In this document: positions 1 through 64,000 of the stretch, one piece after another
Position numbering within the stretch: the first letter of the stretch is position 1
Layout: each line of letters opens with the position of its first letter
Source of the DNA: Deltaproteobacteria bacterium
GTDB taxonomy: Bacteria > Desulfobacterota > GWC2-55-46
NCBI GenBank assembly: GCA_016234855.1
Contig: JACRNO010000060.1
Coordinates: 9,595-73,594, forward strand
Length of the DNA stretch: 64,000 bases
Reading direction: 5' to 3'
Position numbers and translations under genes: made by a program
Notes under the pieces: generated by a model
What the model was told of the DNA's origin: nothing
Database searches by the model: none
What the model saw: only the letters and a program-made list of their open reading frames with translations

Positions 1-121
1 TCATTATGGAGCCTTTGCCGAACTGCTTTTCTATCTGGCTTATGGCCAGTTCCAGCGCCTTGCCCTTTTCCGAAGCAATCTTTGTGTCCTTGTCCCTGGT
101 CTCGGTCGTAGTTGCCATCTG
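1..121 (-). CDS. recA: Recombinase RecA, N-terminal 40 aa only (gene continues off the left edge)
   Basis: Reverse complement of 1..121 translates MATTTETRDKDTKIASEKGKALELAISQIEKQFGKGSIM. The QIEKQFGKGSIM block is the conserved RecA N-terminus. ATG at 119-121 with GGGGGAG Shine-Dalgarno upstream. Frame is open to the window edge. Confidence 0.8.
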
Positions 122-313
122 CTCTCCCCCTGTCTGAATGCTCTGCGGCAGACCGCCAAAGACGGACGCCTTAAATGGATGTTTCCTTACCAACAAGAGC
201 CCCGCTCTTCTTGTGTGCTAACGTTATGATTTTAGCGCCAAAAGCCCCATGACTTTTCAAGCCGCCCGTATGATATCCGTGTTTTTTTCAGCGGCATGAT
301 TAGAATTATCCAT

Positions 314-601
314 GGAAGCTCTGATTAATTCCCTAACTCGTCTTTGCGAGCGTAGCGAAGCAATCTCGTATCTTATGCAAATCAGCAAGTTACGAGATGT
401 AAATTATCCGCGAAAAACTACGGATAATTTACAAGTAAGGAATGGTCATTTGTATTCGCTTTTTTCGTCACGCAAAAAGCCGCGTGGTGAAAAAAGCTGT
501 GCTTGTCGCTTCGTCGCTTGTGCGCTAACGTTATGTCTTTAGCGCCTTTGGCGACAAAAGCGCTCCCCGCAAAGACAAAAAACGAATTAATCAGAGGTTC
601 C
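314..601. mobile_element. MITE-like element copy 1 (TIR GGAAGCTCTGATTAATTCC / GAATTAATCAGAGGTTCC)
   Basis: Terminal inverted repeats at 314-332 and 584-601. Internal modules are shared with other copies (GCGCTAACGTTATGTCTTTAGCGCC, GAGCGTAGCGAAGCAATCTCGTA...CAAGTTACGAGAT). No ORF of transposase size. Confidence 0.6.
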
Positions 602-651
602 CTATATCAATACGCGCCGGCAAAGTAAACCGGCGTCTTTGCCGCAATCCG

Positions 652-1251
652 TCACCCGCCAAATCCTACCCGGGCAATCGGCGTATGCACCGGCCCTTTT
701 GGCGTAAGCACGCTCTTGAAAAAGACCAGCTCCGCTGCCGGAAACTCAACCCGCAGCGCCGGTTGCAGTTCGTTGACGACCCTGCTCAGATCCTGAGACT
801 CGGCGATAGAGCGCGCCCGGCAGAGCGTTATATGGGGCCTGTACCTGACCGTCTCCCTGTCAATGCCGAGACCAACGAGCCTGTCTTCGATATCCGCATG
901 GAGCCTTGAGAGTGCGCCTTCGTCCTTGATGCCGACCCACGCCACCCTCGGACTCCTTAACGAGGGGAAACCGCCGACGCCCTCGGCCACGAGCGTAAAG
1001 GGGCGCACCGCGGCGCAGGCGGTCTCAAGGGCCCGGGCTATACCCGGGGCCGCGGACTCGTCAACGTTACCGAGAAACTTTACGGTAAGGTGAATAGAGT
1101 CCTTCTCAGGCAGATTCAGCCCGCGCATCCTCCCGGCGATGAGCGTCTGTATCTCGCGCAGCTTCTCTTTCAACTCGTCTGATATCTCTATGGCTATGAA
1201 GGCTCGTATAGTGCCTGATGTCATCTCGTTTTTTTGTATAGAGGACGTCAC
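652..1251 (-). CDS. thpR: RNA 2',3'-cyclic phosphodiesterase / 2'-5' RNA ligase (LigT/ThpR family)
   Basis: 199-aa ORF with two H-x-T/S-x motifs (HLTVKFLG and HITLCR) typical of the 2H phosphoesterase family. Start is ambiguous (GTG at 1251 or ATG at 1224). Confidence 0.75.
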   Translation of the reverse strand: MTSSIQKNEMTSGTIRAFIAIEISDELKEKLREIQTLIAGRMRGLNLPEKDSIHLTVKFLGNVDESAAPGIARALETACAAVRPFTLVAEGVGGFPSLRSPRVAWVGIKDEGALSRLHADIEDRLVGLGIDRETVRYRPHITLCRARSIAESQDLSRVVNELQPALRVEFPAAELVFFKSVLTPKGPVHTPIARVGFGG

Positions 1252-1317
1252 GGATGCGCATCCCCGCGCTCCCTTGCTTAAGGCGGGTTGCCTTAATGCA
1301 AAAAGGCTTCCGGGATG

Positions 1318-1806
1318 CTACCCCGCCAACGCCGCCTCTATCATATCCAACGCCGCTATCGCCGATTGACCCCTTATCCGGGCGCGCGTTCCGGCGAAGA
1401 AGAACTTTTGGACCCTGGCCTTGCCTTTAAAAGACAGGCCGATAAAGACGGTGCCGACCGGTTTACCCGGCCTTGCGCCGCCCGGGCCCGCGATGCCGGT
1501 TATGGAGACGCCCATCTGCGCGCCGAGGGCGCGCCTTACGCCATCGGCCATCTGCGCCGCGGTTTGGCTTGATACCGCCCCGTATGCCTTCAAGGTGGCG
1601 CCGGAGACGCCAAGCAGACGCGTCTTTACAAGGTCTTCATAGGCAATGACGCCGCCGATAAAATAAACGGAGCTGCCGGGTATCGCCGTAATCCAACTCG
1701 AAAGCAATCCGCCGGTGCATGACTCTGCCGTGGCCAGCCGGATGCCGTGACTGATAAGCAGACGACCTGCATTACGAGCCTTTCTTCTATAATTCAGAGC
1801 GACCAT
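1318..1806 (-). CDS. cinA: CinA C-terminal domain protein (nicotinamide-nucleotide amidohydrolase PncC-like)
   Basis: 162 aa. LATAESCTGGLL ... GVSITGIAGPGG motifs are characteristic of the CinA/PncC C-terminal domain. Lies between pgpA and recA, a common arrangement. Confidence 0.8.
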   Translation of the reverse strand: MVALNYRRKARNAGRLLISHGIRLATAESCTGGLLSSWITAIPGSSVYFIGGVIAYEDLVKTRLLGVSGATLKAYGAVSSQTAAQMADGVRRALGAQMGVSITGIAGPGGARPGKPVGTVFIGLSFKGKARVQKFFFAGTRARIRGQSAIAALDMIEAALAG

Positions 1807-2258
1807 GCGGCGGCCCTTATGATTATTTGTGCGAAAATGTTAGCATATACCCCTGCCGCCACATCGTCAAGGACAATTCCGGCCCCGCCGCCCATGCCCC
1901 TGTCTATGGAACTTACCGGCCAGGGTTTAAGGATATCAAAAAACCTGAAGAGAAGAAAGACCAATATTACGGTCTTTGAGCCGAACGGCACCATAAAGGA
2001 GGCTGTCATAAGGCCGCACACCTCGTCTATTACCACGCACTTCGGGTCTTTCTGACCGATTATGGCCGCGGCCCGGTGCGCAATGTATATTGATACGAGC
2101 GTCACAACAACGACAGCCGCCCCGTTCCAGTAGACGCCAGCGCCCGAGAGCAGCCAGACGGCCCCGACGCCCCAGAGCGTGCCAAGGCTGCCTGGCGCGG
2201 CCGGAGAGTAGCCGACAAAGGCGCCGGTGGCAAGAAATATTGTAAGTTTGTCTCTCAA
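1794..2258 (-). CDS. pgpA: Phosphatidylglycerophosphatase A
   Basis: 154-aa membrane protein with GSLGTLWG ... FRFFDILKPWP motifs of PgpA. Overlaps cinA by 13 nt. Predicted TTG start with no good SD, so the start is uncertain. Confidence 0.7.
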   Translation of the reverse strand: MRDKLTIFLATGAFVGYSPAAPGSLGTLWGVGAVWLLSGAGVYWNGAAVVVVTLVSIYIAHRAAAIIGQKDPKCVVIDEVCGLMTASFMVPFGSKTVILVFLLFRFFDILKPWPVSSIDRGMGGGAGIVLDDVAAGVYANIFAQIIIRAAAWSL

Positions 2259-2345
2259 TCGGTTATCGGTTGCTCGTTATCAATTATCCGTTATCAATTG
2301 AGATAAAAAACCTTTACTGATAACCGATTACAGATAACTGGTTAG
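2259..2345. repeat. Stutter hairpin S1 (TTATC/GATAA-unit arms)
   Basis: CGGTTATCGGTTGCTCGTTATCAATTATCCGTTATCAATTGAG...CTGATAACCGATTACAGATAACTGG. The arms are built of repeated GTTATC units and their complement. Lies between rodA and pgpA. Confidence 0.55.
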
Positions 2346-2579
2346 CAGGTTGCTGAAAAACTCGAATCTGGACAGGCTGCTCAAATCTTCCCATTGCAAT
2401 AATAAAGACGCAATGGGAACCCAGCCAGATGCTAGGCGTCGAGGAGCGACGAATGAGGCAAATCCCCCTCAGTCCCCCTTTTTCAAAGGGGGAAGTTACG
2501 CCGCAGTGAGGAGTCGGGGCACCCGCGCCAAGCGGCGCGGGTCGGACAACGACGCAGATGGGCGTTTTTCAGCAGCCTG
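2346..2579. repeat. 234-bp structured intergenic element flanked by 16-bp inverted repeats (candidate sRNA or second MITE family)
   Basis: GCAGGTTGCTGAAAAAC at 2346-2362 and GTTTTTCAGCAGCCTG at 2564-2579. Three internal GC-rich hairpins (CCCATTGC...GCAATGGG, CCCCCTTTTTCAAAGGGGG, CCCGCGCCAAGCGGCGCGGG). Immediately 3' of rodA. Confidence 0.45.
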
Positions 2580-3737
2580 TCAGAACATGTACCGCCTCAT
2601 CATGATGTTTATCAACAGCCCGGCCCCAATCATGCATGTTATCAAAAACGACCCGCCGTAGCTTATAAACGGCAGCGGCACGCCCACTACCGGCAGCACG
2701 CCGCAGACCATGCCGAGGTTTATGGTGACGTGCCAGAAAAACATGGATGTTATGCCGAGAGCGACAAGAAAACCGAACCTGTCCTTCGCGTTATTGGCGG
2801 CATTGAGCCCGGAAAATATAAGCGCCATAAAGAGACCGAGGACGACAAACGAGCCTGCCAGCCCCCACTCCTCGGCAAGTACCGCGAAGATAAAGTCCGT
2901 ATGATGCTCCGGCAGGAACATCAATTTGCCTTGCGTGCCGTGCATAAAACCCTTGCCCGCAAGCCCGCCTGAACCTATGGCAATCTTCGACTGCATGACG
3001 TGGTAGCCTGAGCCCAGGGTATCACGGCCCGGATAGAGGAACGAAAGGAGCCGCGCCTTCTGGTAAGGCTTGAGAAAACGCCAACCAACGGGTATCATCC
3101 CGGCGAACGTGATGACGAGGCCCGTCAGCGTCACCTTGTTTATCCTTACGACAATGGCCATGGTCCAGAATATCAGCCATAATATGATGGCGGTGCCCAG
3201 GTCCGGCTGTTTTACGATAAAGAGAAACGGCACGAGAAGAAGCAGCCCCGGCACTGCAAGGTCGCGCAGCGCAAGGCCTCTGGCCGGAAGCGGCCTGTCG
3301 CTGTAGTATTTCGCAAGGGCCACGACAAGGGCGAGCTTTGCAAGCTCGGACGGCTGAAGAGAAAAGAAACCGAGACTCAACCACCGTTTTGCGCCCGCGG
3401 TGGAGCGGCCGAGAAGGACGACCATGACAAGGAGACCCACGGACGAGCCCCAGAGCGCGTAACCGAACCTCTCAAGGAGCGAATAGTTGATGATAACGGC
3501 GGCAAGAAGACACCCCAGACCTATGAGTATCCAGTAAAAGTCCTTCCTGTATATCGTCTGCATGTGCGTGTAGGTGGCGCTGTAGACGCTCGCAAAACCC
3601 ACCGCCGCAAGGAGCAGTACCACGAAGAAGGTAGGCCAGTCAAAGTGTGTCAGTACCCGTCTGTCTATCATAAGAGACCTCTTGACGCATTCACGAATCA
3701 ACAAGGGAGTTGTCCATAAAACCCGCCCTGCCGTCAA
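2580..3737 (-). CDS. rodA: Peptidoglycan glycosyltransferase RodA (SEDS family)
   Basis: 385-aa polytopic membrane protein of the FtsW/RodA family. Overlaps the mrdA stop by 4 nt and sits downstream of mreBCD-mrdA, the canonical rod operon position. Confidence 0.85.
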   Translation of the reverse strand: MTAGRVLWTTPLLIRECVKRSLMIDRRVLTHFDWPTFFVVLLLAAVGFASVYSATYTHMQTIYRKDFYWILIGLGCLLAAVIINYSLLERFGYALWGSSVGLLVMVVLLGRSTAGAKRWLSLGFFSLQPSELAKLALVVALAKYYSDRPLPARGLALRDLAVPGLLLLVPFLFIVKQPDLGTAIILWLIFWTMAIVVRINKVTLTGLVITFAGMIPVGWRFLKPYQKARLLSFLYPGRDTLGSGYHVMQSKIAIGSGGLAGKGFMHGTQGKLMFLPEHHTDFIFAVLAEEWGLAGSFVVLGLFMALIFSGLNAANNAKDRFGFLVALGITSMFFWHVTINLGMVCGVLPVVGVPLPFISYGGSFLITCMIGAGLLINIMMRRYMF

Positions 3738-5632
3738 TCCGATATTGGTTGTTTTTCGTCACCTGCCGGCCCCGGGGTTGCCTCCTGCGGCACAGGGCCC
3801 TGCGGCGCGGCAGGAGGCTCGCCAAGATACGCCTTGATCACGGCGCGCGCCACGGGCGCGGCCGCCGAGGCCCCGAAGCCGCCGTGTTCGACGATAACGG
3901 CAACGGCGATCCTGGGGTCGTCATAAGGCGCAAAACCCGCAAACCACGCATGATCGCGGAACTTGTACTGTATCGACTTGACATCCTTCGTCCTCTCTAT
4001 CAATTTGGTGACCTGAGCGGTGCCGGTCTTGCCGGCAATCTTCAACCCGCTGGCCGCGAGAAAATGCGCGGTGCCGCCATCTTCATGCACGACCCCGAAC
4101 AGGGCTTCCCGCACATAGGCCAGATTTTCGAACGATATCGGCAAAGCGCCGGCCGCCACCGGGGTAAAGACCTGCGCCGGGCCGCCGTCCTGACGGGTTA
4201 TCTCCTCAACAAGCTGCGGTTGGTAGAGCGTGCCTCCGTTGGCTATGGCGGCGTATGCCGAGGCAAGCTGCAACGGGGTGACGAGCATATAACCCTGTCC
4301 CACCGAGACGGATATCGTCTCGCCCTCGTACCACCGCTTGCCGTAGGTCTTCTGCTTCCATTCGGGAGAAGGCACCAGCCCGCTCTTCTCGTTGGCAAGC
4401 CCGATTCCGGTGCGCGTCCCGAACCCGAACCCCTTGGCATACATGGCCAGCCTGTCTACGCCGAGCTTGAGACCCACCTGATAAAAGAATGTATCGGATG
4501 ATTCCACTATGGCCCTATGCACCCCTATTATACCGTGGCCTTCGGGCTTCCAGTCCCTGTAGCTGCGATTTGCGTACCTGAACGCAGGGCCTGAATATAT
4601 CCGCGTCTGCGGGGTTACCTCGCCTTCCTCAAGGGCCGCGGCGGCATGCAGCGGCTTGAAGGTGGACGCAGGCGGATAGAGGCCCTGTATCGCCCTGTTG
4701 TTCATGATATTGAGCGGGTTTCCGATAAGCGCGGCCCAGTCTTCGGTTGAGATACCCGTGGAGAGCTGATTCGGGTCAAAACCCGGGGTGCTTACCATGG
4801 CCAGCACCCTGCCGCTGGACGGCTCTATGGCCACTACCGCGCCGACGCTGCCGCGAAGCGCTTCCCACGCGGCCATCTGCGTCTCAAGGTCTATGGTGAG
4901 CCTGACGTCGCCGCCCGGACGGGGCGCCAGCCAATTGACGAGTTTTATCTTCCTGCCGAGCGCGTCGACTTCTATTTCCTTGCCGCCGTCGATACCGCGT
5001 ATCGCGGTCTCAAGCGATTTTTCCAACCCGTACTTGCCTATATAGTCGCCGAGGTTGTAACGATCTTCCGGCTTCGACTCAGACAGTTCCTTGTCGTTTA
5101 TCTCGCCGAGATAGCCTACGAGATGAGCGAACGCCTCCCCGTAGATATACAGTCTCTTCGGCGAGACCTCCAGTATGACGCCGGGCATCTCGAACTTGTA
5201 GGTCTCCACCTTGACCGTCTCCTCCCAGGTCAGCTCCTCTTTTAGCTTTATCGCCTGGAAGGGCGGACGACCCTTCGCCTTCTTTATCTTCTCGTCGATA
5301 TCAACCGGCTCGATATTGACGAGACGCTTGAGCATCTGTCTGGTCTGATCCCAGTCCTTTACGTCCTCAGGCACGAGATACAACTCGTAGCCTGGACGGT
5401 TGTCCGCGATCTTGAACCCGCCGCTGCTGTATATAACGCCGCGCGGAGCGGTAGACCTCAGAAGGCGGATGGAGTTATTCTGCGCAAGCTCGGCATACCT
5501 GTCGTAGTCCTTTACCTGCAGGAGCCACAGGCGCACGGCCAATATAAAAAAGGCCGCGCCCACTATTATCATGGCGGCGAAGACCCTTCTTTTGAGATCG
5601 ACCGGCTCCTTGTCCCCGAAGTATCCGCTCAA
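3734..5632 (-). CDS. mrdA: Penicillin-binding protein 2 (transpeptidase)
   Basis: 632 aa with N-terminal TM anchor, STFK (PASTFKP), SSD (SxN-like) and KTGTA motifs of class B PBPs. Overlaps mreD by 4 nt. Confidence 0.85.
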   Translation of the reverse strand: MSGYFGDKEPVDLKRRVFAAMIIVGAAFFILAVRLWLLQVKDYDRYAELAQNNSIRLLRSTAPRGVIYSSGGFKIADNRPGYELYLVPEDVKDWDQTRQMLKRLVNIEPVDIDEKIKKAKGRPPFQAIKLKEELTWEETVKVETYKFEMPGVILEVSPKRLYIYGEAFAHLVGYLGEINDKELSESKPEDRYNLGDYIGKYGLEKSLETAIRGIDGGKEIEVDALGRKIKLVNWLAPRPGGDVRLTIDLETQMAAWEALRGSVGAVVAIEPSSGRVLAMVSTPGFDPNQLSTGISTEDWAALIGNPLNIMNNRAIQGLYPPASTFKPLHAAAALEEGEVTPQTRIYSGPAFRYANRSYRDWKPEGHGIIGVHRAIVESSDTFFYQVGLKLGVDRLAMYAKGFGFGTRTGIGLANEKSGLVPSPEWKQKTYGKRWYEGETISVSVGQGYMLVTPLQLASAYAAIANGGTLYQPQLVEEITRQDGGPAQVFTPVAAGALPISFENLAYVREALFGVVHEDGGTAHFLAASGLKIAGKTGTAQVTKLIERTKDVKSIQYKFRDHAWFAGFAPYDDPRIAVAVIVEHGGFGASAAAPVARAVIKAYLGEPPAAPQGPVPQEATPGPAGDEKQPISD

Positions 5633-6120
5633 CTTATATCACCCTTGAACGACGACGTTACGACGCGCGCGGAAAGCCTCGACATGAGCACTATAGCCTT
5701 ATGCGCGCATATACCGGTCAGGATGGCCTGCATGAGCACGTCGACGAATATGCGGACATGCATACCGGCGGACGAGACTACCGCGTAGACGAGCGCGCCT
5801 TTGAGCACTACGGCTATAGCGGCCCCGCCCGAGCGCGTGAACGCGGTTGTAAAATGGAGCCTCTGCCCCGCAAGATGCACCAGCATGAAGACGACTATAT
5901 ACGCGAACGACGTCGAGCCTATGATGCCGCCGCACAGCACGTCGTCCATGTAACCGAGGACAAAGGCAAAGGCCGCGCCTTCGACCGACGGCCTTCTGAA
6001 CGCAAGGTAGAAGACCATCAAAAGCGGGATATCCGGCAGCGGGATGACGGAAAAGAGCGTGCTCTTGAACGCCATGAAGACCAGCGCAATCGGTATGAAT
6101 GCAAGTATCTCTTTTATCAT
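5629..6120 (-). CDS. mreD: Rod shape-determining protein MreD
   Basis: 163-aa hydrophobic protein immediately downstream of mreC. The call rests on position and size; the family has little sequence conservation. Confidence 0.65.
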   Translation of the reverse strand: MIKEILAFIPIALVFMAFKSTLFSVIPLPDIPLLMVFYLAFRRPSVEGAAFAFVLGYMDDVLCGGIIGSTSFAYIVVFMLVHLAGQRLHFTTAFTRSGGAAIAVVLKGALVYAVVSSAGMHVRIFVDVLMQAILTGICAHKAIVLMSRLSARVVTSSFKGDIS

Positions 6121-6164
6121 GGTCGTCGTTTACAGTCCGCCGCGCTCTTCAATGAAATGCGGGC

Positions 6165-7019
6165 TCAGTCCCTGGAATAAAAACCGGTGTCCGTTACAAC
6201 GGAGACCTCTTCGAGCGTCGAAAGCCTCATGGCCGGGCGCACCTCGATGGTCTTGAAGAAGTTGTCCTTGCTCTTTTCTATCTTCGATATCTCGCCCACG
6301 ACGAGCCCCTTCGGGAATATGCCGGTTATGCCGGATGTCAATATACGGTCGCCGACGCGCACGTCGTCGTCGAGCATGATATACTTGAGCGCAAGCCCGT
6401 CCGCGCCGTTGCCCTCGGCCACGCCCTTTATCCTCGTGCGCTCGACGAATACGTCTATATCGCTCCTGACGTCAATCGCGAGGAGCACCGTGGACGTCGA
6501 GGCGCCTGGCTCGATGACGCGCCCCATCACCCCTTCGGGAGAGATTACGGCAAGGTCCTTTACCATGCCGTCGGAGGCCCCCTTGTTTATGGTTACAGTG
6601 CGCGCCCAGAGGCCCCCGTCATAGGCGACTATGCCGGCCGCCGTGGAATGCCATGGCACCGCCTCCCGGTAGTTGAATAACTCGCGCAAACGGAGATTGA
6701 GCGCGACATCTTCTTTCAGACGGTCATTTTCGCTCCGAAGGGACTCGACCTGCTTTTTGAGTTCCGCATTCTCGTCATTGAGGCCTATAAGGAAGACATA
6801 ATGCGACCATGCCCCGGTAACGGTCGAACTCGTTCCGAGTATCAGCCTCTCCAACGGGGTTACGATAGCGGAAAGCGTCTGTCTGACGATATAGCCGCGC
6901 GGGACGTCCTTCTGGTATGTAAGCGCGAGGTGGAGCGAGTAGAGGGCAAGCAGGAACGAGACTAATATGAGATGATGTCTCTTTAAGAAAAGGCTTAACT
7001 TGCGTTCGGAGATACGCAT
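6165..7019 (-). CDS. mreC: Rod shape-determining protein MreC
   Basis: 284 aa with N-terminal TM, a coiled-coil segment (ENAELKKQVESLRSENDRLKEDV) and C-terminal beta domains. Downstream of mreB. Confidence 0.8.
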   Translation of the reverse strand: MRISERKLSLFLKRHHLILVSFLLALYSLHLALTYQKDVPRGYIVRQTLSAIVTPLERLILGTSSTVTGAWSHYVFLIGLNDENAELKKQVESLRSENDRLKEDVALNLRLRELFNYREAVPWHSTAAGIVAYDGGLWARTVTINKGASDGMVKDLAVISPEGVMGRVIEPGASTSTVLLAIDVRSDIDVFVERTRIKGVAEGNGADGLALKYIMLDDDVRVGDRILTSGITGIFPKGLVVGEISKIEKSKDNFFKTIEVRPAMRLSTLEEVSVVTDTGFYSRD

Positions 7020-7160
7020 GACGGTTTGATGGAGTATTTAAGAGTTAGCAGCCGGGCAAACCATAAAAAGAAGCGGGGAATCACGGCGCGGAACCGGAAG
7101 CCATAGACCGCGGGGTATCAAGCCTCACGCAGCGGCCTGCGGCCCCCGCCCATGCGCGTC

Positions 7161-8192
7161 CTAATCGGGTATCGTAACGTCGCGCAGCAGCCTTATCTCG
7201 TCCAGCACCTTGCCCGCGCCCTTGACGACACAGGTCAGCGGGTCGTCGGCCACGGTCACGGGCAGCTGGGTCTCTTCCCTGAGTATGACATCGAGGTTCT
7301 TGATGAGGGCGCCTCCGCCGGCAAGGACTATGCCCTTGTCAACGAGATCCGCCGCAAGCTCCGGCGGGGTCGTCTCAAGGACATGCTTTATCGCCTCTAT
7401 GAGCGAGTTGATAGGCTCGGCCAGGGCCTCCCTTATCTCGGAGCACTCTATCTCAAGGATGGTCGGGATGCCGGTTATCAGGTTGGAACCTTTAATCTCT
7501 ATCTTCGGGCGGCGGTCGTCCGGCATGGGAAGACCGATATCCATCTTGAGCGCCTCGGCAACGCCCGTGCCTATGGAAAGGTTGTACTTCCTCTTTATAT
7601 ACTGGACAAGCACCTCGTCGAGCTTATCGCCGCCGACCCTGATGGACTTGGCCTGAACTATGCCGGCAAGCGAGATGACCGCTATCTCGGAGGTGCCTCC
7701 GCCGATATCGACTATCATGTTGCCGGACGGCTCGGTTATCGGCAATCCCGCGCCTATGGCTGCGGCCATGGGCTCCTCGATGAGATATACCTCGGCCGCT
7801 CCGGCCGAATACGCCGACTCCTTAACCGCCCTCTTCTCGACCTGGGTTATGCCGGACGGCACGCCTATGACGATGCGCGGACGCACAAGCAGACGGCGGT
7901 TGTGCACCTTTGCGATAAAATACTTCAGCATCTCCTCGGTAATCTCAAAGTCGGCTATGACGCCGTCCTTGAGCGGCCTGATGGCCGCGATATTGCCCGG
8001 CGTGCGGCCAAGCATAGCCTTGGCCTCTTTGCCGACGGCCAGCACGCGCTTGCCCTTGCCGTCTTTCTTGACGGCGACGACCGACGGCTCGTTGATGACT
8101 ATGCCCTTGCCCTTGACGTATATAAGCGTCGAGGCCGTGCCGAGGTCTATTGCGAGGTCGTTTGAAAAGAACCCGAGTATGTAATTGAACAT
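7161..8192 (-). CDS. mreB: Rod shape-determining protein MreB (actin-like ATPase)
   Basis: 343 aa. N-terminus MFNYILGFFSNDLAIDLGTASTLIYVKGKGIVINEPSVVAV is near-identical to canonical MreB. Confidence 0.95.
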   Translation of the reverse strand: MFNYILGFFSNDLAIDLGTASTLIYVKGKGIVINEPSVVAVKKDGKGKRVLAVGKEAKAMLGRTPGNIAAIRPLKDGVIADFEITEEMLKYFIAKVHNRRLLVRPRIVIGVPSGITQVEKRAVKESAYSAGAAEVYLIEEPMAAAIGAGLPITEPSGNMIVDIGGGTSEIAVISLAGIVQAKSIRVGGDKLDEVLVQYIKRKYNLSIGTGVAEALKMDIGLPMPDDRRPKIEIKGSNLITGIPTILEIECSEIREALAEPINSLIEAIKHVLETTPPELAADLVDKGIVLAGGGALIKNLDVILREETQLPVTVADDPLTCVVKGAGKVLDEIRLLRDVTIPD

Positions 8193-8526
8193 GACTGCTC
8201 CTTATGCCGCTATAAAGACGTTTACGAACCACCTGACCTTAATATGAAAGCATAGCAGAAAATAATCAGGCAATGCAAGAATAAAATTGATAAAAAGATT
8301 GAATTTGACGCGCAATTTCATTATGATACAACTCTACGCCGTCTCGCGGGCGGGTTTACCGTGCCCGCGGCAGTCAGCCTTAACGGCCTGCGTCAAAAAA
8401 ATGAAACCGGCCGGGCGCCGCGCCCGCTCTCAAAGCTCGCCGATGCGTTGCGAAAGGTCTTCAACGGGAAACAGGCGGTTGTGGGATTACCGTTTCATGT
8501 GACATAAATATCGGAGGTATCAAGCA

Positions 8527-10446
8527 ATGCTTGAGAGCATCAGAAAGAGACAGAAATCCATCGTCATACTGGTCGCCTTCGCGGCCATCATCATCGTCTT
8601 CGTCTTCTGGGGGGTCGGGCCGGACGGCATGAAGAAGACCTCGGAGATGGCCGTGGCCGAAGTAAACGGCGAGACGATAAGCGGCAAGGAATACGCCGCC
8701 ATGTACAAGCGCCAGGTCGAATACTACAAGTCCATATTCAAGGGACAGTACAACGACGAGATGGCAAAGACCCTCCGGCTGAAGGAGAAGTCGCTCGACG
8801 TCCTCGTCAACAAGAGACTCGTGCTCAAGGACGCGGCTGACAGGGGCATGACCGTGACGGAGGCCGAGATGCAGGACTACATAAAGAACGTCGACGCATT
8901 CAAGAAGGACGGGGCCTTCGACCTGGCAACATACAGGCGGGTGCTTGACGCAAACCGGCTCACCCCGGCGGAATTCGAGCAGAACGTGCGGGGCGACATG
9001 CTCTACAACAAGATATACGCCGCGGAGACCAGGGACATAACGGTTACCGGCGCCGATATCAAAGAAGCCTACATGACGGAGAACAGGGAATTCTCCTACG
9101 ATTACGCCACAATCAACCCTGATAAATACGTTGCCAGGGTTCAGGTCACTGACGAGGAGGCAAAGAAGTTCATGCAGGAGAACGTCTCATCCTTCATGGA
9201 GCCGCTCAAACTCAACGCCTTCTACGTGAAGGCCGATATAGGCGCGTTCGAGAAGAAGGTCAAGGTCGACGGGGCCGAGATAAAGGAATATTACGAGAAG
9301 AACATCAAACAGTTCGAGATACCCGAGAGCGTGGCCGCAAGGCACATACTGATAAAGACGGACCCAACGGCCAAAGACCAAGCCAGGGACAAAGAGACAG
9401 CCAGGGCAAAGGCCGAAGAGATACTTAAAAAGGCTCAGGCTGGCGCGCCGTTCACCGAACTCGCAAAGAAGAACTCGGCGGACCTCTCGTCGGCAAGGCA
9501 GGGCGGAGACCTCGGCTGGTTCCAGAGGGGACAGATGGTAAAGCCCTTTGAAGACGCGGCCTTCTCTCTCAAAAAAGGAGAGACGAGCGGGTTAGTCGAG
9601 ACGGCCTTCGGTTTTCACATCATACAGGTCTACGACAAAAAAGAGCCTCAGGCCGCGCCGCTCAAAGAGGTCGAGGGACAGATAAAAAGTCTCCTCGCTA
9701 AAGAAAAGGCGTGGAAGACCGCCAGCGATATGATGGTGGCCCTGATAAAACCCTTAACCGACGCGAAGACGCCGGCCGAGCTCAGGAAGGCGGCAACGGA
9801 GCGCGGACTTAAGGGCATGGAGACGGGCCTTATCACGGAGGCCGACAGGAGCTCCGTGATATCGTCCGACGAAATCCTGCGTGGCAGCGCCTTCTCGCTG
9901 CGCCAGGGCGAGGTCTCAAGACCGCTTCAATCAAACCAGGCGTTCTATCTCATCAAGGCGATCGAGAGGATAGACCCGGCCGCACAGGACTTTGCAAAAG
10001 CGGCGCCGGTCATAAGGAACGCGCTTAAGGCAAGAAAAGCGGATGAACAGGCGTCCAGGGCCGCCGAAGAGCTCCTGAAGAAGGCCGTTGAAAAAAAGGA
10101 CCTTGCCACCGTTGCAAGGGACGCGGGCCTGAAGGTGGAACAGACCGGCCCGTTCAGCATGCAACAGGGCGTTATCAAGAAGCCCGGGTACTTTGTCAAG
10201 GACAAGCCAAAATTCTTCGAGGCCACAAAAGACGCGCCCTTCTACCCGGAAGTTGTGAAGGTCAAGGACGGCTATGCCGTCTTCAAGCTCAGAGACGTCA
10301 AGGATGCGAATATCGCCGGGCTTGAGAAGGTCAAAGCCGAACTTGAAAAGAACCTGCTCGCGAAGAAACAGAACGACGCCCTGGAGAAATGGATAAAAGG
10401 GCTTCGCGAGAAGGCGAAGATACAGATTCACCAAGATAGACTATAG
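8527..10446 (+). CDS. ppiD: Periplasmic chaperone / peptidyl-prolyl cis-trans isomerase PpiD-like (SurA N-domain plus PpiC-type rotamase domain)
   Basis: 639 aa with N-terminal TM helix. The parvulin domain region (ARHILIKTD ... [42 protein letters not shown]) matches the PpiC rotamase signature. GGAGG SD before the ATG. Confidence 0.8.
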
Positions 10447-10465
10447 CAGGATGCTGAAAATTTTT

Positions 10466-10497
10466 TGTGGCGTCAGGAGGAAACTCCTGACGCCACA
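10466..10497. repeat. GTCAGGAG-GAAA-CTCCTGAC hairpin (family copy H1)
   Basis: TGTGGCGTCAGGAG-GAAA-CTCCTGACGCCACA: 14-bp stem, GAAA tetraloop. 3' of ppiD and 5' of proS. Confidence 0.65.
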
Positions 10498-10545
10498 GTA
10501 ATGACGAGCCTTCGTTTCATACCAATATCACAGATGCGAGGTACT

Positions 10546-12261
10546 ATGCGCTTCTCCAGAATGCTGCTCCACACGCTCAAGGAATCACCGTCGGACGCCG
10601 ACGTCATAAGCCAAAAACTCATGATGCGCTCCGGCATGATACTCAAGGTCGCCGCCGGAATATACAACCTCCTGCCTCTGGGACTGCGCGTCATATCGAA
10701 GGTCGAGGGCATCGTGCGCGAGGAGATGAACCGCGCGGGCGCCCAGGAAGTCTCCATGCCCGTCGTCATGCCCGCGGAGCTCTGGAAGGAGAGCGGCAGA
10801 TGGGACGTCTACGGCAAGGAGCTCCTGCGGTTCAAGGACCGGCACGACAGGGAGTTCTGCCTCGGGCCGACGCACGAAGAGGTCATAACGGACATAGTGC
10901 GGCGCACGGTCCGCTCGTACCGCGAACTGCCCCTTAACATCTATCAGATACAGACGAAGTTCCGCGACGAGATACGCCCGCGCTTCGGCCTTATGCGCGG
11001 ACGCGAGTTCACCATGAAGGACGCCTACTCCTTCCACGCGACCGACGAATGCGCGGAGCGCGAGTACCGCAACATGTACGACGCATACTGCCGCATATTC
11101 GAGAGGTGCGGCCTGAAGTTCCGCGCCGTGGAGGCCGAGACCGGGGCCATAGGCGGCAGGTTCTCGCACGAGTTCATGGTGCTGGCCGAGACCGGCGAGG
11201 ACGCCATAGCCTCGTGCAACGCCTGCTCCTACGCCGCAAACACCGAGCGCGCCGAGATAAGGCCGCCTGAGACGGCCATTTCAAACGAACCCGCCGGACC
11301 CATCGAGGCCGTAAAGACACCCGGCAAAAAGACGGTCGAGGACGTGAGCGCGCTCTTGAAGGTGGCGCCCTCAAGGCTGATAAAGACCCTCATCTACGAG
11401 ACGGACAAGGGCGTCATAGTTGCGCTCGTGCGGGGCGATTACGAATTGAACGAGATGAAGCTCTGCCGCGCCATTGACGCGGAATGGGTCAAACTCGCCG
11501 ACGAAGAGACGGTACGGAAGACCACGAACGCGCCGTCCGGCTTTGCCGGGCCTGTCGGCCTCAAAGCGGATATATGGGCCGACCACGGCGTAAGAGGGAT
11601 GGTAAACGGCGTCACGGGCGCGAACGCGGCGGATGAGCACCTTATAAACGTGTGCGAGGGCCGTGACTTCGAGGCGCAATTCGCCGACCTTCGCGTGGTT
11701 GTTGCGGGAGACGCCTGCCCGCGCTGCAAAGGCGCTCTCGAAATATTTCGCGGCATAGAGGTCGGCCACATCTTCAAGCTCGGCACAAAGTACTCGTCCG
11801 CCCTGTCCGCTACCTTCCTTGACGAGACTGGAAAGGCCCAACCTTTCATCATGGGCTGCTACGGCATTGGCATAGGCAGAACGGCCGCGGCCGCCATCGA
11901 GCAGAACCACGACGAGGCGGGCATCATCTGGCCTGGCCCCCTGGCCCCGTTCTCGTGCGAGGTCGTGCCGGTAAACGTCGCGGACGAAGGCACGAAGAAG
12001 GCGGCTGAGGCGTTATACCATGCGCTACAAGAGGCCGGGTGCGAGACCCTGCTCGACGACCGCGACGAGCGGCCAGGCGTAAAGTTCAAGGACGCGGACC
12101 TTATCGGCATACCCGTGCGCGTGACCATAGGCGAACGCAACCTGAAACAGGGGCTTGTAGAGATAAAAGAGAGGCGGGCAAAAGAGGCCCGGCTTGTCAA
12201 AGTGGAAGATGCGGCTGCGGCGGTGATGGAGGCTTTGAAGACGAGATTACCAGGGTCGTAG
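10546..12261 (+). CDS. proS: Proline--tRNA ligase
   Basis: Class II aaRS motifs (FRDEIRPRFGLMRGREFTMKDAYSFH). The ORF track opens at 10465, but the first 80 nt are a GTCAGGAG hairpin repeat, so the ATG at 10546 (MRFSRMLLHTLKE) is the likelier start. Confidence 0.9.
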   Translation: MRFSRMLLHTLKESPSDADVISQKLMMRSGMILKVAAGIYNLLPLGLRVISKVEGIVREEMNRAGAQEVSMPVVMPAELWKESGRWDVYGKELLRFKDRHDREFCLGPTHEEVITDIVRRTVRSYRELPLNIYQIQTKFRDEIRPRFGLMRGREFTMKDAYSFHATDECAEREYRNMYDAYCRIFERCGLKFRAVEAETGAIGGRFSHEFMVLAETGEDAIASCNACSYAANTERAEIRPPETAISNEPAGPIEAVKTPGKKTVEDVSALLKVAPSRLIKTLIYETDKGVIVALVRGDYELNEMKLCRAIDAEWVKLADEETVRKTTNAPSGFAGPVGLKADIWADHGVRGMVNGVTGANAADEHLINVCEGRDFEAQFADLRVVVAGDACPRCKGALEIFRGIEVGHIFKLGTKYSSALSATFLDETGKAQPFIMGCYGIGIGRTAAAAIEQNHDEAGIIWPGPLAPFSCEVVPVNVADEGTKKAAEALYHALQEAGCETLLDDRDERPGVKFKDADLIGIPVRVTIGERNLKQGLVEIKERRAKEARLVKVEDAAAAVMEALKTRLPGS

Positions 12262-12283
12262 ATACTGTCTTGGTTGCCATCTA

Positions 12284-12452
12284 AATTTTGTCCCGCGTTT
12301 ATTGTCATTTCGACCGAAGGGAGAAATCTTAAGATTCCTCACATTTGATAAGTTACAAGACAAGATTCCTCGGTCGCTTGTGCGCTAACGTTATGTCTTT
12401 GGCGCCTTCGCTTCCTCGGAATGACAGCGAAATGTAATTAATCAGAGGTTCC
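12284..12452. mobile_element. MITE-like element copy 2 (one clear TIR, internal GTCATTTCG...CGGAATGACA palindrome)
   Basis: Right TIR TAATTAATCAGAGGTTCC at 12435-12452. Shares the CTTGTGCGCTAACGTTATGTCTTTGGCGCC module with copy 1 and with 13495-13520 and 44391-44430. Confidence 0.5.
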
Positions 12453-12458
12453 CTGAGA

Positions 12459-12617
12459 ATGCAAAAACTCATCGCATGGATAGGCGCTATTATCGTGAGC
12501 TCCATCGGTTGGTGGGTCGGCAGTCAGATAGGCCTGATGACGGCGGTGATACTCTCGGGCATAGGCACTGGCGTGGGGTTCTACTACGGCATGAAGCTCG
12601 CAAAAAGATGGCTATAG
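12459..12617 (+). CDS. Hypothetical small hydrophobic protein (52 aa, Gly-rich, two predicted TM segments)
   Basis: ATG ORF MQKLIAWIGAIIVSSIGWWVGSQIGLMTAVILSGIGTGVGFYYGMKLAKRWL, below the 60-aa track cutoff. GAGG 10 nt upstream is supplied by the terminal repeat of the adjacent MITE-like element. Confidence 0.35.
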   Translation: MQKLIAWIGAIIVSSIGWWVGSQIGLMTAVILSGIGTGVGFYYGMKLAKRWL

Positions 12618-12819
12618 CGCTGAATATTATTACATCCCGACAGATACCGCCCTGCAGTTCAGGACTTCATCCCCTGAGACGACCCGCAAAGAGAAATAAA
12701 TAACCTCAACAGGCCCGTGATGCGCCTAAACACTGGTTCGTTTCTCTACGGCCCGCCGAGACTTAAAAAAGGTCTATCGTCTCTCCACGCAAGCCTGCTT
12801 ACCATATAACCCCTTATTA

Positions 12820-13254
12820 TCAACACGCGGCCCCTCCTGACCATGAACAGGTGCCGTCAGTCAACATCGTAACCGTTCCGTGCGCCCCGGTTGAATTCGG
12901 GTTGGTGACGGAGACAATATAGGAGTCGGCTATCCCGCCGGCCCCTGCGGTAATTGTGAGGACATTGTCTTTACTAACGACAAAGTAGGCTGTGCCAATT
13001 GTAACAGACGAAGGGCCGGTGAGCGCAGGCAGGGCGAGATAAGTCTTCGCATCAACGAAATAGGCCTCTTCCTGTATAAGGGCGTTCCTTGCGTCGTTTA
13101 CCATGCTTGCATTTATGGCGCGTTCCTTGAACGCCGAGTACTGAGGGATGGCTATGCTTGCAAGAAGCGCAATAATCGCAACGACCATCAGAAGCTCGAT
13201 AAGCGTGAAACCGGCGTCCCTTGACTGCGAATGAGATGAGATTGACAACATCAT
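12820..13254 (-). CDS. Type IVa pilin-like protein (second, divergent pilin paralogue)
   Basis: Class III signal motif G/FTLIELLMVVAIIALLASIAIPQY with Glu5, plus a C-terminal Cys pair (DGTCSWSGGAAC). The track start is the TTG at 13305. The ATG at 13254 (MMLSISSHSQSRDAG|FTLIE, GGAG 6 nt upstream) is more plausible. The leader is atypical, with few basic residues. Confidence 0.75.
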   Translation of the reverse strand: MMLSISSHSQSRDAGFTLIELLMVVAIIALLASIAIPQYSAFKERAINASMVNDARNALIQEEAYFVDAKTYLALPALTGPSSVTIGTAYFVVSKDNVLTITAGAGGIADSYIVSVTNPNSTGAHGTVTMLTDGTCSWSGGAAC

Positions 13255-13303
13255 CCTCGGCTCCATAGAGGCAAAATGAAATATGACAAGACCCACATGT
13301 ACC

Positions 13304-13572
13304 AAGGAACTTCTGATTAATTATATTCTGCTGTCATTCTGAAGGAGTCCAGCACCACCTTGCGTCGCCAAGTTTAGTTTTGGCACGAACTTTTGTGATG
13401 GAAAGTGGTGCTGGACGACTGAAGAATCTCGTAACTATTTGATTTGCCAATAGACAAGATTCTTCCCCATTCGCTACGCTCAGGGCTAAAGGCGCAAAAA
13501 GCATAACGTTAGCGCACAAGGCTCACGCGCTCAGAATGACAGGCTCAGTAGAATAAATCAGAGGGTCCTTAA
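13304..13572. mobile_element. MITE-like element copy 3, abutting second pilin gene
   Basis: TIRs AAGGAACTTCTGATTAATTAT (13304-13324) and GAATAAATCAGAGGGTCCTTAA (13551-13572). Internal GTCATTCTGAAGGAG...CTCAGAATGACA palindrome and GCGCTAACGTTATGC module. Confidence 0.6.
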
Positions 13573-13820
13573 CAAAGCTTTGCTACATTCATGCCCGAGC
13601 AAGCCAAAAACTACATAATTATTCGGATATTCCATAAAAACATGCCACAGCATGTCGCCTCAATGACACTTTTTGCCTGATTTGACACACCTGGGAGTAA
13701 ATAACAGACCTGCACCTACAGATTAATACCACAAATTGACGCTATTGTCACATATATTTTGCAACAACTAAAAAATACCTTCATTTGCCATTAAGATATG
13801 ACACCCGCCAGGAAGAGAAC

Positions 13821-13857
13821 AAAAAAAACACCAAGGCAGGGTTCCCTGCCTTGGTGT
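13821..13857 (-). terminator. Intrinsic terminator downstream of pilA
   Basis: On the minus strand: CACCAAGGCAGGGAACCCTGCCTTGGTG hairpin followed by TTTTTTTT, 37 nt after the pilA stop. Confidence 0.8.
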
Positions 13858-13893
13858 CACGGGCCAGTCTCTAATCAAACCGGCTTCCGTCTA

Positions 13894-14364
13894 TTAGCAA
13901 ACGGCGGCGTTGGCATACGTGCAAACTCCGAGTTGGTTGTACGTAAGATCGCCGTAGGCGCCGGCAGTAGACGAACCTGAATTGGCGTTAGCAACAGTTA
14001 TGGTGAAGGTACCGGTGCCAAAAACACCTGCGGTTGTTGCTATGGTAACAGTATTGCCGAGGCTGACCTTGACAGAGTAGGTATTCAGCCTGGTCGCGCC
14101 GTTCCAAGTCATAATGGCAGGGCCAACGCCGCTTATGCCGTTCGCATCCATATAAGAGTTTTCGTCTGACATGGTTGCCTCGAGATTGGTCGCGGTATTC
14201 CTTGCGTCCGCTACCATCGACGCCCTTACGCCCCTCTCTCTGTAGGCCGAGAACTGCGGGATGGCGATTGCCGCGAGGATGGCGATAATCGCGACGACGA
14301 TGAGCAACTCGATGAGCGTAAAGCCTTCTTCATTCTTCTGTCTCTTAAGCATTTCCTTTAACAT
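13894..14364 (-). CDS. pilA: Type IVa major pilin PilA (Geobacter-type N-terminus, full length)
   Basis: 156 aa. MLKEMLKRQKNEEG|FTLIELLIVVAIIAILAAIAIPQFSAYRE closely resembles Geobacter/Desulfuromonadales PilA. C-terminal disulfide loop CTYANAAVC. Perfect AGGAGG SD 6 nt before the ATG. Sigma-54 promoter and intrinsic terminator flank the gene. Confidence 0.9.
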   Translation of the reverse strand: MLKEMLKRQKNEEGFTLIELLIVVAIIAILAAIAIPQFSAYRERGVRASMVADARNTATNLEATMSDENSYMDANGISGVGPAIMTWNGATRLNTYSVKVSLGNTVTIATTAGVFGTGTFTITVANANSGSSTAGAYGDLTYNQLGVCTYANAAVC

Positions 14365-14438
14365 GTGTGGCCTCCTTTTGCTTGTGCGTTTTGGCTCCGG
14401 CTAATGCCGGGATGCCGTGATATCCTACATATATAGAT

Positions 14439-14455
14439 TGCAATGCCCGTGCCAA
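14439..14455 (-). promoter_or_regulatory. Sigma-54 (RpoN) -24/-12 promoter of pilA
   Basis: Minus-strand reading gives TGGCAC-GGGCA-TTGCA, an exact match to the TGGCAC-N5-TTGCW consensus. It sits about 75 nt upstream of the pilA ATG. Confidence 0.8.
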
Positions 14456-14531
14456 CATGGCTTTTTGTTATAAATCAATAGGTTAGTTTAGAACTCCATA
14501 TGCATATTAAGCCTTGGGGTGCCGCTTATTG

Positions 14532-14566
14532 TCACCGAAGTGACAAAAATTGTCACTTCGGTGATG
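14532..14566 (-). promoter_or_regulatory. Tandem dyad (TGTCAC-N4-GTGACA twice) candidate PilR enhancer
   Basis: 33-bp perfect palindrome TCACCGAAGTGACAA-AAA-TTGTCACTTCGGTGA centred about 95 bp upstream of the sigma-54 -24 element. This geometry is typical for bacterial enhancer-binding proteins. Confidence 0.55.
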
Positions 14567-14613
14567 GAGTTAATCTGCGGCGCGCAAGACATAACCCCTC
14601 CCGGCCTCCCCTT

Positions 14614-14716
14614 AAATAAGGGGAGGAGAAAGACAACTCTCCCCCGAGACGGAGGGCAGGCAACCTCTGCAAGTTTGCTTAAATAAGGGGAGGAGAAAGA
14701 CAACTCTCCCCCTCTT
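14614..14716. repeat. Two 35-bp direct repeats CTTAAATAAGGGGAGGAGAAAGACAACTCTCCCCC (GGGGAG hairpin family)
   Basis: Copies at about 14614-14650 and 14681-14716, each containing CCCCTTAAATAAGGGG and GGAGAAAGACAACTCTCC hairpins. Related GGGGAG/CTCCCC hairpins occur at 37930-38010, 44290-44370 and 59040-59150. Confidence 0.6.
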
Positions 14717-14729
14717 TTTAAAGAGGGGG
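14707..14729 (-). terminator. Putative terminator hairpin after pilR
   Basis: CCCCCTCTTTTTAAAGAGGGGG perfect hairpin 20 nt downstream of the pilR stop. The T-tract is weak. Confidence 0.4.
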
Positions 14730-14748
14730 CCGGGGGGAGTTAATTGTA

Positions 14749-16158
14749 CTACTCCTCCCCCACCCCATATTTGCTCAGCTTATAGCGCATGGCGCGAAAC
14801 GACATGCCAAGAAGCTCGGCAGCCTTCTTCTTTGCCCCGCCAGTAACCTTCAATGCGTCCATAATGGCCGTCCGCTCGAACTCTTCAACGGTCTTTTCAA
14901 GGTCAAACCCTGCCCCCTCTTTCAAGCGCGCAGGCGTAAGCCCCACGCGCTCGGCTGTATCCCCCTGCCCGGCCGCCTTCGGGGCCTGGCGCGCATGCAG
15001 GGGCAGGCTCTCCACGGTAATCAGATCGGAAGGCTCAAGGGCAACGGCGCGCTCCATTATGTTTTCAAGCTCGCGCACGTTGCCCGGATAATCGTATTCC
15101 ATGAGCGCGGCCATCGCCGGCGCGGAGATTACGGTTATGGTCTTGCCCATATCCTTATTATACTTCTCAAGAAAGTGCCTCGCTAAAAGCGGGATATCTT
15201 CTTTACGCTCGCGTAAGGCCGGCATATCGATACGTATCACGTTCAACCTGTAGAAGAGGTCTTCCCTGAACCTGCCCGCCTTGACCTCGGCCTCGAGGTT
15301 CCTATTTGAGGCGGCAATGAGCCTTATATCGACCGGTACATCGACAGTGCCGCCGACCCTGCGAAACCGCCTCTCCTGTATAAAACGCAGGAGCTTGACC
15401 TGAAGGTGCAGAGGCATCTCGGTCAACTCGTCGAGGAAGAGCGTGCCGCCGTCCGCCTCCTCGGCCAGCCCCTGCTTATTGGCCACCGCCCCTGTGAACG
15501 CGCCTTTCTGATGACCGAAGAGCTCGCTCTCAAGGAGGTTCTCGGGTATGGCCCCGCAGTTGACCGCGACGAACGGCGCGTCTTTCCTGTCGCTCTCGTG
15601 CCATATCGCCCGCGCCGCGATCTCCTTGCCCGTGCCGGATTCCCCGGTGATAAAGACGTTGGTCTTGCCCTTTGCTATGCTTACGATAAGCTGATATACC
15701 TCAGTCATCCTCGGGCTTGCCCCCACCATGTTTGCAAACCCGAACCTGGCCTTGCAATCGTCCTTAAGCAGCTTGTTCTCGAGTTCAAGCCGCCTGAGCT
15801 TCAGGGCCTTACGGATATTGAGCTTTATCTCGTCCACGTTGAACGGCTTGGTGAAATAATCAAACGCGCCGGCCTTCATGGCCTCAACCGCGGTATCGAC
15901 CGAGGCATATGCGGTAATCATTATGACGATGGTCTCGGGGGCCAGTTCCTTGACGGCCTTGAGAAACTCCAGGCCCGTCATGCCGGGCATCTTTAGGTCC
16001 GTCAGCACGAGGTCGCATCTGTTCTCCCTGCAGAACTCAAGCGCGGCAGCGGGAGCCGGGAAACTGCGCGCCTCGTAGCCTTCCTTGCGGAGCATTATCT
16101 CCAGAAAATCCCGCATGTCTTTCTCGTCGTCTACTATTATAATCCTCGGCGCGCTCAT
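14749..16158 (-). CDS. pilR: Sigma-54-dependent response regulator PilR (NtrC family)
   Basis: 469 aa with a REC domain (IIIVDDEKDMRD...D...K), an AAA+ sigma-54 activator domain (GESGTGKE, ESELFGH) and a C-terminal HTH. Sits between pilS and pilA as in Geobacter and Pseudomonas. Confidence 0.9.
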   Translation of the reverse strand: MSAPRIIIVDDEKDMRDFLEIMLRKEGYEARSFPAPAAALEFCRENRCDLVLTDLKMPGMTGLEFLKAVKELAPETIVIMITAYASVDTAVEAMKAGAFDYFTKPFNVDEIKLNIRKALKLRRLELENKLLKDDCKARFGFANMVGASPRMTEVYQLIVSIAKGKTNVFITGESGTGKEIAARAIWHESDRKDAPFVAVNCGAIPENLLESELFGHQKGAFTGAVANKQGLAEEADGGTLFLDELTEMPLHLQVKLLRFIQERRFRRVGGTVDVPVDIRLIAASNRNLEAEVKAGRFREDLFYRLNVIRIDMPALRERKEDIPLLARHFLEKYNKDMGKTITVISAPAMAALMEYDYPGNVRELENIMERAVALEPSDLITVESLPLHARQAPKAAGQGDTAERVGLTPARLKEGAGFDLEKTVEEFERTAIMDALKVTGGAKKKAAELLGMSFRAMRYKLSKYGVGEE

Positions 16159-16214
16159 GGCCTTTGTCCTTAATACTTAAAATTGTTTGATAACGGCATA
16201 GCCAGGAGACACGA

Positions 16215-17930
16215 CTACGCCCCGACGGCGTCCTTCTTTCTGTTCGCATTCTCCGTCATCAATCCATGCAACGGCAGAAGTATCTTGAAGACCGTGCCGG
16301 AGCCGAGGCTGCTTCTGGCGTCGATTGTGCCCTCATGGCTCTCTATAATCCTGTGTATGATGGCAAGGCCGAGGCCAGTGCCGGTATCCTTGGTCGAAAA
16401 GAACGGGTCGAATATCCTCTTGAGGTCGTCCTGCTTGATGCCGCAGCCGGTATCCGTCACCAGCACCTCCGCATACGAGCGATGCGCGCCCCCGGACAGA
16501 CGGCTGTCCGCGGAATTGTCGTTATGCAATATCCTTGAAGTCAAGGTCAAGGTGCCGCCGTTCGGCATGGCATGGGCCGCGTTTACGAAAAGGTTCCAGA
16601 AGACCTGCCCTAACTGCCGCTCCAGGCCGTTGACGTACAACCCCTCGCCGAGGTTGCTTTTGATATTGATGCCGGCAGCCTCAGGGCTGTTTTCAAAGAC
16701 CTTTACCGTGCCCCTTATGACCGCGGCGAGATCGACCCTGTCTCTCTTGCCGGTGGCAGGTTTAGCGAAGAGCAGGTAGTCGGTTATGAGCTTATTGAGC
16801 CGTTCGGTCTCGCGCACCACTATCTCCATCAGATGGGCGTTATCTCCGCTCAGACGGAGTTCGTCACTGAGCACCTGTATGGAGCCGCTTATGGAGGCCA
16901 GCGGGTTTCTTATCTCATGCGCTATGCCTACGGAGAGTTCGCCAAGGGCCTTGAGCTTCTCGCTCACGCGAAGCCTTTCCTCCATCGCCTTTATCTGCGT
17001 CATATCCTCGAAGATGATAATGTAAGCGGCCTCCCCGCCCTCGCCCCTGGAGATGGTATACCCGATACATACCTCTACGCCGTCCTTTTTTCTGAAGTTC
17101 TTTTCCGCGCGAAGGCTCTCTCTGGGCGAATCGCCCGGGGCGCCCTGCATCATATCCGGGAATATCTCACGCGCGTCCTTGTAGTATACGTCGCGCAGGT
17201 TATACCCCGTAACATGGGTCGCCTCCTTGTTAAACGAGGTTATCCGCAATAGTTCGTCAACGGTCATTATGCCGCTCGTAATGTTCTCGACTATCAGACG
17301 ATTGAGACTCTCGAGTCTGTCGAAGTCTATCTCCTTCGCTTCAAGCCTCTTTTCGACCTTGGCCATTGACTCGGCAAGATAGCCTGCCAGATACGCAATA
17401 ATGAAATAAGCAAGGATATTCGTCGTTATGGTCGTAAATACGTCCGCCCACAAAGGCGCGGCCACGTGGACGCCGAAGACCTTGAATTTTGCGGGAAGCA
17501 CCCTATAGTAGTCAAGGTCTATCAATACGCCATAACAGATGGCGGAGAGGGCTGCCGCGTAAAGACCTCCGCGCTTATTAATGATAATGGCGCCGCCTAT
17601 GACGACCAACGGATAAAGGACGTGAAGATAGCTCTCCACCCCGCCGGTGATATATACGATAAGCGTTATCAGAAGGATATCCGCCGTGACCTGCATGTAG
17701 ACGAAGAGCTTGAGGTTGGCTATCCGCTTGAATACGATGGCATAGAAGATTGAGAAGAGACCGACAAGGACAACTATTGCATAGAGGGGCGTAAAATTGA
17801 TATCTGCGGTGGAGGAGGCCTTTATCTGAAACCACGAGGTTATGCTCAGGAACGCAAGCCCGAGGACAACCCTAAGCACCATCATGGCCAGGAGTTTAGC
17901 CCGGAACGCGCTTATGGGGCTTTCCTGCAT
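16215..17930 (-). CDS. pilS: Sensor histidine kinase PilS
   Basis: 571 aa with a multi-TM N-terminal domain, PAS-like region, HisKA (GIAHEIRNPLASI) and HATPase_c. Immediately upstream of pilR. Confidence 0.85.
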   Translation of the reverse strand: MQESPISAFRAKLLAMMVLRVVLGLAFLSITSWFQIKASSTADINFTPLYAIVVLVGLFSIFYAIVFKRIANLKLFVYMQVTADILLITLIVYITGGVESYLHVLYPLVVIGGAIIINKRGGLYAAALSAICYGVLIDLDYYRVLPAKFKVFGVHVAAPLWADVFTTITTNILAYFIIAYLAGYLAESMAKVEKRLEAKEIDFDRLESLNRLIVENITSGIMTVDELLRITSFNKEATHVTGYNLRDVYYKDAREIFPDMMQGAPGDSPRESLRAEKNFRKKDGVEVCIGYTISRGEGGEAAYIIIFEDMTQIKAMEERLRVSEKLKALGELSVGIAHEIRNPLASISGSIQVLSDELRLSGDNAHLMEIVVRETERLNKLITDYLLFAKPATGKRDRVDLAAVIRGTVKVFENSPEAAGINIKSNLGEGLYVNGLERQLGQVFWNLFVNAAHAMPNGGTLTLTSRILHNDNSADSRLSGGAHRSYAEVLVTDTGCGIKQDDLKRIFDPFFSTKDTGTGLGLAIIHRIIESHEGTIDARSSLGSGTVFKILLPLHGLMTENANRKKDAVGA

Positions 17931-17947
17931 ATCCCGGTTATCCCGCG

Positions 17948-19168
17948 CTATCCGGCCGCGCCGGCAAGAGCGAATATCGGCAGGTAAAGCGCTATAACCA
18001 ATCCGCCGACGGTGACGCCGAGGAATGCCATCAACATCGGCTCGATAAGGGAGGTCAGCGCCTCGACCGCCGAGTCAACCTCTTCTTCATAGAAGTCGGC
18101 AATCTTGTTGAGCATGGCGTCGAGCGCGCCGGTGGACTCACCGACGCCTATCATCTGCACGACCATGCCAGGGAAGACCTTGGACTCCGCAAGAGGCTCC
18201 GCAAGCGTCTTGCCCTGCGACAGACTTACACGCGCCTGCATGATGGCTTCTTTAATAATGGTATTGCCTGCGGTGTTGGCGACGATTTCAAGGGCCTCGA
18301 GGATGGGCACGCCGCTGGATAGCATGGTGCCGAGCGTCCTTGTAAAGCGGGCGGTGGAAGACTTTCTTACAAGATCGCCCATGACCGGGAGCTTCAGCAA
18401 TATGCTGTCAATAATCTTCTTGCCCTTAGGGGTTCCGTTGGCATGCTTGATGCCGAAAAAGACAGCCACGAGAAACCCGACAATTATATACCACTGGTGC
18501 TTGAGGAAGTTACTCATGTTAACGACCATCTGCGTGGGCAAAGGCAGCGCCTTGCCAAAACCTGCAAACATGCCCTCGAATATCGGCACGACGAAGATAA
18601 GGAGACCGGAGACGATAAGCGTGGCTATGACTATTACCGCCGTAGGATAGGTCATCGCGCTCTTGACCTTACTCTTTAGCTTCTCGGCCTTCTCAAGGAA
18701 GCCGGAGAGCCTTGCAAGGATGGTATCGAGGATACCGCCGACCTCGCCGGCGGCGACAAGGTTTACATAAAGGTTATCGAAGACCTTTGGGTGCTTTCTG
18801 AGAGAATCGGCAAAGGTTGCGCCGCCTTCAACCGAGTTCTTTACCTCGCCGATGACCCTTTTGAACTCCTTGTTTTCATTCTGGCTGCCCAGCAGGTCGA
18901 GACACTGGACAAGCGGCAGACCGGCGTCAATCATGGTGGCGAACTGACGGCTGAAAATAACGAGCTCTTTGGTGGGCACACCCCCGCCGGGCTTGAAACT
19001 CTTAAGCTTATCCATGAGGCCGCCGCCCACGCCCTTCTCAGTAACCGAGGTCGCGTTGATCTGCATCCTCTTGATGGTGGCGTTGGCTTGAGCAAGGGTT
19101 GCGGCCTCGACCTCGCCGCTGCGTGACTCTCCGGCGATATTCTTACCAGTGTATACGAATGTCGGCAT
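17948..19168 (-). CDS. pilC: Type IV pilus inner-membrane platform protein PilC (GspF family)
   Basis: Two GspF-like repeats with three TM segments. MPTFVYTGKN... is the conserved PilC start (ATG at 19166-19168). The track ORF is extended to 19228. Confidence 0.9.
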   Translation of the reverse strand: MPTFVYTGKNIAGESRSGEVEAATLAQANATIKRMQINATSVTEKGVGGGLMDKLKSFKPGGGVPTKELVIFSRQFATMIDAGLPLVQCLDLLGSQNENKEFKRVIGEVKNSVEGGATFADSLRKHPKVFDNLYVNLVAAGEVGGILDTILARLSGFLEKAEKLKSKVKSAMTYPTAVIVIATLIVSGLLIFVVPIFEGMFAGFGKALPLPTQMVVNMSNFLKHQWYIIVGFLVAVFFGIKHANGTPKGKKIIDSILLKLPVMGDLVRKSSTARFTRTLGTMLSSGVPILEALEIVANTAGNTIIKEAIMQARVSLSQGKTLAEPLAESKVFPGMVVQMIGVGESTGALDAMLNKIADFYEEEVDSAVEALTSLIEPMLMAFLGVTVGGLVIALYLPIFALAGAAG

Positions 19169-19393
19169 AGTTTTATCTTCTCGTTGGCCGCCCTCGATAT
19201 TCATAAAAACGAATATAAAGAGAAGCAATTATTGAAACTGTCGCCATTGTCATGAGCCGGACTCACGACGTCAAAAAAAATCTCAGTACCTGGGCGCGCC
19301 GTATAAAATCGTCTCTCACAACGGCATGCGATTGTAATTATATCACACTTTTGTCATTCATCAAACCCGGAGACTGAAAGCGGCATGCCGGCC

Positions 19394-20524
19394 CTACCTC
19401 ATTGGCGCGCCAGGCTTCACTATTCCGGCATTGGCAAGCATCTGTTTCAACTCATCCGGCTCGGAACTGCGCCCCATCGCCTCGTCCATGTTGATAAGCC
19501 GCCTGCCGACAAGATTGACGAGGCACTGGTTCATCGTCTGCATGCCGAACTTGGACTGACCGACCTGCATCTGGGAGTAGACCTGATGGACCTTATCCTC
19601 GCGGATGAGGTTCCTTATGGCGGCGTTAGGCACCATTATCTCCAACGCGACGCACCTGCCCTTGCCGTCGGCCCTCGGTATCAGGAGCTGCGAAAGCACG
19701 CCCTCGAGCACGAACGACAACTGCGCGCGAATCTGCGGCTGCTGGCCCGAAGGAAATACGTCGACGACCCTGTTTATCGTCTGAACGCATGAGTTCGTAT
19801 GCAGGGTGGCGAAGCACAGATGGCCCGTCTCGGCGACGGTCAGCGCGGTCTCTATGGTCTCGATATCGCGCAGCTCGCCGAGCAGGACGACGTCCGGGTC
19901 CTGACGCAATATATACTTGAGGGCCTTTTTAAAGGCATGTGTGTCATATCCCACCTCGCGTTGATTGACGAGCGCCTTCTTTGACGGATGGAGATATTCT
20001 ATCGGGTCTTCGACCGTAATGATATGCTCGTGCCTCTCCGAATTAATCTTGTCTATCATGGCGGCAAGCGTTGTCGTCTTGCCGCTGCCGGTGGGGCCGG
20101 TAACAAGGATTAGACCGCGCGGTTTTTTACAAAGTTCTTCGAGTATCGGCGGCAGGCCGAGTTCCGTAAAGGACTTTATCTGGAATGGAATAGTCCTGAA
20201 AACGCCTGCAACGGTGCCCCGTTGCACGAAAAGATTGCCCCTGAAACGGCTGAGGCCTTTGAGGCCGAAAGAGAAGTCAAGCTCATTTTCTTCTTCAAAT
20301 TTGTGTTTCTGCGTGTCCTGGAGAATCGTGTAGCATATCTGCTTCGTCTCAACGCCGCTTAGCACCGCCGCGCCGGGCACGGGCTGAAGCGAGCCGTGCA
20401 CGCGCATCCTCGGCGGGGAGTTTGCGGATAAGTGCAGGTCGGAGCCCCCCTTTTCTATCATAATTTTCAAGAGGTCCTGGAGATTGTACTTTGCTCCCCC
20501 GCCGCCTTCGACCGCCATTATCAA
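19394..20524 (-). CDS. pilT: Twitching motility ATPase PilT
   Basis: 376 aa. Walker A GPTGSGKTTT, Asp box and His box (ATLHTN) of PilT-class secretion ATPases, with no N-terminal GSPII extension. AAGGAG SD. Confidence 0.9.
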   Translation of the reverse strand: MIMAVEGGGGAKYNLQDLLKIMIEKGGSDLHLSANSPPRMRVHGSLQPVPGAAVLSGVETKQICYTILQDTQKHKFEEENELDFSFGLKGLSRFRGNLFVQRGTVAGVFRTIPFQIKSFTELGLPPILEELCKKPRGLILVTGPTGSGKTTTLAAMIDKINSERHEHIITVEDPIEYLHPSKKALVNQREVGYDTHAFKKALKYILRQDPDVVLLGELRDIETIETALTVAETGHLCFATLHTNSCVQTINRVVDVFPSGQQPQIRAQLSFVLEGVLSQLLIPRADGKGRCVALEIMVPNAAIRNLIREDKVHQVYSQMQVGQSKFGMQTMNQCLVNLVGRRLINMDEAMGRSSEPDELKQMLANAGIVKPGAPMR

Positions 20525-20587
20525 CTCCTTTCAAGAGAGACCGAGCAAGACCCGTCTCCACGGTATTGGGTCTATTTTAACCCGTAA

Positions 20588-20654
20588 GGACAGTGGTTAG
20601 TGATTAGTATCCACTATCCATTGTCCACTATCCACTAACCACTGTCCACTGTCC
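20588..20654. repeat. Stutter hairpin S2 (CCACTATCC-unit arms)
   Basis: GGACAGTGGTTAGTG...ATCCACTATCCATTGTCCACTATCCACTAACCACTGTCCACTGTCC, with a 15-bp stem GGACAGTGGTTAGTG/CACTAACCACTGTCC. Abuts the pilB stop codon, between pilB and pilT. Confidence 0.6.
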
Positions 20655-22358
20655 CTAATCGGCCATCGTCACCCTCATGATCTCTTCGATGGTGGAGACA
20701 CCCTCAAGCACCTTGGTGATACCGCTCATACGAAGCGTCTTCATCCCGTCTTTGATGGCAATCCTTTTAATCTCCGAGGTAGGGGCGCCGTTCAACACCG
20801 CCTCCTTCAGGGCATCCGTAAAAGGCATGACCTCGTAAAGCGCTATCCTGCCCTTGTACCCGCTTCCGTTGCACGTCGCGCACCCCGCGCCCTTGTAGAC
20901 CTCAACCCCGGCGTCTATAATGTCCTGCGCGACGCCGAAGGTCTTTAACAAGGCCTCGGACGGCTGTGGGGCCTTGACCTTGCAGTCCTTGCATACCTTA
21001 CGGGCGAGCCTCTGGGCCAGGATGAGGTTACATGCGGACGAGACGAGGAACGGTTCTATACCCATGTTAAGCAGCCTGTTAACGGTGCCCGGGGCGTCGT
21101 TCGTATGGAGAGTGGAAAGCACCAAATGACCCGTAAGCGCGGCCTTGACCGCGATCTCGGCCGTCTCATAGTCGCGTATCTCTCCGACCATGATAACGTC
21201 CGGGTCCTGACGCAGGAAGCTCCTCAGCGCCGCCGCGAAGTTCAGGCCGATATCGTCGTGCATCTGACACTGGTTTATGCCGCCGAGATTGAACTCGACT
21301 GGGTCTTCCGCGGTCGAGATATTCTCGCTCACCTTGTTAAGGTCTGAGAGGGCTGAATAAAGCGTCGTCGTCTTGCCGGAGCCGGTCGGGCCGGTGACGA
21401 GGCAGATGCCCCACGGCTTGTGGATGGCGTGCATGAAGTCGTCAAGGGCCTTCTGCTCGAAACCGAGCTTGGTCATGTCGAGCTGCAGGTTGCCCTTGTC
21501 GAGGAGACGCAAGACCGTCTTCTCGCCGAAGAGCGTCGGCAGCACGGAGACGCGGTAGTCCATCTCCTTGTTCTTGGCGAGCTTGAGCTTGATCCTGCCG
21601 TCCTGCGGCAGCCTGCGCTCGGCGATATCGAGATTGGCGATGATCTTTATCCTGGACGTGATGGCGTTTCTGAGCTTCATGGGAGGCTTCATCACCTCCT
21701 GAAGCACGCCGTCAATCCTGTAACGCACGCGGAAGGACTTTTCATAGGGCTCGATATGGATATCGGAGGCGTTCTTCTTGATGGCGTCGGTGAGTATCAT
21801 GTTGACGAGCTTGACGACAGGGGCGTCTTCAACGGCCTTCTTGAGGTCGTTGACGTCGACGTCGTCTTCCTCCCTGACGACCTCCATGTCGGTGTCTTCA
21901 AAATCGCCGAGCATGCCTTCGAGGTTGGCCTCCGGCGATTCATACTGCTTTTCAATGGCGGCCTTTATGGCGGCCTCGGAGGCGATAAGCGGCTCGACGT
22001 TGTAACCGGTAAGGAATTTTATGTCGTCGATTGCGAAGATGTTGGACGGGTCGGCCATGGCCATGACCAACGTGGAGCCGGTCCTGTTAACCGGTATTAT
22101 CTGGTACTTCTGACAGACGTCCTCAGGTATGAGCTTTACGATTTCAGGGTCGATTTCAGCGGCGGCAAGGTCGATGGTGGGTATCCCGTACTGCCTGCTC
22201 AAAAAGGCGGTCAGGTCTTTTTCGGTAATGAATCCGAGCTTGGTGAGATTAAGACCAAGCCGGCCACCGCTCATCTTCTGCTCATCAATAGCCTTTTTCA
22301 ACTGCTCGGCCGTAATAAGCCTCTCTCTAAGTAGTAGTTCGCCGATTCTATCCGCCAT
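20655..22358 (-). CDS. pilB: Type IV pilus assembly ATPase PilB
   Basis: 567 aa. GSPII N-domain, Walker A GPTGSGKTTT, tetracysteine motif (CKDC...CATCNGSG). Confidence 0.9.
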   Translation of the reverse strand: MADRIGELLLRERLITAEQLKKAIDEQKMSGGRLGLNLTKLGFITEKDLTAFLSRQYGIPTIDLAAAEIDPEIVKLIPEDVCQKYQIIPVNRTGSTLVMAMADPSNIFAIDDIKFLTGYNVEPLIASEAAIKAAIEKQYESPEANLEGMLGDFEDTDMEVVREEDDVDVNDLKKAVEDAPVVKLVNMILTDAIKKNASDIHIEPYEKSFRVRYRIDGVLQEVMKPPMKLRNAITSRIKIIANLDIAERRLPQDGRIKLKLAKNKEMDYRVSVLPTLFGEKTVLRLLDKGNLQLDMTKLGFEQKALDDFMHAIHKPWGICLVTGPTGSGKTTTLYSALSDLNKVSENISTAEDPVEFNLGGINQCQMHDDIGLNFAAALRSFLRQDPDVIMVGEIRDYETAEIAVKAALTGHLVLSTLHTNDAPGTVNRLLNMGIEPFLVSSACNLILAQRLARKVCKDCKVKAPQPSEALLKTFGVAQDIIDAGVEVYKGAGCATCNGSGYKGRIALYEVMPFTDALKEAVLNGAPTSEIKRIAIKDGMKTLRMSGITKVLEGVSTIEEIMRVTMAD

Positions 22359-22445
22359 TGCGAGCGCCTGAGAAGAAAATTTTATTTAGCAACAAGTAAC
22401 TATCATATAAAAAACAGCAAACTGTGTCAAGGTCTTTGCTGTGAT

Positions 22446-22596
22446 TTAAGGAAGCTCTGATTAATTCTGTTATTTGTCATTCCGAGGAGCGCTGTTGCGA
22501 CGAGGAATCTTGTAACTTGCTGAATTGCCTGCGAAACAAGATTTCTCGCTACGCTCGAAATGACAATTTGGTTGAATTAATCAGAGTTTCCTTAAT
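22446..22596. mobile_element. MITE-like element copy 4 (upstream of pilB)
   Basis: TIRs TTAAGGAAGCTCTGATTAATTC (22446-22467) and GAATTAATCAGAGTTTCCTTAA (22575-22596). Internal GTCATTCCGAGGAGCG...CGCTCGAAATGACA palindrome. Confidence 0.65.
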
Positions 22597-22659
22597 ATCG
22601 CCTGCGCGGGGCCCGGAGGCCTTATCGCGCGGCGGCCGTGACGGCTTGAACCAGGCCGG

Positions 22660-23082
22660 TTACGCGTACTTGCGCGCGGTATGGATGACCTCCTCGGCGA
22701 AGAAAGGTTTCCTGATATAAACGTCTATCATCCCCTCCTTTACCCCCTCGAATATGTACCTTTCCGCATCCCTGAAGTAGCCGGTAAAGAGGACGACATG
22801 CACGTCGCCGGCGGCCTGTTTTATCTTCCTGTAGGTCTCCAGCCCGTTCATCCCGGGCATGACCATGTCCATGAACACCAGGGAGTAACCGCCATGCTTC
22901 ATTTTCTCAAGCGCGGCGGCCCCGCTTGTGACGTAGGCGGCGGCAAAACCCGCGTCCTTTAACATCTCGGACATGCCTATCCCGACCGACTCCTCGTCAT
23001 CGACTATCAGAATCTTTTTCACCCTCTCTTTCTCGCTCAATGCAATATACCTCCTTTCGATAATTACCCGCATGCTCCTCAC
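22660..23082 (-). CDS. Single-domain response regulator (CheY-like receiver)
   Basis: ILIVDDEES...FMDMVMPGMNG...K receiver motifs with no output domain. Start could be at 23043. Confidence 0.75.
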   Translation of the reverse strand: MRSMRVIIERRYIALSEKERVKKILIVDDEESVGIGMSEMLKDAGFAAAYVTSGAAALEKMKHGGYSLVFMDMVMPGMNGLETYRKIKQAAGDVHVVLFTGYFRDAERYIFEGVKEGMIDVYIRKPFFAEEVIHTARKYA

Positions 23083-23255
23083 GAAGGGCGTGCCCGGTCA
23101 GGACAGGCCGCGGGGTGAGAGCCTTAGGAGTTATACTCGGCGGCCTGAAGGAGACCCGATAGGCCGGACGGCGCCCGGCAAACCGTGCTTTGCTTCAGAC
23201 TCATGGCTTGGGGCATACATGCAAACGTTTGTTCAAAACCTTCAACGCGAACGGC

Positions 23256-25217
23256 CTAAGGCACGGCCGTTGAATCGTCATGTACCGGCAGAAATATCCT
23301 GAAGACAGCCCCGGAACCCGGGGCGTTCGCGCCTTCTATGCGGCCGTTGTGCTCGTTCATTATAGATTGCGAAATGGAAAGACCGAGCCCGATATTGAGC
23401 CCGCCGCCCTTCTCCTTGGTGCTGAAGAACGGGTCGAACATCTTGTTTAACGCATCAGGCGATATGCCGGGACCGGTATCGCGTATCTCCGCCACCGCAT
23501 AGCGCGCGCCTGCCTCCTCTTTTTCGTATGTCGAGATGAATATCCTGCCCTTGCCGTGCATCGCGTCGCGCGCGTTCTTGATGATATTCAGCATCACCTC
23601 CATTATCTGCCCCTTGTTGGCGTATACCGGGGACAAATCCGCTTTGATATCCTTCACGATATCGATAGCGGAGGTCTTTATCTCCGAGATAAAGAGACAC
23701 AGCGTAGCGGTTATGACCTCGTTCAGCAATACCGGCGCAAAACCGGAACGGGCCGGTCTTGCATAAGCAAGCATGTCTTGGATGATATACTTGGAGCGCA
23801 CCGCCGCGTCCTTGACCTTTTCAAGGAAGTAGTACTTCGGGTCGTTCTTATCCGTCCTGGCCATCAGCACCTCGGTGATGCTGAGGATTCCGGCAATAGG
23901 GCTATTGAGCTCGTGCGCGATGCCTGCGCCCATCTCTCCAAGCGAGGTCATCTTGGCGGTCTGTATCAGCTTCGATTCGGAGTCCTTCAACCGGCCGTAT
24001 GCCGTCTCAAGTTCCTTGAGCGTGCTGCTGAGCGCATCGGTGCGCTCGGCCACGGTCTCCTCCAGTTCGCGTATGTTCCTGTTAAGGGTCTGTATGAATC
24101 CCTTCCTCTCCGTGGTGTCGCGCCATATCTCTATCATGTACTTCCTGCGCCCCAGTTCCAGCACCGAGGCCGCTATCTCCACTGAAGTAAGCATCCCGTT
24201 CTTTCCAAAGAGTTCCGCGTCGCGCAGATACCCCTTGCCGTCAAAGACCCATCTGTCAAACGCGGAGCCGTACTCGGCCTGACTGGCGTCGGGATAAAGC
24301 TCCTCGGAAGATATGACAAGGAGTTCCTCGCGTGAATACCCTGTAATCGCCACGGCCGCCGGATTCACGTCCACGAACCTCCTGGTCTCTATATCGATAA
24401 GGACTATCGCGTCAACGGCCATCTGCACGAGCTTGGTGTACTTCTCGTTAAGCTCGTTCAACCGGGTGGTGGCCTGCAGAAGGGACTCGGTCATACCGTC
24501 AAAGGCCGCGCCGAGATCCTCCAGTTCGTCGCCCGTCTTCAGGTTCAGACGGTATGACAGGTCGCCGGAGGCAAGCGCATCGACCCCGCCCTTGATGTAA
24601 TTGAGCGGCTTGAGCAGACAGTAGTTCACGGTGGCAAGAACGGCGACGAACGTGGCAACGAGTATGGCGCCGCCCCATATAAGAAAACTCCTGGTGTGAG
24701 CGCTGATTATATTCTCGTGGTCCTCGAAGTTCAGCCGCATCGATATGACGCCGGCGACGGCCCCCTCGGCGCCCGTGTGGCAGCGTATGCACGCGCGCTC
24801 AAGAAAGACCGGCGAGACGCGGCGCACGGAACTTACGCCGTCTCGTATCTTTTCAAAGACGTCGGATGAGACCCCGCCCAGCGCATCCCTGTCAAGCTCG
24901 TCGCGCGCCATTTCGTCCAACTCAGGCCCGTATTGCATGTCCAGCGCCGGACCGTGCAAGACCCTTATCTCGGCCACGCCGTTCATGGCGTTGAAGCGCT
25001 CGACTATAGCCCTGTTCTCTTCTCTGCCGCCGCCAAGCCGCATGGAGGTGTATAACTGGTCGAAAAGGGCGTTGCTTAGGCGCTCCGCCTCGTTTATCCC
25101 TATATGGCGCATGAGCCTGGTGTCGGAACCGACGTCAAAATATACGAGCATCAATATGCCGGCGAGCAATATTGCGCCGATTATCAGGTTGAATCTCTGC
25201 GAAAGCCTGAGTCTCAT
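23256..25217 (-). CDS. Sensor histidine kinase with periplasmic CxxCH heme-binding motif domain, HAMP, PAS, HisKA, HATPase
   Basis: 653 aa. Two TM helices bracket a ~150-aa periplasmic region containing CIRCH (CxxCH c-type heme attachment motif). HAMP follows TM2, then PAS, HisKA (HELNSPIAGI) and HATPase_c. Confidence 0.8.
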   Translation of the reverse strand: MRLRLSQRFNLIIGAILLAGILMLVYFDVGSDTRLMRHIGINEAERLSNALFDQLYTSMRLGGGREENRAIVERFNAMNGVAEIRVLHGPALDMQYGPELDEMARDELDRDALGGVSSDVFEKIRDGVSSVRRVSPVFLERACIRCHTGAEGAVAGVISMRLNFEDHENIISAHTRSFLIWGGAILVATFVAVLATVNYCLLKPLNYIKGGVDALASGDLSYRLNLKTGDELEDLGAAFDGMTESLLQATTRLNELNEKYTKLVQMAVDAIVLIDIETRRFVDVNPAAVAITGYSREELLVISSEELYPDASQAEYGSAFDRWVFDGKGYLRDAELFGKNGMLTSVEIAASVLELGRRKYMIEIWRDTTERKGFIQTLNRNIRELEETVAERTDALSSTLKELETAYGRLKDSESKLIQTAKMTSLGEMGAGIAHELNSPIAGILSITEVLMARTDKNDPKYYFLEKVKDAAVRSKYIIQDMLAYARPARSGFAPVLLNEVITATLCLFISEIKTSAIDIVKDIKADLSPVYANKGQIMEVMLNIIKNARDAMHGKGRIFISTYEKEEAGARYAVAEIRDTGPGISPDALNKMFDPFFSTKEKGGGLNIGLGLSISQSIMNEHNGRIEGANAPGSGAVFRIFLPVHDDSTAVP

Positions 25218-25398
25218 GGGGTTGGGTAATTGTGTTGATTAGAGTCGGAGGTGTTCAATCTCTTCGCCGGAAACTAAAAATATCATGGGTCGGGGATGGT
25301 TATGCTCATGAAGCGGTTATATTGAGATTTTATCGCGGTATACGGGTTTGTCAACAGACACAGGGACGCTGCCGGCGCCACTGCACGGTTTGCGCCCT

Positions 25399-25971
25399 TT
25401 AAACAGACCGGCCGGCCCCTCTGAAAAAGGCCACAAAGTAATCGATGCCCGACCATACCGTAAGTATCAGGGCGGCGGCAAATAACACGAGGCCTATGGA
25501 CTGAAAGTCCACCCCGAAGAAGGGGTAATGCAACAGGAGAGACACGATGGCGACTATCTGCATGAAGGTCTTCCACTTGCCGAGCCTTGAGGCCGCTATG
25601 ACCACCCCCATGTCCACGGCTATGGCGCGAAGCCCCGTGACCGCCATCTCCCGGCTTATGAGGATGGCGACGGCCCACGCGGGAATCCTGCCTGACGGGA
25701 TGAGCATTATGAGAACGGTGGTGATGATTATCTTGTCGGCAAGCGGGTCAAGGAACTTGCCCAGCGTGGTCACCGACGACCAGCGCCGCGCCAGATAGCC
25801 GTCGAGCCAGTCGGTCGCGCATACGAGCGCGAATATAGCGGCGGCCGCCACGCTTAACAACCTGTCCGGAGAAAGGAGCAATAAGACGAGCACGGGGGCG
25901 CATACAATCCTGATGACGGACAGGCTATTGGGAATATTCAGATAACGCACCTGAGTTTCAGACCGCATCAC
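25399..25971 (-). CDS. pgsA: CDP-diacylglycerol--glycerol-3-phosphate 3-phosphatidyltransferase
   Basis: CDP-alcohol phosphatidyltransferase motif DGYLARRW...G...DPLADKIII. 190-aa membrane protein. Confidence 0.8.
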   Translation of the reverse strand: MMRSETQVRYLNIPNSLSVIRIVCAPVLVLLLLSPDRLLSVAAAAIFALVCATDWLDGYLARRWSSVTTLGKFLDPLADKIIITTVLIMLIPSGRIPAWAVAILISREMAVTGLRAIAVDMGVVIAASRLGKWKTFMQIVAIVSLLLHYPFFGVDFQSIGLVLFAAALILTVWSGIDYFVAFFRGAGRSV

Positions 25972-25990
25972 GCTACCGATTTTGAGAAGA

Positions 25991-26653
25991 TTATTCCGCA
26001 GAGGCTTTATACTGCTTATGATACCGCGAGACGCGCTTCACATAATTGCGCGTCTCGGCGTACGGCGGCACCGAACCGTATCTGAGAACGGCGTTTTCTC
26101 CGGCGTTATAGGCGGCGACCGCCAGTTTGACGTCATAGGAGAATAGTTTGAGAAGATATTTGAGATAACGTATCCCTCCGTCTATATTCTCTTCGGGGTT
26201 GAAGACGTCGCTTACGCGATAGAGTTTAGCGGTATCCGGCATCAACTGCATAAGCCCCTTTGCGCCGGCGGTCGAGACGGCGTTGGCGTCAAAATCAGAC
26301 TCGGCCTTTACTATGGCCTTGGCAAGCAAAGGGTCGACGCCGTGCTTCAACGCGCTCCTGTTGATAATCTCGTCGTAGTTACCGCGTGAATACGTCTTGT
26401 CGGGGTGATAGACCGTCCCCTTCTCGCGCATCATCCAACGGTAATTCGCCGAGACCGGCACGTTGGTGAAATGTATCACCCCGGCCCGGTCGGTAAAACT
26501 GTAAAAATCGGCCCTAACGGCCGCGGCGGAGAAAAGGACCGCAATGGACGCCGCTATGAATATCCCCGATAACTTCATCTCTAACCACCCACAATAATAA
26601 AACCGGTCACGGCCGGAAGGACGCGCCAACGCCTTATATCCGTTCATACGCAT
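25991..26653 (-). CDS. Lytic transglycosylase domain protein (SLT family)
   Basis: Signal peptide plus SLT motifs ESDFDANAVSTAGAKGLMQLMP and AYNAGENAV. Confidence 0.75.
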   Translation of the reverse strand: MRMNGYKALARPSGRDRFYYCGWLEMKLSGIFIAASIAVLFSAAAVRADFYSFTDRAGVIHFTNVPVSANYRWMMREKGTVYHPDKTYSRGNYDEIINRSALKHGVDPLLAKAIVKAESDFDANAVSTAGAKGLMQLMPDTAKLYRVSDVFNPEENIDGGIRYLKYLLKLFSYDVKLAVAAYNAGENAVLRYGSVPPYAETRNYVKRVSRYHKQYKASAE

Positions 26654-26709
26654 GAGAAAAGGCCGCGCCTGCCGCGCGTATTGATTCTACCACGTATTTA
26701 GAGTCTACA

Positions 26710-28515
26710 ATGTGTTCTGCAAAAGGGCAAGTATTTTTATCACAAAAACCCGGATACGCGCATATTTTACGCCTGGCGCATGAAAGCGGGCCGCCAACTC
26801 ATACACTGTTGACAAAGACGCATATATGGCATATCGTAACTGTAACCCTGCTTAAGACGGAGAAGATATTGGAGATAAAGAGCGATTTCCTCGTTATCGG
26901 AAGCGGCATAGCGGGCCTGAGCTTCGCGCTCAAGGCCGCCAGCCACGGCACCGTAACCATACTCACAAAACGGGAGGTCCGCGAATCAGCCACCTTTTAT
27001 GCGCAAGGCGGCATCGCCTCGGTCACGAGCATGGAAGACACCTTCGAGGCGCATATAAAGGACACGCTCGACGCGGGCGCGGGGCTGTGCGCCAGAGACG
27101 TCGTCGAGCTTGTGGTGCGGGACGCGCCCGCGCGCATCCATGAACTTATCGAGCGCGGTGTGAACTTCACGTCCAGACAGACAGGGACAGGCATTGAACT
27201 CGACCTCGGCAGAGAAGGAGGGCATTCGAAAAGACGCATCGTCCACGCCGCCGACCTTACGGGCAAGGCCGTTGAAGACGCCCTCGTCAGCGAGATATTG
27301 GCTAACAAGAACATCACGGTCTACGAGAACCACATCGCCATCGACCTTATCCCCCACTCCAAATTCGTCAAAACGAAAACGCCTGAGCCCGGCGCCGAGA
27401 CCGTCTGGGGCGCCTACGCGCTGGACAAGACCACAGGCTCGATTCATGCCTTTGTTGCAAAGGCCACAATCATCGCCAGCGGCGGGGCGGGCAAGGTCTA
27501 CCTCTACACAAGTAACCCTGACATAGCCACGGGAGACGGCATCGCCATGGCATGGAGGGTCGGGGCCGAGATATCCAACATGGAGTTCATACAATTCCAT
27601 CCCACGTGCCTGTATCACTCAAAGGCCAAGAGCTTTCTTATCTCCGAGGCCGTGCGCGGCGAAGGCGGCATATTAAGGCTCTCCAACGGCGAGCCGTTCA
27701 TGAAAAGACACCACCCGATGGCCGACCTCGCCCCGCGCGACATCGTGGCCAGGGCCATAGACTACGAGCTCAAAAAGAGCGGCGACGACTGCGTCTATCT
27801 CGACATCAGCTTCAAACCGCCGGAGTTCATAAAGACCCGATTCCCGAACATACACAAGAAGTGCCTTGAGTTCGGCTACGACATGACTACGACGCCCCTG
27901 CCGGTGGTCCCGGCGGCCCACTACGTCTGCGGCGGGATAAAGACCGGCATGGACGGCGCAACGAACATCAACCGTCTCTACGCCATAGGCGAGGCCGCGT
28001 CAACCGGCCTGCACGGCGCAAACAGGCTCGCCTCGAATTCCCTCCTCGAGGCCCTGGTATTCGCGGCCAGGGCGAGCAGCCACGCCGCAAGCCTTGCCGC
28101 GCTCACGGGCGTGCTGCCGGATATACCGCAGTGGGAGGCAGGCGAGTCCGTGGTCAGCGACGAGGCCGTCGTCATAACTCAGAACTGGGACGAGATACGG
28201 CGATTCATGTGGAACTACGTCGGCATCGTCCGCACCGACAAGAGACTTGAACGGGCGTGGAGGAGGATGACGCTCCTCAAAAACGAGATAAACGAGTACT
28301 ACTGGAACTTCACGGTCACGAACAACCTCATCGAGCTGCGCAACATCGCCACGATTGCCGAGCTCATCATCCGCTCGGCCCAGTTGCGCAAGGAGTCGCG
28401 CGGCCTGCACTACAACCTCGACTGGCCTGAGCGCGACGACGCCAACTGGCGCGTTGATACGGTAATCAAAAGGACGGACAGAGACGACGCAAGGCATGGC
28501 GGGAACGGGCGATAG
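26710..28515 (+). CDS. nadB: L-aspartate oxidase
   Basis: FAD-binding [15 protein letters not shown] and [15 protein letters not shown]...HYVCGGI...[16 protein letters not shown] match NadB. The likely real start is the TTG at 26869 (GGAGAAG SD at 26858-26864), because there is no ATG between 26710 and the Rossmann fold. Confidence 0.85.
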
Positions 28516-28545
28516 ACCCGCCGCCTGCTGCGCGCTTTCTCTGTG

Positions 28546-28692
28546 CCGTCAGGAGTTTCCTCCTGACGGCGGTACCCGGCGGATGGCAGGAGGAAACTCC
28601 CGCCATCACACTAATTTTCAGTCCCGTCAGGAGTTTCCTCCTGACGGCGGTGCCCGGCATATGGCAGGAGGAAACTCCCGCCATCACATTAA
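28546..28692. repeat. Two 69-bp direct repeats (78-bp period), each a double hairpin of the GTCAGGAG family (H2)
   Basis: CCGTCAGGAGTTTCCTCCTGACGGCGGT(A/G)CCCGGC(GG/AT)ATGGCAGGAGGAAACTCCCGCCATCACA(C/T)TAA at 28546-28614 and 28624-28692. About 94% identical. Confidence 0.7.
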
Positions 28693-28930
28693 AGCCCCCC
28701 CTCACTCCTGTCAATCCATTCACATCATACACATTATGAGCAAGCAGCCAGACGACAACCCGCCGGGATAAATTCGGTTGACACTGTCCGGCATTAAGTA
28801 TATCCTTCTATATATCCATATAACAATTTGAAGGTAGCGGCCAAAAAAACAGGACTTGCATCTCCTATTTTTTTTGCTGAACAAAGTTTAGAAGCATATC
28901 CTCCTAATATAGCTTAAAGGGATAGCCGCC

Positions 28931-30982
28931 TTGAAGATAAAGCATAAATTCCTCGCCGTATTTATCGTACTCATCCTCCTGTCGCTCATAGCAACGAGCT
29001 ACGTCAACTTCTCCATCACAGAAGACGCGGTAGTGCAAAACGCGCTCAGGTCGATGAGCAACGACATCACGCTCATCTCGGCCGACGTGGATGCATTCCA
29101 TGAAAAGGCCAAGAGCGAACTCGTATTCGGGATAGAATACCCCGTGTTCAAGGAATACTTTTCGCTGAGCGAGACGAGGGCCGGGAAGAAATACGACAAG
29201 AACAACGTCCTTCAATTCAGCCCCGCCCAAAAGAGGCTTAAAGACAAACTCGACGCATGGACGCTTTTCATACAGAGCAAATTCCCCATCGCCGAGACAT
29301 GCCTCATCGACGCCCACGGCCAGGAACACACAAGGATAACCTACGGCAAGACCGCCGAGGCCGACGACTACTCGCACGACGAGAGCGCGGCGCCTTTCTT
29401 TGCCCCAACGCTCAAGCTCGCCAAAGGTGAGGTCTACGTCCAATCGCCGTATATGTCCGCGGACGCAAAGAGATGGGTCTTCGCCTATACGTCTCCGATT
29501 GTCCTTGACGACGGCACCAAACCGGCCTTCTACCACTTCGAGATACCGCTTGAATACTTTCAAAAACTCCTCGAAGGCAAGCACTCGGGCAGAACCCTTG
29601 TCATAGACCAATCCGGCCTCATAATCGCGGACAGCAGAAATAAGATAGATACCGTTCTTAAGCAGACCGGCAATCCCAAGGGCGGCGAAGAGAGGCTCAA
29701 GGACTATCTACCCGCCGTCGGCGGCATATCCGGTGACGCAAAATTCGCGAATCTTATAGACAAAATGCTGGCGGGTTCCGAAGGGACCGGCGTCTTTGCC
29801 GGCGACAACGAGGATATGTATCTCGCCTATAAAAAATTGTCGACCTTCGGCTGGAGGGTCGTGCAGATAAAATCCTACTCCGAGCTTCTCGAAGGCTCGT
29901 CATCGCTCGGGGCCATTAAACAGACGATTGCCGTCAGCGCGGTCATCGCCGTGATTGCGGCCATAATCATCACGTTCATCGTCTCGAACAGGATAACCAA
30001 GCCTCTCCTTGCGCTAACGAACGCCGCCCGGCACGTGGCCGAGGGAGACCTGAGCGTCAATCTGCCCACGATAACATCGAGGGACGAAGTCGCAAGCCTC
30101 CAATACGCCATGCAGAACATGATGGACAACCTCAAAAAGATGATTTCCGAGATCGAGGGCATCTCCAACCTTGTAGACGAGGCAAGCGTTGAAATAAAGG
30201 CCAACACCGTGAACATGGCCAACGGGATGGAGGACCAGGCCAACAAGTCAACGCAGATAGCCACCGCCTCGGAAGAGATGTCCGTCACCATCAACGAGAT
30301 AGCGCGCAACACGACGTCCATAACCGAGACCGCCGTAACGGCGACAGCGCTCGCCCACAACGGCGAAGGTATCGTCGCAAAATCCGTTGAAGAGGTCAAA
30401 ACGATTGCCGTGATGGTCGAAGACCTCGCTCAAAACATCAAGACGCTCGGCGGCCGCTCGGAGGAGATAGGCAACATCATCGACGTGATAAACGAAATAG
30501 CCGAGCAGACGAACCTGCTCGCCCTGAACGCGGCAATAGAGGCCGCGCGGGCCGGAGAACAGGGCCGCGGGTTCGCCGTAGTCGCCGACGAGGTAAGAAG
30601 GCTCTCGGAGAGGACGGCCAAGTCAACGCTTCAGATAGACGGGATGGTAAAGGCCATTCAGAGCGAGGTCCAATCCGCCGTAAAGGCCATGTCCGAGGGG
30701 ACAAAAAAAGCCGGGGCCGGGGTCAGGCTCTCATTCGAGGCCGGAAAGGCGCTGGGCGAGATAGTAGAGAGCGTGAAAGAGCTTCACGTAAAGGTCGAAC
30801 AGATCGCCACCGCTACGAACCAGCTCTCCAACGTCTCTGAGCAGATAAGCACGGACATAGGGATGGTTGCATCCGTATCAAAAGACACGAAAGACGGCAC
30901 GGAGATAGTAATCGGCTCGGCCTCGAAACTCACGGAACTTTCCAAGACCCTTCAAAGCGCCCTCTACCGTTTCAAGCTATAA
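28931..30982 (+). CDS. Methyl-accepting chemotaxis protein with periplasmic Cache-like sensor domain
   Basis: 683 aa. TM1, ~270-aa periplasmic domain, TM2, HAMP, and the conserved MA signalling domain ([35 protein letters not shown]). TTG start. Confidence 0.85.
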
Positions 30983-30989
30983 TCAAAGT

Positions 30990-31240
30990 CAAAGCCTTTT
31001 GTCATTCCCGAGGTCTTAGTCGGGAATCCAGTACGCATGAAGATAGAAAAAACTGGATTCCCGCCGGAGACACGCGGGAATGACGTATATCCGTAGCTCA
31101 GGCCAACAGGTCTGATACTGCGCGTCCAGCGCCCGTTGTTCAGGGCTAAACCCTGAGCGACACAAAATGAAATGCGTGTAGTCCAGACAGGCAGTCTGAG
31201 CCTGCGCTACTACAACGGAACGTAATTAATCAGGACTTCC
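30990..31240. repeat. One-ended MITE-related mosaic element
   Basis: Right TIR TAATTAATCAGGACTTCC at 31223-31240. Internal modules: GTCATTCCCGAGG...GGATTCCCGCC...CGCGGGAATGAC (shared with 60600-60690), CAGGGCTAAACCCTGAG and CAGGCAGTCTGAGCCTGC hairpins. No left TIR seen. Confidence 0.5.
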
Positions 31241-31323
31241 CTAACGCCCGGCTTCAACCGCGCAGGTTTCCAACCGCTCCTGCGGCGGCAGGCCGCGGTG
31301 GAATGCATGCCGGAAAGTTCGCG

Positions 31324-32415
31324 CTAAACCTTAACGGGCGTGGCGGGCCTCGGCAGGCTCGGCAGATGAAAGCGCATGGTGACGACCGTTCCCTTGCCCG
31401 GTGTGCTCTCGACGGTTATCTCGCCGCCGTGGTCCTGGATTATCCTGTAGGCGATGGTCAGGCCGAGTCCCGCGCCCTGGAACTTCGAGGTCTGAAACGG
31501 GTTGAATATCGTGCGCAGGTCGTCTTTGCCCATGCCGCAGCCGTTATCGCTGACGACAAGCAGCATGGTGTTGTCAAAGGTGGGTTTTGTCTCTATCTTT
31601 ATCTCGCCCTTCTTTTCGATTGCCTCCACCGAGTTCTGCAGGACATTGAAGACGGCCACGCGAAGATTGCCCGCATCCATGTCCATGGGCGGAGGCTGGG
31701 GCATCAGCTCGGTCTTTATGGTTATCTCCTTGCCCTCGTTATCTACAAACTCCCCGGCGTCCCGCACGGCCCCGGCGATGACGTTGTTTATATCCCCTTT
31801 GACGAGCGTGGAGACGAGTATCGTCTTGTACTCGTCAACCCTGTGAAGCATGCGCTCCAAGCGCTCGACCGACTTTATGATGCGCTCGGCATACTCCCTG
31901 TGCTGAGGGTCCGTCTCGTGCTCGTAGAGCCTTCGCGCCATGCCGCCTATGGCGGTCAGCGGGTTACGCACCTCGTGGGCGATGCCGTCAACCATCTCGC
32001 CGAGAGCGGCCATCTTCTCGGTCTCGCGCAGCTTCGTCTGAAGGGCGCGCATCCTCAAGAGAGACTTGACGCGCGCCGCGACCTCCTGCAGGCTGTATGG
32101 CTTGCTGATATAGTCCTCCGCCCCGACCTCAAGACCGAGGACCTTGTCCTCGACCTCGGCCTTGCCGGTGAGCATGATGACCGGCAGATAGCGGGTCTCC
32201 TCCCTTGACTTCAATCGGCGCAGCGTCTCATAGCCGTCCATCCTCGGCATCATGACGTCAAGGATGATAAGGTCGGGCGCGAATATCGGCACCTTCTGCA
32301 GTGCCTCTATCCCGTCTCTGGCCTTCTCAACCTCGTAGCCTACCCGCTCGAACTTCGCGCTAAGGAGCACCAGATTGACATCCTCGTCGTCCACTATGAG
32401 AATCCTCGGCCTCAT
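31324..32415 (-). CDS. Hybrid response-regulator/histidine kinase (REC-HisKA-HATPase_c)
   Basis: N-terminal receiver domain (ILIVDDEDVNL...DLIILDVMMPRMDG), HisKA (GIAHEVRNPLTAI) and HATPase_c. Start overlaps the upstream TPR lipoprotein gene by 4 nt. Confidence 0.8.
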   Translation of the reverse strand: MRPRILIVDDEDVNLVLLSAKFERVGYEVEKARDGIEALQKVPIFAPDLIILDVMMPRMDGYETLRRLKSREETRYLPVIMLTGKAEVEDKVLGLEVGAEDYISKPYSLQEVAARVKSLLRMRALQTKLRETEKMAALGEMVDGIAHEVRNPLTAIGGMARRLYEHETDPQHREYAERIIKSVERLERMLHRVDEYKTILVSTLVKGDINNVIAGAVRDAGEFVDNEGKEITIKTELMPQPPPMDMDAGNLRVAVFNVLQNSVEAIEKKGEIKIETKPTFDNTMLLVVSDNGCGMGKDDLRTIFNPFQTSKFQGAGLGLTIAYRIIQDHGGEITVESTPGKGTVVTMRFHLPSLPRPATPVKV

Positions 32416-33344
32416 CTCGCACCCATCCCTGACAAAGCATCCCTCAACTTCCGATAAAAAACGCCCTTATCCATGTTACCGGCGGCCTCGTTGATTGAAA
32501 TAAGTCCGTCCAGGGCGAAGGCCGCCTCCCTCGCCGTGCCGGAAGCGCTCGCCACCGCATAAAGCCTGTTGAGCGAGAATAACGCATCTTCTGTACGCCC
32601 GATCTTCATCTGTAGAGCCGATATCGAGACAAGGTCGGCCGCAAGCCTTGAGTTGTCCCCTGCCTCGCGGGACGTCTCGTAGGCGCGCTGGTAATAATCG
32701 AGCGCGGGGGCGTCGCTGCCTTCGCGGATATCCGCCTCGGCCAGCGCCCTGTACGAGTTCGCCGTCTCCGGCGCGTCGAGCGCACCCGCGTTCAACCTGA
32801 GCGCGTCAACAAGGACGGACTTCGCCGCGGCCGTCTTGCCTGAGGCGACGAGTATCGCCGCCTTGAGGTTCAGCCGGCCGCCGCTCTTCACGCCGAGACG
32901 TTGGTCAATGGCCAGGGCCGCCTCGATATGCGTCCACGCCGCGTCATGATTTCCGGTCAGGTAATCGGCCTTGGCAAGCGTTGCATAGGCCTCGGAAAGG
33001 TTCTTGTCGTCTTTGAGGAGCTGAGCGAGCGGGACAGCGTCCGCGAGCCAGGCCCGCGCCTCAATGTAGCCGCCAGTGACGACGGCGACCCTCGCAAGGT
33101 TGATAAGGTCAAGGAGTTCGCCCTCGCGGTTGTCAACCGACCTGTCAAGCCTGAGCGCTTCGGCAAAGGCCGAGCGCGCGCCGGCGTAATCGCCGATGCC
33201 GTAAGCATCCACGCCCGCAGCCTTCATCTCGTCGCCTTTTATATGTATGGGGGACGCCTTCTTTTTATCAACTGAGGCGCATCCTGTCAAGACCAAAAAT
33301 ATCGCGGCCAGCGCCAATATGGATATGTGATAACGACGCGTCAT
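32412..33344 (-). CDS. TPR-repeat lipoprotein
   Basis: Lipobox LVLTGC after a signal peptide, followed by multiple TPR-like Ala-rich repeats. Overlaps the mlaD-like stop by 4 nt. Confidence 0.65.
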   Translation of the reverse strand: MTRRYHISILALAAIFLVLTGCASVDKKKASPIHIKGDEMKAAGVDAYGIGDYAGARSAFAEALRLDRSVDNREGELLDLINLARVAVVTGGYIEARAWLADAVPLAQLLKDDKNLSEAYATLAKADYLTGNHDAAWTHIEAALAIDQRLGVKSGGRLNLKAAILVASGKTAAAKSVLVDALRLNAGALDAPETANSYRALAEADIREGSDAPALDYYQRAYETSREAGDNSRLAADLVSISALQMKIGRTEDALFSLNRLYAVASASGTAREAAFALDGLISINEAAGNMDKGVFYRKLRDALSGMGAR

Positions 33345-34351
33345 TTCACGGCCTCCGGCTTGACATCCGGCATCAATGTGCCAGGCGGATATGCGTCGAG
33401 CGGGAGAAGCTCAGGACGCTTTACCGGCTCCGGCGCTGTCAGGCTCCCTACCCACCCTTCCCTGACGCCCTTTATAAGCCCCTTGCCCTCGCTGGCGGCT
33501 GCGGAAGCGTCCGTGATAATCCCGCTTATCCGGGGGGTCTCCTTTGCAAGGGCGTTGCTGAGCGTCTTTACGTTCTCCATTGCATGGTCAAGCTTGCCCA
33601 CGGCCGCGTTGGCCTTCTCAAGTATGCCGTCCACCTTGCCGGCCGCTGGCGCAAGCCCCTCACTCAGGGTCTGGAGGTTCTTGCCTGTCTTGACAAACGA
33701 GTCCATGGCCGGCGTGGCGCGCGCGTCAAGGTTTACAACGAGTTGATTTATCGAGCCTACCGTCCGGTCTATGCCGCTGCGCGTCTGCCTCAGCTCGGCG
33801 GTAAACTCCCTGATATTCGTAATCGACGCCTTGAGGTCTCCCTTGGGGTCGTTGACGTAATGTATGATATCGGCGACCTCCTTGAGTATGGGCTTGGCCC
33901 CCTCTACAAGGGCCTCGATGCCGCCGCTCTTGACAAAGCCTATCTCGTCGCCGTCCTCCAGCACCCGGCCGCCGTCACCGCCGAGGGCTATCTCGATGAA
34001 CGCGTCGCCTATGAAACCCTCCTTGCCGAGCCCGGCCACGGAGTTGCTGCGCACCCACTTCTCGTACTTCTTGTTTATCTCAAGGGTCACCTTCACGCTG
34101 GCCGCCTCGGTCAGGTCGATCTTCTTCACCCTGCCAATCTTGAAGCCGGACAGCTCCACCGGCATGCCGACCTTGAACCCGGCCCCGCTCGCGGAGGTGA
34201 AGTATATCTGGTATTTATGCGTGAAGATATCCTTCTGTATGCCGATAAAGACGATGATGACGATTATCCCGGCCACGGCGGCCGCCACCAGCGCCCCTAT
34301 CTTGACCTCGAGGCCTTTAAACCTTTTATCTTTATCCGTATTCGCCGCCAT
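33341..34351 (-). CDS. mlaD: MCE/MlaD-family substrate-binding protein of ABC transporter
   Basis: N-terminal TM anchor plus MCE domain (IYFTSASGAGFKVGMPVELSGFKIGRVKKIDL) and a long helical C-terminal extension. Confidence 0.8.
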   Translation of the reverse strand: MAANTDKDKRFKGLEVKIGALVAAAVAGIIVIIVFIGIQKDIFTHKYQIYFTSASGAGFKVGMPVELSGFKIGRVKKIDLTEAASVKVTLEINKKYEKWVRSNSVAGLGKEGFIGDAFIEIALGGDGGRVLEDGDEIGFVKSGGIEALVEGAKPILKEVADIIHYVNDPKGDLKASITNIREFTAELRQTRSGIDRTVGSINQLVVNLDARATPAMDSFVKTGKNLQTLSEGLAPAAGKVDGILEKANAAVGKLDHAMENVKTLSNALAKETPRISGIITDASAAASEGKGLIKGVREGWVGSLTAPEPVKRPELLPLDAYPPGTLMPDVKPEAVK

Positions 34352-34396
34352 TTACAAAAACCCCTGTGGATTATACGCATAACGCGGAGCTGTCCG

Positions 34397-35086
34397 TCAC
34401 GCGGATGCGCCGTCTTCGGTTATCCTGTTGTTTTCTATCCGCAAGACCCTGTCGGGCTTGACAAAGGCCGCGTCGAACTTATCGGTTGACGTGACCAGCA
34501 GCAGCCTGGAGCCCGCGCCGGCGTGGTAACCCAATATCAACTCGAACAAACGCGCCCTCTCACCCGAGGTAAGCCCGTCGCCGAGGTTCTCGCAGATGAT
34601 TATCTCCGGGTCAAGGGCGAGAGAGCGCGCGATTGCAATCTGTTTTTTTGCATAGTTCGGCAGCGGCCCGGGCAGCTCCCACGGGTCTCCGGTAAACCCG
34701 GTGGAATCCAGAAGGCTGCGCGCCTTCTTCATGGCCTCGTCATGCGGCATATCCGTGTGATAAAGGAGCGGCAGCGCGCAGTTCTCGATGACCTTGAGGT
34801 TGCTTATCAGGGCGTTATCCTTGATGATGAGCCCAAGCCTGCAGCGCAGGGCGTTCAAGGCGCCGGCATCCAGCACTGAGATATCGTGACCGAGGACGCG
34901 GACAGTCCCCTTGTCCGGGCGCTCAACGCCCGCAAGCCAATTCAGGAAGAGGCTCTTGCCGGAGCCAAGCGGCGCCGCAAGGAAAACCTTCTCCCCGTTG
35001 CCGAGACTCAGATTAACGTCTTCGAATAGCAGGCGTCCGTCGCCGGAATAGGCGTATACGTTGGTTAACTCGACAAGCGCCGGCAC
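34397..35086 (-). CDS. MlaF-like ABC ATP-binding protein with degenerate catalytic motifs
   Basis: ABC fold in which Walker A is APLGSGKS, the signature LSGGQ is replaced by LPNYAK, and Walker B is IIICEN (no catalytic D-E). Probably non-hydrolytic. Confidence 0.7.
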   Translation of the reverse strand: MPALVELTNVYAYSGDGRLLFEDVNLSLGNGEKVFLAAPLGSGKSLFLNWLAGVERPDKGTVRVLGHDISVLDAGALNALRCRLGLIIKDNALISNLKVIENCALPLLYHTDMPHDEAMKKARSLLDSTGFTGDPWELPGPLPNYAKKQIAIARSLALDPEIIICENLGDGLTSGERARLFELILGYHAGAGSRLLLVTSTDKFDAAFVKPDRVLRIENNRITEDGASA

Positions 35087-35114
35087 ATATCACCGCCTGG
35101 CCGCGGCAGCGGCC

Positions 35115-35936
35115 TTACATGTAGAATATCGAAGTTATAACCGCGTCCAGAAAGAAAACGGATGTGAGGCTCCGCATGACGGCGCGGGTCGTCACCTGCG
35201 GTATCTGCGTTATGCTCTTTCTCACGAGAAGCCCCTGATACGAGCACACAGCGCCTATTATAAGTCCGAAGACGGCGCTCTTCAAGAGCGAAACGGCTAT
35301 GTCAAGCAGCCCCATCGCCTCAAGCAGGCTTGCGAAGTATGCGTGAAAGGTAACGCTGCCGCCGAAACCGGCCAGCACGAAACCGCCCACGATGGAGACG
35401 GCCTCGAAACAGAAGGTCAGCACCATGACGCTTACCGCCGTGCCGATTATCCTCGGGGCCACGAGATAACGCACAGGGTCTATGCCCATCAACTCAAGGG
35501 CGGTAAGCTCGCGGCCTATCTTCATGCTCCCGAGTTCCGCCGCAATGGCCGTGCCGCTCCGCGCTATCACTATGACGGCGGCAAAGACAGGCCCGGCCTC
35601 CCTGATAACGACCCAGACGAGAATCTTTCCGACAAGGGATTCGCCTCCGAGCCCCGGCAGTATCGAGAGCGCCTGGGCGACGACCACAAAACCGAGGATA
35701 AGGGCTATCCACGAGATGATGGGCACGGCCTCGTAACCGGTGAAGTAGACCTGCCTGAAAAAAACGTCCACGACCACCCTGCGCCCGCGCTTCATCCCTG
35801 TAAAGGCGGCGCTTAGCGCATAGATGATAAGGCTCCATACGGAGGAGACCTCTCTGGCTCGCGCAAGCGCGGCGCGCCCTATATATCCGAAGAGATTAAT
35901 CAAATGACAGACCCCAATCCGGTTGTTAAAAACCAA
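35115..35936 (-). CDS. mlaE: MlaE-family ABC transporter permease
   Basis: Polytopic membrane protein with MlaE motifs (QVYFTGYEAVPII...VVIREAGPVFAAVIVIARSGTAIAAELGSMKIGRELTALELMGIDP). Confidence 0.85.
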   Translation of the reverse strand: MVFNNRIGVCHLINLFGYIGRAALARAREVSSVWSLIIYALSAAFTGMKRGRRVVVDVFFRQVYFTGYEAVPIISWIALILGFVVVAQALSILPGLGGESLVGKILVWVVIREAGPVFAAVIVIARSGTAIAAELGSMKIGRELTALELMGIDPVRYLVAPRIIGTAVSVMVLTFCFEAVSIVGGFVLAGFGGSVTFHAYFASLLEAMGLLDIAVSLLKSAVFGLIIGAVCSYQGLLVRKSITQIPQVTTRAVMRSLTSVFFLDAVITSIFYM

Positions 35937-35999
35937 TCCCCCGTCACCCCGCTAATAGGGGCGCCGGGGGATAATCAGTATATGGGTGAGCGCCTCTGT

Positions 36000-36755
36000 C
36001 TAAAACTCGGCCTTTAGCGCGGCGTAAGGGCCTTTAAGCGTGAATGCGCCGAGGTTATTATCCTTCTCAAAATGGAACTTCAAGACCCTGTATCCGCCGG
36101 AGACCGAAAGAAACGCCGCCAGTTTCATGGTGACCGCCGCCTCGGCGTCATAGAGGTACTTGTCCGAAGCGACCTTGGCGCCCGTAGCCTCGGCGCTGAT
36201 GTTTATCAGATACGGCAGCCCGACCTGAAAGAGAAACCCCATTGTCGGCACCGCCACCTTCATCGACTTCGACTCGTTAAGCCCGGCGGACGGGGCGTTT
36301 ATGCCGGCGCTTATATCGAAATACTTTATATCGAAGATGTAGCCGGCCTTGTTGTTGAGCTTATCGACGGCGTCGTACTCCCATCCGAGACGATGGTAGT
36401 TCACCTTCAACTCGGACGTAACCGGGGTCGAGGCCGAATAGGTCTTGCCGTTAAAAACGACGCTCCTGGATATGGTCGCGGCAGCGTTCCACTTGAGCGG
36501 CACAAAGGAGTACCTTATCTTGTTGGAGGCGTCGCCGAGCGAAGCGCGCACCTCCCAGAATTTCTTCTTCTTCTCGAAACCAAGGTCGCCGACCGGATCC
36601 AAATTCGTGCCGTCGGAAGAGCCGTTGGATATCCTTATCTTGCTGTCGAAAGAGGTGAACCAGTACCTGCCCTCGACTGCTACAAGGGCCATGGCGTCCG
36701 AGGCGGCAAGAACAGCCATGACCGTCAGCAATAGGGTTATCAGAGTCTTCTTCAA
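36000..36755 (-). CDS. Putative outer-membrane beta-barrel protein
   Basis: TTG start at 36755 after an AGGAGG SD gives signal peptide MKKTLITLLLTVMAVLAASDAMA. Alternating amphipathic beta pattern and a C-terminal aromatic residue (…ALKAEF). The track ORF is extended to 36854. Confidence 0.6.
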   Translation of the reverse strand: MKKTLITLLLTVMAVLAASDAMALVAVEGRYWFTSFDSKIRISNGSSDGTNLDPVGDLGFEKKKKFWEVRASLGDASNKIRYSFVPLKWNAAATISRSVVFNGKTYSASTPVTSELKVNYHRLGWEYDAVDKLNNKAGYIFDIKYFDISAGINAPSAGLNESKSMKVAVPTMGFLFQVGLPYLINISAEATGAKVASDKYLYDAEAAVTMKLAAFLSVSGGYRVLKFHFEKDNNLGAFTLKGPYAALKAEF

Positions 36756-37017
36756 ACGTATGCCTCCTGAAGGATACAGGTAACGGCGGGGTTGGAAGAT
36801 ATCCGCCGTTCCTTCAACAACACCGCGCCAACACAGCTCGTCACTTTCGCCCACAGGTAAGAAGGCCGGGGCAGGCCTTAACCTGCCCCGGCCTGAAGGA
36901 CATTATCCGGTCTGATTCAGGAAAGACAAACACCCATGCCTCAATCAGCGCATCTGCCCAATGCCATTGCCGTTACAAAACTCCCCGCCGTTAAAAAAAA
37001 CAGAGCGGGAATTGAGC

Positions 37018-37860
37018 CTACTTGAGGACAAAGACGACCTTTGCGCCCTCAAGATAGTGGCTGTTCTGGTTCGACGTGAATATCGCGCTCGCGTCGTCCG
37101 GGCCGACCTCGACGTCGGTCGACTTGACGACCCCGCTTATCTTGACGACCGCCGGGTTTACCGCGCCGCGCTCGCCAAGCAGCGCCTTGGCCTTGCCCAC
37201 GTCATTCGTGTACTCGGCAGCGCCGCGCTCAACGAGGATATTCTGGGCGACCTTGGCCGGGTCGTATACGACCTCGCCGCTCTTTGTCATTACCCTGTTT
37301 ATAAGGGCCGGCTTGAACGGCTGCTCGCGCACGTCGAGTATCAGGCCGTCGTAATTGACCACAGCCGCAGGCGCGACAGGCGGCGCCATGTAAGGCGGGG
37401 CAGCCGAGGGCGCCATAAGCATCTGCGGCAATAGCGAGCCGACAAGGCCGTTGGAACCGGTCATGGGCATGGAGAGGTATACGATGGCAATCTCGCTTAC
37501 CGGGTCATAGACCTCTTTGACGACCTGCGCGCCCTTTACAAGGCCCTGTACCGTGGCCCTGATGGTGTCGGATGCCGCCGCAGCCGAGACGACGGTCGTC
37601 TCGCCGCTGATGGCTATGCCGTCAACCACCTCGGACAGCTCCCTTGCGGCCATTATCTTTGCGGCGCGCAGCGCCATAATCCTCTTCTGCGCGGGCGACA
37701 TCGGCCTGTCTGAGGGGGCCGCGCCCTCGCCCTTTACAACGAGCGCGCCGCTGACGAGCGCCTTGCCCGTGTCCCTGACCTCCTGCGGCATATCGGTTTG
37801 CGCCATAGCCGAGACGGCAAAAAGAAGAACGAATAACGGTATTAAAAGGAACTTTTTCAT
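37018..37860 (-). CDS. Secreted LPP20/FlgP-like domain protein
   Basis: Signal peptide MKKFLLIPLFVLLFAVSAMA. The region GKALVSG...AQKRIMALRAAKIMAARELSEVVDGIAISGETTV...ATVQGLVKGAQVV fits the LPP20-like pattern. Ala/Pro-rich linker and a C-terminal beta domain. Confidence 0.5.
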   Translation of the reverse strand: MKKFLLIPLFVLLFAVSAMAQTDMPQEVRDTGKALVSGALVVKGEGAAPSDRPMSPAQKRIMALRAAKIMAARELSEVVDGIAISGETTVVSAAAASDTIRATVQGLVKGAQVVKEVYDPVSEIAIVYLSMPMTGSNGLVGSLLPQMLMAPSAAPPYMAPPVAPAAVVNYDGLILDVREQPFKPALINRVMTKSGEVVYDPAKVAQNILVERGAAEYTNDVGKAKALLGERGAVNPAVVKISGVVKSTDVEVGPDDASAIFTSNQNSHYLEGAKVVFVLK

Positions 37861-38020
37861 CCATCGCCTCCTTGACAGTTAATTGCCCGCCCTATAAAAA
37901 AGCATGGGCGGCGGGATTCATGCTCCCCCTCATTTCAAAAAGAGAGGGCAAAACGCATCCCCTCTTTCAAGAGGGGAGGTTGATACTCCCCCCATTGAAA
38001 AAGGGGGGCCGGGGGGGATT

Positions 38021-39247
38021 TTAATTAATGTTTATCCTGTGCCTTAAAACCCTTATCGCGAGTATGGCCTCCGCGCCGTCAACGACCGCATCGGGGCGGA
38101 AGTCGCCGGAAAGCTCGGTCTCCATGATGCTGCGCGTCGTCACGCTCATGACGGCGTTATACCATGCGGCGGAAGGCGCGACGTCCGGGAACGGAGACTT
38201 GTCCTGCCCGAAATAGGCGCTGGCAAGCTTCTCGTCGCCCGTGAGCTTTATAAGGACGTCTTCGAGCACCATGGCGAACTGCTTGCGCGTGACCGGCTCA
38301 TCCGGCCTGAACAGATACGCCCGCGTGGTCTCGTCATATACAGGCTCAAGCCCGCGCACGCCCCACTTCATCAGGGTCAGTATCTCGCCCTTGAACGGGC
38401 TTGCCATCACGTCGGCAGGCGTAAAATCGGCCTTCATCTTTGCCAGGTTCGATTCGGACGGGATGCGCCCGGCGAAGAGCTTGTCGACCTTGAGCTCGTC
38501 GACCAGGAGTGCCGCCATGTCGGCGCGCGTCACTGACTCCTGCGTCGCTATGGTCTTACCCACGTCGCCGACGGTGATGCCGGCCATTGCCCTTACTATC
38601 TTGTCGGTCTTGTTCCAGTACTTCTCGGCAAGCGGCGCCCACCTGCTCGAGACCTTCTCGTTTATGACGTCAGCGAACCTGTCCCTTGCGGACTGGAAGA
38701 CCTTGCCCTCAAGATAGGCTCTGCCCATGTAATACATCGCCGCTTCCCTGCCGTCGTAGTAGAGGAGCTTTCTATCGTCCACCTTGAGCTTCATCGCCGC
38801 CTTGTAGTGGTCTTCGGCGTCGTTGAGCCACTTGCCGGGCTTAAGAAGCATGTCGCTGCGTATGGCCGCGACGTGATACGCAAACGCGTCCTCGTCGGTA
38901 TTTGCATTCTTCTCCGACGTCTTGAGCGACTCGGCAGCCTTGTCAGCGTCGACCTTCATATAAGCCGCGTCCTTCTGCGCCTTATACTTGGCAACGGCCT
39001 TCTCCGAGTTCACGATACCGAGGCCCGAATAGGCCGGGCCGAAGCCCTGTTCGCAGGTAATCGCCCTCTGGAACTTGCCTTCAGCCTCGTCTACATTGCC
39101 CTGCTCGACCAGCTCCATGCCCTTGAGATAATGATGCTGCGGGTTATCCTCCGGGGTAATACATTCGGACACGTGCTTGGCGCAGCCGGCCGATATCAGA
39201 AAAAGCAGCGCCAGGCCTATCAACGGGAACCTACCAATCTTAGTCAC
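38021..39247 (-). CDS. Lipoprotein with TPR-like N-terminal region and two SLH-like C-terminal repeats
   Basis: GTG start at 39247 after a GGAGG SD gives MTKIGRFPLIGLALLFLISAGC (lipobox). C-terminal FPDVAPSAAWYNAVMSV...VTRKQFAMVL and ESVTRADMAALLVDEL resemble S-layer-homology repeats. The SLH assignment is tentative. Confidence 0.5.
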   Translation of the reverse strand: MTKIGRFPLIGLALLFLISAGCAKHVSECITPEDNPQHHYLKGMELVEQGNVDEAEGKFQRAITCEQGFGPAYSGLGIVNSEKAVAKYKAQKDAAYMKVDADKAAESLKTSEKNANTDEDAFAYHVAAIRSDMLLKPGKWLNDAEDHYKAAMKLKVDDRKLLYYDGREAAMYYMGRAYLEGKVFQSARDRFADVINEKVSSRWAPLAEKYWNKTDKIVRAMAGITVGDVGKTIATQESVTRADMAALLVDELKVDKLFAGRIPSESNLAKMKADFTPADVMASPFKGEILTLMKWGVRGLEPVYDETTRAYLFRPDEPVTRKQFAMVLEDVLIKLTGDEKLASAYFGQDKSPFPDVAPSAAWYNAVMSVTTRSIMETELSGDFRPDAVVDGAEAILAIRVLRHRININ

Positions 39248-39282
39248 GTTTGCAACCTCCTTTATTTGATTACAACCTGAGA

Positions 39283-39370
39283 CTTGTATGTGGGATGTAG
39301 TATGTGGGATGTGGCAAAGTCTTCTATGCTTTCCGCCTTCCACTTCCCACATCCTACATCCCACCTCCCT
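39283..39370. repeat. Stutter hairpin S3 (TGTGGGATGT-unit arms)
   Basis: TGTGGGATGTAGTATGTGGGATGTGG...CCACTTCCCACATCCTACATCCCACC, about 26-bp imperfect arms. Intercistronic between the CsgG-like gene and the SLH-like lipoprotein gene. Confidence 0.6.
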
Positions 39371-39384
39371 TTTTTGCCTGAAAA

Positions 39385-40350
39385 CTACCGCGACTGCCGT
39401 ATCACGTCCCCTGCCTGAAAACCGCTCCCCGCGCGCACGGACGCCTCGGATATCTTCTCGTTCTGATGCGCCGTAAGCGTTATCTCGCCTATCTTCTTCT
39501 CGCGCTTGCCTATGACCCTTCCGGTATCCGGGTCAACGAGGTCCTGACCGGGACGGAGCACGTCGAATACCGAACCTTCCGGCAGACGGGACCTCATGCC
39601 GGCCTTGATTATTATGACGGAGCCGTCAACGGCAAGCACCCTGCCCTGGAACGGCTGCTGGTTGAGTTTTTCCACCATCCTCGTCATGGCCTTGGTAAGC
39701 GCATCGCGCAGCGCGCCCTCGCGAAGTCCCACGTCGGCCGTGGACTTTGAACCGAGACCCAGCACGCCCCCTGTCTTTTTCCTGTATTCGCCCATACCGG
39801 ATTCGGCGACGAGGCTCCTGCCGGTGGCCACGTCAACAAGGGCGTAGTCCACCTGTACGCGCGCAATCTGGGTCTTGCTCTGAGCGACCAGCACGTTGGA
39901 GCCTTCCTCAAGCTCGGAGTATGATGTGATGGAGCCTGATATCCTGTAATCCACCGACTCCATGCCCTCGGCCGCGTTCTTCAGCCCGGTCTTTACTGCC
40001 CCGGTCTGCTGCAGGGCTATCATCTTCTCCTGTGCGCGCATATCGTCGTCCGTAAGGCTTATCGGCTCGAGGCCGGACTTCTTCACGATGGTGCGCAGGA
40101 TATCGGTCGCGGCCTCGCCTATGCCAAGCACCCTGCCGGGCGTCTTGTTGGCGAACGTAAGTATCGCCACGTTATACTGCGGCCCGTTGTACTGCGCGCC
40201 CGCCTCTTCAAGTTTTCCGGTCTGACCGGTGACGCTGACGTCCTCCTTTACCGCTCCGGTTATGGTGGGCGAGCATGAGGCCGTTGAGATGAGCATTGCC
40301 GAGAGCACGGCCAGGAGGCCAAGATTCATCGATAACTTTCTTTTAGCCAT
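39385..40350 (-). CDS. CsgG-family outer-membrane lipoprotein (curli-secretion-channel-like)
   Basis: Lipobox LISTASCS. Motifs YNVAILTFANKT, ATDILRTIVKKSGLEPIS, VDYRISGSITSY and QVDYALVDVATGRSL parallel E. coli CsgG (KIFVSVYNIQDETG, LVTALKDS, ANIMVEGSIIGYE, NLRVVNVSTGEIL). Confidence 0.7.
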   Translation of the reverse strand: MAKRKLSMNLGLLAVLSAMLISTASCSPTITGAVKEDVSVTGQTGKLEEAGAQYNGPQYNVAILTFANKTPGRVLGIGEAATDILRTIVKKSGLEPISLTDDDMRAQEKMIALQQTGAVKTGLKNAAEGMESVDYRISGSITSYSELEEGSNVLVAQSKTQIARVQVDYALVDVATGRSLVAESGMGEYRKKTGGVLGLGSKSTADVGLREGALRDALTKAMTRMVEKLNQQPFQGRVLAVDGSVIIIKAGMRSRLPEGSVFDVLRPGQDLVDPDTGRVIGKREKKIGEITLTAHQNEKISEASVRAGSGFQAGDVIRQSR

Positions 40351-40509
40351 ATTTTCACCCCTTTAAATAATAACCCGGTTTTAACGGCCCGGACGGTCAG
40401 TGCCACCGTTTTAACGTAGCGCAGGCCTTCAGGCCTGCATCTGTAAAGTGAGAACAGCCCACCAAAACTACCAGTGAACCGAAATGATGGACAGCGCTAC
40501 CCTGCTTGA

Positions 40510-41289
40510 CTAACCGCCTGTCATCTCCCCTCTCGGGAAATCAGACATTATCCTGTCGAGCATCTCTGACGATTCAAAATACAAATGGACGCCGAAGGCC
40601 TGGGTTACAAGCTGCTCGCCGAGCGAGAAGAGGGCGGCGTTGCCAACGGACTTTTCATGATGGCTGTACGAGGTCTTCCAATCAGACAGGCCCGGCACGC
40701 CTGCAAGCCCAGGTATCGCACTGGATATCTCGTCGTCGCTCCTGTCCGTCACCTGGGAGAGCGCGGCTATGCCCGCGCCTATCTCGCCCGCGCTGTGTAT
40801 CTCGCTCTTGACCCCTGCGGCGCGCGACCAGACGACCGCGCCGGTCTTCACATCGACGAGCTTGAAACCGGCCCTGACCTTGTTGACGTTATAGACGCCC
40901 GTCGTTATCGTGTTAAAGTCCAGCAGATACCCGTACAGGAGATAATCAACCCCGAGTTCCGCGCCTATGGCCTGAGGGGTGGTCAGGTCGAGCTGAGCCC
41001 CGAGCGTTATGCCCATGCGGTCGGCCAGTATCCGGTCGACGTCCGCAAGCGGCAGGTTCCTGTAGCGGGCCTTGCGCATCCTTTCAATTGCCTGCTCGCG
41101 CACCATCTGCGGGCCGTCCACGTCGTTTGTCGCGTTATAGACGGGCAAGACGGCTACGGTGCGAACGAAACGTGCCTCATCCGGGTTGCCCTTGAACGCG
41201 GCACAGGCGCTCAAAACGGACGCCATGACACAGATTAGCAGGATATAAAAGGCGCCTGGCCGCCGCCTTGAGACGCCTCTATCCGCCAT
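40510..41289 (-). CDS. DUF799/GNA1162-like lipoprotein (CsgG-partner family)
   Basis: Lipobox SVLSAC. VAVLPVYNATND...GVDYLLYGYLLDF...GFKLVDVKTGAVVW fits the lipoprotein family that is found next to CsgG-like genes in many Proteobacteria. Assignment is from memory of the family pattern. Confidence 0.5.
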   Translation of the reverse strand: MADRGVSRRRPGAFYILLICVMASVLSACAAFKGNPDEARFVRTVAVLPVYNATNDVDGPQMVREQAIERMRKARYRNLPLADVDRILADRMGITLGAQLDLTTPQAIGAELGVDYLLYGYLLDFNTITTGVYNVNKVRAGFKLVDVKTGAVVWSRAAGVKSEIHSAGEIGAGIAALSQVTDRSDDEISSAIPGLAGVPGLSDWKTSYSHHEKSVGNAALFSLGEQLVTQAFGVHLYFESSEMLDRIMSDFPRGEMTGG

Positions 41290-41310
41290 CTACTCCCCTT
41301 GACAAAACAC

Positions 41311-41459
41311 TTAAGGAACCTCTGATTAATTCATTTCTTTTCTGTCATTCTGAGGAGCGAAGCGACGAAGAATCTCGTAACTTGTTGAATTTCTTAGAAG
41401 CGAGATTCTTCGCTTCGCTCAGAATGACACCATTGTGGAATTAATCAGAGGTTCCTTAA
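41311..41459. mobile_element. MITE-like element copy 6 (compact 149-bp archetype)
   Basis: Perfect TIRs TTAAGGAACCTCTGATTAATTC (41311-41332) and GAATTAATCAGAGGTTCCTTAA (41438-41459). Internal palindrome GTCATTCTGAGGAGCGAAGCGACGAAGAATCTCGTAACTTG...CGAGATTCTTCGCTTCGCTCAGAATGACA. Confidence 0.7.
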
Positions 41460-41532
41460 TAATATTAAAGCGTTACATCATGCGTCTTCTGATTGTTTCG
41501 CAGCAAGGCTCGGCGCGCCGCTGCCCCAGGCC

Positions 41533-42741
41533 TTACTGCCCCTGCATCACCGCGTCTATGGTATTCGCGGACGTGGACAATATCCTGATCCTCCCGTTCG
41601 GAAGCCTTGCAAGGTCGTCGGCAATCTGCTGGGCCGGGACCTTCACGTCAAGGTCGAATACGGCTGTGCCGTCTTCAAAACGCCGCTGGTATATATTGAC
41701 CACGCCTCTGATGTTTTTCTTGAGAATATTCTTGAAATCAGCCGTCTTCGTGTAATCGGCAAGGCCGGCAATCCTTATCGTGACCGTGTTGCCGCGTGTC
41801 CATTTGGCGATAATCTGCTCTATCAGCTTGTCCGCCGCCTCGGACGCGGCCCTTGCGGATGCGTCCACACCGCCGGAAGTCTTCGATATGTGCCTTGACG
41901 CCCCGTGCCCCTTTGCGCTGGCAAGCACCGTGCCATCATCCACGCGTATCACGTCAACGGAGATATCGGCAAGGTACGAGCCGATAGTTGAACCTGCAAG
42001 CCTCATCCCCTCGGTCACTACGGATTTTCCCTTGACCACGAGTTCGGCGTTCAGGCCGCGGCCAATCCTGCGCGCCCTGTCCCTGGAAAGCCCGGATGAC
42101 GAACCTCCAGGCACATCGGGCGAGGCTGAGATATCCACGACCTGAAACCCCTTGTTCAAAAAGACCTCTTTCATGGACGACTCAGCAGCCGGCATCTCGG
42201 AATCGTCGCCTTCGACAACGCGCAGGGTATCGTTATCAAGGCCAAGCCCCTTTTCAGTTATAAGAAAGAGTATGCGCGGCTTTTCGACCTTGACCATCAG
42301 GAGGCCCAACGCGTCGAGGTCGTTTCTTATCTCCCCCATAGCCACGGTCGCATGGACCGTAACCTGATAGGTATCCTGCACCTGTCCTTCCCTGAGGACG
42401 TTATAATCGCGCACGTAACCCTGCGTCTTCGTATATACGTTGTCGTTAAGCACCTGATAGTCCTGCACCATAGTCTCGGACGATACAAGCAGGCCCACGG
42501 CCTGCTCAACGGCCTTACGCAAGGCGTCGTTTACAGCCGCATCCCTCGCAACCAGGGTATTGCCGCCGGAGATGACGGCATAGCCCGTGGCATCGACCGT
42601 CTTAAGTTCGGGCGCATCCACGGCAAAAGCCGCCCCGCCAACCGCCATAAAAAAGAGAACGATGAGCGCGGCCGCAAGGACGCGAGCATGTGTTAACATC
42701 GCGGCGAAGTAACTGGTCTGAGCCATAGTCATATTATACAC
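41533..42741 (-). CDS. Secreted protein with two or three LPP20/FlgP-like repeats
   Basis: Signal peptide. Repeated modules of the form G(Y/S)AVISGG...ARDAAVNDALRKAVEQAVG...V...D, with a second at ELVVKGKSVVTEGMRLAGSTIGSYLADISVDVIRVDDG. 402 aa, no enzymatic motifs. Confidence 0.45.
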   Translation of the reverse strand: MYNMTMAQTSYFAAMLTHARVLAAALIVLFFMAVGGAAFAVDAPELKTVDATGYAVISGGNTLVARDAAVNDALRKAVEQAVGLLVSSETMVQDYQVLNDNVYTKTQGYVRDYNVLREGQVQDTYQVTVHATVAMGEIRNDLDALGLLMVKVEKPRILFLITEKGLGLDNDTLRVVEGDDSEMPAAESSMKEVFLNKGFQVVDISASPDVPGGSSSGLSRDRARRIGRGLNAELVVKGKSVVTEGMRLAGSTIGSYLADISVDVIRVDDGTVLASAKGHGASRHISKTSGGVDASARAASEAADKLIEQIIAKWTRGNTVTIRIAGLADYTKTADFKNILKKNIRGVVNIYQRRFEDGTAVFDLDVKVPAQQIADDLARLPNGRIRILSTSANTIDAVMQGQ

Positions 42742-42904
42742 CGTGTTGGATTGGTTTGCGCGGCCGGGACGTCAATTATTCACAAAAAAAAGCCGCAAGG
42801 GAAATCGTCTCTCATACGGATGGACAGCCTGTATTGCATATACCACAAACCACAGGCCAAGTCTATCTGAGAATGGGGGCGCAGGCAAGACCCGGCAGGG
42901 CCTC

Positions 42905-44071
42905 TCAGGGCCTGAAACCGTCCTTGATACGCCTTAACGTCTCAGGATTAAAGAGGATATCCAGCACCGTAAGCCCCAGGCCATTTACGCCTTCCATAAG
43001 CGCCCTGTGACCGTCAGGGGCGACGGTGGCGTCCGCAAACTCGCGGGTGTGGATATTTATACCTTCCCTGATGGGGATATGCGGGTGGATGGTGGGAACG
43101 ACCTGCGAGACGTTGCCGATATCCGACGAGCCGACGTGCGCCTCGGGCGGCTGAGGGTCTTCTTTAAGGCCAAGTTCGGCAAGCGCCCCCCTGTATACTT
43201 CGACAAAAGCCATGTTTATCTTCATGGGCGCGTTCATCTCGCCCTCTTCCTCGCACACGAGCCTGCACCCTGTGGCAAGGGCCGCGCCTTCGGCGCATTT
43301 TACGGCCTTGTCTCTGATTGTATAGAGCGCGGGCAGACTCCCTGCACGAACAAAGAACGCGGCAGAGGCCCTCTCAGGGATGATATTCGGCGCGCGCCCG
43401 CCGTCGGTTACTATGCCGTGGACGCGGATATCGCTTGCAAACTGCTGACGGAGCGCGTTGATGGAGTTAAATGTCTGGATTACCGCGTCAAGGGCGTTGA
43501 TTCCCTCTTCAGGATAGGCCGAGGCGTGGCTTGTGCGGCCAAGAAAGGTGAAGTTGAGCCTTATGAGGCCGAGGAAGTGCTTTACGATTGTGCGGCGCGA
43601 CGAGCCGTGCACCATCATGGCCGCGTCTATGCCCATAAAAAGCCCGGCCTTGAGCATCTCTACCTTGCCCTTGCCGAGTTCCTCGGCAGGGGTGCCCAAG
43701 ACGACGACCCTGCCGTGGTCAAACGGCTTTGGCAGTACGGAGGCAAGCGCGCAGGCCGCGCCGACCGAGGCCATGCCGGCTATGTTATGACCGCAGCCGT
43801 GGCCTATGCCGGGTAAAGCATCCATCTCGGCAAGCAGGGCAATGGACGGCGCGCCAGTGCCAAGGACGGCCCTGAACGCCGTCTCCATGCCCGCGACGCC
43901 GGACTCGACCGAGTAACCGGCCTTGGCCAGCATCCGCTGCATGGCCGCCGAGGTCTTATGCTCAAGAAGACCCGTCTCAGGGTTGGCGTGGAACTCGTCG
44001 CTTTGCGCCGTAATGGCCTGCCGAAGCGCGTCAGCGGCCTTTAAAAACCCGGTCTTGAGGTCGTCTCTCAT
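42905..44071 (-). CDS. M20-family amidohydrolase/peptidase
   Basis: GHGCGHNIAGMASVGAA and a downstream metal-ligand pattern fit M20D amidohydrolases (AbgB/hippurate hydrolase type). Start taken at the ATG at 44071 (MRDDLKTGFLK), because the track ORF N-terminus overlaps GTCAGGAG hairpins. Confidence 0.7.
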   Translation of the reverse strand: MRDDLKTGFLKAADALRQAITAQSDEFHANPETGLLEHKTSAAMQRMLAKAGYSVESGVAGMETAFRAVLGTGAPSIALLAEMDALPGIGHGCGHNIAGMASVGAACALASVLPKPFDHGRVVVLGTPAEELGKGKVEMLKAGLFMGIDAAMMVHGSSRRTIVKHFLGLIRLNFTFLGRTSHASAYPEEGINALDAVIQTFNSINALRQQFASDIRVHGIVTDGGRAPNIIPERASAAFFVRAGSLPALYTIRDKAVKCAEGAALATGCRLVCEEEGEMNAPMKINMAFVEVYRGALAELGLKEDPQPPEAHVGSSDIGNVSQVVPTIHPHIPIREGINIHTREFADATVAPDGHRALMEGVNGLGLTVLDILFNPETLRRIKDGFRP

Positions 44072-44123
44072 AAGGTGGGTGTCATAGATACCATTTAAGA
44101 AATGCCGTAATTGCAGCGTATCC

Positions 44124-44185
44124 GTGGCGTCAGGAGTTTTCTCCTGACGCCTTGCCGTGCGCCGTCGGGAGGAAACTCCCGACGG
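44124..44185. repeat. GTCAGGAG-family hairpins (H3, two adjacent)
   Basis: GTGGCGTCAGGAGTTTTCTCCTGACGCC and CCGTCGGGAGGAAACTCCCGACGG, at the 5' end of the amidohydrolase gene. Confidence 0.6.
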
Positions 44186-44194
44186 AACAAAAAT

Positions 44195-44440
44195 ACCGCA
44201 TATGCACAAATGTAGCGCAGACCTTTAGGTCTGCCGTTTCGGCAAAACTACATCAGGGCTAAAGCCCTAAGCTACAAACCCATCATTGCTGCACTTGTAG
44301 GAATCCAGCGCCCCCTCATCCCGGCCTTCTCCCCAAGGGGAGAAGGAGCAGAACCTCCTCTCCCCTTTGGGGAGGCGCCAAAGGCGCTAAAGACATAACG
44401 TTAGCGCACACGACACAACGTTAGCGCACGAGAGGATTGA
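44195..44440. repeat. Mosaic of shared intergenic modules
   Basis: Contains GTAGCGCAGACCTTTAGGTCTGCC, CAGGGCTAAAGCCCTAAGCTAC, CTCCCCAAGGGGAGAAGGAG/CTCCCCTTTGGGGAGG hairpins and two copies of the ACAACGTTAGCGCAC module. Lies upstream of pycB. Confidence 0.5.
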
Positions 44441-44467
44441 GGTGAGGGGCGGGCGCTACGTTGACTG

Positions 44468-46363
44468 CTACTCCTTCTCAACCTCTATCAGCGTCTCATC
44501 AGGATTGACTGAATCGCCTATCTTCACGTTTATCTTCCTGACGACGCCGTTTACCGGCGTATGGACCTCGTTCTCCATCTTCATGGCCTCGACGGTAAGG
44601 AGGGTGTCGCCTTCGGCAACGCGCGCGCCGACCGAAACCTTTATGGACGTGACCTTGCCCGGTATCGGCGTGGTGACGTCGCCTTCTTTCCTGGCCCTCG
44701 GACGAAGCGACTGCGGCACGGACGAGGCCTCGATTTCGCCCGCGGTGGACGGTATGACCTCGGTAAGGGATTCGACCATGACCTCTTCAAGACGGTTGTC
44801 GACCTTTATGAAGTACGGCCTCTTGCCGGTGACGCTGTCGCGGTGTCCGGCGCCGGCCACCTTTATCTTATAGTTCTCGCCGTGCACCGTGACGATGAAC
44901 TCGCTGGGCGCAAGATGCAACCCGGCAGGGGTCTGTGCGACCTTCTCGACAAGAGGCTCCGCAAGCGACTCAGGCTCAAGTTTGCCCGCATCGCGCTGCT
45001 CAAAAAACTCAATGGCAACGACTGGAAAGAGCGCGTAGGAGAGTATATCCTCTATTGTCTTGGCCTTGCCGTCAAGCTCGCGGGCAATCTTTTCAAGCTC
45101 CGGCTCAAGGAGGTCGGCCGGACGGCAGGTTATGGCCTTTTCATCGCCTATCGCCGCCTTCTTTGCGACCGCGTCAAGCGCCCCTGGAGGCCTTCCGTAA
45201 AGCCCCCTGAAGTAATTGCGCGTCTCGCTCGTTATGACCTTGTAGCGCTCGCCCATCAGGACGTTGAGCGTCGCCTGCGTGCCGACGACCTGAGAGGTCG
45301 GCGTAACAAGCGGCGGATAGCCCATGTCCTTTCTTACGCGCGGTATCTCCTCAAGCACGTCGTTCATCTTGTCGAGGGCGTTTTGCTCCTTCAACTGGTG
45401 CGCGAGATTGGATATCATGCCCCCGGGTATCTGCACCACGAGGGTCTTCGTGTTGATGGCCGTATACTCGCTCTCGAACTTCCTGTACTTTTTGCGCATC
45501 TCCCTGAAGTAATCGGCGATTTCCGACAGGAGCGAGAGGTCGAGCCCTGTGTCGAACTGCGTATCGCGCAAGGCCGCGACCATCGTTTCGGTCGGCGGCT
45601 GAGACGTGCCCGATGCCATGGACGATATGGCGCAGTCGATTATCTCCGCGCCGGCCTCCACGGCCTTCAGGTAACTCATCGCCGCAAGCCCTGAAGAGTC
45701 GTGGGTATGGACGTGTATCGGCAGCCTGACCTTCTGTTTGAGCTTGGTTACAAGCTCAAAGGCGGCCATAGGGGTCAGAAGCCCGGCCATGTCCTTGACG
45801 CAGATGGTATCCGCGCCCATGGATTCGAACTTCAGGGCCATATCGACAAACCCCTCCTGCGTGTGAACAGGCGAGGTCGTATAGCAGATGGTGGCCTCGA
45901 CGTGCGCCTTGGCGTCCTTTGCCGCCTTGAGCGCGACCTCGATATTGCGTATATCGTTAAGGGCGTCGAATATCCTGAAGATATCGATGCCGTTCTTCGC
46001 GGCGCGCTCAACGAACTTCCTTACCACGTCGTCGGGATAGTGCCTGTAGCCGACGAGGTTCTGCCCGCGCAAGAGCATCTGCAAACGGGTGTTCGGCAGG
46101 GCCTTACGCAACTGCTGAAGCCTGTCCCACGGGTCTTCCTTGAGGAACCGCAGACACGAGTCGAAGGTGGCCCCGCCCCAAACCTCAAGGCTCCAGTAAC
46201 CGGCCCTGTCGAGCATGGCTGCGGCCCCGAGCATATCCTGGGTCCGCATGCGCGTGGCAAGGAGCGACTGGTGCGAATCGCGAAGGACGGTATCGGTAAT
46301 CCGGGTCCGGCGTTCGTTCTTCTGATTATTCTTCGGCTTGTTCCTGCTGTTCGGCATATTCAC
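44468..46363 (-). CDS. pycB: Pyruvate carboxylase subunit B (carboxyltransferase plus biotinyl domain)
   Basis: 631 aa. TIM-barrel carboxyltransferase domain (ITDTVLRDSHQSLLATR) and C-terminal biotin attachment site EAMKMENE. Lies downstream of a biotin carboxylase gene. Confidence 0.85.
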   Translation of the reverse strand: MNMPNSRNKPKNNQKNERRTRITDTVLRDSHQSLLATRMRTQDMLGAAAMLDRAGYWSLEVWGGATFDSCLRFLKEDPWDRLQQLRKALPNTRLQMLLRGQNLVGYRHYPDDVVRKFVERAAKNGIDIFRIFDALNDIRNIEVALKAAKDAKAHVEATICYTTSPVHTQEGFVDMALKFESMGADTICVKDMAGLLTPMAAFELVTKLKQKVRLPIHVHTHDSSGLAAMSYLKAVEAGAEIIDCAISSMASGTSQPPTETMVAALRDTQFDTGLDLSLLSEIADYFREMRKKYRKFESEYTAINTKTLVVQIPGGMISNLAHQLKEQNALDKMNDVLEEIPRVRKDMGYPPLVTPTSQVVGTQATLNVLMGERYKVITSETRNYFRGLYGRPPGALDAVAKKAAIGDEKAITCRPADLLEPELEKIARELDGKAKTIEDILSYALFPVVAIEFFEQRDAGKLEPESLAEPLVEKVAQTPAGLHLAPSEFIVTVHGENYKIKVAGAGHRDSVTGKRPYFIKVDNRLEEVMVESLTEVIPSTAGEIEASSVPQSLRPRARKEGDVTTPIPGKVTSIKVSVGARVAEGDTLLTVEAMKMENEVHTPVNGVVRKINVKIGDSVNPDETLIEVEKE

Positions 46364-46391
46364 TCCGGCGCGGCATGTGTTAGCACATAAT

Positions 46392-46457
46392 AAGTTATCG
46401 GTTATCAGTTATCAGTAAATGTGTTTCCGTTTTACCGATAACCGATAACGGATAACC
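46392..46457. repeat. Stutter hairpin S4 (GTTATC-unit arms)
   Basis: AAGTTATCGGTTATCAGTTATCAG...CCGATAACCGATAACGGATAACC. Intercistronic between pycA and pycB. Confidence 0.6.
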
Positions 46458-46460
46458 AAT

Positions 46461-47879
46461 TCAGAACCCGTGGTGGGCGGCTATCGCGGCAGCCAGGGCC
46501 GCGACGACGTCCGTAGGCTCGCCGTATTCGTCATAGTCCATAAGTTCCGGCTTTCTGTCGATGTATCCCGTGTCAAAATTGCCCGCCTTGAAGTCCGGGT
46601 CTTTCATTATGTTCTTCAGGTAGAGTATCGTGGACTTCACCCCGCGTATGACGAACTCGTCGAGACACCTGTGCGTCCTCGCGACCACCTCTTCCCAGCT
46701 TGAGCCTCTTACGATGAGCTTGACCACGAGAGAATCGTAATGCGACGGCACGACGAAGTCCTTGTATATCGCCCCGTCTATGCGTACGCCAATGCCGCCT
46801 GGCGAATAATACGCCGTGACCTTGCCGAAGGACGGGAAAAAATTATTCTTCGGGTCTTCCGCGCAGATGCGGCATTCGATGGCGTAGCCGTTTATTCTGA
46901 CGTCCTCCTGCTTGAAGCCAAGGGGCTTGCCCGCGGCTATCTCTATCTGCTTTTTAACGAGGTCTATGCCGGTCGTCTCCTCGGTTATCCCGTGCTCGAC
47001 CTGTATCCTCGTGTTCATCTCAAGGAAGTAATAGTTCATCCCGGCGTCCACGAGAAACTCGACCGTGCCGGCGTTCGTGTAGTTTGCGGCGGCCGCCGCC
47101 TTTACCGCGTCCGCGCCCATGCGGCTGCGCAGGTCCTCATTGAGTATGAGCGAAGGCGTGATCTCGATGAGCTTCTGGTGGCGCCTCTGTATCGAGCAGT
47201 CGCGCTCGCCCAGATGGACTATATTGCCGTAATTGTCGGCGAGTATCTGGAACTCGACATGGTGCGGCCTTTCGATGTACTTCTCCAGAAAGACCGCCGA
47301 GGCGCCGAAGGCCGCGGCAGACTCGGTTTGCGCGCTGTTGAAGGATTTTATAAGCTCCGCCTCAGAGCGCGCCACGCGAAGCCCCCTGCCCCCGCCCCCG
47401 CCCGAGGCCTTTATCATCACGGGATATCCCATCTCCCTCGCAAAGGCCACGGCCTCGTCAACGTCCTTTACGGAACCCTCGGTGCCGGGCAGTATCGGCA
47501 CGCCGGCCTGCTTCATCATGCGGCGTGCGTTGACCTTATCGCCCATGTCCGAGATGGTCTTGGACGTGGGCCCGATAAAGGTTATGCCCTTTTTATCGCA
47601 CAACAGCGGAAAGCGCGGGTTCTCGGAGAGAAACCCGTAGCCCGGATGGATTGCCTCCACGCCTATCTTCTTCGCAAGGTCGACTATGCGATGGATATTG
47701 AGATAGCCCTGGATAGGCCCGGGCCCCACCATATAAGACTCGTCGGCCTTCTTCACATACAGCGAAGTCGCATCTTCCTCGGAATATATGGCGACGGTCG
47801 GGATATCAAGCTCCTTGCATGCCCTGATTACCCGCGTGGCTATCTCGCCCCTGTTTGCTATCAAGACCTTTTTAAACAT
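46461..47879 (-). CDS. pycA: Pyruvate carboxylase subunit A (biotin carboxylase)
   Basis: [26 protein letters not shown]... shows the ATP-grasp biotin carboxylase fold. Start taken at the ATG at 47879. Confidence 0.85.
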   Translation of the reverse strand: MFKKVLIANRGEIATRVIRACKELDIPTVAIYSEEDATSLYVKKADESYMVGPGPIQGYLNIHRIVDLAKKIGVEAIHPGYGFLSENPRFPLLCDKKGITFIGPTSKTISDMGDKVNARRMMKQAGVPILPGTEGSVKDVDEAVAFAREMGYPVMIKASGGGGGRGLRVARSEAELIKSFNSAQTESAAAFGASAVFLEKYIERPHHVEFQILADNYGNIVHLGERDCSIQRRHQKLIEITPSLILNEDLRSRMGADAVKAAAAANYTNAGTVEFLVDAGMNYYFLEMNTRIQVEHGITEETTGIDLVKKQIEIAAGKPLGFKQEDVRINGYAIECRICAEDPKNNFFPSFGKVTAYYSPGGIGVRIDGAIYKDFVVPSHYDSLVVKLIVRGSSWEEVVARTHRCLDEFVIRGVKSTILYLKNIMKDPDFKAGNFDTGYIDRKPELMDYDEYGEPTDVVAALAAAIAAHHGF

Positions 47880-48106
47880 ACCTGTATCCGGCCGTTGCCC
47901 CTGAAAAAGAGAGAACGGCATTTATTACCGCGTCCTTCGGACGCAGTTGTATCAGACAAAATATTAAGCCAAGATTACGTTAAAAAGTCAAGGAAAATGC
48001 GCTCCAAAACCGGCATTTGAAGGCCAAAAGATGAGACGCATGTGTAAATAACGGCTTGAGCCGGGATACACGGCTGAAAGGGCGCATAAGGGGAGTTAGA
48101 ACCGCC

Positions 48107-49639
48107 TCAACCGGACTCAGTTCCGGCCTTCAACCATTTCCTTACAAAGGCCGCCGCCTCCTTCTTCGTCCGCACCGCACCGGACTCGACCCCCTCTGCA
48201 ATCTTCGCCAATATCTTGCCGACAGCCGGGCCTTCGGCTACCCCAAAGGTCTTCATCACCTCCGCCCCGTTCATGACCGGCCCTGGAGGCTTTTTCAGAT
48301 AAGTCTCATAATAGAACCTGAACATCTCGCGGACGACGGCGCTAAGCTCCGGGTCCTGCCCGCCGCGCGTTGCATGGGCGTCCGCAAGGGCAAGGCAGAG
48401 GAGGTCAAGACCGAGGTCGGCCCCGACCGAGCGCAACAGGTGCGCCTTTGCGCGGGCCGAAGGACACACAAGGCCGGCGAGACCGAATACCCTGTGATGG
48501 CAGCGCACGAGGGTCGATATCGCCGCGCAGGCCCTGCTGCTGAATTTGAGACGACGGAGCGCCGCGGCGGTTGCTGCTGCCCCCTCGTGGTCGTGTCCGT
48601 AAAACCTGAGCCTGCCAGCTTCAATCGTCATGGCCGCTGGTTTGCCTATGTCGTGGAGAAGGACGGCGAGCATGAACCAGACAGAGCGCTTGACGCCGCC
48701 AACAGACCTTGCAAAGTGCCTCTTGAGGCGCGCATGGTACGGCCCGAAGCTCTCTTCGTCCATATTATCAAGGAGGAGTTCGGCCGCGTCCAGCGCCTTC
48801 AACGTGTGGCCGAGGATATCGTATCCTGCCAGGTCCTCCCAATCCTTCATCTGCGGGATTATTGCGCCTATCAGCCCCAGGTCATATAACGCCATGACCG
48901 AGGCCGACGCGCCTTTGCACTCTAATATGGCGACCAGTTCGGCGCGTATGCGTTCGACCGAGACATTCGCAAGGAGCCCGGCATCCGCCTTTATGAGCCG
49001 GACGGTATCATCCGTTATCGTCAACCCGTACTGAACGGCCAGACGCACGGCCCGGAGCATGCGCAAGGGGTCGTCTTTAAAGACCCGTTCGGACACGGCG
49101 GCCACGAGCCCGGCCTTCGCGTCCTCCATGCCGTTGCACGGGTCAATCACGCAAACCTGGCCACCGGCGGCGATCTCGCGCAGATCAACGGCCATCGCGT
49201 CGATTGTGAAGTCGCGGCCCCTCAGGTCGGCGACGATATCCGCTTTCACGCCAAACGCTTTAACCGGCGAAAGGTCGATAGTGACCTGACGGCCGCCCTT
49301 CCTGAAGACCACGCGATACGAGGGCGCTTCTTTATCGAGTATAAAGGCGGAACCCTTGAGCCGCCGGGCAATCGCTGCGGCAACGCGAGCGACGCCGCCC
49401 AATATCACAAAATCATAATCCGGCTGAGCGCGGCAACCGAGCATCAGGTTACGCACCACCCCGCCGACGAGATAAACCTTGAGACCGGCCCGGCCGCATA
49501 CGCTTGCTACCGCCTTCACTACCGAGTCATTGGCAATAAAGGCCGCTCCCGGGACCGGCTTTAAAAAAAAAGAGGCCGGTTTCGACCGGCCCCTGGCACG
49601 CAAGGATTTTTTAGTTTTGCTCTCATCCACGTCAAGCAC
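48107..49639 (-). CDS. cca: CCA tRNA nucleotidyltransferase / poly(A) polymerase family with HD domain
   Basis: Nucleotidyltransferase head motif LKVYLVGGVVRNLMLG...DYDF, followed by an HD phosphohydrolase region (HDIGK). Exact start uncertain. Confidence 0.75.
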   Translation of the reverse strand: MLDVDESKTKKSLRARGRSKPASFFLKPVPGAAFIANDSVVKAVASVCGRAGLKVYLVGGVVRNLMLGCRAQPDYDFVILGGVARVAAAIARRLKGSAFILDKEAPSYRVVFRKGGRQVTIDLSPVKAFGVKADIVADLRGRDFTIDAMAVDLREIAAGGQVCVIDPCNGMEDAKAGLVAAVSERVFKDDPLRMLRAVRLAVQYGLTITDDTVRLIKADAGLLANVSVERIRAELVAILECKGASASVMALYDLGLIGAIIPQMKDWEDLAGYDILGHTLKALDAAELLLDNMDEESFGPYHARLKRHFARSVGGVKRSVWFMLAVLLHDIGKPAAMTIEAGRLRFYGHDHEGAAATAAALRRLKFSSRACAAISTLVRCHHRVFGLAGLVCPSARAKAHLLRSVGADLGLDLLCLALADAHATRGGQDPELSAVVREMFRFYYETYLKKPPGPVMNGAEVMKTFGVAEGPAVGKILAKIAEGVESGAVRTKKEAAAFVRKWLKAGTESG

Positions 49640-49655
49640 CCATAAAAAACAATAC

Positions 49656-51944
49656 TCAGATCAGTTCCACCTCAAGCATACCGTCAGCCATGGGTATGGT
49701 ATGAACGGTCTCGGATATCATCCTGACCTTCTTGGCGGTCTCGCGGTAATCGGGGTCTACTGCGCTGACTGCCGCATAGAGTTTACCCGCCTCTTCAAAC
49801 TTTTCATCGGCCTCGTATGCAAGCGCAAGCTCGTACATCATACCCTTGCGCTCTTCGTCGCTCCTGCCGGTCACGCGCAAGCCCTTGGTGTAATACCCTA
49901 TCGCGTCTTCGTATTTACCCTCGGACATGGAGCACAGGGCCAGACGCGTATAACAATCGAACTCCAGGAGCGGGTCTTTGAGCGCAATCTTGAACTCCTT
50001 GACGGCCTCGCCGAGAAGCTCCATCTCCATATACGCTATGCCAAGATTGAAATGCGTCTCCGAGTCCTCCTTGTTGAGCTGATTGCCTATGCCGGTCTTG
50101 AACTCGTCGAATGCCTCCTTGGAACTACCCGCCCCCCATGAGCCCGCAAGGTCCGAGAGGGCGTCTTCCATGCCAAGCTCCTTGGAGAGATCGACGAACT
50201 CGTCGCCGGAGCCGGTCTGCCCGGCCTCGGCAACGCTTGCCGCTTCCGGCACGGCCCTGGTCTCGACGACCTCATCCGGCAGTTCCTCGACCATCTCAAG
50301 AGGTTCATGATGCTCAGTCATCTCGCTGATGGACTTCGTAAGGTCGTCATGCGTAAAGCCGGCCTGGGCAGGCGCTGCGGCTTCGTCCGTCTCAACATGT
50401 TCGGTGATAATCTCCTCTTCAATCTCCAGGGAAGTCTCTTCAACCGGGGCCGCTTCAATTGCCTCTTCAGGCGCGGCCTCTGGAACGTCCGCTATCTCGG
50501 GCTCCGTCTCGAAGACAATCTCTTCGGCAACCTCTTCTTCGTGCGCCGCTTCCGGCGCCACCTCGAAGACAATCTCTTCGGCAACCTCTTCTTCGTGCGC
50601 CGCTTCCGGCGCCACCTCGAAGACAATCTCTTCGGCGGCCTCTTCTTCAGGCGCGGAAGGCGTCACGGCCTCGGGCGCGCCCTTGGCTGATGCGCCAGCC
50701 GATACGTCCGCGGCGACGGCGCTGAGTATCGCGTCGACCTCGCGCTGGGCCGCGGCGCCAGGCATCTCAAACTCGACCTCCGTGGCCTTTACCCCGGAGA
50801 TATCCAATTCAAGGGCCCGCCCGCCGCCTTCTTCAACTGTCCCAGGCCCCTCTTCAACCTCAACCTCAAATAGAGGCTCGTGCGGCGCCTCCTCCTTACT
50901 CTTATCACCGCCAAGGTCAACGCTAAGCCCTGTCTCCGGAAATGAAATCATGGGCTCTTCTTCCGGCCTAAGGAGCGCGGGCGGCTCCGGAGTCTTTGAC
51001 GGCTCCCCGACCTCCGGGAAACTAATAAGCGGCATGCCTTGTTCCGGCACGGGCGGTTCGCTCAACTCGGGGAAACTGATAAGCGGCGCGGCATCCAACG
51101 GCTGTCTGGCCGGACCTTTCGCAACCGCTCCGGCCTTGTCCTTTGCCGGCTCCGGCCCCTTGCCAAGGTACTTAAGACAGTCCTCGTCCTTCGGAGAGAC
51201 CTCAAGAATGGCGTCGCAAACAGCCCTGGCGTTCTCGGCGTCGCGCCTCTCCACATAGACATTGAAAGCAGCCTTGGTGAATTTTAAAAACTTCTCGTCG
51301 TCGTGGCGCTTTTTATAAAGCTCGGACAGGCCCTTCAGTATGCGGATATCCTTGGGGTAGGTCTTGTAGAGGGTCGTAAACGTCTTCTCGGCCTTGTCGA
51401 GCTTGTCCTGCGCCATGTACTTCTTGAAGATGACGGCGTACTCGCCAAGGGCGTCGTTCTCAAAATTCAGCTTCTGATATAGCTCGGCGAGCTTCAGGCG
51501 GATGCCGATATTATCAGGGTCGATATCGAGCATCTCCTTGAGGAGCTGCATGACCTCGCCGGTCTTGCCCTTCTTCTCGAAACTGGAGACGAGCAGCGAG
51601 TACTCGCCTATTGCGTCGGATATCAGGCGCTGTTTGGCGTAGAGCTCCGCGAGCTTGTAGTGTATCTCGTAGTTGGTCTCCTCAAGCTTGAGCACCTGCT
51701 TGTAGACGGCGATGGCCTTGAGGTAGAAACCGCGCTGACTGTTGGCCTTGGCGACTTCCTTGTACTCCTCGATGGCCTCGGTCTTCTTGCCCATCTTGAC
51801 GTAGAGGTCGCCGACGCGGAGCCGGATGGAGATATCCTTAGGGTCGGAGTCGAACGCGGCCTTGTACTCAAGGATGGCCTTGTCCAGTGCGCCCTTTGCA
51901 AGGTGCGCCTGGGCGCGCTCCATTAATTTATCTTTAAGGGCCAT
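49656..51944 (-). CDS. TPR-repeat protein with central acidic Pro/Glu-rich region containing 19-aa tandem repeats
   Basis: N- and C-terminal TPR blocks. The centre has VAEEIVFEVAPEAAHEEE repeated about 2.5 times and a long low-complexity acidic tract. No TM or signal peptide. ATG at 51944 preferred over the GTG at 51974. Confidence 0.7.
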   Translation of the reverse strand: MALKDKLMERAQAHLAKGALDKAILEYKAAFDSDPKDISIRLRVGDLYVKMGKKTEAIEEYKEVAKANSQRGFYLKAIAVYKQVLKLEETNYEIHYKLAELYAKQRLISDAIGEYSLLVSSFEKKGKTGEVMQLLKEMLDIDPDNIGIRLKLAELYQKLNFENDALGEYAVIFKKYMAQDKLDKAEKTFTTLYKTYPKDIRILKGLSELYKKRHDDEKFLKFTKAAFNVYVERRDAENARAVCDAILEVSPKDEDCLKYLGKGPEPAKDKAGAVAKGPARQPLDAAPLISFPELSEPPVPEQGMPLISFPEVGEPSKTPEPPALLRPEEEPMISFPETGLSVDLGGDKSKEEAPHEPLFEVEVEEGPGTVEEGGGRALELDISGVKATEVEFEMPGAAAQREVDAILSAVAADVSAGASAKGAPEAVTPSAPEEEAAEEIVFEVAPEAAHEEEVAEEIVFEVAPEAAHEEEVAEEIVFETEPEIADVPEAAPEEAIEAAPVEETSLEIEEEIITEHVETDEAAAPAQAGFTHDDLTKSISEMTEHHEPLEMVEELPDEVVETRAVPEAASVAEAGQTGSGDEFVDLSKELGMEDALSDLAGSWGAGSSKEAFDEFKTGIGNQLNKEDSETHFNLGIAYMEMELLGEAVKEFKIALKDPLLEFDCYTRLALCSMSEGKYEDAIGYYTKGLRVTGRSDEERKGMMYELALAYEADEKFEEAGKLYAAVSAVDPDYRETAKKVRMISETVHTIPMADGMLEVELI
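50508..50655. repeat. 57-bp tandem repeat (about 2.6 units) inside the TPR/acidic protein gene
   Basis: TCGAAGACAATCTCTTCGGCAACCTCTTCTTCGTGCGCCGCTTCCGGCGCCACC repeated at 50508, 50565 and (partial) 50622. Encodes the 19-aa VAEEIVFEVAPEAAHEEE repeats. Confidence 0.8.
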
Positions 51945-52029
51945 AACCTCATCCGTAGTTGATACAAAATGCACCGTGAACCGGCGGGCCAGCGCAACCG
52001 CGCTGCTCCGCTTATCGCATAATTATCAT

Positions 52030-52180
52030 ATTAAGGAACCTCTGATTAATTCGCAAACGTATGTCATTCTGAGCGGAGCGAAGAATCTCGTATATAGGCA
52101 AATCAACAAGTTACGAGATTCTTCAGTCGCTGCGCTCCTTCAGAATGACAGTAGGACAGAATAAATCAGAGCTTCCTTAA
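52030..52180. mobile_element. MITE-like element copy 7
   Basis: TIRs TTAAGGAACCTCTGATTAATTC (52030-52051) and GAATAAATCAGAGCTTCCTTAA (52159-52180). Same internal GTCATTCTGAGCGGAGCGAAGAATCTCGTA...CAAGTTACGAGATTCTTC...CAGAATGACA palindrome. Confidence 0.7.
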
Positions 52181-52211
52181 CAGTCGCATGACCGGTTCGG
52201 CTGACAATCTC

Positions 52212-53027
52212 TTACGCGGCATCCACGGCAACGCCGTCGCCGCCTGCCAAAAGCCCGGTCTTTATATATTCCTCCGCCTCGCTCAAACGGCTCGGGGTGA
52301 ATTCAGCGCAAAGACCGCTCTCAAACCCTCTCACAAGGGTATTTGAAAAATCCGTAATATCAATATCGGCATGCTCACTCAAACCGGTCATCCTGTCCAT
52401 TAGTTCCGATGCCGCCTGTTGCCCGAAGACGGCCTCATGAAGACCGCGGTCGACCGTAAAGAGTATCGAGCCGTGCTGCAGGAAGGCGGTCCTGAAACGC
52501 CTCTGAGCGCTGCCCACGAGTTTCCTGTTGCCGACGGTCACCTCGTATCTCGAAGGCGAGTAAAAACACGCGGCCTTCGCCTTCTCCCCCGGCGTCGTCT
52601 TTTTCACCGCAGCGGCGAGATCGGCCTTTACGCCGGCCTTGCCCAGCGCCCCTATGATACAATTGCTTATGACGCGATACGCGCCGATGATGCCTTCCCT
52701 GAAGAGCGGATGTTCTGAAGGCGAGACAATGGAATAGGTAAGCTCCGCGGCGTGGATGACCGCCCTTCCGCCTGTCACCCTTCTGACCACGGGCAAGCCG
52801 CGCCCCTCAAGCGCGGCTGCGTCCTGATAACGGCCGATGGATACCGTAGGCTCACTCCACCCGTATATGCGCAAGACGGGCGTTGACGAAGAACCGCTCT
52901 CGACGCTCGTGACGAGCGCCGCGTCCACGGCCATGTTTACGCCGCCGCTTTGAGGCTCGTCCAGAATCAAACGCCATGCGCTGGCAGCAATCATTCGTTC
53001 CTCGCTAACAAGTTGCCGTCCGGCCAC
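52212..53027 (-). CDS. Lipoate-protein ligase A / BPL-LPL catalytic-domain protein
   Basis: VNMAVDAALV...PVLRIYGWSEPTVSIGRYQ...RRVTGGRAVIH is typical of LplA/LipB-family catalytic domains. Confidence 0.7.
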   Translation of the reverse strand: MAGRQLVSEERMIAASAWRLILDEPQSGGVNMAVDAALVTSVESGSSSTPVLRIYGWSEPTVSIGRYQDAAALEGRGLPVVRRVTGGRAVIHAAELTYSIVSPSEHPLFREGIIGAYRVISNCIIGALGKAGVKADLAAAVKKTTPGEKAKAACFYSPSRYEVTVGNRKLVGSAQRRFRTAFLQHGSILFTVDRGLHEAVFGQQAASELMDRMTGLSEHADIDITDFSNTLVRGFESGLCAEFTPSRLSEAEEYIKTGLLAGGDGVAVDAA

Positions 53028-53079
53028 CCGTCAAAGGCTGAAGATAAAATAGACGGACTTTCTTCATTGCATAACTGAT

Positions 53080-53103
53080 GGGTCAGGAGGAAACTCCTGA
53101 CCC
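53080..53103. repeat. GTCAGGAG-GAAA-CTCCTGAC hairpin (H4)
   Basis: GGGTCAGGAG-GAAA-CTCCTGACCC, between accC and the lipoate ligase-like gene. Confidence 0.6.
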
Positions 53104-53161
53104 ACACACATTGAAAATGACGGGGCCCGGCCAAAACAAGCAATGGTTATATTTATACAGA

Positions 53162-54496
53162 TTACGTGAATCTCGAAAGAAAATCAATGTCCGTATTGCC
53201 CGCTATGAAGTCATGGTCCTTCATTATCTTCAGATGCAGCGGGATATTGGTCTTTATGCCGGCGATATGAAACTCCTCGAGCGCCCTCGTCATCCTCGCT
53301 ATGGCATCCTCGCGCGTCTCGGCATGGACTATTAGCTTGGCAAGGAGGTTGTCGTAGTAAGGCGGTACGGTATAGCCGCAATAGATGGCGCTGTCAAGGC
53401 GCACGCCCGGCCCGCCCGGCGTTATGAGCTCTGTAATCTTCCCCGGGGACGGGACAAAGGTCTTGGGGTCTTCCGCGTTTATCCTGCACTCGATGGAGTG
53501 CCCCTTGAACCTGACGTCCTTCTGGCGAAGTTCAAGTTTATGGCCCGCGGCCACGCGAATCTGCTCCTTCAGGAGGTCGGTGCCGGTCACAAGTTCCGTG
53601 ACCGGGTGCTCGACCTGTATCCTCGTATTCATCTCCATGAAGTAGAAGGACTTGTTCTTGTCGAGGAGAAACTCGACCGTGCCGGCGTTCGTATACCCGA
53701 TGCCTTTGCAGAGCTTTACCGCGGCCTCGCCCATCTTCTGACGCAGCTTCGCGTCCACGGCCGTGGACGGCGACTCTTCGAGTATCTTCTGATGCCGCCT
53801 CTGTATGGAACATTCGCGTTCGCCCAGGTGTATGACGTTGCCGTGCTCGTCGGCCATGACCTGAATTTCGATATGCCTGGGGAGCTCGCAGAACCTCTCG
53901 ATGAATATCTCGCCGTCCCCGAAGGCCGACAGGGCCTCCATGCGAGCCATGTTGAAGGCGCTGGAGAGCGCGGCCTGCGTATGGACGAGCTTCATGCCGC
54001 GGCCTCCGCCGCCGGCGGCGGCCTTGATAAGAAGCGGAAAGCCTATCTTCTTCGAGACCTCATGGGCCTCTTTCTCGTCGGCCACGCCCTTGTTGCTCCA
54101 CGGCAACACCGGTATGCCAAGCTCCTCGGCCGTCTTCTTGGCCTGGACCTTGTTGCCCATGAGGCGCATAAGGGCCGAGGTCGGGCCGATAAACTTTATC
54201 CCGCACTTCTCGCAGGCCTCGGCAAAACCGGCGTTCTCGGCCAGAAAGCCGTAACCCGGGTGCACGGCCTCGGCATCGGCCACCTCCATCGAGCTTATGA
54301 TGGAGGTGATGTTCAGGTAACTGTCCGCGCTCCTGGCCGGCCCGATACAGATTGCCCCGTCCGCAAACCGCGTATGCAGGGCCTCTCTGTCGGCCTGAGA
54401 ATAGACGGCAAGCGTGCGTATGCCCATCTCCTTGCAGGCCCTGATTATCCTTACGGCTATCTCGCCTCTGTTGGCGATAAGAATCTTGTTGAACAT
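53162..54496 (-). CDS. accC: Acetyl-CoA carboxylase biotin carboxylase subunit
   Basis: [26 protein letters not shown]... Paired with an upstream accB. Start at the ATG at 54496. Confidence 0.9.
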
Positions 54497-54704
54497 CCGC
54501 ACCCCGTAATGCGCATCGGTCATGGCCGAGACCTTAATACGACGACATGGAAACTCTTCCAAACACGGCGCTCCGAGCGCCGGACGACAGCCGCCTTCAC
54601 AAACCCTGCCGCCTTAAAACATACCGATATCGGACACCGGCCATCCACGCAATAAAAAAACCCTTAATCCCGCTCTTTAAAGAGAGACCAAGGGGGCGCG
54701 GCCG

Positions 54705-55151
54705 TTACTTCGAGGCCTCGACATGGAAGAGCGGCTCGCCGTACTCGACGGGCTGGCCGTTTTCAACGAGGATGGATACTATCCTGCCCGCGTATTCGCT
54801 CTCGACCTCGTTCATCAGCTTCATCGCCTCGATTATGCACAGGGTCTGCCCGTTCTTTACTATGCCGCCCATCTCCACAAAAGGCGAGGCCTCGGGCGAG
54901 GCGGACCTGTAGAAGGTGCCTACCATGGGGGACGTGACCACCATGACATTATCCGGTTTGGCCGGGGCAGCCTCGACTACGGTCTTTGCAGGTGAAGGCG
55001 CGGTCACCGGCGCCGCATAAGCGGCCTCTTCTCTGGGAAGCACACACCCCCGCTTAATCCTGAGCTTACCCTTTTCTTCTTCGATATCTATCTCAACGAT
55101 ATCGGTATCCCGCAGGAACTTGTATAAGGCTTTAATATCCTTTATGTCCAT
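54705..55151 (-). CDS. accB: Acetyl-CoA carboxylase biotin carboxyl carrier protein
   Basis: 148 aa. Ala/Pro linker and C-terminal biotinyl domain with EAMKLMNE. Confidence 0.9.
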
Positions 55152-55204
55152 CTCTCCGTCCTTTTAGGTTGAACTCGAATTCAGACCCTTGATGATACGG
55201 TCCC

Positions 55205-56236
55205 TCAGATGCAGACCAACCCCTTGGGCGCTTTTGTTAATATCTCAAACCCGTCGGCAGTGACGAGCAGCATATCTTCTATCCTCACCCCGCCCCAGCC
55301 CGGTATATAGATACCGGGCTCGACGGTTATGACCATCCCCTCGGCGAGGACCTCCTTGCCGAAAGGGCCTATGCCGGGCCTCTCGTGTATCTCAAGACCC
55401 ACGCCGTGTCCCGTGCCGTGGCCGAAGTAAGCGCCGTAACCGGCCCCGTCGATATGCTCCCTTGCAACGCGGTCTATCTCCGCTGCGGCGACCCCGGGCC
55501 TTACCATCTCTATCGCGCGCATTTGCGCGTCCAAGACCGTTTGGTAGACCTCACGAACCCTGGCCGTCGCCCTTCCAATGCAATATGTGCGCGTACAGTC
55601 GGAATTGTATCCGTCAAATACCACGCCCATATCAACGACCACGAGTTCGCCATTTCTGATGCGCTTATCCGACGCCTTGCCGTGCGGCAGCGCGCCGCGC
55701 GGGCCTGAGGCCATTATGGTATCGAATGCCATGGCCTCGGCGCCGTCAGCCTTTGCCGCGGCCTCGACCGCCAAGGCGATATCACACTCCCTTGCCCCGG
55801 GCCTCAGCATACGCTCGACCACGCCGTAACAGCGGGTCAATATACGGACCGAGCGCCTTATGCGCTCGACCTCAAAAGGGTCTTTCTTCGAGCGCAACGC
55901 GTCCAAAAGCCCTGAGAAGGGTTTAAGCCTTACCCTGCCGAGCGCCTTCCGAAACCTGCCGCATGCGTCTACGGTCAGGTTGTCCGATTCAAAACCGATA
56001 AGACGCAGGCCATGCTCATCGGCAAGTTCCGCTATCGCCTCAAGCGGCTTTTTATATACCCTGATACCTGCGCCCTTTACCTCTGCGCGGGCCTGTGTAA
56101 CATATCTCGAATCCGTCAGGAACCAGTCCCGCTCGCGGCCGATAAGCAGATAGGCGCTGTCGCCTGTGAAACCACAGAGATAACGGATGTTCTTGATACC
56201 CGAGACGAGAAAACCGTCAAGGCCGCGCCGCGTCAT
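55205..56236 (-). CDS. M24-family Xaa-Pro aminopeptidase
   Basis: Pita-bread fold metal ligands (HGTGHGVGLEIHE) and N-terminal creatinase-like domain. This gene is commonly found near accB. Confidence 0.8.
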   Translation of the reverse strand: MTRRGLDGFLVSGIKNIRYLCGFTGDSAYLLIGRERDWFLTDSRYVTQARAEVKGAGIRVYKKPLEAIAELADEHGLRLIGFESDNLTVDACGRFRKALGRVRLKPFSGLLDALRSKKDPFEVERIRRSVRILTRCYGVVERMLRPGARECDIALAVEAAAKADGAEAMAFDTIMASGPRGALPHGKASDKRIRNGELVVVDMGVVFDGYNSDCTRTYCIGRATARVREVYQTVLDAQMRAIEMVRPGVAAAEIDRVAREHIDGAGYGAYFGHGTGHGVGLEIHERPGIGPFGKEVLAEGMVITVEPGIYIPGWGGVRIEDMLLVTADGFEILTKAPKGLVCI

Positions 56237-56283
56237 CTCGTTGCGAAAGGCCTTGCGTCTCCTGGCTATGCGGGGTTTGAGTA

Positions 56284-56649
56284 TTATACCAGAAGCTCCT
56301 TACGCACCTGATTGGCGGCCTTCCTGAGAAGATAGCGCGCGCGCCCGACGTTTGCCCCGCGCGCCACGGCAAGGGCGATAAAGTATTCGTCGCTGATGGT
56401 CCTGAGTATCACGTCGGTGCCGAGCGTCGTGACCACCACCTCTTCCACATGGCCGAGACTCAGAAGGCCTGATGCGTTTTTTATCTCGTCAAGCACCTTG
56501 CCGTACTCGATGCCCACGGTCTCCACGTCATATTCAAGGCTCTTGCCGACGTATTTGGCGACCGCCAGACCGTCTACCCCCATGATAGCGGTGGCTATCC
56601 CGTTACCACTTACATCTATAAGCTCTTTCAATATCCCCTGAAAAGACAT
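56284..56649 (-). CDS. Roadblock/LC7 domain protein (MglB-like)
   Basis: 121 aa, MSFQGILKELIDVSGNGIATAIMGVDGLAVA... fits the Roadblock/LC7 fold. AGGAGAAG SD before the ATG at 56649. Confidence 0.6.
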   Translation of the reverse strand: MSFQGILKELIDVSGNGIATAIMGVDGLAVAKYVGKSLEYDVETVGIEYGKVLDEIKNASGLLSLGHVEEVVVTTLGTDVILRTISDEYFIALAVARGANVGRARYLLRKAANQVRKELLV

Positions 56650-56731
56650 CTGGCTTCTCCTTTGCGGCAATGCGGCCGTCTACGCATGACGCGTCTGACC
56701 GGCCCGTGCGCGCCCCGCACGACAATCACAC

Positions 56732-56926
56732 TCAGGCCTTTTTCCTGCCCCGTTCAGCCAGGGCCTTCAATGTCCTGACCTTCTCCTCAAGGGCCGGATC
56801 GCCGGGGTGCGAATCCGAGAGTATCTTGTAGATGGTAAGGGCGTCTTCGCTATGCCCCTGCTTCTCGAATATCTCCGCCATGGTCTTTGTAAAAAAGATG
56901 TCGTCAGTCGCCTTTACCCCGCCCAC
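56732..56926 (-). CDS. Hypothetical small helical (TPR-like) protein
   Basis: 64-aa ORF with GTG start and GAGGT SD. Single helix-turn-helix TPR-like unit. Weak call. Confidence 0.3.
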   Translation of the reverse strand: MGGVKATDDIFFTKTMAEIFEKQGHSEDALTIYKILSDSHPGDPALEEKVRTLKALAERGRKKA

Positions 56927-57191
56927 GCCAATACCTCAATCTCTATAATGTGCCCATAAAAGCAGACTTGAAGGTCTGCGCTACGGCCAAGCACGATTTT
57001 CACCGATTACCTTAAAATTATTAAAGAATCAAGGCCAAGTCAAGGAGAAACTTGGGCCATAACCCTGGCGCGCCCGGCAGCCGCGCAAAAATACCGGAAC
57101 CGGCCTTAGCCCACCCGATACCCAGCCGTCCAAGCCCGGTGAAGAGTATATCATTAAACAAGAGAGTTAAAGAGAAAAATATCTCCCCTGC

Positions 57192-58280
57192 CTAAGACCG
57201 GCCTGACCTCATAAACCGGCGGTAAAAGCGGCTGATATCCCTCTCATCGACCTTTCGCATGACCACGCCTCCGATACCGGTAGACAGGATAAAACGGATG
57301 GCGCCTGAGGCAACCTTCTTATCGAGCCTGAGCGAGCGCATAACGACGCCAACCGGGATATCGCGCGCCCGGGCCGGCAGACCGCAGGCCTCCACAAGCG
57401 CGATAATACGGGCCGCGTCCGGCTCGGGGCACAGGCCGAGCTCTGCCGAAAACCCGGCAACCATGCACATGCCGACGGCGACGGCCTCACCGTGCAGATA
57501 ACGCCCGTACCCGGCGCCCGTCTCTATCGCATGGCCGAACGTATGGCCGAAGTTCAATATGGCGCGCAGTCCGCCCTCGCGCTCGTCAGCGGAAACGACC
57601 CCCGCCTTTATCCGGCACGAACGCTCTATGGCCTTTGCAAGCGGCCCGGAGCCTGGCGTAAGAAGGCGCTCGACGTTCGCCTCCAGATACGCAAAAAAAC
57701 CTTCGTCGACTATGACGCCGTATTTTATCACCTCGGCGAGGCCCGCGCGAAGTTGGCGCGGAGCGAGAGTCTTTAAGACAAGGGGGTCTATGAAGACGGC
57801 CTTCGGTTGATGAAAGGCGCCGATGAGGTTTTTGCCCCTTGGATGGTTTACACCGGTCTTTCCGCCGACAGAGCTGTCGACCTGCGCAAGCAGGGTGGTC
57901 GGCGCCTGAATATACGGCACCCCGCGCAGGAAGGTCGCCGCCGCAAACCCGGCCATGTCGCCGATTACACCGCCTCCAAGGGCCACCACGGGGCTCGTAC
58001 GCTCCATCCTGTGTCTGATAAGCCCGTCGTATATGCGCTGGGCGCACTCAAGCGTCTTATAGCCCTCGCCGTCAGGCAGGGTTATAACGAACGGGTCAAG
58101 ACCGGCCTCGCTCAAGGAAGCAATTACCGTCTGCGCATACAGAGCGCCTACGCGTCTGTTGGTCACGAGCGCGGCGCGGCCCTTAAGTCCGAGCTTCTTC
58201 AGATGAGCGCCGATAGTCCCGAGCGCGCCGTCCTTTATTATGATGGGATACGACCTGTCCCCGAGATCTACGTTTACCAT
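57192..58280 (-). CDS. aroB: 3-dehydroquinate synthase
   Basis: Glycine-rich NAD site GGGVIGDMAGFAA, the DSSVGGKTGVN motif and metal-binding His residues. Confidence 0.9.
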   Translation of the reverse strand: MVNVDLGDRSYPIIIKDGALGTIGAHLKKLGLKGRAALVTNRRVGALYAQTVIASLSEAGLDPFVITLPDGEGYKTLECAQRIYDGLIRHRMERTSPVVALGGGVIGDMAGFAAATFLRGVPYIQAPTTLLAQVDSSVGGKTGVNHPRGKNLIGAFHQPKAVFIDPLVLKTLAPRQLRAGLAEVIKYGVIVDEGFFAYLEANVERLLTPGSGPLAKAIERSCRIKAGVVSADEREGGLRAILNFGHTFGHAIETGAGYGRYLHGEAVAVGMCMVAGFSAELGLCPEPDAARIIALVEACGLPARARDIPVGVVMRSLRLDKKVASGAIRFILSTGIGGVVMRKVDERDISRFYRRFMRSGRS

Positions 58281-58299
58281 GCACACCCTGCCGGCACCT

Positions 58300-58470
58300 A
58301 AATGAAACTCTTATTAATTCCCAGGTCTGTCATTGCAAACTCAGAGCGCCTGTCTGGACTATACGGAGCGCATCTTTGCGCAGCTCAGGGCTTTAGCCCT
58401 GAATAGACGGCGCTGGACGCGGTATCAGGCCTGAAGGCCTGAGCTACACATATACGTCATTCCCGCTTAA
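58300..58470. repeat. Degenerate MITE-related mosaic (CTTATTAATTCCC end; GCGCAGCTCAGGGCTTTAGCCCTGA and CAGGCCTGAAGGCCTGAGCTAC modules)
   Basis: Shares hairpin modules with 31100-31200, 40385-40460 and 44210-44270. Confidence 0.4.
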
Positions 58471-58480
58471 ACAGAGCCTC

Positions 58481-59002
58481 CTAATTCAGCCCCCGCTCTT
58501 TCAAGAACCCCTTAATCCTTGCAACGACCTCAGCCATTGTCAAGCCGGTCGTATCGACGCTGAGATCGCAATCCCCGTAGGCCGAATCACGCTCGGCCAT
58601 CAGCCTCTCAATCGTATCGCGCCTCTTGGCGCCCGACAGAAGCGGCCTGGCCTCGGCCTTGCCGACCCTGTCGAGCATCTCGTCCACGGAGGCAGTCAGC
58701 AGAACGACCGTGCCCCAACGCCTGAGCGCGTCCCTGTTGGACTTTCTCAGCACGGCGCCGCCTCCAGTGGCAAGGACGCAGTTGGCGCCATACGCGCCGC
58801 TCACAACCTTTTCTATGGCCTCGGCCTCGAGCCTGCGAAACTCCGTTTCGCCGCCGGAGTTGAATATCTCCTTTATGCTTGCGCCTGAGGCCGTCTCGAT
58901 AATATCATCAAGGTCGAGGAACTCAAGCCCGCACTCCCGTGCAAGAATTTTACCGACCGACGACTTGCCAGTGCCCATGAAACCGGTAAGGATGATATTC
59001 AT
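58481..59002 (-). CDS. aroK: Shikimate kinase
   Basis: MNIILTGFMGTGKSSVGKILA (P-loop). About 173 aa. Start at the ATG at 59002. Confidence 0.9.
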   Translation of the reverse strand: MNIILTGFMGTGKSSVGKILARECGLEFLDLDDIIETASGASIKEIFNSGGETEFRRLEAEAIEKVVSGAYGANCVLATGGGAVLRKSNRDALRRWGTVVLLTASVDEMLDRVGKAEARPLLSGAKRRDTIERLMAERDSAYGDCDLSVDTTGLTMAEVVARIKGFLKERGLN

Positions 59003-59165
59003 TCGGAAAAGACCCATTTGAAAATCCCCACGACCCACGCCGCTTGGCGTGGGGACCCCGCCCCTTTTACAGGGGGGAGAAGGTTCAAGCCTCTTCCCTT
59101 TTAATCCCCCCTTTAGAAAGGGGGAGGTTCAGAGCCTTTCCTTTAACCCTCATCTTTTATGAAGT

Positions 59166-60365
59166 TCAGTATGCCGAGACCTGTTCGAGGTATCCCCTGT
59201 AATTCCTCGAAATCTCTTTCATCGAATCGCCCGCAAACTTATCGAGAAAGGCGGCCGCGGTCTCATAAGCCGCAACTGCCTCGGCAACCACTGCCGCGGC
59301 AGGCACCGCGCAGACGTCCGAGCGCTCGACGCTCGCTCGAAACGGCTCTTTAGAGCCTATATCGACCGAACGCAAGGGCTTATAGAGCGTCGGTATCGGC
59401 TTCATCACGGCGCGTATGACGAGCGGCTCGCCGTTCGACATCCCGCCCTCTATGCCGCCCGCGTTATTCGTCTTCCTGTAAAAGGCCGGAGATTGCGGCC
59501 ACCATAAGGCCCCGTGAGCAGCGGTCTTGCCATAGAATATCTCGTCGTGAACCTTTGAGCCGGGCAGGCTGCCGGCCCTGAAACCAACGCCCACCTCAAC
59601 GCCCTTGATAGCCTGTATGCTCATCATTGCAAGGGCGAACCTCGCGTCAAGCTTCCTGTCCCATTGGACGTGGCTGCCAAGTCCCGGGGGCACGCCCGTG
59701 ATAACGACTTCAAAGACGCCTCCGAGGCTGTCCCCGGCGGCCTTTGCCTTGTCAATGCGCGCCGTCATCTTTTTGGACGTCCCGGCATCCGGGCAGCGCA
59801 CCGGCGAGTCCTCGGCCGCTTCAAAAAAAGCCCCGGCATCCGCCTTTCCTTTCATAGACCACCTTACGCCGCCAATCTCCGTAACCCAGCTGAAGACCCT
59901 GATTCCGAAGGCGTCAAGGAGCCTTTTGGCAAAAGCGCCTACTGCCACCCTTGCGGCCGTCTCCCTTGCGCTCGAGCGCTCAAGTATGTTACGCAGGTCC
60001 CTGTGGCCATACTTCATGCCGCCGGGCAGGTCCGCATGACCGGGGCGCGGTCGCGTGACCATACGAGCGTCCTCAAGCACGTCGGGTATGGTAACGGCCA
60101 TCGCCTCAAGCCAGTTCTCCCAGTCCTTATTCCTTATGACGAGGGCAATCGGCGCGCCCGTGGTCTTGCCCCACCTGACGCCGGAGGTTATCTCAACGCG
60201 GTCGGTCTCGATTTTCATGCGGCCGCCGCGCCCGTACCCACCCTGGCGCCGCGCAAGATCGCGATTGACCGCCTGGGCGTCGATATCGAGACCCGCGGGC
60301 ATACCCTCGAGTATGGCCGTAAGCTCCCTGCCGTGTGATTCGCCTGATGTAAGGTATCTCAGCAT
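59166..60365 (-). CDS. aroC: Chorismate synthase
   Basis: [26 protein letters not shown]... is the canonical AroC N-terminus. 399 aa. Confidence 0.9.
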
Positions 60366-60395
60366 GTTTTTGATGTTTTTTTGAATAGTGTCAGG

Positions 60396-60690
60396 TTAAG
60401 GAAGCTCTGATTTATTCTGTCTTATTGTCATTCTGAAGGAGCGCAGCGACTGAAGAATCTCGTAACTTGTTGATTTGCCTATATACGAGATTCTTCGCGG
60501 AGTTTACCCTGAGCGAAAAACTGAGATTCTTCGCTTCGCTCAGAATGACATAGCGAAGGGCTCATAATGACATACGTTTGCAATTAATCAGAGCTTCCTT
60601 AACTCGAATTCGTCATTCCCGCGAACGCGGGAATCCAGAAATCACCAAGAGACTGGATTCCCGACTAAAGCATCGGGAATGACATTTATA
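60396..60690. mobile_element. MITE-like element copy 8 (composite: TIR-bounded unit 60396-60602 plus appended GTCATTCCCGCG...CGGGAATGACA module)
   Basis: TIRs TTAAGGAAGCTCTGATTTATTC and CAATTAATCAGAGCTTCCTTAA. The internal palindrome is duplicated/expanded. 60603-60690 carries the GGGAATCCAG...CTGGATTCCC module also seen at 30995-31090. Confidence 0.65.
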
Positions 60691-60756
60691 ATGTTTTTGG
60701 TAAAAAAAAGTGCATCCCTGACACAGGGATGCACTTTTTCTGACATTAATGCCGCA

Positions 60757-63585
60757 TCAGGCGGCCTTATCCTTGATTATCGTGGGAGTGATGAATATGA
60801 GGAGCTCCTTCTGATTATCCATGGTGTGTTTGTTCTTGAAGATCCAGCCGAGCAACGGGATATCCATCAGGTACGGGATGCCGCTCTCCGAATCATTCTT
60901 GTCGGATACGATGATGCCGCCGATAACCGTCGTCTCGCCGTCAAGGACCAAGACCTCTGTCGCGGCCTCTTTCTTGTTGATACTCGGAGCGCCGGACGAG
61001 GTCCTGAACGTGCCGATGGAGTTCCTCGACGCCTTGATCTTCATGAGCACGCTGCCGTCAGGCGTGATGTGCGGCGTGACGGTAAGGCTCAGGTTGGCGT
61101 CAATGAAGGTAGTCGCGGTGCCGCTTGCCGAGGTCGTCTCAAACGGGATGGACTCGCCCTGTTCTATCTTGGCTTCCTTGTTGTCAAGCGTAGTAACACG
61201 CGGACGCGATATCGTCTTCAACCGGCCCGACGCCTCGCCGGCCGAGAGACGAAGGTCCAGTATGAACGGGTTTGTGCCGTTCCTGCCCATAATAAAACCA
61301 AGCGCGCCGAGCGTATTGGTGGCTGGCAGGTTGACTGCATAGTTCGTTACGCCGGCATTAGTAGGCCATTCGGTCTTTACCGTATTCGGCACGCTGAGGT
61401 CGCCTGTTGTGGCGCCGTTCTGGCTGCTGAAATCAGTCTTGCCGCCGCCGTTAAGGTCGGCGGCTGTCTGACCATTCTGGGTAGTGCTGCCCATTGTGTT
61501 AGTACGCACGGAATCGCCAGCCAGCCTGTAGTCAAGCCCCCACTGTATGCCGAGGTCTCTCGTGAAGCTGGACTCGGCCTCCACGATGCGCGCCTCAATC
61601 TGCACCTGCGGTATCGCGTTATCAAGTTTGGCTATTAGTTTTTCAGCGTCCGCGATGCCCTGTTTGACATCCTTGATTATCAGCGTATTCGTCCTCTTCT
61701 CGCTCGTTACAGAGCCCCTGTCGCTGAGTACGGCCTTCACATGAGAGGAAAGGTCGGAGGCAGTGGCGAAGTTAACCGGGATAAACCTGATATCAAGCGG
61801 CTCGAGTTTCTCCTGCGCCTTTTTCGCTGCCAGCGCGGTGTCTTTCTCCTTGCGCAGCGTTGCCGTAGGCGCGACGCGGATGACGTTGCCAATCCTGGAT
61901 ACGCCAAGGTCCTTGCTCTTGAGCACGATATCGAAGACCTGGTCCCACGGGACGTTCTTAAGGCTCAGGGTAACCGTCCCCTTGACGTCGTCCGACGCTA
62001 TGATATTAAAGCTGCTGACCGTCGCCAAAAGCCTGAAGATATCATGTATATTGGCGTCAACCATGTCAATGTCTATCTTCTTGCCGGTAAATACCTTGGG
62101 CTTCTCGCCGGTCTCGGACTCTTCACCTGAATTTGACTCTATGCCCACGGTCACGTCGGGCTCCTGTTTCTTTTCGGCTTCAACGACCGCTGTATCTACA
62201 GACGCAGCAACCGCCGTCGTGAAATCCACGCTGACCGAGGTCTCAGACTCCGTAACCTCATATTTGGTCTTGCCAGCAAGCTTAACAAGGACACGCACGT
62301 CCTTGACCGGGGCCTCACTCTCCTGATAGGAACTCACGGCCAGTACAGGGGTATTTAATTTGGTAGCATCGAGCGTGCGTTTGAGATCATCCATGAGCGT
62401 TGCATTCATAAGGTCGAGCATAAGCGTCTTGCCGTCGGCAGACTCTTCAACCTTTATCTCCGTCTTGATAGACCTGACGACGGTCAACCTTCCGTTACCA
62501 TTAAGCTTTCTATAATCAACCAGCGTGACCTGCGCGCTGTCATCCTTTACCTTCTCGACGGGCACAGCCGCCGGCTCAACTGCTGGCGCAGGGGATACGG
62601 TCTGCTCCGGCGCCGCGGCCTTTGCCGCTACGGCAACGGCCGGCGCCGTGGCCGGAGCGGCCTGCTCAACCGCATTCGCGCCCATATTAAGAACAAGACC
62701 GGTCTCGGCTTTGGCTATGACGTATTTAGGCAGCTTCTTGTCGGAGGCATCCACAACAAGACGCACCTTGCCCTTGTGCGTGCCGACCCTCAGCGACTTG
62801 ACATACTTTTCATTCAGTTTAAAACTACTCTTACCGGTCATGTTCTTGATGCCCATGACGTCGATGACTATCCTCGCCGGGCTGTCAAGCGCGAACGCGT
62901 TATACTCGGCCGGCGCGCCGTTCATGGATATCGTAAGCACCGTATTGCCGGTTGCCGATGAAGAGCTTATGCCCGTGATGCCGGTTGCCGGCATTGCAGG
63001 CTCCTTTGCGACAGCCTCGACAGGCGCCGCGCCTTCCACCGGCGTGGCTACCTCTTCCGTATTAACGTCGGACGCCTTTGCGCTTGAAGCGGTCTCTTGC
63101 GGCTCGGAAGCGGGTTTTGAAAGGGTCACCAGGAGCATATTGGCTCCCGCCATAACCTTGTGGTCCACGCCCTCGTTCAACCCGAGCACCACGCGCCCGA
63201 TATTCATCCCCTCGGCCATGGGCTGCACGTTGACGTCCTTCACGAATTCATTCTTGACGTCTATGGGTGAGGAGATACGCGACATATCCACATTCGGCAT
63301 ATCTATTATAAGTCTCGGCGGATCATTCAGCTTGAAGACGGTATATTTAACGCTGCCGGTGGTGCTTATGATAACCCTTGTGCCGTCGCTGGAACCCCTT
63401 ACGCTCTCAACGGCGATTCTGTTATCGTCGGGCGTAGCCGCTGTCGCCTGATCAGCCTTGGCAGGCTGAGCATCTGCCGGCCCTTCGCTATCGGCCCCTA
63501 TCGTCGCACACCCCGTAAAAGCGAGAAAACCGCAAAGCGCAATACCGGCAAGAGCCGTTTTGTATCGGTTACCTGAGATATACAT
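60757..63585 (-). CDS. pilQ: Type IV pilus secretin PilQ with N-terminal AMIN domains and long Ala/Pro/Val-rich linkers
   Basis: Lipoprotein-like signal (ATG at 63585, GGAGG SD). Two AMIN-like beta domains, N0/N1 domains, and a C-terminal secretin domain (…VLVLDGETTVIGGI…SGIPYLMDIPLLGWIFKN…). Lies downstream of pilP. Confidence 0.85.
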   Translation of the reverse strand: MYISGNRYKTALAGIALCGFLAFTGCATIGADSEGPADAQPAKADQATAATPDDNRIAVESVRGSSDGTRVIISTTGSVKYTVFKLNDPPRLIIDMPNVDMSRISSPIDVKNEFVKDVNVQPMAEGMNIGRVVLGLNEGVDHKVMAGANMLLVTLSKPASEPQETASSAKASDVNTEEVATPVEGAAPVEAVAKEPAMPATGITGISSSSATGNTVLTISMNGAPAEYNAFALDSPARIVIDVMGIKNMTGKSSFKLNEKYVKSLRVGTHKGKVRLVVDASDKKLPKYVIAKAETGLVLNMGANAVEQAAPATAPAVAVAAKAAAPEQTVSPAPAVEPAAVPVEKVKDDSAQVTLVDYRKLNGNGRLTVVRSIKTEIKVEESADGKTLMLDLMNATLMDDLKRTLDATKLNTPVLAVSSYQESEAPVKDVRVLVKLAGKTKYEVTESETSVSVDFTTAVAASVDTAVVEAEKKQEPDVTVGIESNSGEESETGEKPKVFTGKKIDIDMVDANIHDIFRLLATVSSFNIIASDDVKGTVTLSLKNVPWDQVFDIVLKSKDLGVSRIGNVIRVAPTATLRKEKDTALAAKKAQEKLEPLDIRFIPVNFATASDLSSHVKAVLSDRGSVTSEKRTNTLIIKDVKQGIADAEKLIAKLDNAIPQVQIEARIVEAESSFTRDLGIQWGLDYRLAGDSVRTNTMGSTTQNGQTAADLNGGGKTDFSSQNGATTGDLSVPNTVKTEWPTNAGVTNYAVNLPATNTLGALGFIMGRNGTNPFILDLRLSAGEASGRLKTISRPRVTTLDNKEAKIEQGESIPFETTSASGTATTFIDANLSLTVTPHITPDGSVLMKIKASRNSIGTFRTSSGAPSINKKEAATEVLVLDGETTVIGGIIVSDKNDSESGIPYLMDIPLLGWIFKNKHTMDNQKELLIFITPTIIKDKAA

Positions 63586-63751
63586 AAAAAACCTCCATAG
63601 AATTGCGGATACTTCCACAAAGCTGAATCCGCCGGCCAATGTCGGATGTTAATTCCTTCTGGCTATATCGCGCATACAACCCTTCCTAAACATACACATC
63701 CGGACGTACGCGTCATAAACCGCCGCTGCCCGATTCGCAGCGCGAACGGGC

Positions 63752-64000
63752 TTACCGCGCCGGCTGGGCCGGCCTTTGGCTGCCGGACGACGGTCCCTTG
63801 CCCGGCGCTCCGCCAGGACGCGAACCGCCTTCCTGCTTTTCAGAGATACTCAATTCCACGTCATTGGTACTTGCCACATTGCCTTCGGCATCCTTAATAA
63901 TCTCTCTTACGGTTATGCCGGTCGTATCGATATGAACCACCTTTCCGCCATTAACGCCGACCTTGTCGCCAAGATGCACGATATATCTCTTGGCATCCGG
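63752..64000 (-). CDS. pilP: Type IV pilus assembly protein PilP, C-terminal part (runs off the right edge)
   Basis: The frame is open to the window end. Beta-rich C-terminal segment (GDKVGVNGGKVVHIDTTGITVRE) and Pro/Gly-rich tail immediately upstream of pilQ. The identity is inferred mainly from position. Confidence 0.55.
   Translation of the reverse strand, partial: PDAKRYIVHLGDKVGVNGGKVVHIDTTGITVREIIKDAEGNVASTNDVELSISEKQEGGSRPGGAPGKGPSSGSQRPAQPAR

Follow-up and report, generated by a model that had tools for sequence, protein, structure and literature searches.

A non-coding MITE of the IS5 family occupies the spacer between the two pilin genes of an uncultured deltaproteobacterial genome, where it is inserted at TTAA and probably lies in the leader of the second gene (pilin2). 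It belongs to a dense and so far nameless IS5-derived MITE family with at least eight copies in the 64-kb window, that is, the whole stretch of 64,000 nt that was analysed. A MITE-like insertion at the start of pilin2 had been predicted from the letters of this DNA, and three measurements bore the prediction out. The two arms (13304-13325 and 13549-13570) were 82% complementary, the end motif TTAATCAGAGGTTCCYT had 15 occurrences in the window where 0.26 were expected, and a family profile built from four canonical copies spanned the whole of 13572-13304 (E = 2.5e-9). The features of the locus and of the family are collected in Table 1.

Table 1. Features of the pil locus, the MITE upstream of pilin2 and the other MITE copies of the window (window positions)
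Feature	Position	Strand	Remarks
pilS	16215-17930	minus	
PilR-type sigma-54-dependent response regulator	14749-16158	minus	
IHF consensus just upstream of the pilA promoter	14473-14485		
pilA sigma-54 promoter	14439-14454	minus	perfect, 12/12; TGGCACGGGCATTGCA
pilA, first pilin gene	13894-14364	minus	
Intrinsic terminator after pilA	13827-13858	minus	14-bp stem, 8 G-C pairs, T-rich tail; TTTTTTGTTC
Candidate sigma-54-like -24/-12 site	13581-13596	minus	GGGCATGAATGTAGCA; 9/12, GG-N10-GC intact, exact 10-nt spacing
MITE body (pilin2 copy)	13306-13568		263 nt, non-coding IS5-family derivative, GGAAC...GGTCC; from end-pairing and profile match
Right 4-nt flank	13569-13572		TTAA, target-site duplication
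Gene-distal TIR	13549-13568		reverse complement GGACCCTCTGATTTATTCTA
Subterminal repeat, distal	13530-13542		CTCAGAATGACAG; partner 13331-13343
Extra internal module X	13477-13527		contains ..GCATAACGTTAGCGCACAAG..; further occurrences at 210, 517, 12377, 44393 and 44413
IHF consensus in central loop	13432-13444	minus	WATCAANNNNTTR (AATCAAATAGTTA)
Family core	13416-13465		inner stem GAAGAATCT.. and loop; 90% identity to the copy at 60447-60496
Module Y, extra internal hairpin	13347-13415		single occurrence in the window; absent from canonical copies
Subterminal repeat, proximal	13331-13343		CTGTCATTCTGAA; partner 13530-13542
Gene-proximal TIR	13306-13325		GGAACTTCTGATTAATTATA; minus-strand TATAAT at 13325-13320
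Left 4-nt flank	13302-13305		CCAA, TTAA target duplication in degenerate form
RBS	13261-13264	minus	GGAG, 6 nt before ATG 13254
pilin2, second type IVa pilin gene	12820-13254	minus	144 aa; 143 aa if the start is ATG 13251
Full MITE copy (end-pairing)	22448-22593		flank start 22446; 87 nt to next start codon
Full MITE copy (end-pairing)	41313-41457		flank start 41311; 21 nt to next start codon
Full MITE copy (end-pairing)	52033-52178		flank start 52031; 56 nt to next start codon
Full MITE copy (end-pairing)	60398-60600		flank start 60396; 30 nt to next start codon
Larger or truncated MITE copy	312-603		
Larger or truncated MITE copy	~12290-12454		as 12290-12456, 2 nt to next start codon, of a 52-aa membrane ORF
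Larger or truncated MITE copy (pilin2)	13304-13570		flank start 13302; 47-50 nt to next start codon
Solo MITE end	31242		
Solo MITE end	58301		

The locus resembles the PilS/PilR/sigma-54 pilin systems known from Pseudomonas, Myxococcus and Geobacter pilA, with which it shares the order pilS-pilR-pilA as well as the perfect -24/-12 promoter and the IHF consensus upstream of pilA. As in relatives, a second pilA-like paralogue follows downstream; in the relatives this paralogue has its own sigma-54 promoter, whereas pilin2 has a 9/12 site alone, with the MITE between site and gene. The pilA and pilin2 products were 41% identical, and both contained the N-methylation motif (Pfam N_methyl) and a C-terminal Cys pair. 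In pilin2, the prepilin motif G|FTLIELL with E5 was followed by a hydrophobic N-terminal helix, and the protein scored 33.1 bits against Pfam N_methyl (cut-off 21.2) and 33.5 bits against TIGR02532. Its Cys pair, located in ...DGTCSWSGGAAC, was conserved in pilA and in the homologue P0002, and we infer a C-terminal disulfide-bonded loop. The ORF was intact, with the same length and cysteines as this 54%-identical homologue. Comparison of the two genes gave a dN of 0.39 and a saturated dS, so that dN/dS is to be read qualitatively alone. An intact and conserved ORF beside an old insertion speaks weakly against a dead gene.

The start codon of pilin2 is either ATG 13254, which the original prediction preferred, or ATG 13251, which is favoured by the 143-aa call of NCBI (P0001) and by alignment with the homologue. 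The predicted distance of about 50 nt between the TIR and ATG 13254 agreed with the 47-50 nt that we measured between MITE and start codon, and the body of the element was corrected to 13306-13568. The TTG that served the ORF finder as the first possible start, at 13305-13303, does sit on the boundary of flank and TIR, as had been noticed, and is an artefact.

The exact ends of the pilin2 MITE were set by comparison with about 70 copies found elsewhere. Its 20-nt TIRs agreed at 17 positions and differed at three, and a perfect 12-nt subterminal pair (13331-13342 and 13531-13542) lay inside them. The architecture is that of a canonical unit of about 142 nt with two extra internal modules (X and Y), and the insertion takes up 267 nt of the 640-nt pilA-pilin2 spacer. 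The sole ORF within it, of 61 aa, is an artefact. In the target duplication, CCAA on one side and TTAA on the other agreed at two of four positions, and the score against the family profile was 31.7 bits versus 142-153 bits for canonical copies. Because its duplication is imperfect, its TIRs have diverged and extra modules are nested in it, while canonical copies retain perfect TTAA flanks, the pilin2 MITE is a comparatively old copy; it is probably immobile. Rfam models gave nothing at gathering score across the window, with chance hairpin matches alone in the region of the pilin2 MITE, and the tRNA scan gave no tRNA.

We then considered the family in the window as a whole. The copies, about one per 8 kb, were all intergenic and had differing flanks. 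Six full or near-full copies carried the canonical body of 141-142 nt (a unit of 145-146 nt), which forms an almost perfect three-tier palindrome or hairpin, and RNA folding of canonical copies gave z = -10 to -12. Perfect TTAA/TTAA flanks were present on four canonical sister copies. Their differing flanks and 4-bp duplications speak against an origin of the copies by segmental duplication. No transposase was encoded in the window. IHF consensus sites were found five times in the window, where 1.35 were expected overall, and three of the five were in MITE loops, that of the pilin2 copy included.

When distances were taken to the starts of the longest ORFs, every full copy in the window preceded a start codon by 2-87 nt, and adjacency to a gene start is therefore the norm of the family. 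MITE copies in the window habitually occupy the short AT-rich stretch ahead of a gene. The original prediction had treated the position next to pilin2 as special, and this part of it does not hold. The insertion upstream of pilin2 is of an ordinary kind and nothing shows gene switching; variation of pilin expression through the MITE, also proposed at the time, is speculation.

The parentage of the family was traced in metagenome contigs. A scan with GGAANCTCTGATTAATT returned 120 loci, in which left and right ends could be paired into about 70 elements of 67-310 nt. Most of these copies were flanked by perfect 4-bp direct repeats, among which TTAA, CTAG, CTAA and TTAG dominated (YTAR type), and the ends of the family can be written as GGAAS.TCTGATTAATT with 4-bp duplications. 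Two longer elements, of 1149 nt (locus L150) and 1147 nt (locus L103), had the same terminal 19 nt as the MITE and CTAG/TTAA-type flanks, and each coded for a 317-aa transposase. This protein matched Pfam DDE_Tnp_1 (113.7 bits) and DUF772, and it reached 349 bits against the IS5-family model NF033581 of NCBIfam, for which the cut-off is 140. Homologues of the transposase were also present at two further loci (L182 and L089). It was 59% identical to annotated IS5-family transposases of enterobacterial plasmids, and one enterobacterial IS5-family element resembled the family in its TIR, GGCAATGCTGATCAAG, and was flanked by duplicated TTAA.

Since the 1147-1149-nt elements share the ends of the MITE and encode an IS5-family transposase, the MITE family is IS5-derived; the GGAA start together with the 4-bp YTAR duplication is the IS5-group signature. 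On these sequence comparisons, the family is an IS5-family (IS5-group) derivative. The likeness to IS5 elements covers the ends (GGAAS.TCTGA..AA), the YTAR-type 4-bp duplications and the 19-nt termini common to the full-length partners. It does not extend to the interior, as the MITE body is a three-tier near-perfect palindrome unrelated to the IS interior, and the full-length partners come from other metagenomes, with none in the window. A literature search for the TIR string yielded unrelated primer matches alone and no named IS or MITE with the exact terminus.

Given that a strong terminator follows pilA, pilin2 needs a start signal of its own. We scored GG-N10-GC sites against TGGCACG-N4-TTGCW, and GGGCATGAATGTAGCA was the only site of at least 7/12 on the pilin strand of 13240-13900 (660 nt). 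The site ends at 13581, 12 nt past the MITE body (13568) and outside the TTAA flank. The original prediction reported no sigma-54 match for pilin2, unlike pilA; this stands at the level of the consensus, where pilA has a perfect site and pilin2 has none, and is to be amended by this one 9/12 site at 13596-13581. Two thymines that all related pilin promoters examined retain are missing from the candidate, one at -26 and the other, in TGC, at -14. The related promoters, from seven loci and including the second pilin of the tandem pair in L205, scored 10-12/12, which makes the pilin2 site the weakest of the set. Sites with a score of 9/12 occurred in the window at 0.2 per kb per strand, and the chance of such a site anywhere in the spacer is about 11%, or less than 1% within a given 40-nt stretch.

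The surroundings of the candidate were also examined. With the MITE removed, GGGCATGAATGTAGCA would be about 57-61 nt from the ATG of pilin2. In pilA this interval measures about 77 nt, in the pilin2 homologue on contig L001 69 nt, and in other related pilins 81-129 nt. If transcription began some 12 nt past the GC of GGGCATGAATGTAGCA, the start would fall at the TTAA target. The gene for the PilR-type activator is 1.5 kb away, with pilS and pilR adjoining. GTGACA/TGTCA motifs were seen upstream of pilin2, and the k-mers that this region has in common with the region upstream of pilA were at chance level; neither an IHF site nor a significant common upstream motif was found to accompany GGGCATGAATGTAGCA. 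The sigma-70 scan gave no match on the pilin strand of the spacer. On the same strand, 13254-13600 contained no terminator-like site, and no sigma-54 core was found within or downstream of the MITE.

From these observations we tentatively propose, as the likeliest reading though at slightly below even, that the MITE lies in the transcribed leader of pilin2, immediately after a weak sigma-54-type promoter. The start signal would be the candidate site at 13596-13581, with the adjacent PilS/PilR system presumably assisting its recognition, and the transcript would start roughly at the distal MITE edge. The resulting leader would be about 315 nt long, and its first ~265 nt would be the whole MITE in the form of a long branched hairpin. 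In RNA folding, a leader RNA of 344 nt reached -118 kcal/mol (z = -5.2). The original prediction held that the insertion separates pilin2 from its upstream promoter. The MITE does lie between the gene and the only candidate; because this best candidate is weak and upstream of the element, the MITE is likely to be transcribed and would not act as a barrier. It would neither insulate pilin2 from a promoter nor supply one, and would at most modulate the message. By analogy with Correia/NEMIS, on which RNase III acts, such modulation might come from cleavage of the double-stranded stem; it might also come from IHF bound at the predicted consensus in the loop, as the same analogy suggests, or from altered elongation. 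Overall, the consequence for pilin2 would probably be modest and may be negative.

We searched for a comparable locus in relatives. Among 5.8 billion proteins, pilin2 had one close homologue, P0002, which is encoded on a 1228-nt contig of SRR22388063 (L001) that comprises the 3′ end of pilA, a terminator, a 400-nt spacer and pilin2. There the ATG is preceded at 69 nt by a consensus sigma-54 promoter, TGGCATAACAATTGCA. Some 45 nt further upstream, L001 carries a MITE-like fragment that aligned in the same orientation with the distal ~80 nt of the pilin2 MITE (z = 8.7); the aligned part comprises what is left of a TIR, together with the subterminal motif and module X. The rest of the L001 spacer could not be aligned with that of the window. 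Because other window copies align with the fragment almost equally well, the fragment and the pilin2 MITE may or may not stem from the same insertion event. A derivation of the L001 promoter from a MITE loop was considered and dropped, as the family profile stops short of the promoter.

The comparison with L001 shows that the pilA-pilin2 spacer tolerates such elements and that second pilins of the pilin2 type normally have their own sigma-54 promoter. Comparison of the orthologous locus had been suggested as a check on the original prediction; it came down to this single locus, which neither confirms nor refutes the prediction, its arrangement being different and its spacer mostly unalignable. 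For our leader proposal, the L001 arrangement counts as evidence against, since a consensus promoter is found close to the gene and the MITE fragment is upstream of that promoter.

Other searches added context. When PilR was used to search species genomes, the best relatives (L002-L004, with 78%, 66% and 64% identity) were not syntenic or too short, and they contained no second pilin and no such MITE. The pilA homologues sit in other contexts and served only for the comparison of related pilin promoters. Exact-protein look-ups with pilin2 (144 and 143 aa) and pilA (156 and 152 aa) returned no contig. A Logan contig from SRR12113407, found via the 52-aa neighbour, was 100% identical to 12379-13481, a stretch that takes in pilin2 and 178 nt of the MITE counted from its gene-proximal boundary (13304). 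It breaks in repeats at both ends, namely in the pilin2 MITE (13481) and in the neighbouring copy (12379). Being 100% identical to the window, this contig provides no second allele, and no empty-site allele or second strain was found.

Among the other explanations, the one that survives best, though we consider it unlikely, is that the insertion effectively silenced pilin2, leaving a degenerate promoter and cryptic or trace expression. The pilin2 site is the weakest among the related pilin genes examined (9/12 against 10-12/12), no promoter was detected between MITE and ATG, and the strong terminator stops read-through from pilA. Premature termination would be a further risk in an untranslated leader that exceeds 300 nt. 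Against silencing, the ORF is intact, with an RBS, the prepilin motif, the Cys pair and a length equal to that of the 54%-identical homologue; the MITE copy is old, and damage would be expected by now in a dead gene. Moreover, five other full copies are likewise located 2-87 nt before the starts of apparently ordinary genes.

It is improbable that pilin2 lacks its own promoter and depends on partial read-through of the pilA terminator, with the MITE as a neutral passenger. Such a dependence would suit the co-directional arrangement of pilA and pilin2, whose adjacency is kept in L001, and a Chunjie copy in an operon of Geobacter uraniireducens is documented to leave the operon undisturbed (cited in PMC10969869). 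The terminator is nevertheless a strong one, with its 14-bp stem, eight G-C pairs and T-rich tail, and the spacer is 640 nt long; the second pilins in L001 and L205, in addition, have consensus sigma-54 promoters of their own.

The original prediction also raised the possibility that the MITE provided a new promoter, in which case transcription of pilin2 would start inside the MITE, at its end nearest the gene, as in some Correia elements. Other bacterial MITEs are known to carry outward-facing promoters (review PMC10969869), and a perfect TATAAT is present on the pilin strand at 13325-13320, about 66 nt upstream of the ATG. This hexamer has no -35 partner at a spacing of 16-18 nt (at most 1/6) and no extended -10, the sigma-70 scan gave no match there, and the MITE contains no sigma-54 core on the pilin strand. 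Because it is located in a variable spacer and is absent from the sister copies, the TATAAT is not a feature of the family. A promoter from the MITE is therefore quite doubtful.

A further extension of the leader proposal has a decidedly low probability. It holds that the MITE was co-opted as the regulatory leader of a gene for an alternative major pilin, inserted exactly where sigma-54 transcription starts, that its hairpin and IHF site would gate pilin2 relative to pilA, and that the pilin produced would change in sister lineages in which the element is lost, inverted or decayed. If it were true, a MITE would be driving pilin switching in this uncultured lineage of deltaproteobacteria. As a separate observation, L001 carries a half-element alone, upstream of a consensus promoter. 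That the arrangement is an artefact in which unrelated regions of a metagenome-assembled genome were joined via the repeated MITE can be set aside as very remote, since, although the family is highly repeated and the Logan assembly breaks inside copies at 13481 and 12379, the order of pilA, terminator, spacer and pilin2 is identical in L001, module Y is unique in the window and limits collapse, and the junction on the pilin2 side was reproduced at 100% identity in an independent contig.

The closest functional parallels to the proposed leader are found in Neisseria. Correia/NEMIS elements are, like the pilin2 MITE family, palindromic, about 100-150 nt long, abundant and mostly intergenic near gene starts. 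They are co-transcribed with the downstream gene, as we propose for the pilin2 MITE, and their central IHF consensus has a candidate counterpart in the loop of the pilin2 MITE. One Correia copy lies between the mtrCDE promoter and its operon, immediately downstream of the promoter, and lowers expression, and RNase III cleaves the Correia stem (PMC10969869). The two differ in that their sequences are unrelated and their parent transposase families are different. The 26-bp TIR and the TA duplication specific to Correia are absent from the pilin2 MITE family, which duplicates 4 bp (YTAR). Furthermore, the outward promoters of Correia elements have no counterpart in the sigma-70 scan of the pilin2 MITE, where the lone TATAAT lies in a non-conserved spacer. 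By analogy, then, the pilin2 MITE may act like a Correia element, yet it is not one.

In a deltaproteobacterial-type host, the Chunjie elements of Geobacter uraniireducens offer a second comparison. As described in PMC10969869, they are 178-235 bp long, occur in size variants, are mostly intergenic and include one copy within a transcription unit. No relationship between the two is claimed.

If the MITE does modulate pilin2, it would be an example outside Neisseria of MITE-dependent control of a surface filament, which would extend a known theme and open none. For annotation, the family is of direct use: contigs of this lineage break at the MITE repeats, and both the TTG-extended form of the pilin2 ORF and the 61-aa ORF can be discarded as artefacts.

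A truncated copy of the MITE, the non-coding repeat derived from the IS5 family, ends 2-5 nt upstream of the ATG of a 52-aa ORF (12459-12617), and its TIR contributes the AGAGG that is found 11 nt upstream of this start codon. The ORF is predicted to encode two membrane helices, returned no Pfam match, and is carried in identical form by the Logan contig L209. Module X, a recurrent internal module, was detected within three MITE copies of the window, and its occurrence at 44393-44432 is a tandem pair that does not belong to any MITE. A diverged copy of the module was also found in L001, the 1228-nt contig with the only close homologue of the second pilin gene.

Coordinates of repeats, control elements and similar stretches in the window
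Feature	Position	Strand	Location or remark
5′-truncated copy of IS5-derived MITE	12290-12456		
Module X, ~30 nt, CTTGTGCGCTAACGTTATGYCTTTRGCGCC	210-229, 517-536, 12377-12396, 13501-13520, 44393-44432		
TGGCACGAACTTTTGT	13381-13396	plus	Hairpin module of the pilin MITE copy, unique in the window
GTGACA-N5-TGTCAC, then further GTGACA	~14555-14527	minus	pilA control region
IHF consensus	14473-14485	minus	pilA control region
Sigma-54 site, perfect	14454-14439	minus	pilA control region
34-nt direct repeat GGGGGAGAGTTGTCTTTCTCCTCCCCTTATTTAA, two copies	14612-14645, 14679-14712	minus	pilR-pilA spacer
Second short palindromic repeat family, GTCAGGAGGAAACTCCTGAC hairpins	10466-10502, 28537-28692, 44123-44194, 53076-53112		
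One IS5-like end plus CAGGGCTWWAGCCCTGA hairpin	31100-31242, 58301-58460		Opposite orientations
Tandem repeat, 3 copies, 54-nt spacing	50477-50673		Within long ORF 49656-51974 (minus)
Similar stretches	46847-47030 / 53461-53644; 47777-47879 / 54394-54496		~71-72% identity

Within the unique hairpin module of the pilin MITE, TGGCACGAACTTTTGT resembles a -24 element, lacks the -12 GC, and is oriented away from the second pilin gene, facing the 3′ end of pilA; the resemblance is probably due to chance. The control region of pilA itself (14439-14560, minus strand) has a textbook layout. In the spacer between pilR and pilA, the GGGGGAGAGTTGTCTTTCTCCTCCCCTTATTTAA copies lie 67 nt apart, and a terminator scan detected a hairpin within both of them.

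The GTCAGGAGGAAACTCCTGAC hairpins look like REP-type elements, with those at 28537-28692 forming a 78-nt tandem pair. The two repeats that combine a single IS5-like end with the CAGGGCTWWAGCCCTGA hairpin represent a further repeat type and have internal blocks in common, and the same hairpin begins at the 3′ end of L001 (1205-1228).

The three-copy tandem repeat, whose units were given as 89-nt and overlapping, suggests a repetitive protein segment. The two pairs of similar stretches are collinear and 6.6 kb apart, which suggests that they represent paralogous genes.

Follow-up and report, generated by a model that had tools for sequence, protein, structure and literature searches.

A tandem pair of full-length type IVa pilin genes behind pilSR in an uncultured lineage: a probable major pilin and its diverged paralogue

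Introduction

What could two diverged pilin genes in tandem behind the regulatory pair pilS-pilR encode, and would one pilus machinery use both products? This question is raised by a 64-kb stretch of DNA (hereafter the window) from an uncultured lineage outside Desulfuromonadales. The initial annotation reported that pilSR is followed by two divergent type IVa pilins, both full-length, attributed a Geobacter-like N-terminus to the first and proposed that the genes encode either alternative major pilins or a major pilin followed by a minor one. Full-length type IVa pilins with a conserved Geobacter-type helix are found in Desulfuromonadales and other 'Deltaproteobacteria', and they represent the proposed source class of the truncated Geobacter pilins (PMC5174107; bioRxiv 10.1101/668343). 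A variable beta-sheet C-terminal domain is characteristic of these proteins and of the window pilins alike. Neither source describes the tandem pair, and the word 'tandem' is absent from PMC5174107.

The pil Cluster and Its Regulators

Both pilin genes are present at the coordinates first given; they are intact and are located on the minus strand downstream of pilB-pilT-pilC-pilS-pilR. The pilus extension ATPase PilB (20655–22358, minus strand) is recognized by the Pfam families T2SSE (6e-142) and MshEN, the retraction ATPase PilT (19394–20524, minus strand; 376 aa) by T2SSE (4e-46), and the platform protein PilC (17948–19228, minus strand) by two T2SSF repeats (8e-68). The sensor histidine kinase PilS (16215–17930, minus strand) contains 6TM_PilS, PAS, HisKA and HATPase_c domains, and the sigma-54-dependent response regulator PilR (14749–16158, minus strand) contains Response_reg, Sigma54_activat and HTH_8 domains. 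These type IVa assembly and regulatory genes lie directly upstream of the pilins on the same strand, and the locus forms the pilin-encoding end of a standard cluster for type IVa pili from an uncultured groundwater-type bacterium. pilD, pilMNOPQ and a minor-pilin operon are absent from the 64-kb window, and an Rfam scan of the window at gathering thresholds gave no match.

Two identical 35-nt direct repeats (14611–14645 and 14678–14712, minus strand), each forming a GC-rich hairpin, are located directly 3' of the pilR stop codon and may be pilR terminators. GenBank already annotates both pilin genes (pilA2 is MBI5886432.1); the second pilin gene is uncalled in some public MAG annotations.

The First Pilin Gene and Its Promoter

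pilA1 (13894–14364, minus strand) encodes a 156-aa protein, the presumed major type IVa pilin. Its 14-aa leader, MLKEMLKRQKNEEG, has a net charge of only about +1 and would be cleaved before F; the mature protein (142 aa) carries cysteines at positions 134 and 142. AGGAGG is located 6 nt 5' of the ATG, and the structure model has a pLDDT of 92.

A sigma-54 promoter (TGGCACGGGCATTGCA; 14439–14454, minus strand) precedes the start codon of pilA1 by 74 nt and is the sole zero-mismatch match to TGGCAC-N5-TTGCW in 64 kb. About 100 nt upstream of this promoter is a perfect 15+15 palindrome (14532–14564) with the core GTGACAA-ttt-TTGTCAC (14540–14556), which is a candidate PilR binding site (UAS). 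Equivalent sigma-54 sites occur in the related loci L006, L084, L086 and L087, and a TGACA-N5-TGTCA box precedes the first pilin gene by an equal distance in the same four loci as well as in L001 and L003. By sequence match, pilA1, adjoining pilR, has both hallmarks of a PilS/PilR/sigma-54-controlled pilin gene, a predicted −24/−12 promoter and a candidate upstream activator site. The intrinsic terminator of its own that had been attributed to pilA1 is indeed present (13820–13858, minus strand; 14-bp perfect stem, 4-nt loop, T8), and a terminator occupies the equivalent place after the first pilin in L001, L084, L086 and L087.

PilS and PilR would thus sense and respond, PilR binding the inverted repeat at 14540–14556 and activating the sigma-54 promoter for pilA1 transcription, which would mostly end at the hairpin behind the gene. 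PilA1 is regarded as the likely major pilin on three grounds: how strong the promoter is, the order of the genes and how many homologues there are. The same regulatory logic and gene order are known for the sigma-54-dependent pilS-pilR-pilA genes of Myxococcus xanthus. In Geobacter sulfurreducens the order of the pil cluster up to pilR is also the same, the pilin gene is directly downstream of pilR, and, in likeness to what is predicted for the window locus, pilA has an RpoN (sigma-54) promoter under PilR control (PMC2725144).

Family Membership and the Geobacter-Like N-Terminus

PilA1 and PilA2 share the GFTLIELL cleavage site (cut between G and F), E5 and a terminal C-x7-C. N_methyl (PF07963) is the sole Pfam match of either protein (37.7 bits for PilA1 and 33.1 for PilA2, cut-off 21.2) and indicates a class III signal peptide in both; TIGR02532 scores are 32.1 and 33.5 bits, respectively (cut-off 16.3). 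Both structure models display the pilin fold, an alpha1 helix (residues 17–68) with an antiparallel sheet, and match pilins; according to PDB searches, the closest solved relatives of both proteins are major pilins. The C-terminal cysteines, 8 residues apart, are invariant in 70 homologues and may form a disulfide in PilA1 and PilA2; the cysteine loop of P. aeruginosa and Neisseria pilins is longer than the 7-residue loop here. The best NCBIfam match of both pilins is the myxococcal PilA model NF041775, which covers the N-terminal region only and scores 40–44 bits, far under its 400-bit cut-off; M. xanthus PilA (mature 208 aa, 8tj2) has a larger globular domain than the window pilins.

The two proteins are 41% identical over the full length. 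The earlier figure of about 40% was given for the region beyond the helix, where it does not hold: identity is ~34% beyond residue 28 and ~29–35% in the globular domain.

Over its first 28 residues, mature PilA1 differs from Geobacter PilA at a single position (27 of 28 identical), so the reported resemblance is real. That such an N-terminus is noteworthy in a full-length pilin is not supported, since FTL.ELLIV.AII.ILAAIA.PQ..Y..R shows no variation among 70 full-length homologues drawn from several phyla and is therefore the norm of the family. A "Geobacter-like" pilin N-terminus is consequently no evidence of e-pili. Even for Geobacter it is disputed whether PilA filaments have a conductive role; PDB entries 6vk9 and 9egp show filaments of PilA-N/PilA-C heterodimers.

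Conductive e-pilins for extracellular electron transfer are expected to contain at least 9.8% aromatic residues, with aromatic-free gaps of no more than 22 aa and aromatics at positions 1, 24, 27, 50/51 and 32/57 (bioRxiv 10.1101/668343). The spacing analysis proposed in the initial annotation showed that neither window pilin conforms to this set. PilA2 comes close in position, with aromatics at 1, 24, 27, 50, 51 and 57 and a largest aromatic-free gap of 22, but its aromatic content is 7.8% (8.5% with His); PilA1 has 7.7%, a gap of 29 residues and no aromatic at 50 or 51. Aromatic density is lower in both than in Geobacter PilA, and the N-terminal motif, the other point in favor of conduction, is common to full-length pilins of many lineages. 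It is extremely unlikely that one or both of these proteins are e-pilins.

The architecture differs from that of G. sulfurreducens as well. That organism has a 61-aa PilA-N (GSU1496) and a separate PilA-C (GSU1497), whereas pilA1 encodes a single full-length pilin of 142 mature residues rather than a truncated PilA-N, as was noted at the outset. The second window gene, unlike Geobacter PilA-C, encodes a complete pilin that itself has a leader and an alpha1 helix, and the mature lengths of 142 and 129 aa contrast with the ~60-aa mature protein and adjacent PilA-C of truncated e-pilins. No similarity of the window pilins to PilA-C ('Geopilin domain 2') was found in profile and single-sequence PDB searches.

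The Second Pilin Gene

pilA2 occupies 12820–13254 on the minus strand and encodes a tandem paralogue of the major pilin that has diverged from it. The product has 143 aa when read from 12820–13251, or 144 aa with the ATG at 13254, 6 nt 5' of which GGAG is located. The 14-residue leader begins at the second Met and is near-neutral. Its description as a non-basic 14-aa leader is accurate as to charge, although the string quoted for it had 15 residues and the contrast with the leader of PilA1 is modest. The mature protein (129 aa) carries Cys121 and Cys129, and its AF2 model has a pLDDT of 80. GC and GC3 are 0.53 and 0.59 in pilA2 and 0.53 and 0.64 in pilA1, slightly below the neighboring genes in both cases. 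Horizontal acquisition of pilA2 is unsupported, as its GC and GC3 are close to those of pilA1.

PilA2 could alternatively belong to the priming or tip complex as a minor pilin. A second gene behind a terminator would be expected to give a low-abundance product, the leader is atypical, and PilE (4noa), a minor pilin of P. aeruginosa, is among the top Foldseek matches next to the pilins 6xxd, 1oqw and 1ay2. However, none of the NCBIfam minor-pilin or pseudopilin models reached its cut-off: scores were 16–29 bits against cut-offs of 49–169 and reflected the N-terminal motif only, and GspH, ComGD, GspJ and others were far below threshold. The best sequence matches of PilA2 are Geobacter PilA-N and other major pilins, with fold matches mostly to major pilins too, and both its length class and C-x7-C are those of the major-pilin family. 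Core minor pilins normally have an operon of their own, of the fimU-pilVWXY1E type, and pilA2 adjoins a major pilin gene outside any pilVWXY1-type operon. A minor-pilin function, the second of the roles first proposed, is thus improbable.

The Repeat Element between the Pilin Genes

The repeat element reported 5' of pilA2 is real. Copy A (13302–13572, 271 bp) is a family-1 palindromic element with a nested family-2 motif at 13491–13520, and 48 nt separate its end from the first ATG of pilA2. The family is represented in the window at least seven times, about once per 8 kb. Its units of 145–271 bp carry terminal inverted repeats (TTAAGGAAC-CTCTGATTAAT) and no ORF, as small multi-copy MITEs do; TTAA is present at both ends of all copies and may represent a TSD or belong to the terminal repeat itself. 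Complete copies are located at about 13302–13572, 22448–22593, 41313–41457, 52033–52178 and 60398–60600, in addition to partial ones. Folding z-scores are −7.5 (copy A, −106 kcal/mol as RNA) and −11.5. Copy B (12377–12457), detected by inverted repeats and BLAST, is partial, inverted relative to copy A and placed between proS and a 52-aa ORF, on the downstream side of pilA2.

Copies A and B were considered as the ends of a mobile cassette or invertible segment around pilA2. This was rejected because the family is dense, the arms are short and only 82–91% complementary, no recombinase gene is adjacent, and the pilA2 orthologues of relatives adjoin pilA1 without a family-1 MITE between them.

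A strong terminator and this highly structured 271-bp MITE separate pilA2 from the pilA1 promoter, which counts against a functional role of pilA2 as a second major-type subunit. pilA2 could instead be a silent relic, intact but decaying, whose promoter was severed by the insertion. No promoter is recognizable between the terminator and pilA2; in particular, neither a sigma-54 nor a sigma-70 consensus was found upstream of pilA2 in the window. The second pilin gene (p2) of L087, by contrast, has its own sigma-54-like −24/−12 promoter (TGGCGCGCATATTGCA) 67 nt upstream, and the end of the MITE lies close to pilA2 in the window. A degenerate TGGCATGTTTTTATGG upstream of the MITE was rejected as a promoter, as it lacks the −12 GC. 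When the spacer between pilA1 and pilA2 was compared with its L087 counterpart, the alignment yielded neither an empty MITE site nor a convincing conserved promoter, only a 12-nt CATATT(T/G)CATTT match.

Against a relic stands the state of the gene itself. The ORF is intact, with G-1, F1, E5, both cysteines and the Shine-Dalgarno sequence kept, and an identical pilA2 is present in the independent assembly P0241. Outward promoters are often carried or created by MITEs, and a perfect TATAAT was seen by eye, unscored by the scan, near the pilA2-proximal end of copy A. The pseudogene that would have undone the proposal of two pilins is not what was found, because pilA2 is intact in the window and in P0241 and an intact pilin gene occupies the same position in the close relative L087. 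Purifying selection on the orthologues (see below) also speaks against decay, and a silent relic is rather unlikely.

Relatives and Selection

A tandem second pilin is present in five of the nine distinct loci that carry the pilin family (the window, L001–L003, L084/L085, L086 and L087). Synteny in L087 is identical (pilR-p1-p2-proS-ppiD), and its ProS and PilR are 85% and 81% identical to those of the window. Orthology of the window p2 and the L087 p2 is positional only, their sequences being no closer than p1 is to p2. In the globular domain the window p2 is 41–43% identical to the p2 of L001/L003, against 28–32% in cross comparisons with p1.

The orthologues of pilA2 in more distant MAGs are under purifying selection: between L001 and L003, dN/dS is 0.22 for p2 and 0.19 for p1 (dS ~0.6). 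The dN of both pilins is 3–4 times that of pilR and proS, as expected for surface-exposed subunits.

When GTDB genomes were scanned with PilR, most matches were paralogous regulators of the NtrC family, and only L004–L009 look orthologous. In the nearest of these, L004 (PilR 78% identical), no pilin follows pilR; outside the lineage's own clade, the nearest PilR matches are only ~54% identical.

Proposed Function and Known Systems

Of the roles initially proposed, alternative major pilins fit best, given a paralogue with shared architecture and purifying selection in its orthologues. In the cluster pilB-pilT-pilC-pilS-pilR-pilA1-pilA2, pilA1 probably encodes the major subunit and pilA2 a retained major-type duplicate. 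pilA2 would have arisen long ago by tandem duplication of the major-pilin gene and been kept in relatives too, and in the window genome the MITE would have landed in the spacer between the two genes. PilA2 is most likely processed and polymerized by the same pilus machinery, because it has the G-1/F+1 site, E5, a nearly identical hydrophobic alpha1-N and the terminal C-x7-C. It could be a major-type subunit that is made in small amounts or as an alternative, assembling together with PilA1 or being employed in different conditions, and pilA2 could be expressed by read-through of the terminator or from an unrecognized promoter.

Tandem major-pilin paralogues are known in Legionella pneumophila (PilA1/PilA2; PMC13170364) and Xylella fastidiosa (PilA1/PilA2; PMC9956873), and PilA4 and PilA5 of Thermus thermophilus are related major-type pilins (PDB 6xxd, 6xxe, 8qqj). 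In these systems two related major-type pilins use one machinery, at a single locus in Legionella; one paralogue is dominant and the other modified or accessory, with PilS/PilR control, as predicted for the window. Their functions were shown by experiment, whereas the window pair is known from sequence, and beyond the N-terminal helix their pilins are unrelated in sequence to those of the window. The PilA4 and PilA5 genes of Thermus are not adjacent.

The origin of the split Geobacter pilin has been modeled by Shu et al. as a tandem duplication followed by loss of the C-terminal domain in copy 1 and of the N-terminal helix in copy 2, resulting in PilA-N and PilA-C (PMC5174107). The pilin-terminator-pilin pair after pilSR, with its Geobacter-type alpha1, could be a surviving duplicated-gene stage of this model, which we consider very improbable; if it were so, PilA1 and PilA2 might already work as a two-subunit filament.

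Conclusions

The tandem arrangement is real but ordinary: it recurs in relatives, and tandem major-pilin paralogues are well known. Its significance beyond annotation is small. The major-pilin locus of this uncultured lineage usually has, behind a terminator, a further pilin gene that is diverged and kept by selection. The pilA1/pilA2 pair could be used for testing the duplication model of the split Geobacter pilin, and it is a reasonable test case for mixed versus alternative filaments produced by one type IVa machine in anaerobic groundwater bacteria.

Two Tandem Pilin Genes and Their Products

ORF and sequence inspection of the window reveals two pilin-signature ORFs lying head-to-tail on the minus strand, both intact, which confirms the tandem of divergent pilin genes described in the initial annotation. 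The first gene, pilA1 (13894–14364), encodes a protein of 156 aa (mature form 142 aa) and carries AGGAGG 6 nt 5' of its ATG. The PilA1 leader, MLKEMLKRQKNEEG, closes with a Gly-Phe cleavage site. The GenBank start is located four codons downstream (P0001, 152 aa); the longer form is favoured, because the pilin of L087, a close syntenic relative, also begins with MLKEIL. The second gene, pilA2 (12820–13251), encodes 143 aa in its GenBank form (P0121; mature form 129 aa), and an adjacent ATG at 13254, with GGAG 6 nt upstream, could serve as an alternative start yielding 144 aa. Both products are already annotated in GenBank as prepilin-type proteins (MBI5886433.1 and MBI5886432.1, MAG "Deltaproteobacteria bacterium").

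Pfam and NCBIfam matches of both proteins are limited to the N-terminal methylation motif. PilA1 and PilA2 share 22 of 28 residues at positions 1–28, ~34% identity past residue 28 and ~29–35% in the globular part. The divergence reported previously stands; the figure of ~40% beyond the helix does not. Overall identity is 41%. Both proteins possess C-x7-C at the extreme C-terminus. AlphaFold models (pLDDT 91.9, confident, for PilA1; 80.0, good, for PilA2) consist of a helix (residues 17–68) and a small antiparallel sheet. For both pilins the best solved relatives by sequence are Geobacter "Geopilin domain 1" chains (9egp, 7tgg, 2m7g/6vk9), matches which span just the first ~58–67 residues.

The likeness of the PilA1 N-terminus to that of Geobacter (27 of 28 residues identical) was correctly noted; it is not distinctive, as this stretch is essentially invariant family-wide in an alignment of 70 full-length homologues (134–174 aa) from Deltaproteobacteria and Thermodesulfobacteriota MAGs, Thermodesulfovibrio and Nitrospiria. 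The literature already describes full-length pilins that carry this helix as ancestral to the truncated ones of Geobacter (PMC5174107). As was proposed, PilA1, with its mature length of 142 aa, is of this full-length class and not truncated. The published e-pilin criteria (bioRxiv 10.1101/668343) ask for aromatics of at least 9.8%, gaps of no more than 22 residues and aromatic residues in defined places. The aromatic-residue analysis suggested in the initial annotation places neither protein among e-pilins: in PilA1 aromatics amount to 7.7%, a gap spans 29 residues and neither position 50 nor 51 is aromatic, and PilA2 falls short on density (7.8–8.5%), with all key positions filled and a gap of 22 residues.

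Gene Neighbourhood and Predicted Regulation of pilA1

The pair is preceded on the same strand by pilB, pilT, pilC, pilS (6TM_PilS domain) and pilR, and is followed by a convergent 52-aa ORF, proS and ppiD. Gene order and predicted regulation match those of the Geobacter cluster and likewise those of the Myxococcus cluster; the pilin itself is of the full-length class.

Identical direct repeats of 35 nt (14611–14645 and 14678–14712) open the pilR–pilA1 interval, right behind the pilR stop; in each, a GC-rich hairpin of 9 bp precedes TTATTTAA, and the two may act as duplicated weak terminators. Further towards pilA1 are a perfect palindrome (14532–14564, core GTGACAAtttTTGTCAC) and a sigma-54 site, TGGCACGGGCATTGCA (14439–14454), 74 nt from the pilA1 ATG and the sole zero-mismatch match to the sigma-54 consensus in the whole 64 kb. 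In the relatives' loci L006, L084, L086 and L087, the first pilin has a TGACA-N5-TGTCA box ~100–120 nt upstream of a −24/−12 promoter, itself ~70–80 nt from the start codon; L001 and L003 carry a slightly variant promoter at the equivalent place. The extended inverted repeat TGACAA-N5-TTGTCA is conserved ~100–120 nt upstream of the first pilin's sigma-54 promoter in seven loci (window 14532–14564; L001 ~7756–7795; L084 ~6800–6830; L086 ~6810–6850; L087 ~3815–3860) and is a good candidate for the site recognised by PilR in this lineage. This layout agrees with the published Geobacter sulfurreducens arrangement (PMC2725144). A textbook intrinsic terminator lies 3' of pilA1, as the initial annotation had stated.

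Conservation of the Second Pilin

Contigs with PilA1 homologues were fetched and then scanned for pilin motifs. A tandem pilin pair occurs in five of nine distinct loci, with a terminator between the genes in every pair; one pilin alone is present in L006, L088, L089 and L090. L087 (GCA_001798415.1) retains the order of the window, pilR-pilin-pilin-proS-ppiD, with 81% identity in PilR and 85% in ProS. The order is pilB-T-C-S-R-pilin-pilin in L084/L085 and pilS-R-TPR-TPR-pilin-pilin in L086, and in L001–L003 the pair adjoins polysaccharide-export genes (Wza, Wzi, GNVR). An identical pilA2 is found in an independent Logan assembly (P0241). The intact, identical copy and the tandem pairs of relatives reject the possibility that pilA2 is a pseudogene or an isolated anomaly.

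The second pilin genes of L001 (8513–8950), L002 (8513–8950) and L003 (8513–8941) are intact orthologues of pilA2 encoding 142–145 aa. They do not figure in the gene calls given for these public MAG records and appear to have been missed by annotation. L004 (JACRCM010000152.1, 3644–8791), which among GTDB representatives has the closest PilR (78%), lacks a pilin gene downstream of pilR and has a LuxR-type regulator there instead. Together with the pair beside export genes in L001–L003, this indicates that the pilin pair shifts its genomic location among relatives.

The globular domain of PilA2 is nearest to the second pilins of L001 (43%) and L003 (41%), with 28–32% in cross comparisons with first pilins, and these proteins share the ending TDGxCSWxxGxxC; the duplication thus predates the split of those lineages. 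Within each of L084, L086 and L087 the paired pilins are more alike, which points to independent duplications or gene conversion. Comparison of L001 with L003 gives a dN/dS of 0.22 (second pilin) and 0.19 (first pilin) at dS ~0.6, so selection maintains the second gene. When the window is compared with L087, dN of both pilins is 0.39–0.50 against 0.11–0.13 for pilR and proS, the pilins diverging 3–4 times faster, as is usual for surface-exposed pilins.

Repeats Around pilA2 and Its Possible Transcription

The MITE reported at the 5' end of pilA2 (copy A, 13302–13572) is indeed a member of a palindromic multi-copy family of ~145–200 bp with terminal repeats TTAAGGAAC-CTCTGATTAAT and inner arms TGTCATTCTGAG...GAAGAATCTCG. 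Other complete copies are at ~22448–22593, 41313–41457, 52033–52178 and 60398–60600, and partial ones at ~300–610 and 12377–12457 (copy B), giving about one copy per 8 kb in the window, intergenic in all cases. Folding of the elements is far more stable than that of shuffled sequences (z-scores −7.5 and −11.5), and Rfam gives no match. A related element is located 3' of the pilin pair in L001 (~9080–9230). A second short repeat (~30 nt, CTTGTGCGCTAACGTTATGTCTTTGGCGCC) occurs singly, paired or nested in the MITE, as in copy A (CTTGTGCGCTAACGTTATG..GCGCC); it is found at 520, 12380, 13491–13520 and 44377–44432 (44409) in the window and at 4580–4690 in L087, where a degenerate tandem array of it partly fills the pilin-pilin spacer.

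Two MITE copies in opposite orientation flank pilA2. This bracketing is treated as coincidental, given the density of the family and the relatives' pairs without a MITE of this first family between the genes. A putative gene, the 52-aa ORF (12459–12617, plus strand), starts right at the end of copy B, convergent with pilA2; its product is glycine-rich and two-helix membrane-like (MQKLIAWIGAIIVSSIGWWVGSQ...), with no Pfam match, and the equivalent position of L087 leaves no space for it.

Between the pilA1 terminator and pilA2, no sigma-54 or sigma-70 consensus was found in the window, and the MITE sits where a pilA2 promoter would be expected. The second pilin of L087 has its own sigma-54-type promoter, TGGCGCGCATATTGCA (4881–4896), 67 nt from its ATG; its counterpart is not recognisable in the window, spacer alignment with L087 giving nothing convincing. 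In L001, L003, L084 and L086 the spacer is ~85–125 nt with the terminator as its sole content, and the second pilin is likely transcribed by terminator read-through.

Paired Major-Type Pilins

Several bacteria are known to possess paired or tandem major-type pilins whose roles differ in weight (PMC13170364, PMC9956873). Legionella pneumophila carries PilA1 and PilA2 at a locus, with major-pilin behaviour in PilA2 only (PMC13170364). In Xylella fastidiosa (PMC9956873), pilA1 and pilA2 mutants are opposite in twitching and the double mutant lacks motility. PilA4 and PilA5 of Thermus thermophilus form wide and narrow pili (PDB 6xxd, 6xxe, 8qqj).

The initial observation is confirmed, and its interpretation is supported in part: pilA2, for which a minor-pilin role had been considered, is not a typical minor pilin gene and is a conserved major-pilin paralogue. 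Judged from sequence, the pair, whose genes were already annotated, is a further instance of paired major-type pilins.

Follow-up and report, generated by a model that had tools for sequence, protein, structure and literature searches.

A predicted enhancer-dependent sigma-54 promoter with paired PilR-type dyads and an IHF-like site upstream of pilA in an uncultured deltaproteobacterium

The window analysed here, a 64,000-nucleotide stretch of a contig from the metagenome-assembled genome of an uncultured 'Deltaproteobacteria bacterium', carries a type IV pilus gene cluster in the order pilB-pilT-pilC-pilS-pilR-pilA, all on the minus strand. The genes pilB (20655–22358; TIGR02538, above cut-off), pilT (19394–20524) and pilC (17948–19228) are followed by pilS (16215–17930), which encodes a sensor kinase with a 6TM_PilS membrane domain (PF25323), HisKA and HATPase_c, and by pilR (14749–16158), encoding an NtrC-type activator with Response_reg (REC), Sigma54_activat, AAA_lid_14 and Fis-type HTH_8 domains (Pfam). 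In the alignment, PilR displays a GAFTGA loop and the conserved aspartate of the receiver domain, and its closest relatives, at 64–78% identity, belong to uncultured metagenome-assembled genomes. This arrangement bears out the sequence-only reading of the locus, an earlier interpretation that had placed pilR and pilS immediately upstream of pilA.

The pilA gene (13894–14364, minus strand) encodes a type IV prepilin of 156 residues (N_methyl, TIGR02532) whose leader ends ...EEG/FTLIELL. The pilin deposited at NCBI (MBI5886433.1, 152 residues) begins at the second in-frame methionine (window 14352–14364); the 156-residue form is favoured since AGGAGG, read from the sequence at 14376..14371 on the minus strand and a strong ribosome-binding site, lies 6 nt ahead of the ATG at 14364. 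Downstream of pilA is an intrinsic terminator (13858..13827, minus strand) with a 14-bp stem and U8 (-26.4 kcal/mol, z = -4.3), and a stem and U8 directly 3' of the gene suggest that pilA is probably monocistronic. A second type IV prepilin gene is found on the same strand at 12820 to about 13260. The spacer of about 590 nt upstream of it contains neither a -24/-12 element nor a PilR dyad, which places the second pilin outside the PilR circuit. This region (12820–13893, minus strand) lies behind the pilA terminator, and its spacer holds an exact IHF consensus (13432–13444) and a long imperfect hairpin (13336–13427). In one syntenic relative (L086, 4448–4963), a separate sigma-54-like element, TGGCGCGCATATTGCA, precedes the start of the second pilin by 83 nt, and the three to four tandem copies of GCGCCGTGTGCGCCATCGTTTGTC further upstream may serve a different activator.

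A gene for a PilQ-type secretin with AMIN, STN, Secretin_N and Secretin domains (60757–63639, minus strand) is located some 40 kb away from the pilB-pilA cluster, with a perfect inverted repeat of 16-nt arms (60705–60739) around its stop codon. A scan of the larger ORFs of the window, a size range above that of IHF genes, turned up no rpoN and neither ihfA nor ihfB. Between the pilR stop codon and the enhancer described below (14575–14752, minus strand) is a repeat-rich element of about 150 nt that contains a perfect 35-nt direct repeat (14611–14645 and 14678–14712), each copy with a terminator-like hairpin, and 38-nt imperfect terminal inverted repeats (14592–14629 and 14705–14742). The folding energy of its RNA is -81.9 kcal/mol (z = -5.5), and no other copy was present in the window or in 96 fetched loci. 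Either a MITE/REP-like small mobile insertion or a compound terminator of pilR may account for it.

The control elements of pilA are found in the pilR-pilA intergenic region (14365–14748). On the minus strand a sigma-54 -24/-12 element, TGGCACGGGCATTGCA, occupies 14454..14439, with the GG at 14453–14452 and the GC at 14441–14440. It is the sole exact match to TGGCAC-N5-TTGCW in the 64-kb window, where shuffled sequences gave an expectation of 0.07, and it lies 63 nt from AGGAGG and 75 nt from the ATG at 14364; the perfect element proposed earlier at about 60 nt ahead of the pilA AGGAGG-ATG is thus exact and unique. Allowing one mismatch yielded one further match in the window (41920–41935), which was dismissed as it falls inside an ORF of 402 codons for amino acids. 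Given the -12 spacing usual for sigma-54 promoters, the pilA transcript is predicted to start near 14428 (± about 2 nt, minus strand), which would give a 5' untranslated region of about 64 nt; the fold of this leader is unremarkable (z = -1.4). An Rfam scan of the whole window returned no matches, so that a riboswitch or known RNA does not explain the pilA control region.

Upstream of this element lie two PilR-type dyads, with positions counted here and below from the first G of the -24 GG. The distal dyad, GTGACAatttt TGTCAC (14556..14540, minus strand), is perfect and centred at -95, and the proximal dyad, GTGACAataagCGGCAC (14535..14519, minus strand), has one mismatch to TGACRN5YGTCA and is centred at -74. 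The two centres are 21 bp apart, or two helical turns, which puts both dyads on one face of the helix. The repeat finder reported a 33-bp palindrome (14532–14564, no strand) that embeds the distal dyad, with perfect 15-nt arms (14532–14546 and 14550–14564) around a 3-nt centre lying 95 bp upstream of the -24 GG, as the earlier interpretation had it. Five distinct perfect inverted repeats with arms of at least 12 nt occur in the window and none in mononucleotide shuffles; at least one of the five, the hairpin after pilA, is terminator-like. Between the dyads and the -24 element is a site that the sequence-only reading had missed, an IHF-like sequence TAACCTATTGATT (14485..14473, minus strand) that is an exact match to WATCAANNNNTTR on the plus strand and is centred 26 nt upstream of the GG.

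In order to see whether this layout recurs, promoters were gathered from other genomes. A scan anchored on PilR yielded 80 loci with a pilin nearby in only 5, most of the hits being other NtrC-family regulators, and in the locus of the closest PilR relative (L001, 78% identity) pilA is not adjacent to pilR. Since so few pilin loci were obtained in this way, PilA homologues were used instead. Relatives were picked by PilA protein similarity (50–60% identity) and not by motif, giving a set of 12 promoters made up of the window and 11 independent pilA homologue promoters, including that of Geobacter sulfurreducens.

All of the compared promoters contain one module with nearly fixed geometry, consisting of one or two dyads, an IHF-like site and a -24/-12 element. 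In consensus, TGACR-N5(A/T)-YGTCA is centred at about -95 and is usually followed by a second copy at about -73, with an IHF-like TAACnnnnTTGATT at about -26. Distal dyads of the relatives are centred at -92 to -96 (window, -95), proximal dyads at -69 to -74 (window, -74) and IHF-like sites at -24 to -26 (window, -26), while in L090 the dyads are displaced to -83 and -61. At least one dyad with no more than one mismatch is centred between -100 and -65 in 12/12 promoters as against 0.04 expected from shuffles, a comparison in which the dyad consensus was partly derived and refined from the same promoters; two dyads fall in this zone in six of the 12, compared with none in shuffles. An IHF-like site with at most one mismatch is present at -22 to -28 in 10/12 promoters (0.14 expected from shuffles). 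The -24/-12 element, with 0–2 mismatches, is found at all 11 of the other promoters, 84–142 nt upstream of the annotated pilA start. Tandem dyads are exemplified by CTGACAAAAAATGTCAtgcgaaCTGACAAAAATTGTCAC in L083 and CTGACAAAATTTGTCAGtaaaaATGACAAAATTTGTCAG in L091, and the distance between dyad centres is 21–23 bp across the promoters. A shift of the enhancer by two helical turns in L003 was considered and rejected, the geometry table showing that the perfect dyad at that locus is the proximal one. The relatives lack the long palindrome, and the sequence flanking their dyads is not palindromic, so the extension of the palindrome beyond the distal dyad is specific to the window.

The gene neighbourhoods of these promoters differ. 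Synteny with the window extends to pilR-pilA-pilin2-proS-ppiD in L086 and to pilC-pilS-pilR-pilA in L084, L088 and L091. However, the module is also retained where pilA is away from pilR (L081, L083, L089, L090 and L093), which points to a trans-acting factor. Relocated pilA homologues (L081–L083, L089, L090 and L093) lie in polysaccharide-synthesis, radical-SAM or other neighbourhoods and keep the full module. In the alignment, the C-terminal Fis-type helix-turn-helix of PilR is almost invariant among the window, the relatives and Geobacter; this fits a shared DNA specificity with one half-site base differing (TGACA versus TGACG).

Among the compared promoters is the experimentally studied one of G. 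sulfurreducens, whose pilA upstream dyads are equivalent in form and position to those of the window. The gene order pilS-pilR-pilA is shared (pilR-pilA being GSU1495-GSU1496), and PilR regulates pilA, located immediately downstream of pilR, in this organism (PMC2725144). Its pilA loci (L095 and L096) contain the distal dyad GTGACGaaaatCGTCAG centred at -94 (-94/-95 in the two species), an imperfect second copy, GTGACGaaataGGTGGT, 23 bp downstream (21–23 bp in the two species), the IHF-like site TAACgtgtTTGAA at -26, where both promoters have TAACnnnnTTGAw, and the -24/-12 element TTGGTTCGGCTTTTGCT. This last sequence is identical to the RpoN promoter given for GSU1496 in supplementary data of PMC2725144, which also states that the pilA RpoN element predicted by PromScan was identified by 5'-RACE in an earlier study. 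A role for IHF is consistent with the reported loss of both PilA protein and the pilA transcript from G. sulfurreducens mutated in ihfA-1 or ihfB-2 (PMC7962754). The PilR helix-turn-helix is nearly identical in the two organisms, whereas the proteins as a whole are only 50% identical. They differ further in the half-site (TGACG/CGTCA in Geobacter, TGACA/TGTCA in the window), in the -24/-12 element, which is weaker in Geobacter (TGGTTC...TTGCT, two mismatches) and a perfect consensus in the window, and in the pilin, which in Geobacter is truncated to about 70–90 residues with a separate small downstream ORF and in the window is full-length at 156 residues. The 33-bp perfect palindrome around the dyad is a feature of the window that Geobacter does not share. 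By comparison of these promoters, PilR presumably contacts exactly these dyad bases in Geobacter.

Enhancer-dependent promoters of the NtrC/NifA type, such as glnAp2 and nifH, place a pair of activator sites on one helix face, about 100 nt upstream, with an IHF bend between these sites and a GG-N10-GC promoter, and the window resembles them in its paired sites, intervening IHF-like site and GG-N10-GC. The NifA upstream activating sequence, TGT-N10-ACA, occurs in the window only as the dyad junction, which is not conserved. Pseudomonas aeruginosa likewise uses a two-component kinase and an NtrC-type activator to drive a sigma-54 pilin promoter from upstream sites; these sites reportedly contain TGTC-type elements, and in Pseudomonas pilA is not known to follow pilR directly on the same strand. 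The sites published for Pseudomonas-type systems (TGT-N11-ACA, tandem TGTC) do not take the form of the N5 dyad. No usable PilR motif was found in the Xanthomonas and Lysobacter papers.

Metagenome contigs were scanned for the exact pattern TGACA-N5-TGTCA, a gap of 58–88 nt and TGGCA-N6-TTGC, which returned at least 81 matches in at least 80 loci. A type IV pilin lies within 420 nt downstream in 29 of the 81 matches listed (36%), and these pilin-linked matches indicate that an N5 dyad upstream of sigma-54 pilin promoters is widespread; the non-pilin matches listed showed no coherent class of downstream gene. Gap lengths among the matches listed are not uniform. One cluster, at 83–87 nt, corresponds to the distal-dyad position of the clade to which the window belongs, while a second, at about 70–77 nt among the matches listed (loci L097–L176), precedes pilins of the Beta/Gammaproteobacteria style (MKK.[27 protein letters not shown]). 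These Beta/Gammaproteobacteria-style matches thus have TGACA-N5-TGTCA upstream of a -24/-12 element as the window does, but among those listed the dyad-promoter gap is 70–77 nt rather than 83–87 nt, which suggests that the same PilR box may be used at a different distance in such lineages.

Which bases form the unit of recognition requires some care, as the half-sites alternate at intervals of about 10.5 bp and two registers are formally possible. The sequence-only reading held that the palindrome contains two TGTCAC-N4-GTGACA dyads and had the geometry of a dimer-of-dimers activator site. One such copy (14530–14545) is perfect and extends beyond the palindrome by 2 nt; the other, TGTCACTTCGGTGATG (14551–14566), has two mismatches, so only one of the two dyads stands as described. 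If PilR dimers within the same circuit read these two copies, the site would be NifA-like (TGT-N10-ACA), and the published shorthand for PilR sites, TGT-N11-ACA or a NifA-like TGT-N11-AGA plus GTCT elements, could be taken in its favour, although this shorthand is loose and does not settle the register. However, TGT-N10-ACA is not kept as a unit among the relatives: it is perfect once in the window, its spacing varies by 2 bp with the dyad distance (a junction of N6 to N8 on the core pentamers), and it is missing from most relatives, including L092, L088, L084 and G. sulfurreducens, which have a single good dyad only. The internal spacing of TGACA-N5-TGTCA, in contrast, is invariant in the relatives, and four or five of its five spacer bases are always A/T. 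Since half-sites must lie at a set distance from each other for a dimeric helix-turn-helix protein and the internal N5 is constant, the conserved unit appears to be TGACA-N5-TGTCA, present twice in the window, with TGTCAC-N4-GTGACA as the junction between units. The junction bases CGAA/TTCG happen to be self-complementary, which accounts for the perfect TGTCAC-N4-GTGACA copy and for the 33-bp palindrome at this locus. We therefore consider the N4 register unlikely. The idea of two dimers on one DNA face survives, at a distance of 21 bp, with GTGACA-N5-TGTCAC, occurring twice, as the unit in place of TGTCAC-N4-GTGACA.

Other readings of the region would leave PilR out of the palindrome altogether. 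Some other regulator, whether a repressor or a second sigma-54 activator, might occupy the dyads, with PilR acting elsewhere or indirectly. Occupancy of the dyads by PilR is itself a prediction, further regulators act on pilA in G. sulfurreducens, GSU1771 among them, and a weak sigma-70-like match overlaps the palindrome. This match scores 9/12, however, and two such matches were found where 2.7 were expected, so that it was rejected as being at chance level. The fixed distance and helical phase of the dyads relative to a sigma-54 promoter, with an IHF-like site between, is the geometry of an activator and not of an operator; the dyad is linked to pilins across lineages, and the conserved PilR helix-turn-helix matches the conserved motif, all of which make a different regulator very improbable. 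As for the palindrome being an RNA hairpin that terminates or stabilizes the pilR transcript instead of a DNA-binding site, it lies downstream of pilR and would form a 15-bp stem in RNA (-23.9 kcal/mol, z = -6.8). No U-tract follows this hairpin, the next sequence being CAAUAAGC, and the terminator scan did not flag it; an intrinsic terminator was rejected on the missing U-tract. In addition, the relatives keep the short dyads but not the long stem, the module is kept where pilR is not upstream, and other terminator-like hairpins already stand between pilR and the palindrome. A role as an RNA hairpin can scarcely be credited.

Taken together, it is highly likely that the pilR-pilA intergenic region is a complete enhancer-dependent sigma-54 promoter through which PilS and PilR, by way of two dyads and IHF, would control pilA. 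Its elements are in place and are rare by chance, the genes around it are identified, and both motif and geometry are conserved across relatives; binding by PilR and IHF, the transcription start site and regulation by PilS are predictions from this layout. In the proposed mechanism, PilS would set the activity of PilR, and two PilR dimers would bind the TGACA-N5-TGTCA repeats at 14540–14556 (perfect) and 14519–14535 (imperfect), which lie roughly 120 and 99 nt ahead of the predicted start, on the same helix face and with centres 21 bp apart. IHF bound to TAACCTATTGATT (14473–14485), at about -51 from the predicted start, would bend the DNA so as to bring the AAA+ ring of PilR to sigma-54 RNA polymerase waiting in a closed complex on TGGCAC-N5-TTGCA (14454–14439). 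Hydrolysis of ATP would then open the promoter, and transcription would run from near 14428 through pilA to the terminator at 13858–13827.

This proposal works like the control of pilA by PilS, PilR and RpoN in Geobacter, Pseudomonas, Myxococcus and other bacteria, and its architecture is closest to that of G. sulfurreducens. The earlier assignment of the first pilin to a PilS/PilR/RpoN circuit as in Geobacter and Pseudomonas is backed by the gene content and by the dyads in 12/12 promoters. It is an ordinary but very clean case of a known pilin switch that involves no new mechanism, and a specialist would not be surprised by the pilA control region; the modest addition is a sharp, portable definition of the module. 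A broader proposal, which we put forward tentatively and hold to be doubtful as it stands, is that the window represents one instance of a rigid, deeply conserved module, with dyads at about -95 and -73, IHF at about -26 and a sigma-54 promoter, that extends from Geobacter to uncultured 'Deltaproteobacteria' whose PilR proteins are about 50% identical and that travels with pilA away from pilR.

For the organism, the analysis marks the first pilin (13894–14364) as the predicted major pilin under PilS/PilR/sigma-54 control in an uncultured deltaproteobacterial lineage, and supplies the exact bases for mutation or footprinting. If the module is undescribed at this resolution, it would provide a portable sequence rule by which the major pilin under PilR control, and PilR regulons, could be recognized in uncultured bacteria, and the fixed dyad-IHF-promoter layout may be used as a signature for major pilins and PilR targets in metagenome-assembled genomes.

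Follow-up and report, generated by a model that had tools for sequence, protein, structure and literature searches.

Heptanucleotide-repeat palindromes at operon junctions of an uncultured groundwater deltaproteobacterial lineage

Four hairpins of seven-nucleotide units between co-directional genes

The stretch of DNA analysed here, 64 kb in its full length and referred to below as the window, contains four hairpins, S1 to S4, all of them between co-directional genes of the minus strand and situated, as the earlier note had proposed, at operon junctions: rodA-pgpA, pilB-pilT, CsgG-like-SLH and pycA-pycB. The identities of rodA/pgpA, pilB/pilT and pycA/pycB were confirmed with NCBIfam, and those of the CsgG-like lipoprotein and SLH-domain lipoprotein genes that flank S3 were confirmed with Pfam; pycA and pycB code for the biotin carboxylase and carboxyltransferase subunits of pyruvate carboxylase, which S4 separates. 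S1 is found 234 nt from the rodA stop (2580), within a spacer of 321 nt that holds two additional hairpins, and its 3′ arm adjoins the TTG start of pgpA at 2258. The remaining three elements lie 0-20 nt from the upstream stop codon: S2 comes immediately after the TAG of pilB (20655-20657), with the ATG of pilT at 20518; S3 lies some 15 nt past the stop of the CsgG-like gene (39385), with the GTG start of the SLH gene at 39247; and S4 starts 4 nt after the TGA of pycA (46461-46463), with the ATG of pycB at 46357. None of the hairpin stems includes the ribosome-binding site of pilT, pycB or the SLH gene.

Inspection of the sequence confirmed the positions of all four elements in the window. In the following list the arms of S1 to S4 are read 5′ to 3′ on their sense strand, the minus strand, and the coordinates in brackets are those of the period-7 rows returned by Tandem Repeats Finder (TRF).

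S1, 2259..2345, minus strand: decayed heptamer hairpin in the rodA-pgpA spacer (TRF period 7 at 2258-2295)
S1 5′ arm, 2311-2338, minus strand: GTTATCT GTAATCG GTTATCA GTAAAGG
S1 loop, 2297-2310, minus strand
S1 3′ arm, 2259-2296, minus strand: TGATAAC GGATAAT TGATAAC GAGCAAC CGATAAC CGA
S2, 20588..20654, minus strand: asymmetric heptamer hairpin in the pilB-pilT spacer (TRF 20608-20654)
S2 G-rich array of 7 units, 20606-20654, minus strand: GGACAGT GGACAGT GGTTAGT GGATAGT GGACAAT GGATAGT GGATACT
S2 C-rich array of 3 units, 20588-20605, minus strand: ACTAATC ACTAACC ACTGTCC (reading on from GGATACT: AATCACT AACCACT GTCC)
S3, 39286..39369, minus strand: heptamer hairpin in the spacer between the CsgG-like lipoprotein and SLH-domain lipoprotein genes (TRF 39288-39314 and 39340-39369)
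S3 5′ arm, 39340-39369, minus strand: GGGAGGT GGGATGT AGGATGT GGGAAGT GG
S3 loop, 39315-39339, minus strand
S3 3′ arm, 39286-39314, minus strand: CC ACATCCC ACATACT ACATCCC ACATAC
S4, 46394..46456, minus strand: heptamer hairpin in the pycA-pycB spacer (TRF 46393-46416 and 46434-46457)
S4 5′ arm, 46431-46456, minus strand: GTTATCC GTTATCG GTTATCG GTAAA
S4 loop, 46420-46430, minus strand
S4 3′ arm, 46394-46419, minus strand: TTTAC TGATAAC TGATAAC CGATAAC (TAACTGA/TAACCGA register)

Each element has at least three head-to-tail copies of its unit, and each array is closely trailed by its own reverse-complement array, with which it can form a stem-loop. The period is 7 nt in S1, S2, S3 and S4 according to TRF, and our own scan agrees; the units of 6-12 nt that had been suggested for them are thus replaced by a strict heptamer, and the examples of 8-10 nt that had been offered (GTTATCGG, CCACTATCC and TGTGGGATGT) were misphased readings of it. 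On the sense strand the units are GTTATCN / NGATAAC in S4 and, in a degenerate form, in S1; GGNNAGT (seven copies) / ACTNNCC (three copies) in S2; and GGGATGT / ACATCCC in S3. The elements have a common architecture of period-7 inverted arrays without a common sequence, the units of S2, S3 and S4 being different, as the earlier note had already perceived. S1 is a decayed member of the set, under the threshold of the scan, in which the 7-nt phase is still legible.

The RNA fold energies of the minus strand are −24.2 (S1), −39.3 (S2), −42.8 (S3) and −32.4 (S4) kcal/mol, with z-scores against shuffled controls of −2.9 to −7.5 (S2 −6.4, S3 −6.6, S4 −7.5), and a search for inverted repeats returned I2 and I7 at S3, I10 and I13 at S2, and I24 at S4. 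The variants of the units are mirrored between the arms: in S2, GGACAGT is followed by GGTTAGT in each arm, and in S3 the variant second unit starts with A in each arm (AGGATGT in the 5′ arm; AGTATGT, as reverse complement, in the 3′ arm). This mirrored order indicates an inverted duplication as the link between the two arms of S2 and of S3, rather than slippage that took place in each arm independently. The TTTAC that stands before the 3′ arms is the AT-rich innermost portion of the stem; its reading as a conserved leader of these arms was rejected, as it is not general among the viral hairpins described below. Likewise, the constant orientation of the elements relative to the genes (4/4, in two unit families) was discarded as trivial when considered as a sign of strand-specific function, because a hairpin formed by a unit and its reverse complement is, at the level of the unit family, its own reverse complement, and the argument is uninformative.

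When the window was scanned for tandem arrays with periods from 5 to 12 that have their reverse complement close by, six arrays of period 7 came out, namely both arms of S2, S3 and S4, and no such array of any other period in its 64 kb; in 200 windows simulated with a first-order Markov model (dinucleotide-matched), partnered period-7 arrays had a mean of 0 and a maximum of 0. In the window and its relatives taken together (322 kb of the clade), an inverted partner accompanies 24 of the 53 period-7 arrays, and for each of the periods 5, 6, 8, 9 and 10 there is at most one partnered array; the Myxococcota loci (990 kb) contain 68 period-7 arrays, of which a single one is partnered. The structures S1 to S4 are real and lie far beyond chance.

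Polarity, turnover and growth at the hairpin tip

The heptamer hairpins follow a rule of polarity, according to which the 5′ arm has more G than C and the 3′ arm more C than G, that is, on either strand the G-richer array precedes the other. In this clade the 5′ arm is G-richer in 13 hairpins and C-richer in none, with one tie; in all sets the figures are 35, 8 and 6 (p = 4e-5), and in ordinary hairpins from the same clade loci, used as controls, they are 15, 10 and 7. At the level of the units, the CAGT type is found in the 5′ arm in 19 cases versus 2, and the ACTG type in the 3′ arm, also in 19 versus 2. A possible reason for this rule is that it could avoid an unpaired C-rich, G-poor 5′ arm that would load the termination factor Rho; another possibility is that it could come from the synthesis of G-rich units at 3′ ends on either side of a break.

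The distribution among relatives is that of a trait that is dispersed and mostly intergenic, with four loci in the 64 kb of the window, and limited to some genomes. The closest relative of the window by PilB is 90% identical (L001), and the closest by PycA is 91% identical. Heptamer hairpins are present in the window and in L004, L008, L009, L012 and L013, and L012 and L013 carry them in nearly every spacer of the pil operon; none was found in L001 or in the PycA relatives L081-L100, which together cover ~250 kb at 63-91% identity (most of them 80-91%). The window, L008, L012 and L013 all have a hairpin in the spacer between pilB and pilT, each with units unrelated to those of the others, and the same spacer of L004 retains a remnant of the L013 unit, CCGTGAN. 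The pycA-pycB spacer is in most relatives a bare ribosome-binding spacer of about 15-25 nt, so that S4 must be regarded as an insertion or an expansion, and at the CsgG-like/SLH junction synteny is not conserved among the relatives' loci examined. In L013 the arrays extend into coding 5′ ends as well. Some unit families do recur: GTTATCN is found in S1, in S4 and twice in L008, and AATTACG in L013 and L009. These comparisons show the elements to be genome-specific and of fast turnover, without conservation at orthologous junctions.

The search with PycA also led to a marine lineage that has a heptamer palindrome at the same pycA-pycB junction. In L118 the spacer is 43 nt long, in L115 it has 7 nt more (50 nt), and in L111, L112, L114 and L116 it reaches 86 nt; these sequences keep the outer stem, and the differences in length are at the tip of the hairpin. 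L117 has different units (CCTNNAG) in the same position. These spacers support an elongation by whole heptamers at the tip of the hairpin, and show once more an architecture that lasts while its sequence changes.

Outside cellular genomes, the pattern (GTTATCN)3 was found in at least 120 viral contigs of IMG/VR, and among these matched contigs most of the arrays are direct, without a partner. In the phage contigs L278, L279, L198 and L221 heptamer hairpins occupy almost all the spacers, and each contig combines several unit types; L278 and L279 overlap in one phage region, with 62% GC and a head-tail connector protein. Further examples therefore exist in the relatives and in these unrelated phage contigs, and the description of the trait as lineage-specific in the earlier note agrees with a presence that is limited to certain genomes and patchy among relatives.

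Kinship with described heptamer repeats

The heptamer repeats known as STRR have been used as markers for the fingerprinting of cyanobacteria since 1990. S1 to S4 belong to a class that has already been described, and the statement that such hairpins had not been seen described as a class does not hold in view of the repeats published for cyanobacteria (PMC2670836), Geobacter metallireducens (PMC2700814) and Xanthomonas (PMC4692102). At a more general level, heptanucleotides have been presented as the commonest class of long simple sequence repeats in prokaryotes, with a sporadic distribution and a proposed origin by slippage (Mrazek 2007, as related in PMC4679880).

In filamentous cyanobacteria, 7-bp STRR hairpins are found between hupS and hupL and between other co-transcribed genes, and for those of hupS-hupL a role in transcript stability or in translational coupling has been suggested (PMC2670836). 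They are similar to S1 to S4 in their tandem units of 7 bp, in their intergenic or intercistronic position, in their capacity to form hairpins, and in keeping their structure while the sequence differs between close relatives. However, STRR1-3 are CCCCAGT, TTGGTCA and CAACAGT, and no unit of the window equals any of them; the cyanobacterial repeats constitute a few high-copy families, whereas in the window almost every element has its own unit; and the host is a cyanobacterium, not an uncultured ‘Deltaproteobacteria’/Thermodesulfobacteriota-like groundwater lineage. The published units nearest to those of S2 are CCACTGA of Nostoc, at 2 mismatches from the main unit, and STRR3 CAACAGT, at 2 from GGACAGT; one arm unit of S2 is identical to GTGATTA of H. 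pylori, and S4 contains the exact TAACTGA.

In G. metallireducens there are three classes of pairs on opposite strands, each formed by 3-5 tandem units of 7-9 nt (Aklujkar 2009, PMC2700814, Figures S3-S5), situated for example between proB and proA and absent from G. sulfurreducens (PMC2700814). These, too, are inverted pairs of short arrays in intergenic positions, including some within operons, that are missing in a sister species; their polarity is the same, the G-richer TCAG-type arm being first on either strand (PMC2700814), and class 3, which includes the CTTCTGA that is also found in L013, obeys the G-first rule as the ‘convergent’ pairs of Xanthomonas do. The differences are that their arrays are at least 70-115 nt apart, versus loops of 11-25 nt in the window elements, that each class has one consensus unit, unlike S1 to S4, and that they have been called ‘global regulator binding sites’, that is, putative DNA-binding sites (PMC2700814).

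Xanthomonas has GGGAATC heptamers in 70-75 convergent (inverted) pairs per genome, and Nostoc has GGGGA(T/C)T repeats (Rehm 2015, PMC4692102). The Xanthomonas pairs resemble S1 to S4 in their G-rich heptamers, their possible stem-loops and the G-rich array that comes first on each strand, and the arrangement stays the same from one species to another although the length of the repeat differs; GGGATGT, the unit of S3, is of this type. Unlike the window, however, there is one unit family per genome, and the study places its emphasis on G-quadruplexes, whereas here GGG tracts are found only in S3, and only three of them.

Direct repeats of the heptamer TAACTGA are known from Beggiatoaceae, Cyanobacteria and Bacteroidetes (MacGregor 2015, PMC4679880), and the 3′ arms of S4, S1 and L008, when read in the forward sense, are (TAACTGA/TAACCGA)n and lie, as those repeats do, shortly before the start of the next gene; the array of S1 reaches the start codon itself, and the TAACTGA repeats are also phylogenetically patchy. 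Nevertheless, those sets are direct, with a single inverted case among 170 (PMC4679880), unlike S1 to S4, and consist of one heptamer, for which a role in the initiation of translation has been proposed (PMC4679880). Of the 42 leading units of the clade, 5 coincide exactly with published heptamers (TAACTGA, CTTCTGA and CTCCTGA among them) against ~0.7 expected, a count that is only a lead, as the list of published heptamers was put together ad hoc.

The REP/BIME of enterobacteria are intercistronic palindromes that shield the upstream mRNA from 3′ exonucleases. Like S1 to S4, they are extragenic palindromes within operons, without a U-tract and with a likely effect on mRNA decay; unlike them, REP have a conserved consensus, are mobilised by a RAYT transposase and have no tandem units. 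S2, S3 and S4 have no sequence in common and do not present a palindromic consensus of the REP/REPIN kind, and in the whole window there was no Rfam match at or above the gathering threshold.

Origin, possible role and alternative readings

The explanation that we favor, with a probability of about 0.5 for the identity, the origin and the RNA effect taken jointly, is that S1 to S4 are heptanucleotide-repeat palindromes of the STRR or long-simple-sequence-repeat kind. These elements would arise and alter their length through slipped-strand mispairing in steps of 7 nt, would be extended by strand-switch copying at the tip of the hairpin, and would persist mainly where they are harmless, in the spacers at gene boundaries. 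Given that the genes are co-directional and that three of the four elements are at such short distances from the upstream stop, they would be transcribed within polycistronic mRNAs, in which they would fold as stem-loops of 20-30 bp without a U-tract. Their effect, by analogy, would most likely be REP-like, in the form of a barrier to 3′-to-5′ exonucleases that lets the cistrons on its two sides differ in stability, and the hairpins might also be a site for RNase III. Slippage, which had been proposed from the outset, fits the strict 7-nt period and the +7-nt difference between strains of the marine lineage; this origin, together with strand-switching at the tip, has comparative support, and the RNA effect is an inference. 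Slippage alone, however, explains neither the strong G-first polarity nor the recurrence of TAACTGA and CTTCTGA in distant phyla.

The occupation of pilB-pilT and pycA-pycB in separate lineages could mean that at those junctions there is selection for function rather than neutrality. Carried to its full extent, this would make S1 to S4 selected intercistronic RNA regulators that tune the expression of the operon, with a structure that is kept while the sequence drifts, and that could act through differential mRNA stability, RNase III processing, the stalling of ribosomes close to the stop, or translational coupling. We consider this doubtful, although not to be neglected: three of the four elements stand just past an upstream stop, pilB-pilT is occupied in at least four genomes with differing units, pycA-pycB is occupied in the window and in the unrelated marine lineage, there with two unit types, and equal roles have been suggested in the cyanobacterial literature (PMC2670836). 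The sense RNA is, moreover, more stable than the antisense in 6/6 elements of the window and L008; however, this is so in 11/16 when all the co-directional elements are considered, the mismatches are G-U in 10 cases versus A-C in 7, an asymmetry that is not significant overall, and these data are at most suggestive of selection at the RNA level. The closest relatives, furthermore, have tight spacers without elements at the same junctions, pycA and pycB code for subunits of a single enzyme whose unequal expression would have no obvious benefit, and the arrays of L013 run into coding 5′ ends.

That the arrays are paired, operator-like DNA sites for a nucleoid or global regulator (IHF/HU-, Fur- or DnaA-like) seems to us very unlikely. 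The architecture and the polarity match the paired sites of classes 1-3 of G. metallireducens, the GATAAC of S1 and S4 is similar to the GATAAT hexamers of Fur, and the S2 unit TATCCAC resembles the core of the DnaA box; the earlier note had spoken of DnaA-box-like or GATA-type motifs for the GATAA/TTATC units of S1 and S4. But the units are wholly different within one genome, so that no single protein could read all of them, and there are close relatives without the elements. The Fur/GATA reading of S1 and S4 was rejected on account of the period, which is 7 nt and not the 6 nt of Fur arrays; no match to TTATCCACA with at most one mismatch was found inside S1 to S4, which does away with a DnaA-box cluster and with the DnaA-box reading of S2, and in the window as a whole such boxes are not enriched (12 versus 7.2 expected). 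An integron attC site was also rejected, as the polarity of attC, RYYYAAC...GTTRRRY, is opposite to GTTATC...GATAAC, and core genes flank the elements.

There is scarcely more than a slim chance that S1 to S4 are small mobile DNAs, of the MITE, REP or REPIN type, copied by a transposase that recognises hairpins. The recurrence of unit families across loci and genomes (the GTTATCN and AATTACG families named above), the insertion-like character of S4 and the many other dispersed repeats of the window, a MITE-like family among them, would speak in its favor; on the other hand, loops and flanks are unrelated between copies, the lengths of the arms differ unit by unit, the flanks, read directly, show no target-site duplication nor terminal inverted repeats distinct from the arrays, and in the marine lineage what grows is the tip of a pre-existing element. 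As for that MITE-like family of the window, it is a true one, unlike S1 to S4, and is accompanied by other dispersed palindromes.

An equally slim chance may be given to a different form of origin, in which the arrays would be the scars of an active ‘repeat-writing’ and not of passive slippage, an activity that only certain genomes and phages would possess and that different phyla would share or pass to one another. G-rich units of 7 nt would be added by 3′-end extension to both ends of a break, such as a hairpin tip cut by a nuclease, and the ends would then be rejoined in a head-to-head structure resembling a telomere fusion. If true, this would explain the strict period, the inverted symmetry, the tip growth and the G-first polarity on both strands, as well as the all-or-none distribution among genomes, the dense hairpins in the phage structural module, and the identical units TAACTGA and CTTCTGA in Beggiatoaceae, cyanobacteria, Geobacter and the lineage of the window.

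Finally, it is hardly credible that S1 to S4 are intrinsic terminators without a U-tract, or strong pause sites between genes: in spite of the strong stems immediately past stop codons, the position of S1 in a 321-nt spacer with two other hairpins, and a T6 run after S3 that is on the antisense strand only, direct reading found no sense-strand U-tract after S1, S2, S3 or S4; termination at pycA-pycB, between the subunits of pyruvate carboxylase, or at pilB-pilT would cut off the downstream genes, for which there is no good promoter match (the best has only 9/12 and is within the repeats); and the terminator scan missed all four, which is weak evidence as it takes only loops of 3-8 nt, while it found the canonical terminators of the window with T8-T9 tails (13827-13858 and 49571-49594), whose stems and loops are unlike those of S1 to S4. 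The terminator function that the earlier note had offered as one possibility is, in consequence, not supported, and in general neither transcription termination nor a sequence-specific operator action is likely.

Returning to the heptanucleotide-repeat palindromes of the preferred reading, hairpins of the S1 to S4 type should not be labelled in annotation as terminators, DnaA boxes or Fur boxes. Their architecture, now seen in phage contigs and in deltaproteobacteria of an uncultured groundwater lineage, comes and goes among near relatives at identical gene junctions. This turnover, the tip growth in the marine lineage and a G-first polarity that ordinary hairpins of the same DNA do not obey make the ‘repeat’ testable, and a role of these hairpins in mRNA stability, by analogy with known systems, is possible.

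Heptamer hairpins in a marine lineage, in viral contigs and within genes

The hairpins built on 7-nt tandem repeats (heptamers), of which S1 to S4 are the representatives in the window, have counterparts in other genomes. At the pycA/pycB junction of a marine lineage (L111, L112, L114, L115, L116, L117 and L118), a heptamer palindrome is found some 50-140 nt past the stop of the PycA homolog, in a short form, a form longer by 7 nt and a long form, the tip being variable and the outer stem conserved; L117 carries a different unit type at this junction.

Nearly every intergenic spacer contains heptamer hairpins in the viral contigs L278, L279, L198 and L221, with units that include xATCAGT, TTCCCAG, GGGTGAA, CCGTTRT and AAAGGTA; L278 and L279 represent the same phage region, of 62% GC, and among the genes of L279 is one for a phage head-tail connector protein.

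Within genes, heptamer arrays and hairpins occupy the 5′ ends of three successive genes of L013, a low-GC relative (67-202, 716-897 and 1300-1396), one of them encoding a thioredoxin-like CPWC protein. Here (TTACTGC)n is translated into the hydrophobic core of signal peptides (LLLTAYCLL...), and (GAAGTCA)n into a charged N-region (RSQKSEIRSQ...).

Other palindromes and dispersed repeats of the window

The window also carries the following elements.

Dispersed palindromes and repeats (window positions)
310-607, 12415-12460, 13302-13574, 22446-22597, 41311-41461, 52031-52182, 60396-60604: MITE-like family
10466-10502, 28537-28692, 44123-44194, 53076-53112: palindrome family GGCGTCAGGAGGAAACTCCTGACGCC
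206-241, 513-548, 12373-12408, 13492-13520, 44384-44432: repeat GTGCGCTAACGTTATG..TTTAGCGC
2350-2579: hairpins CCCATTGC...GCAATGGG and CCCCCTTT..AAAGGGGG
44254-44269, 58386-58401: short hairpin motif CAGGGCTTTAGCCCTG

The MITE-like family is a dispersed element of about 150-300 bp, with some 7 copies in the 64 kb of the window. Its terminal inverted repeats measure 22 bp (TTAAGGAAsCTCTGATTAATTC ... GAATTAATCAGAGsTTCCTTAA), and a palindrome, GAAGAATCTCGTA...TACGAGATTCTTC, lies in its interior. At 28537-28692 the GGCGTCAGGAGGAAACTCCTGACGCC family takes the form of a 78-bp tandem duplication with two such palindromes in each unit; similar palindromes are present in L005. The repeat GTGCGCTAACGTTATG..TTTAGCGC has 6 copies in the window, and a related fragment, ATGTGCTAACACAT, lies immediately downstream of S4, the pycA/pycB hairpin.

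The two hairpins of the long rodA-pgpA spacer lie upstream of S1 and are additional to it, the second being of a GGGGG/CCCCC type that is found again at 14622-14760, 44329-44374 and 59055-59128. The motif CAGGGCTTTAGCCCTG is matched 3 times in the window, against 0.03 expected, and is also contained in the pilB/pilT spacers of two relatives (L004 and L008), directly after pilB.

A coding repeat and a probable pycA paralogue

A 54-bp tandem repeat (50477-50673; 2.6 copies, 97% matches) is an in-frame coding repeat within the long minus-strand ORF 49656-51974. Two stretches of pycA, 46847-47030 and 47777-47879, are 71-72% identical to 53461-53644 and 54394-54496 of ORF 53162-54562, and this similarity of sequence indicates that the latter, about 6.6 kb from pycA, is a second biotin carboxylase paralogue.
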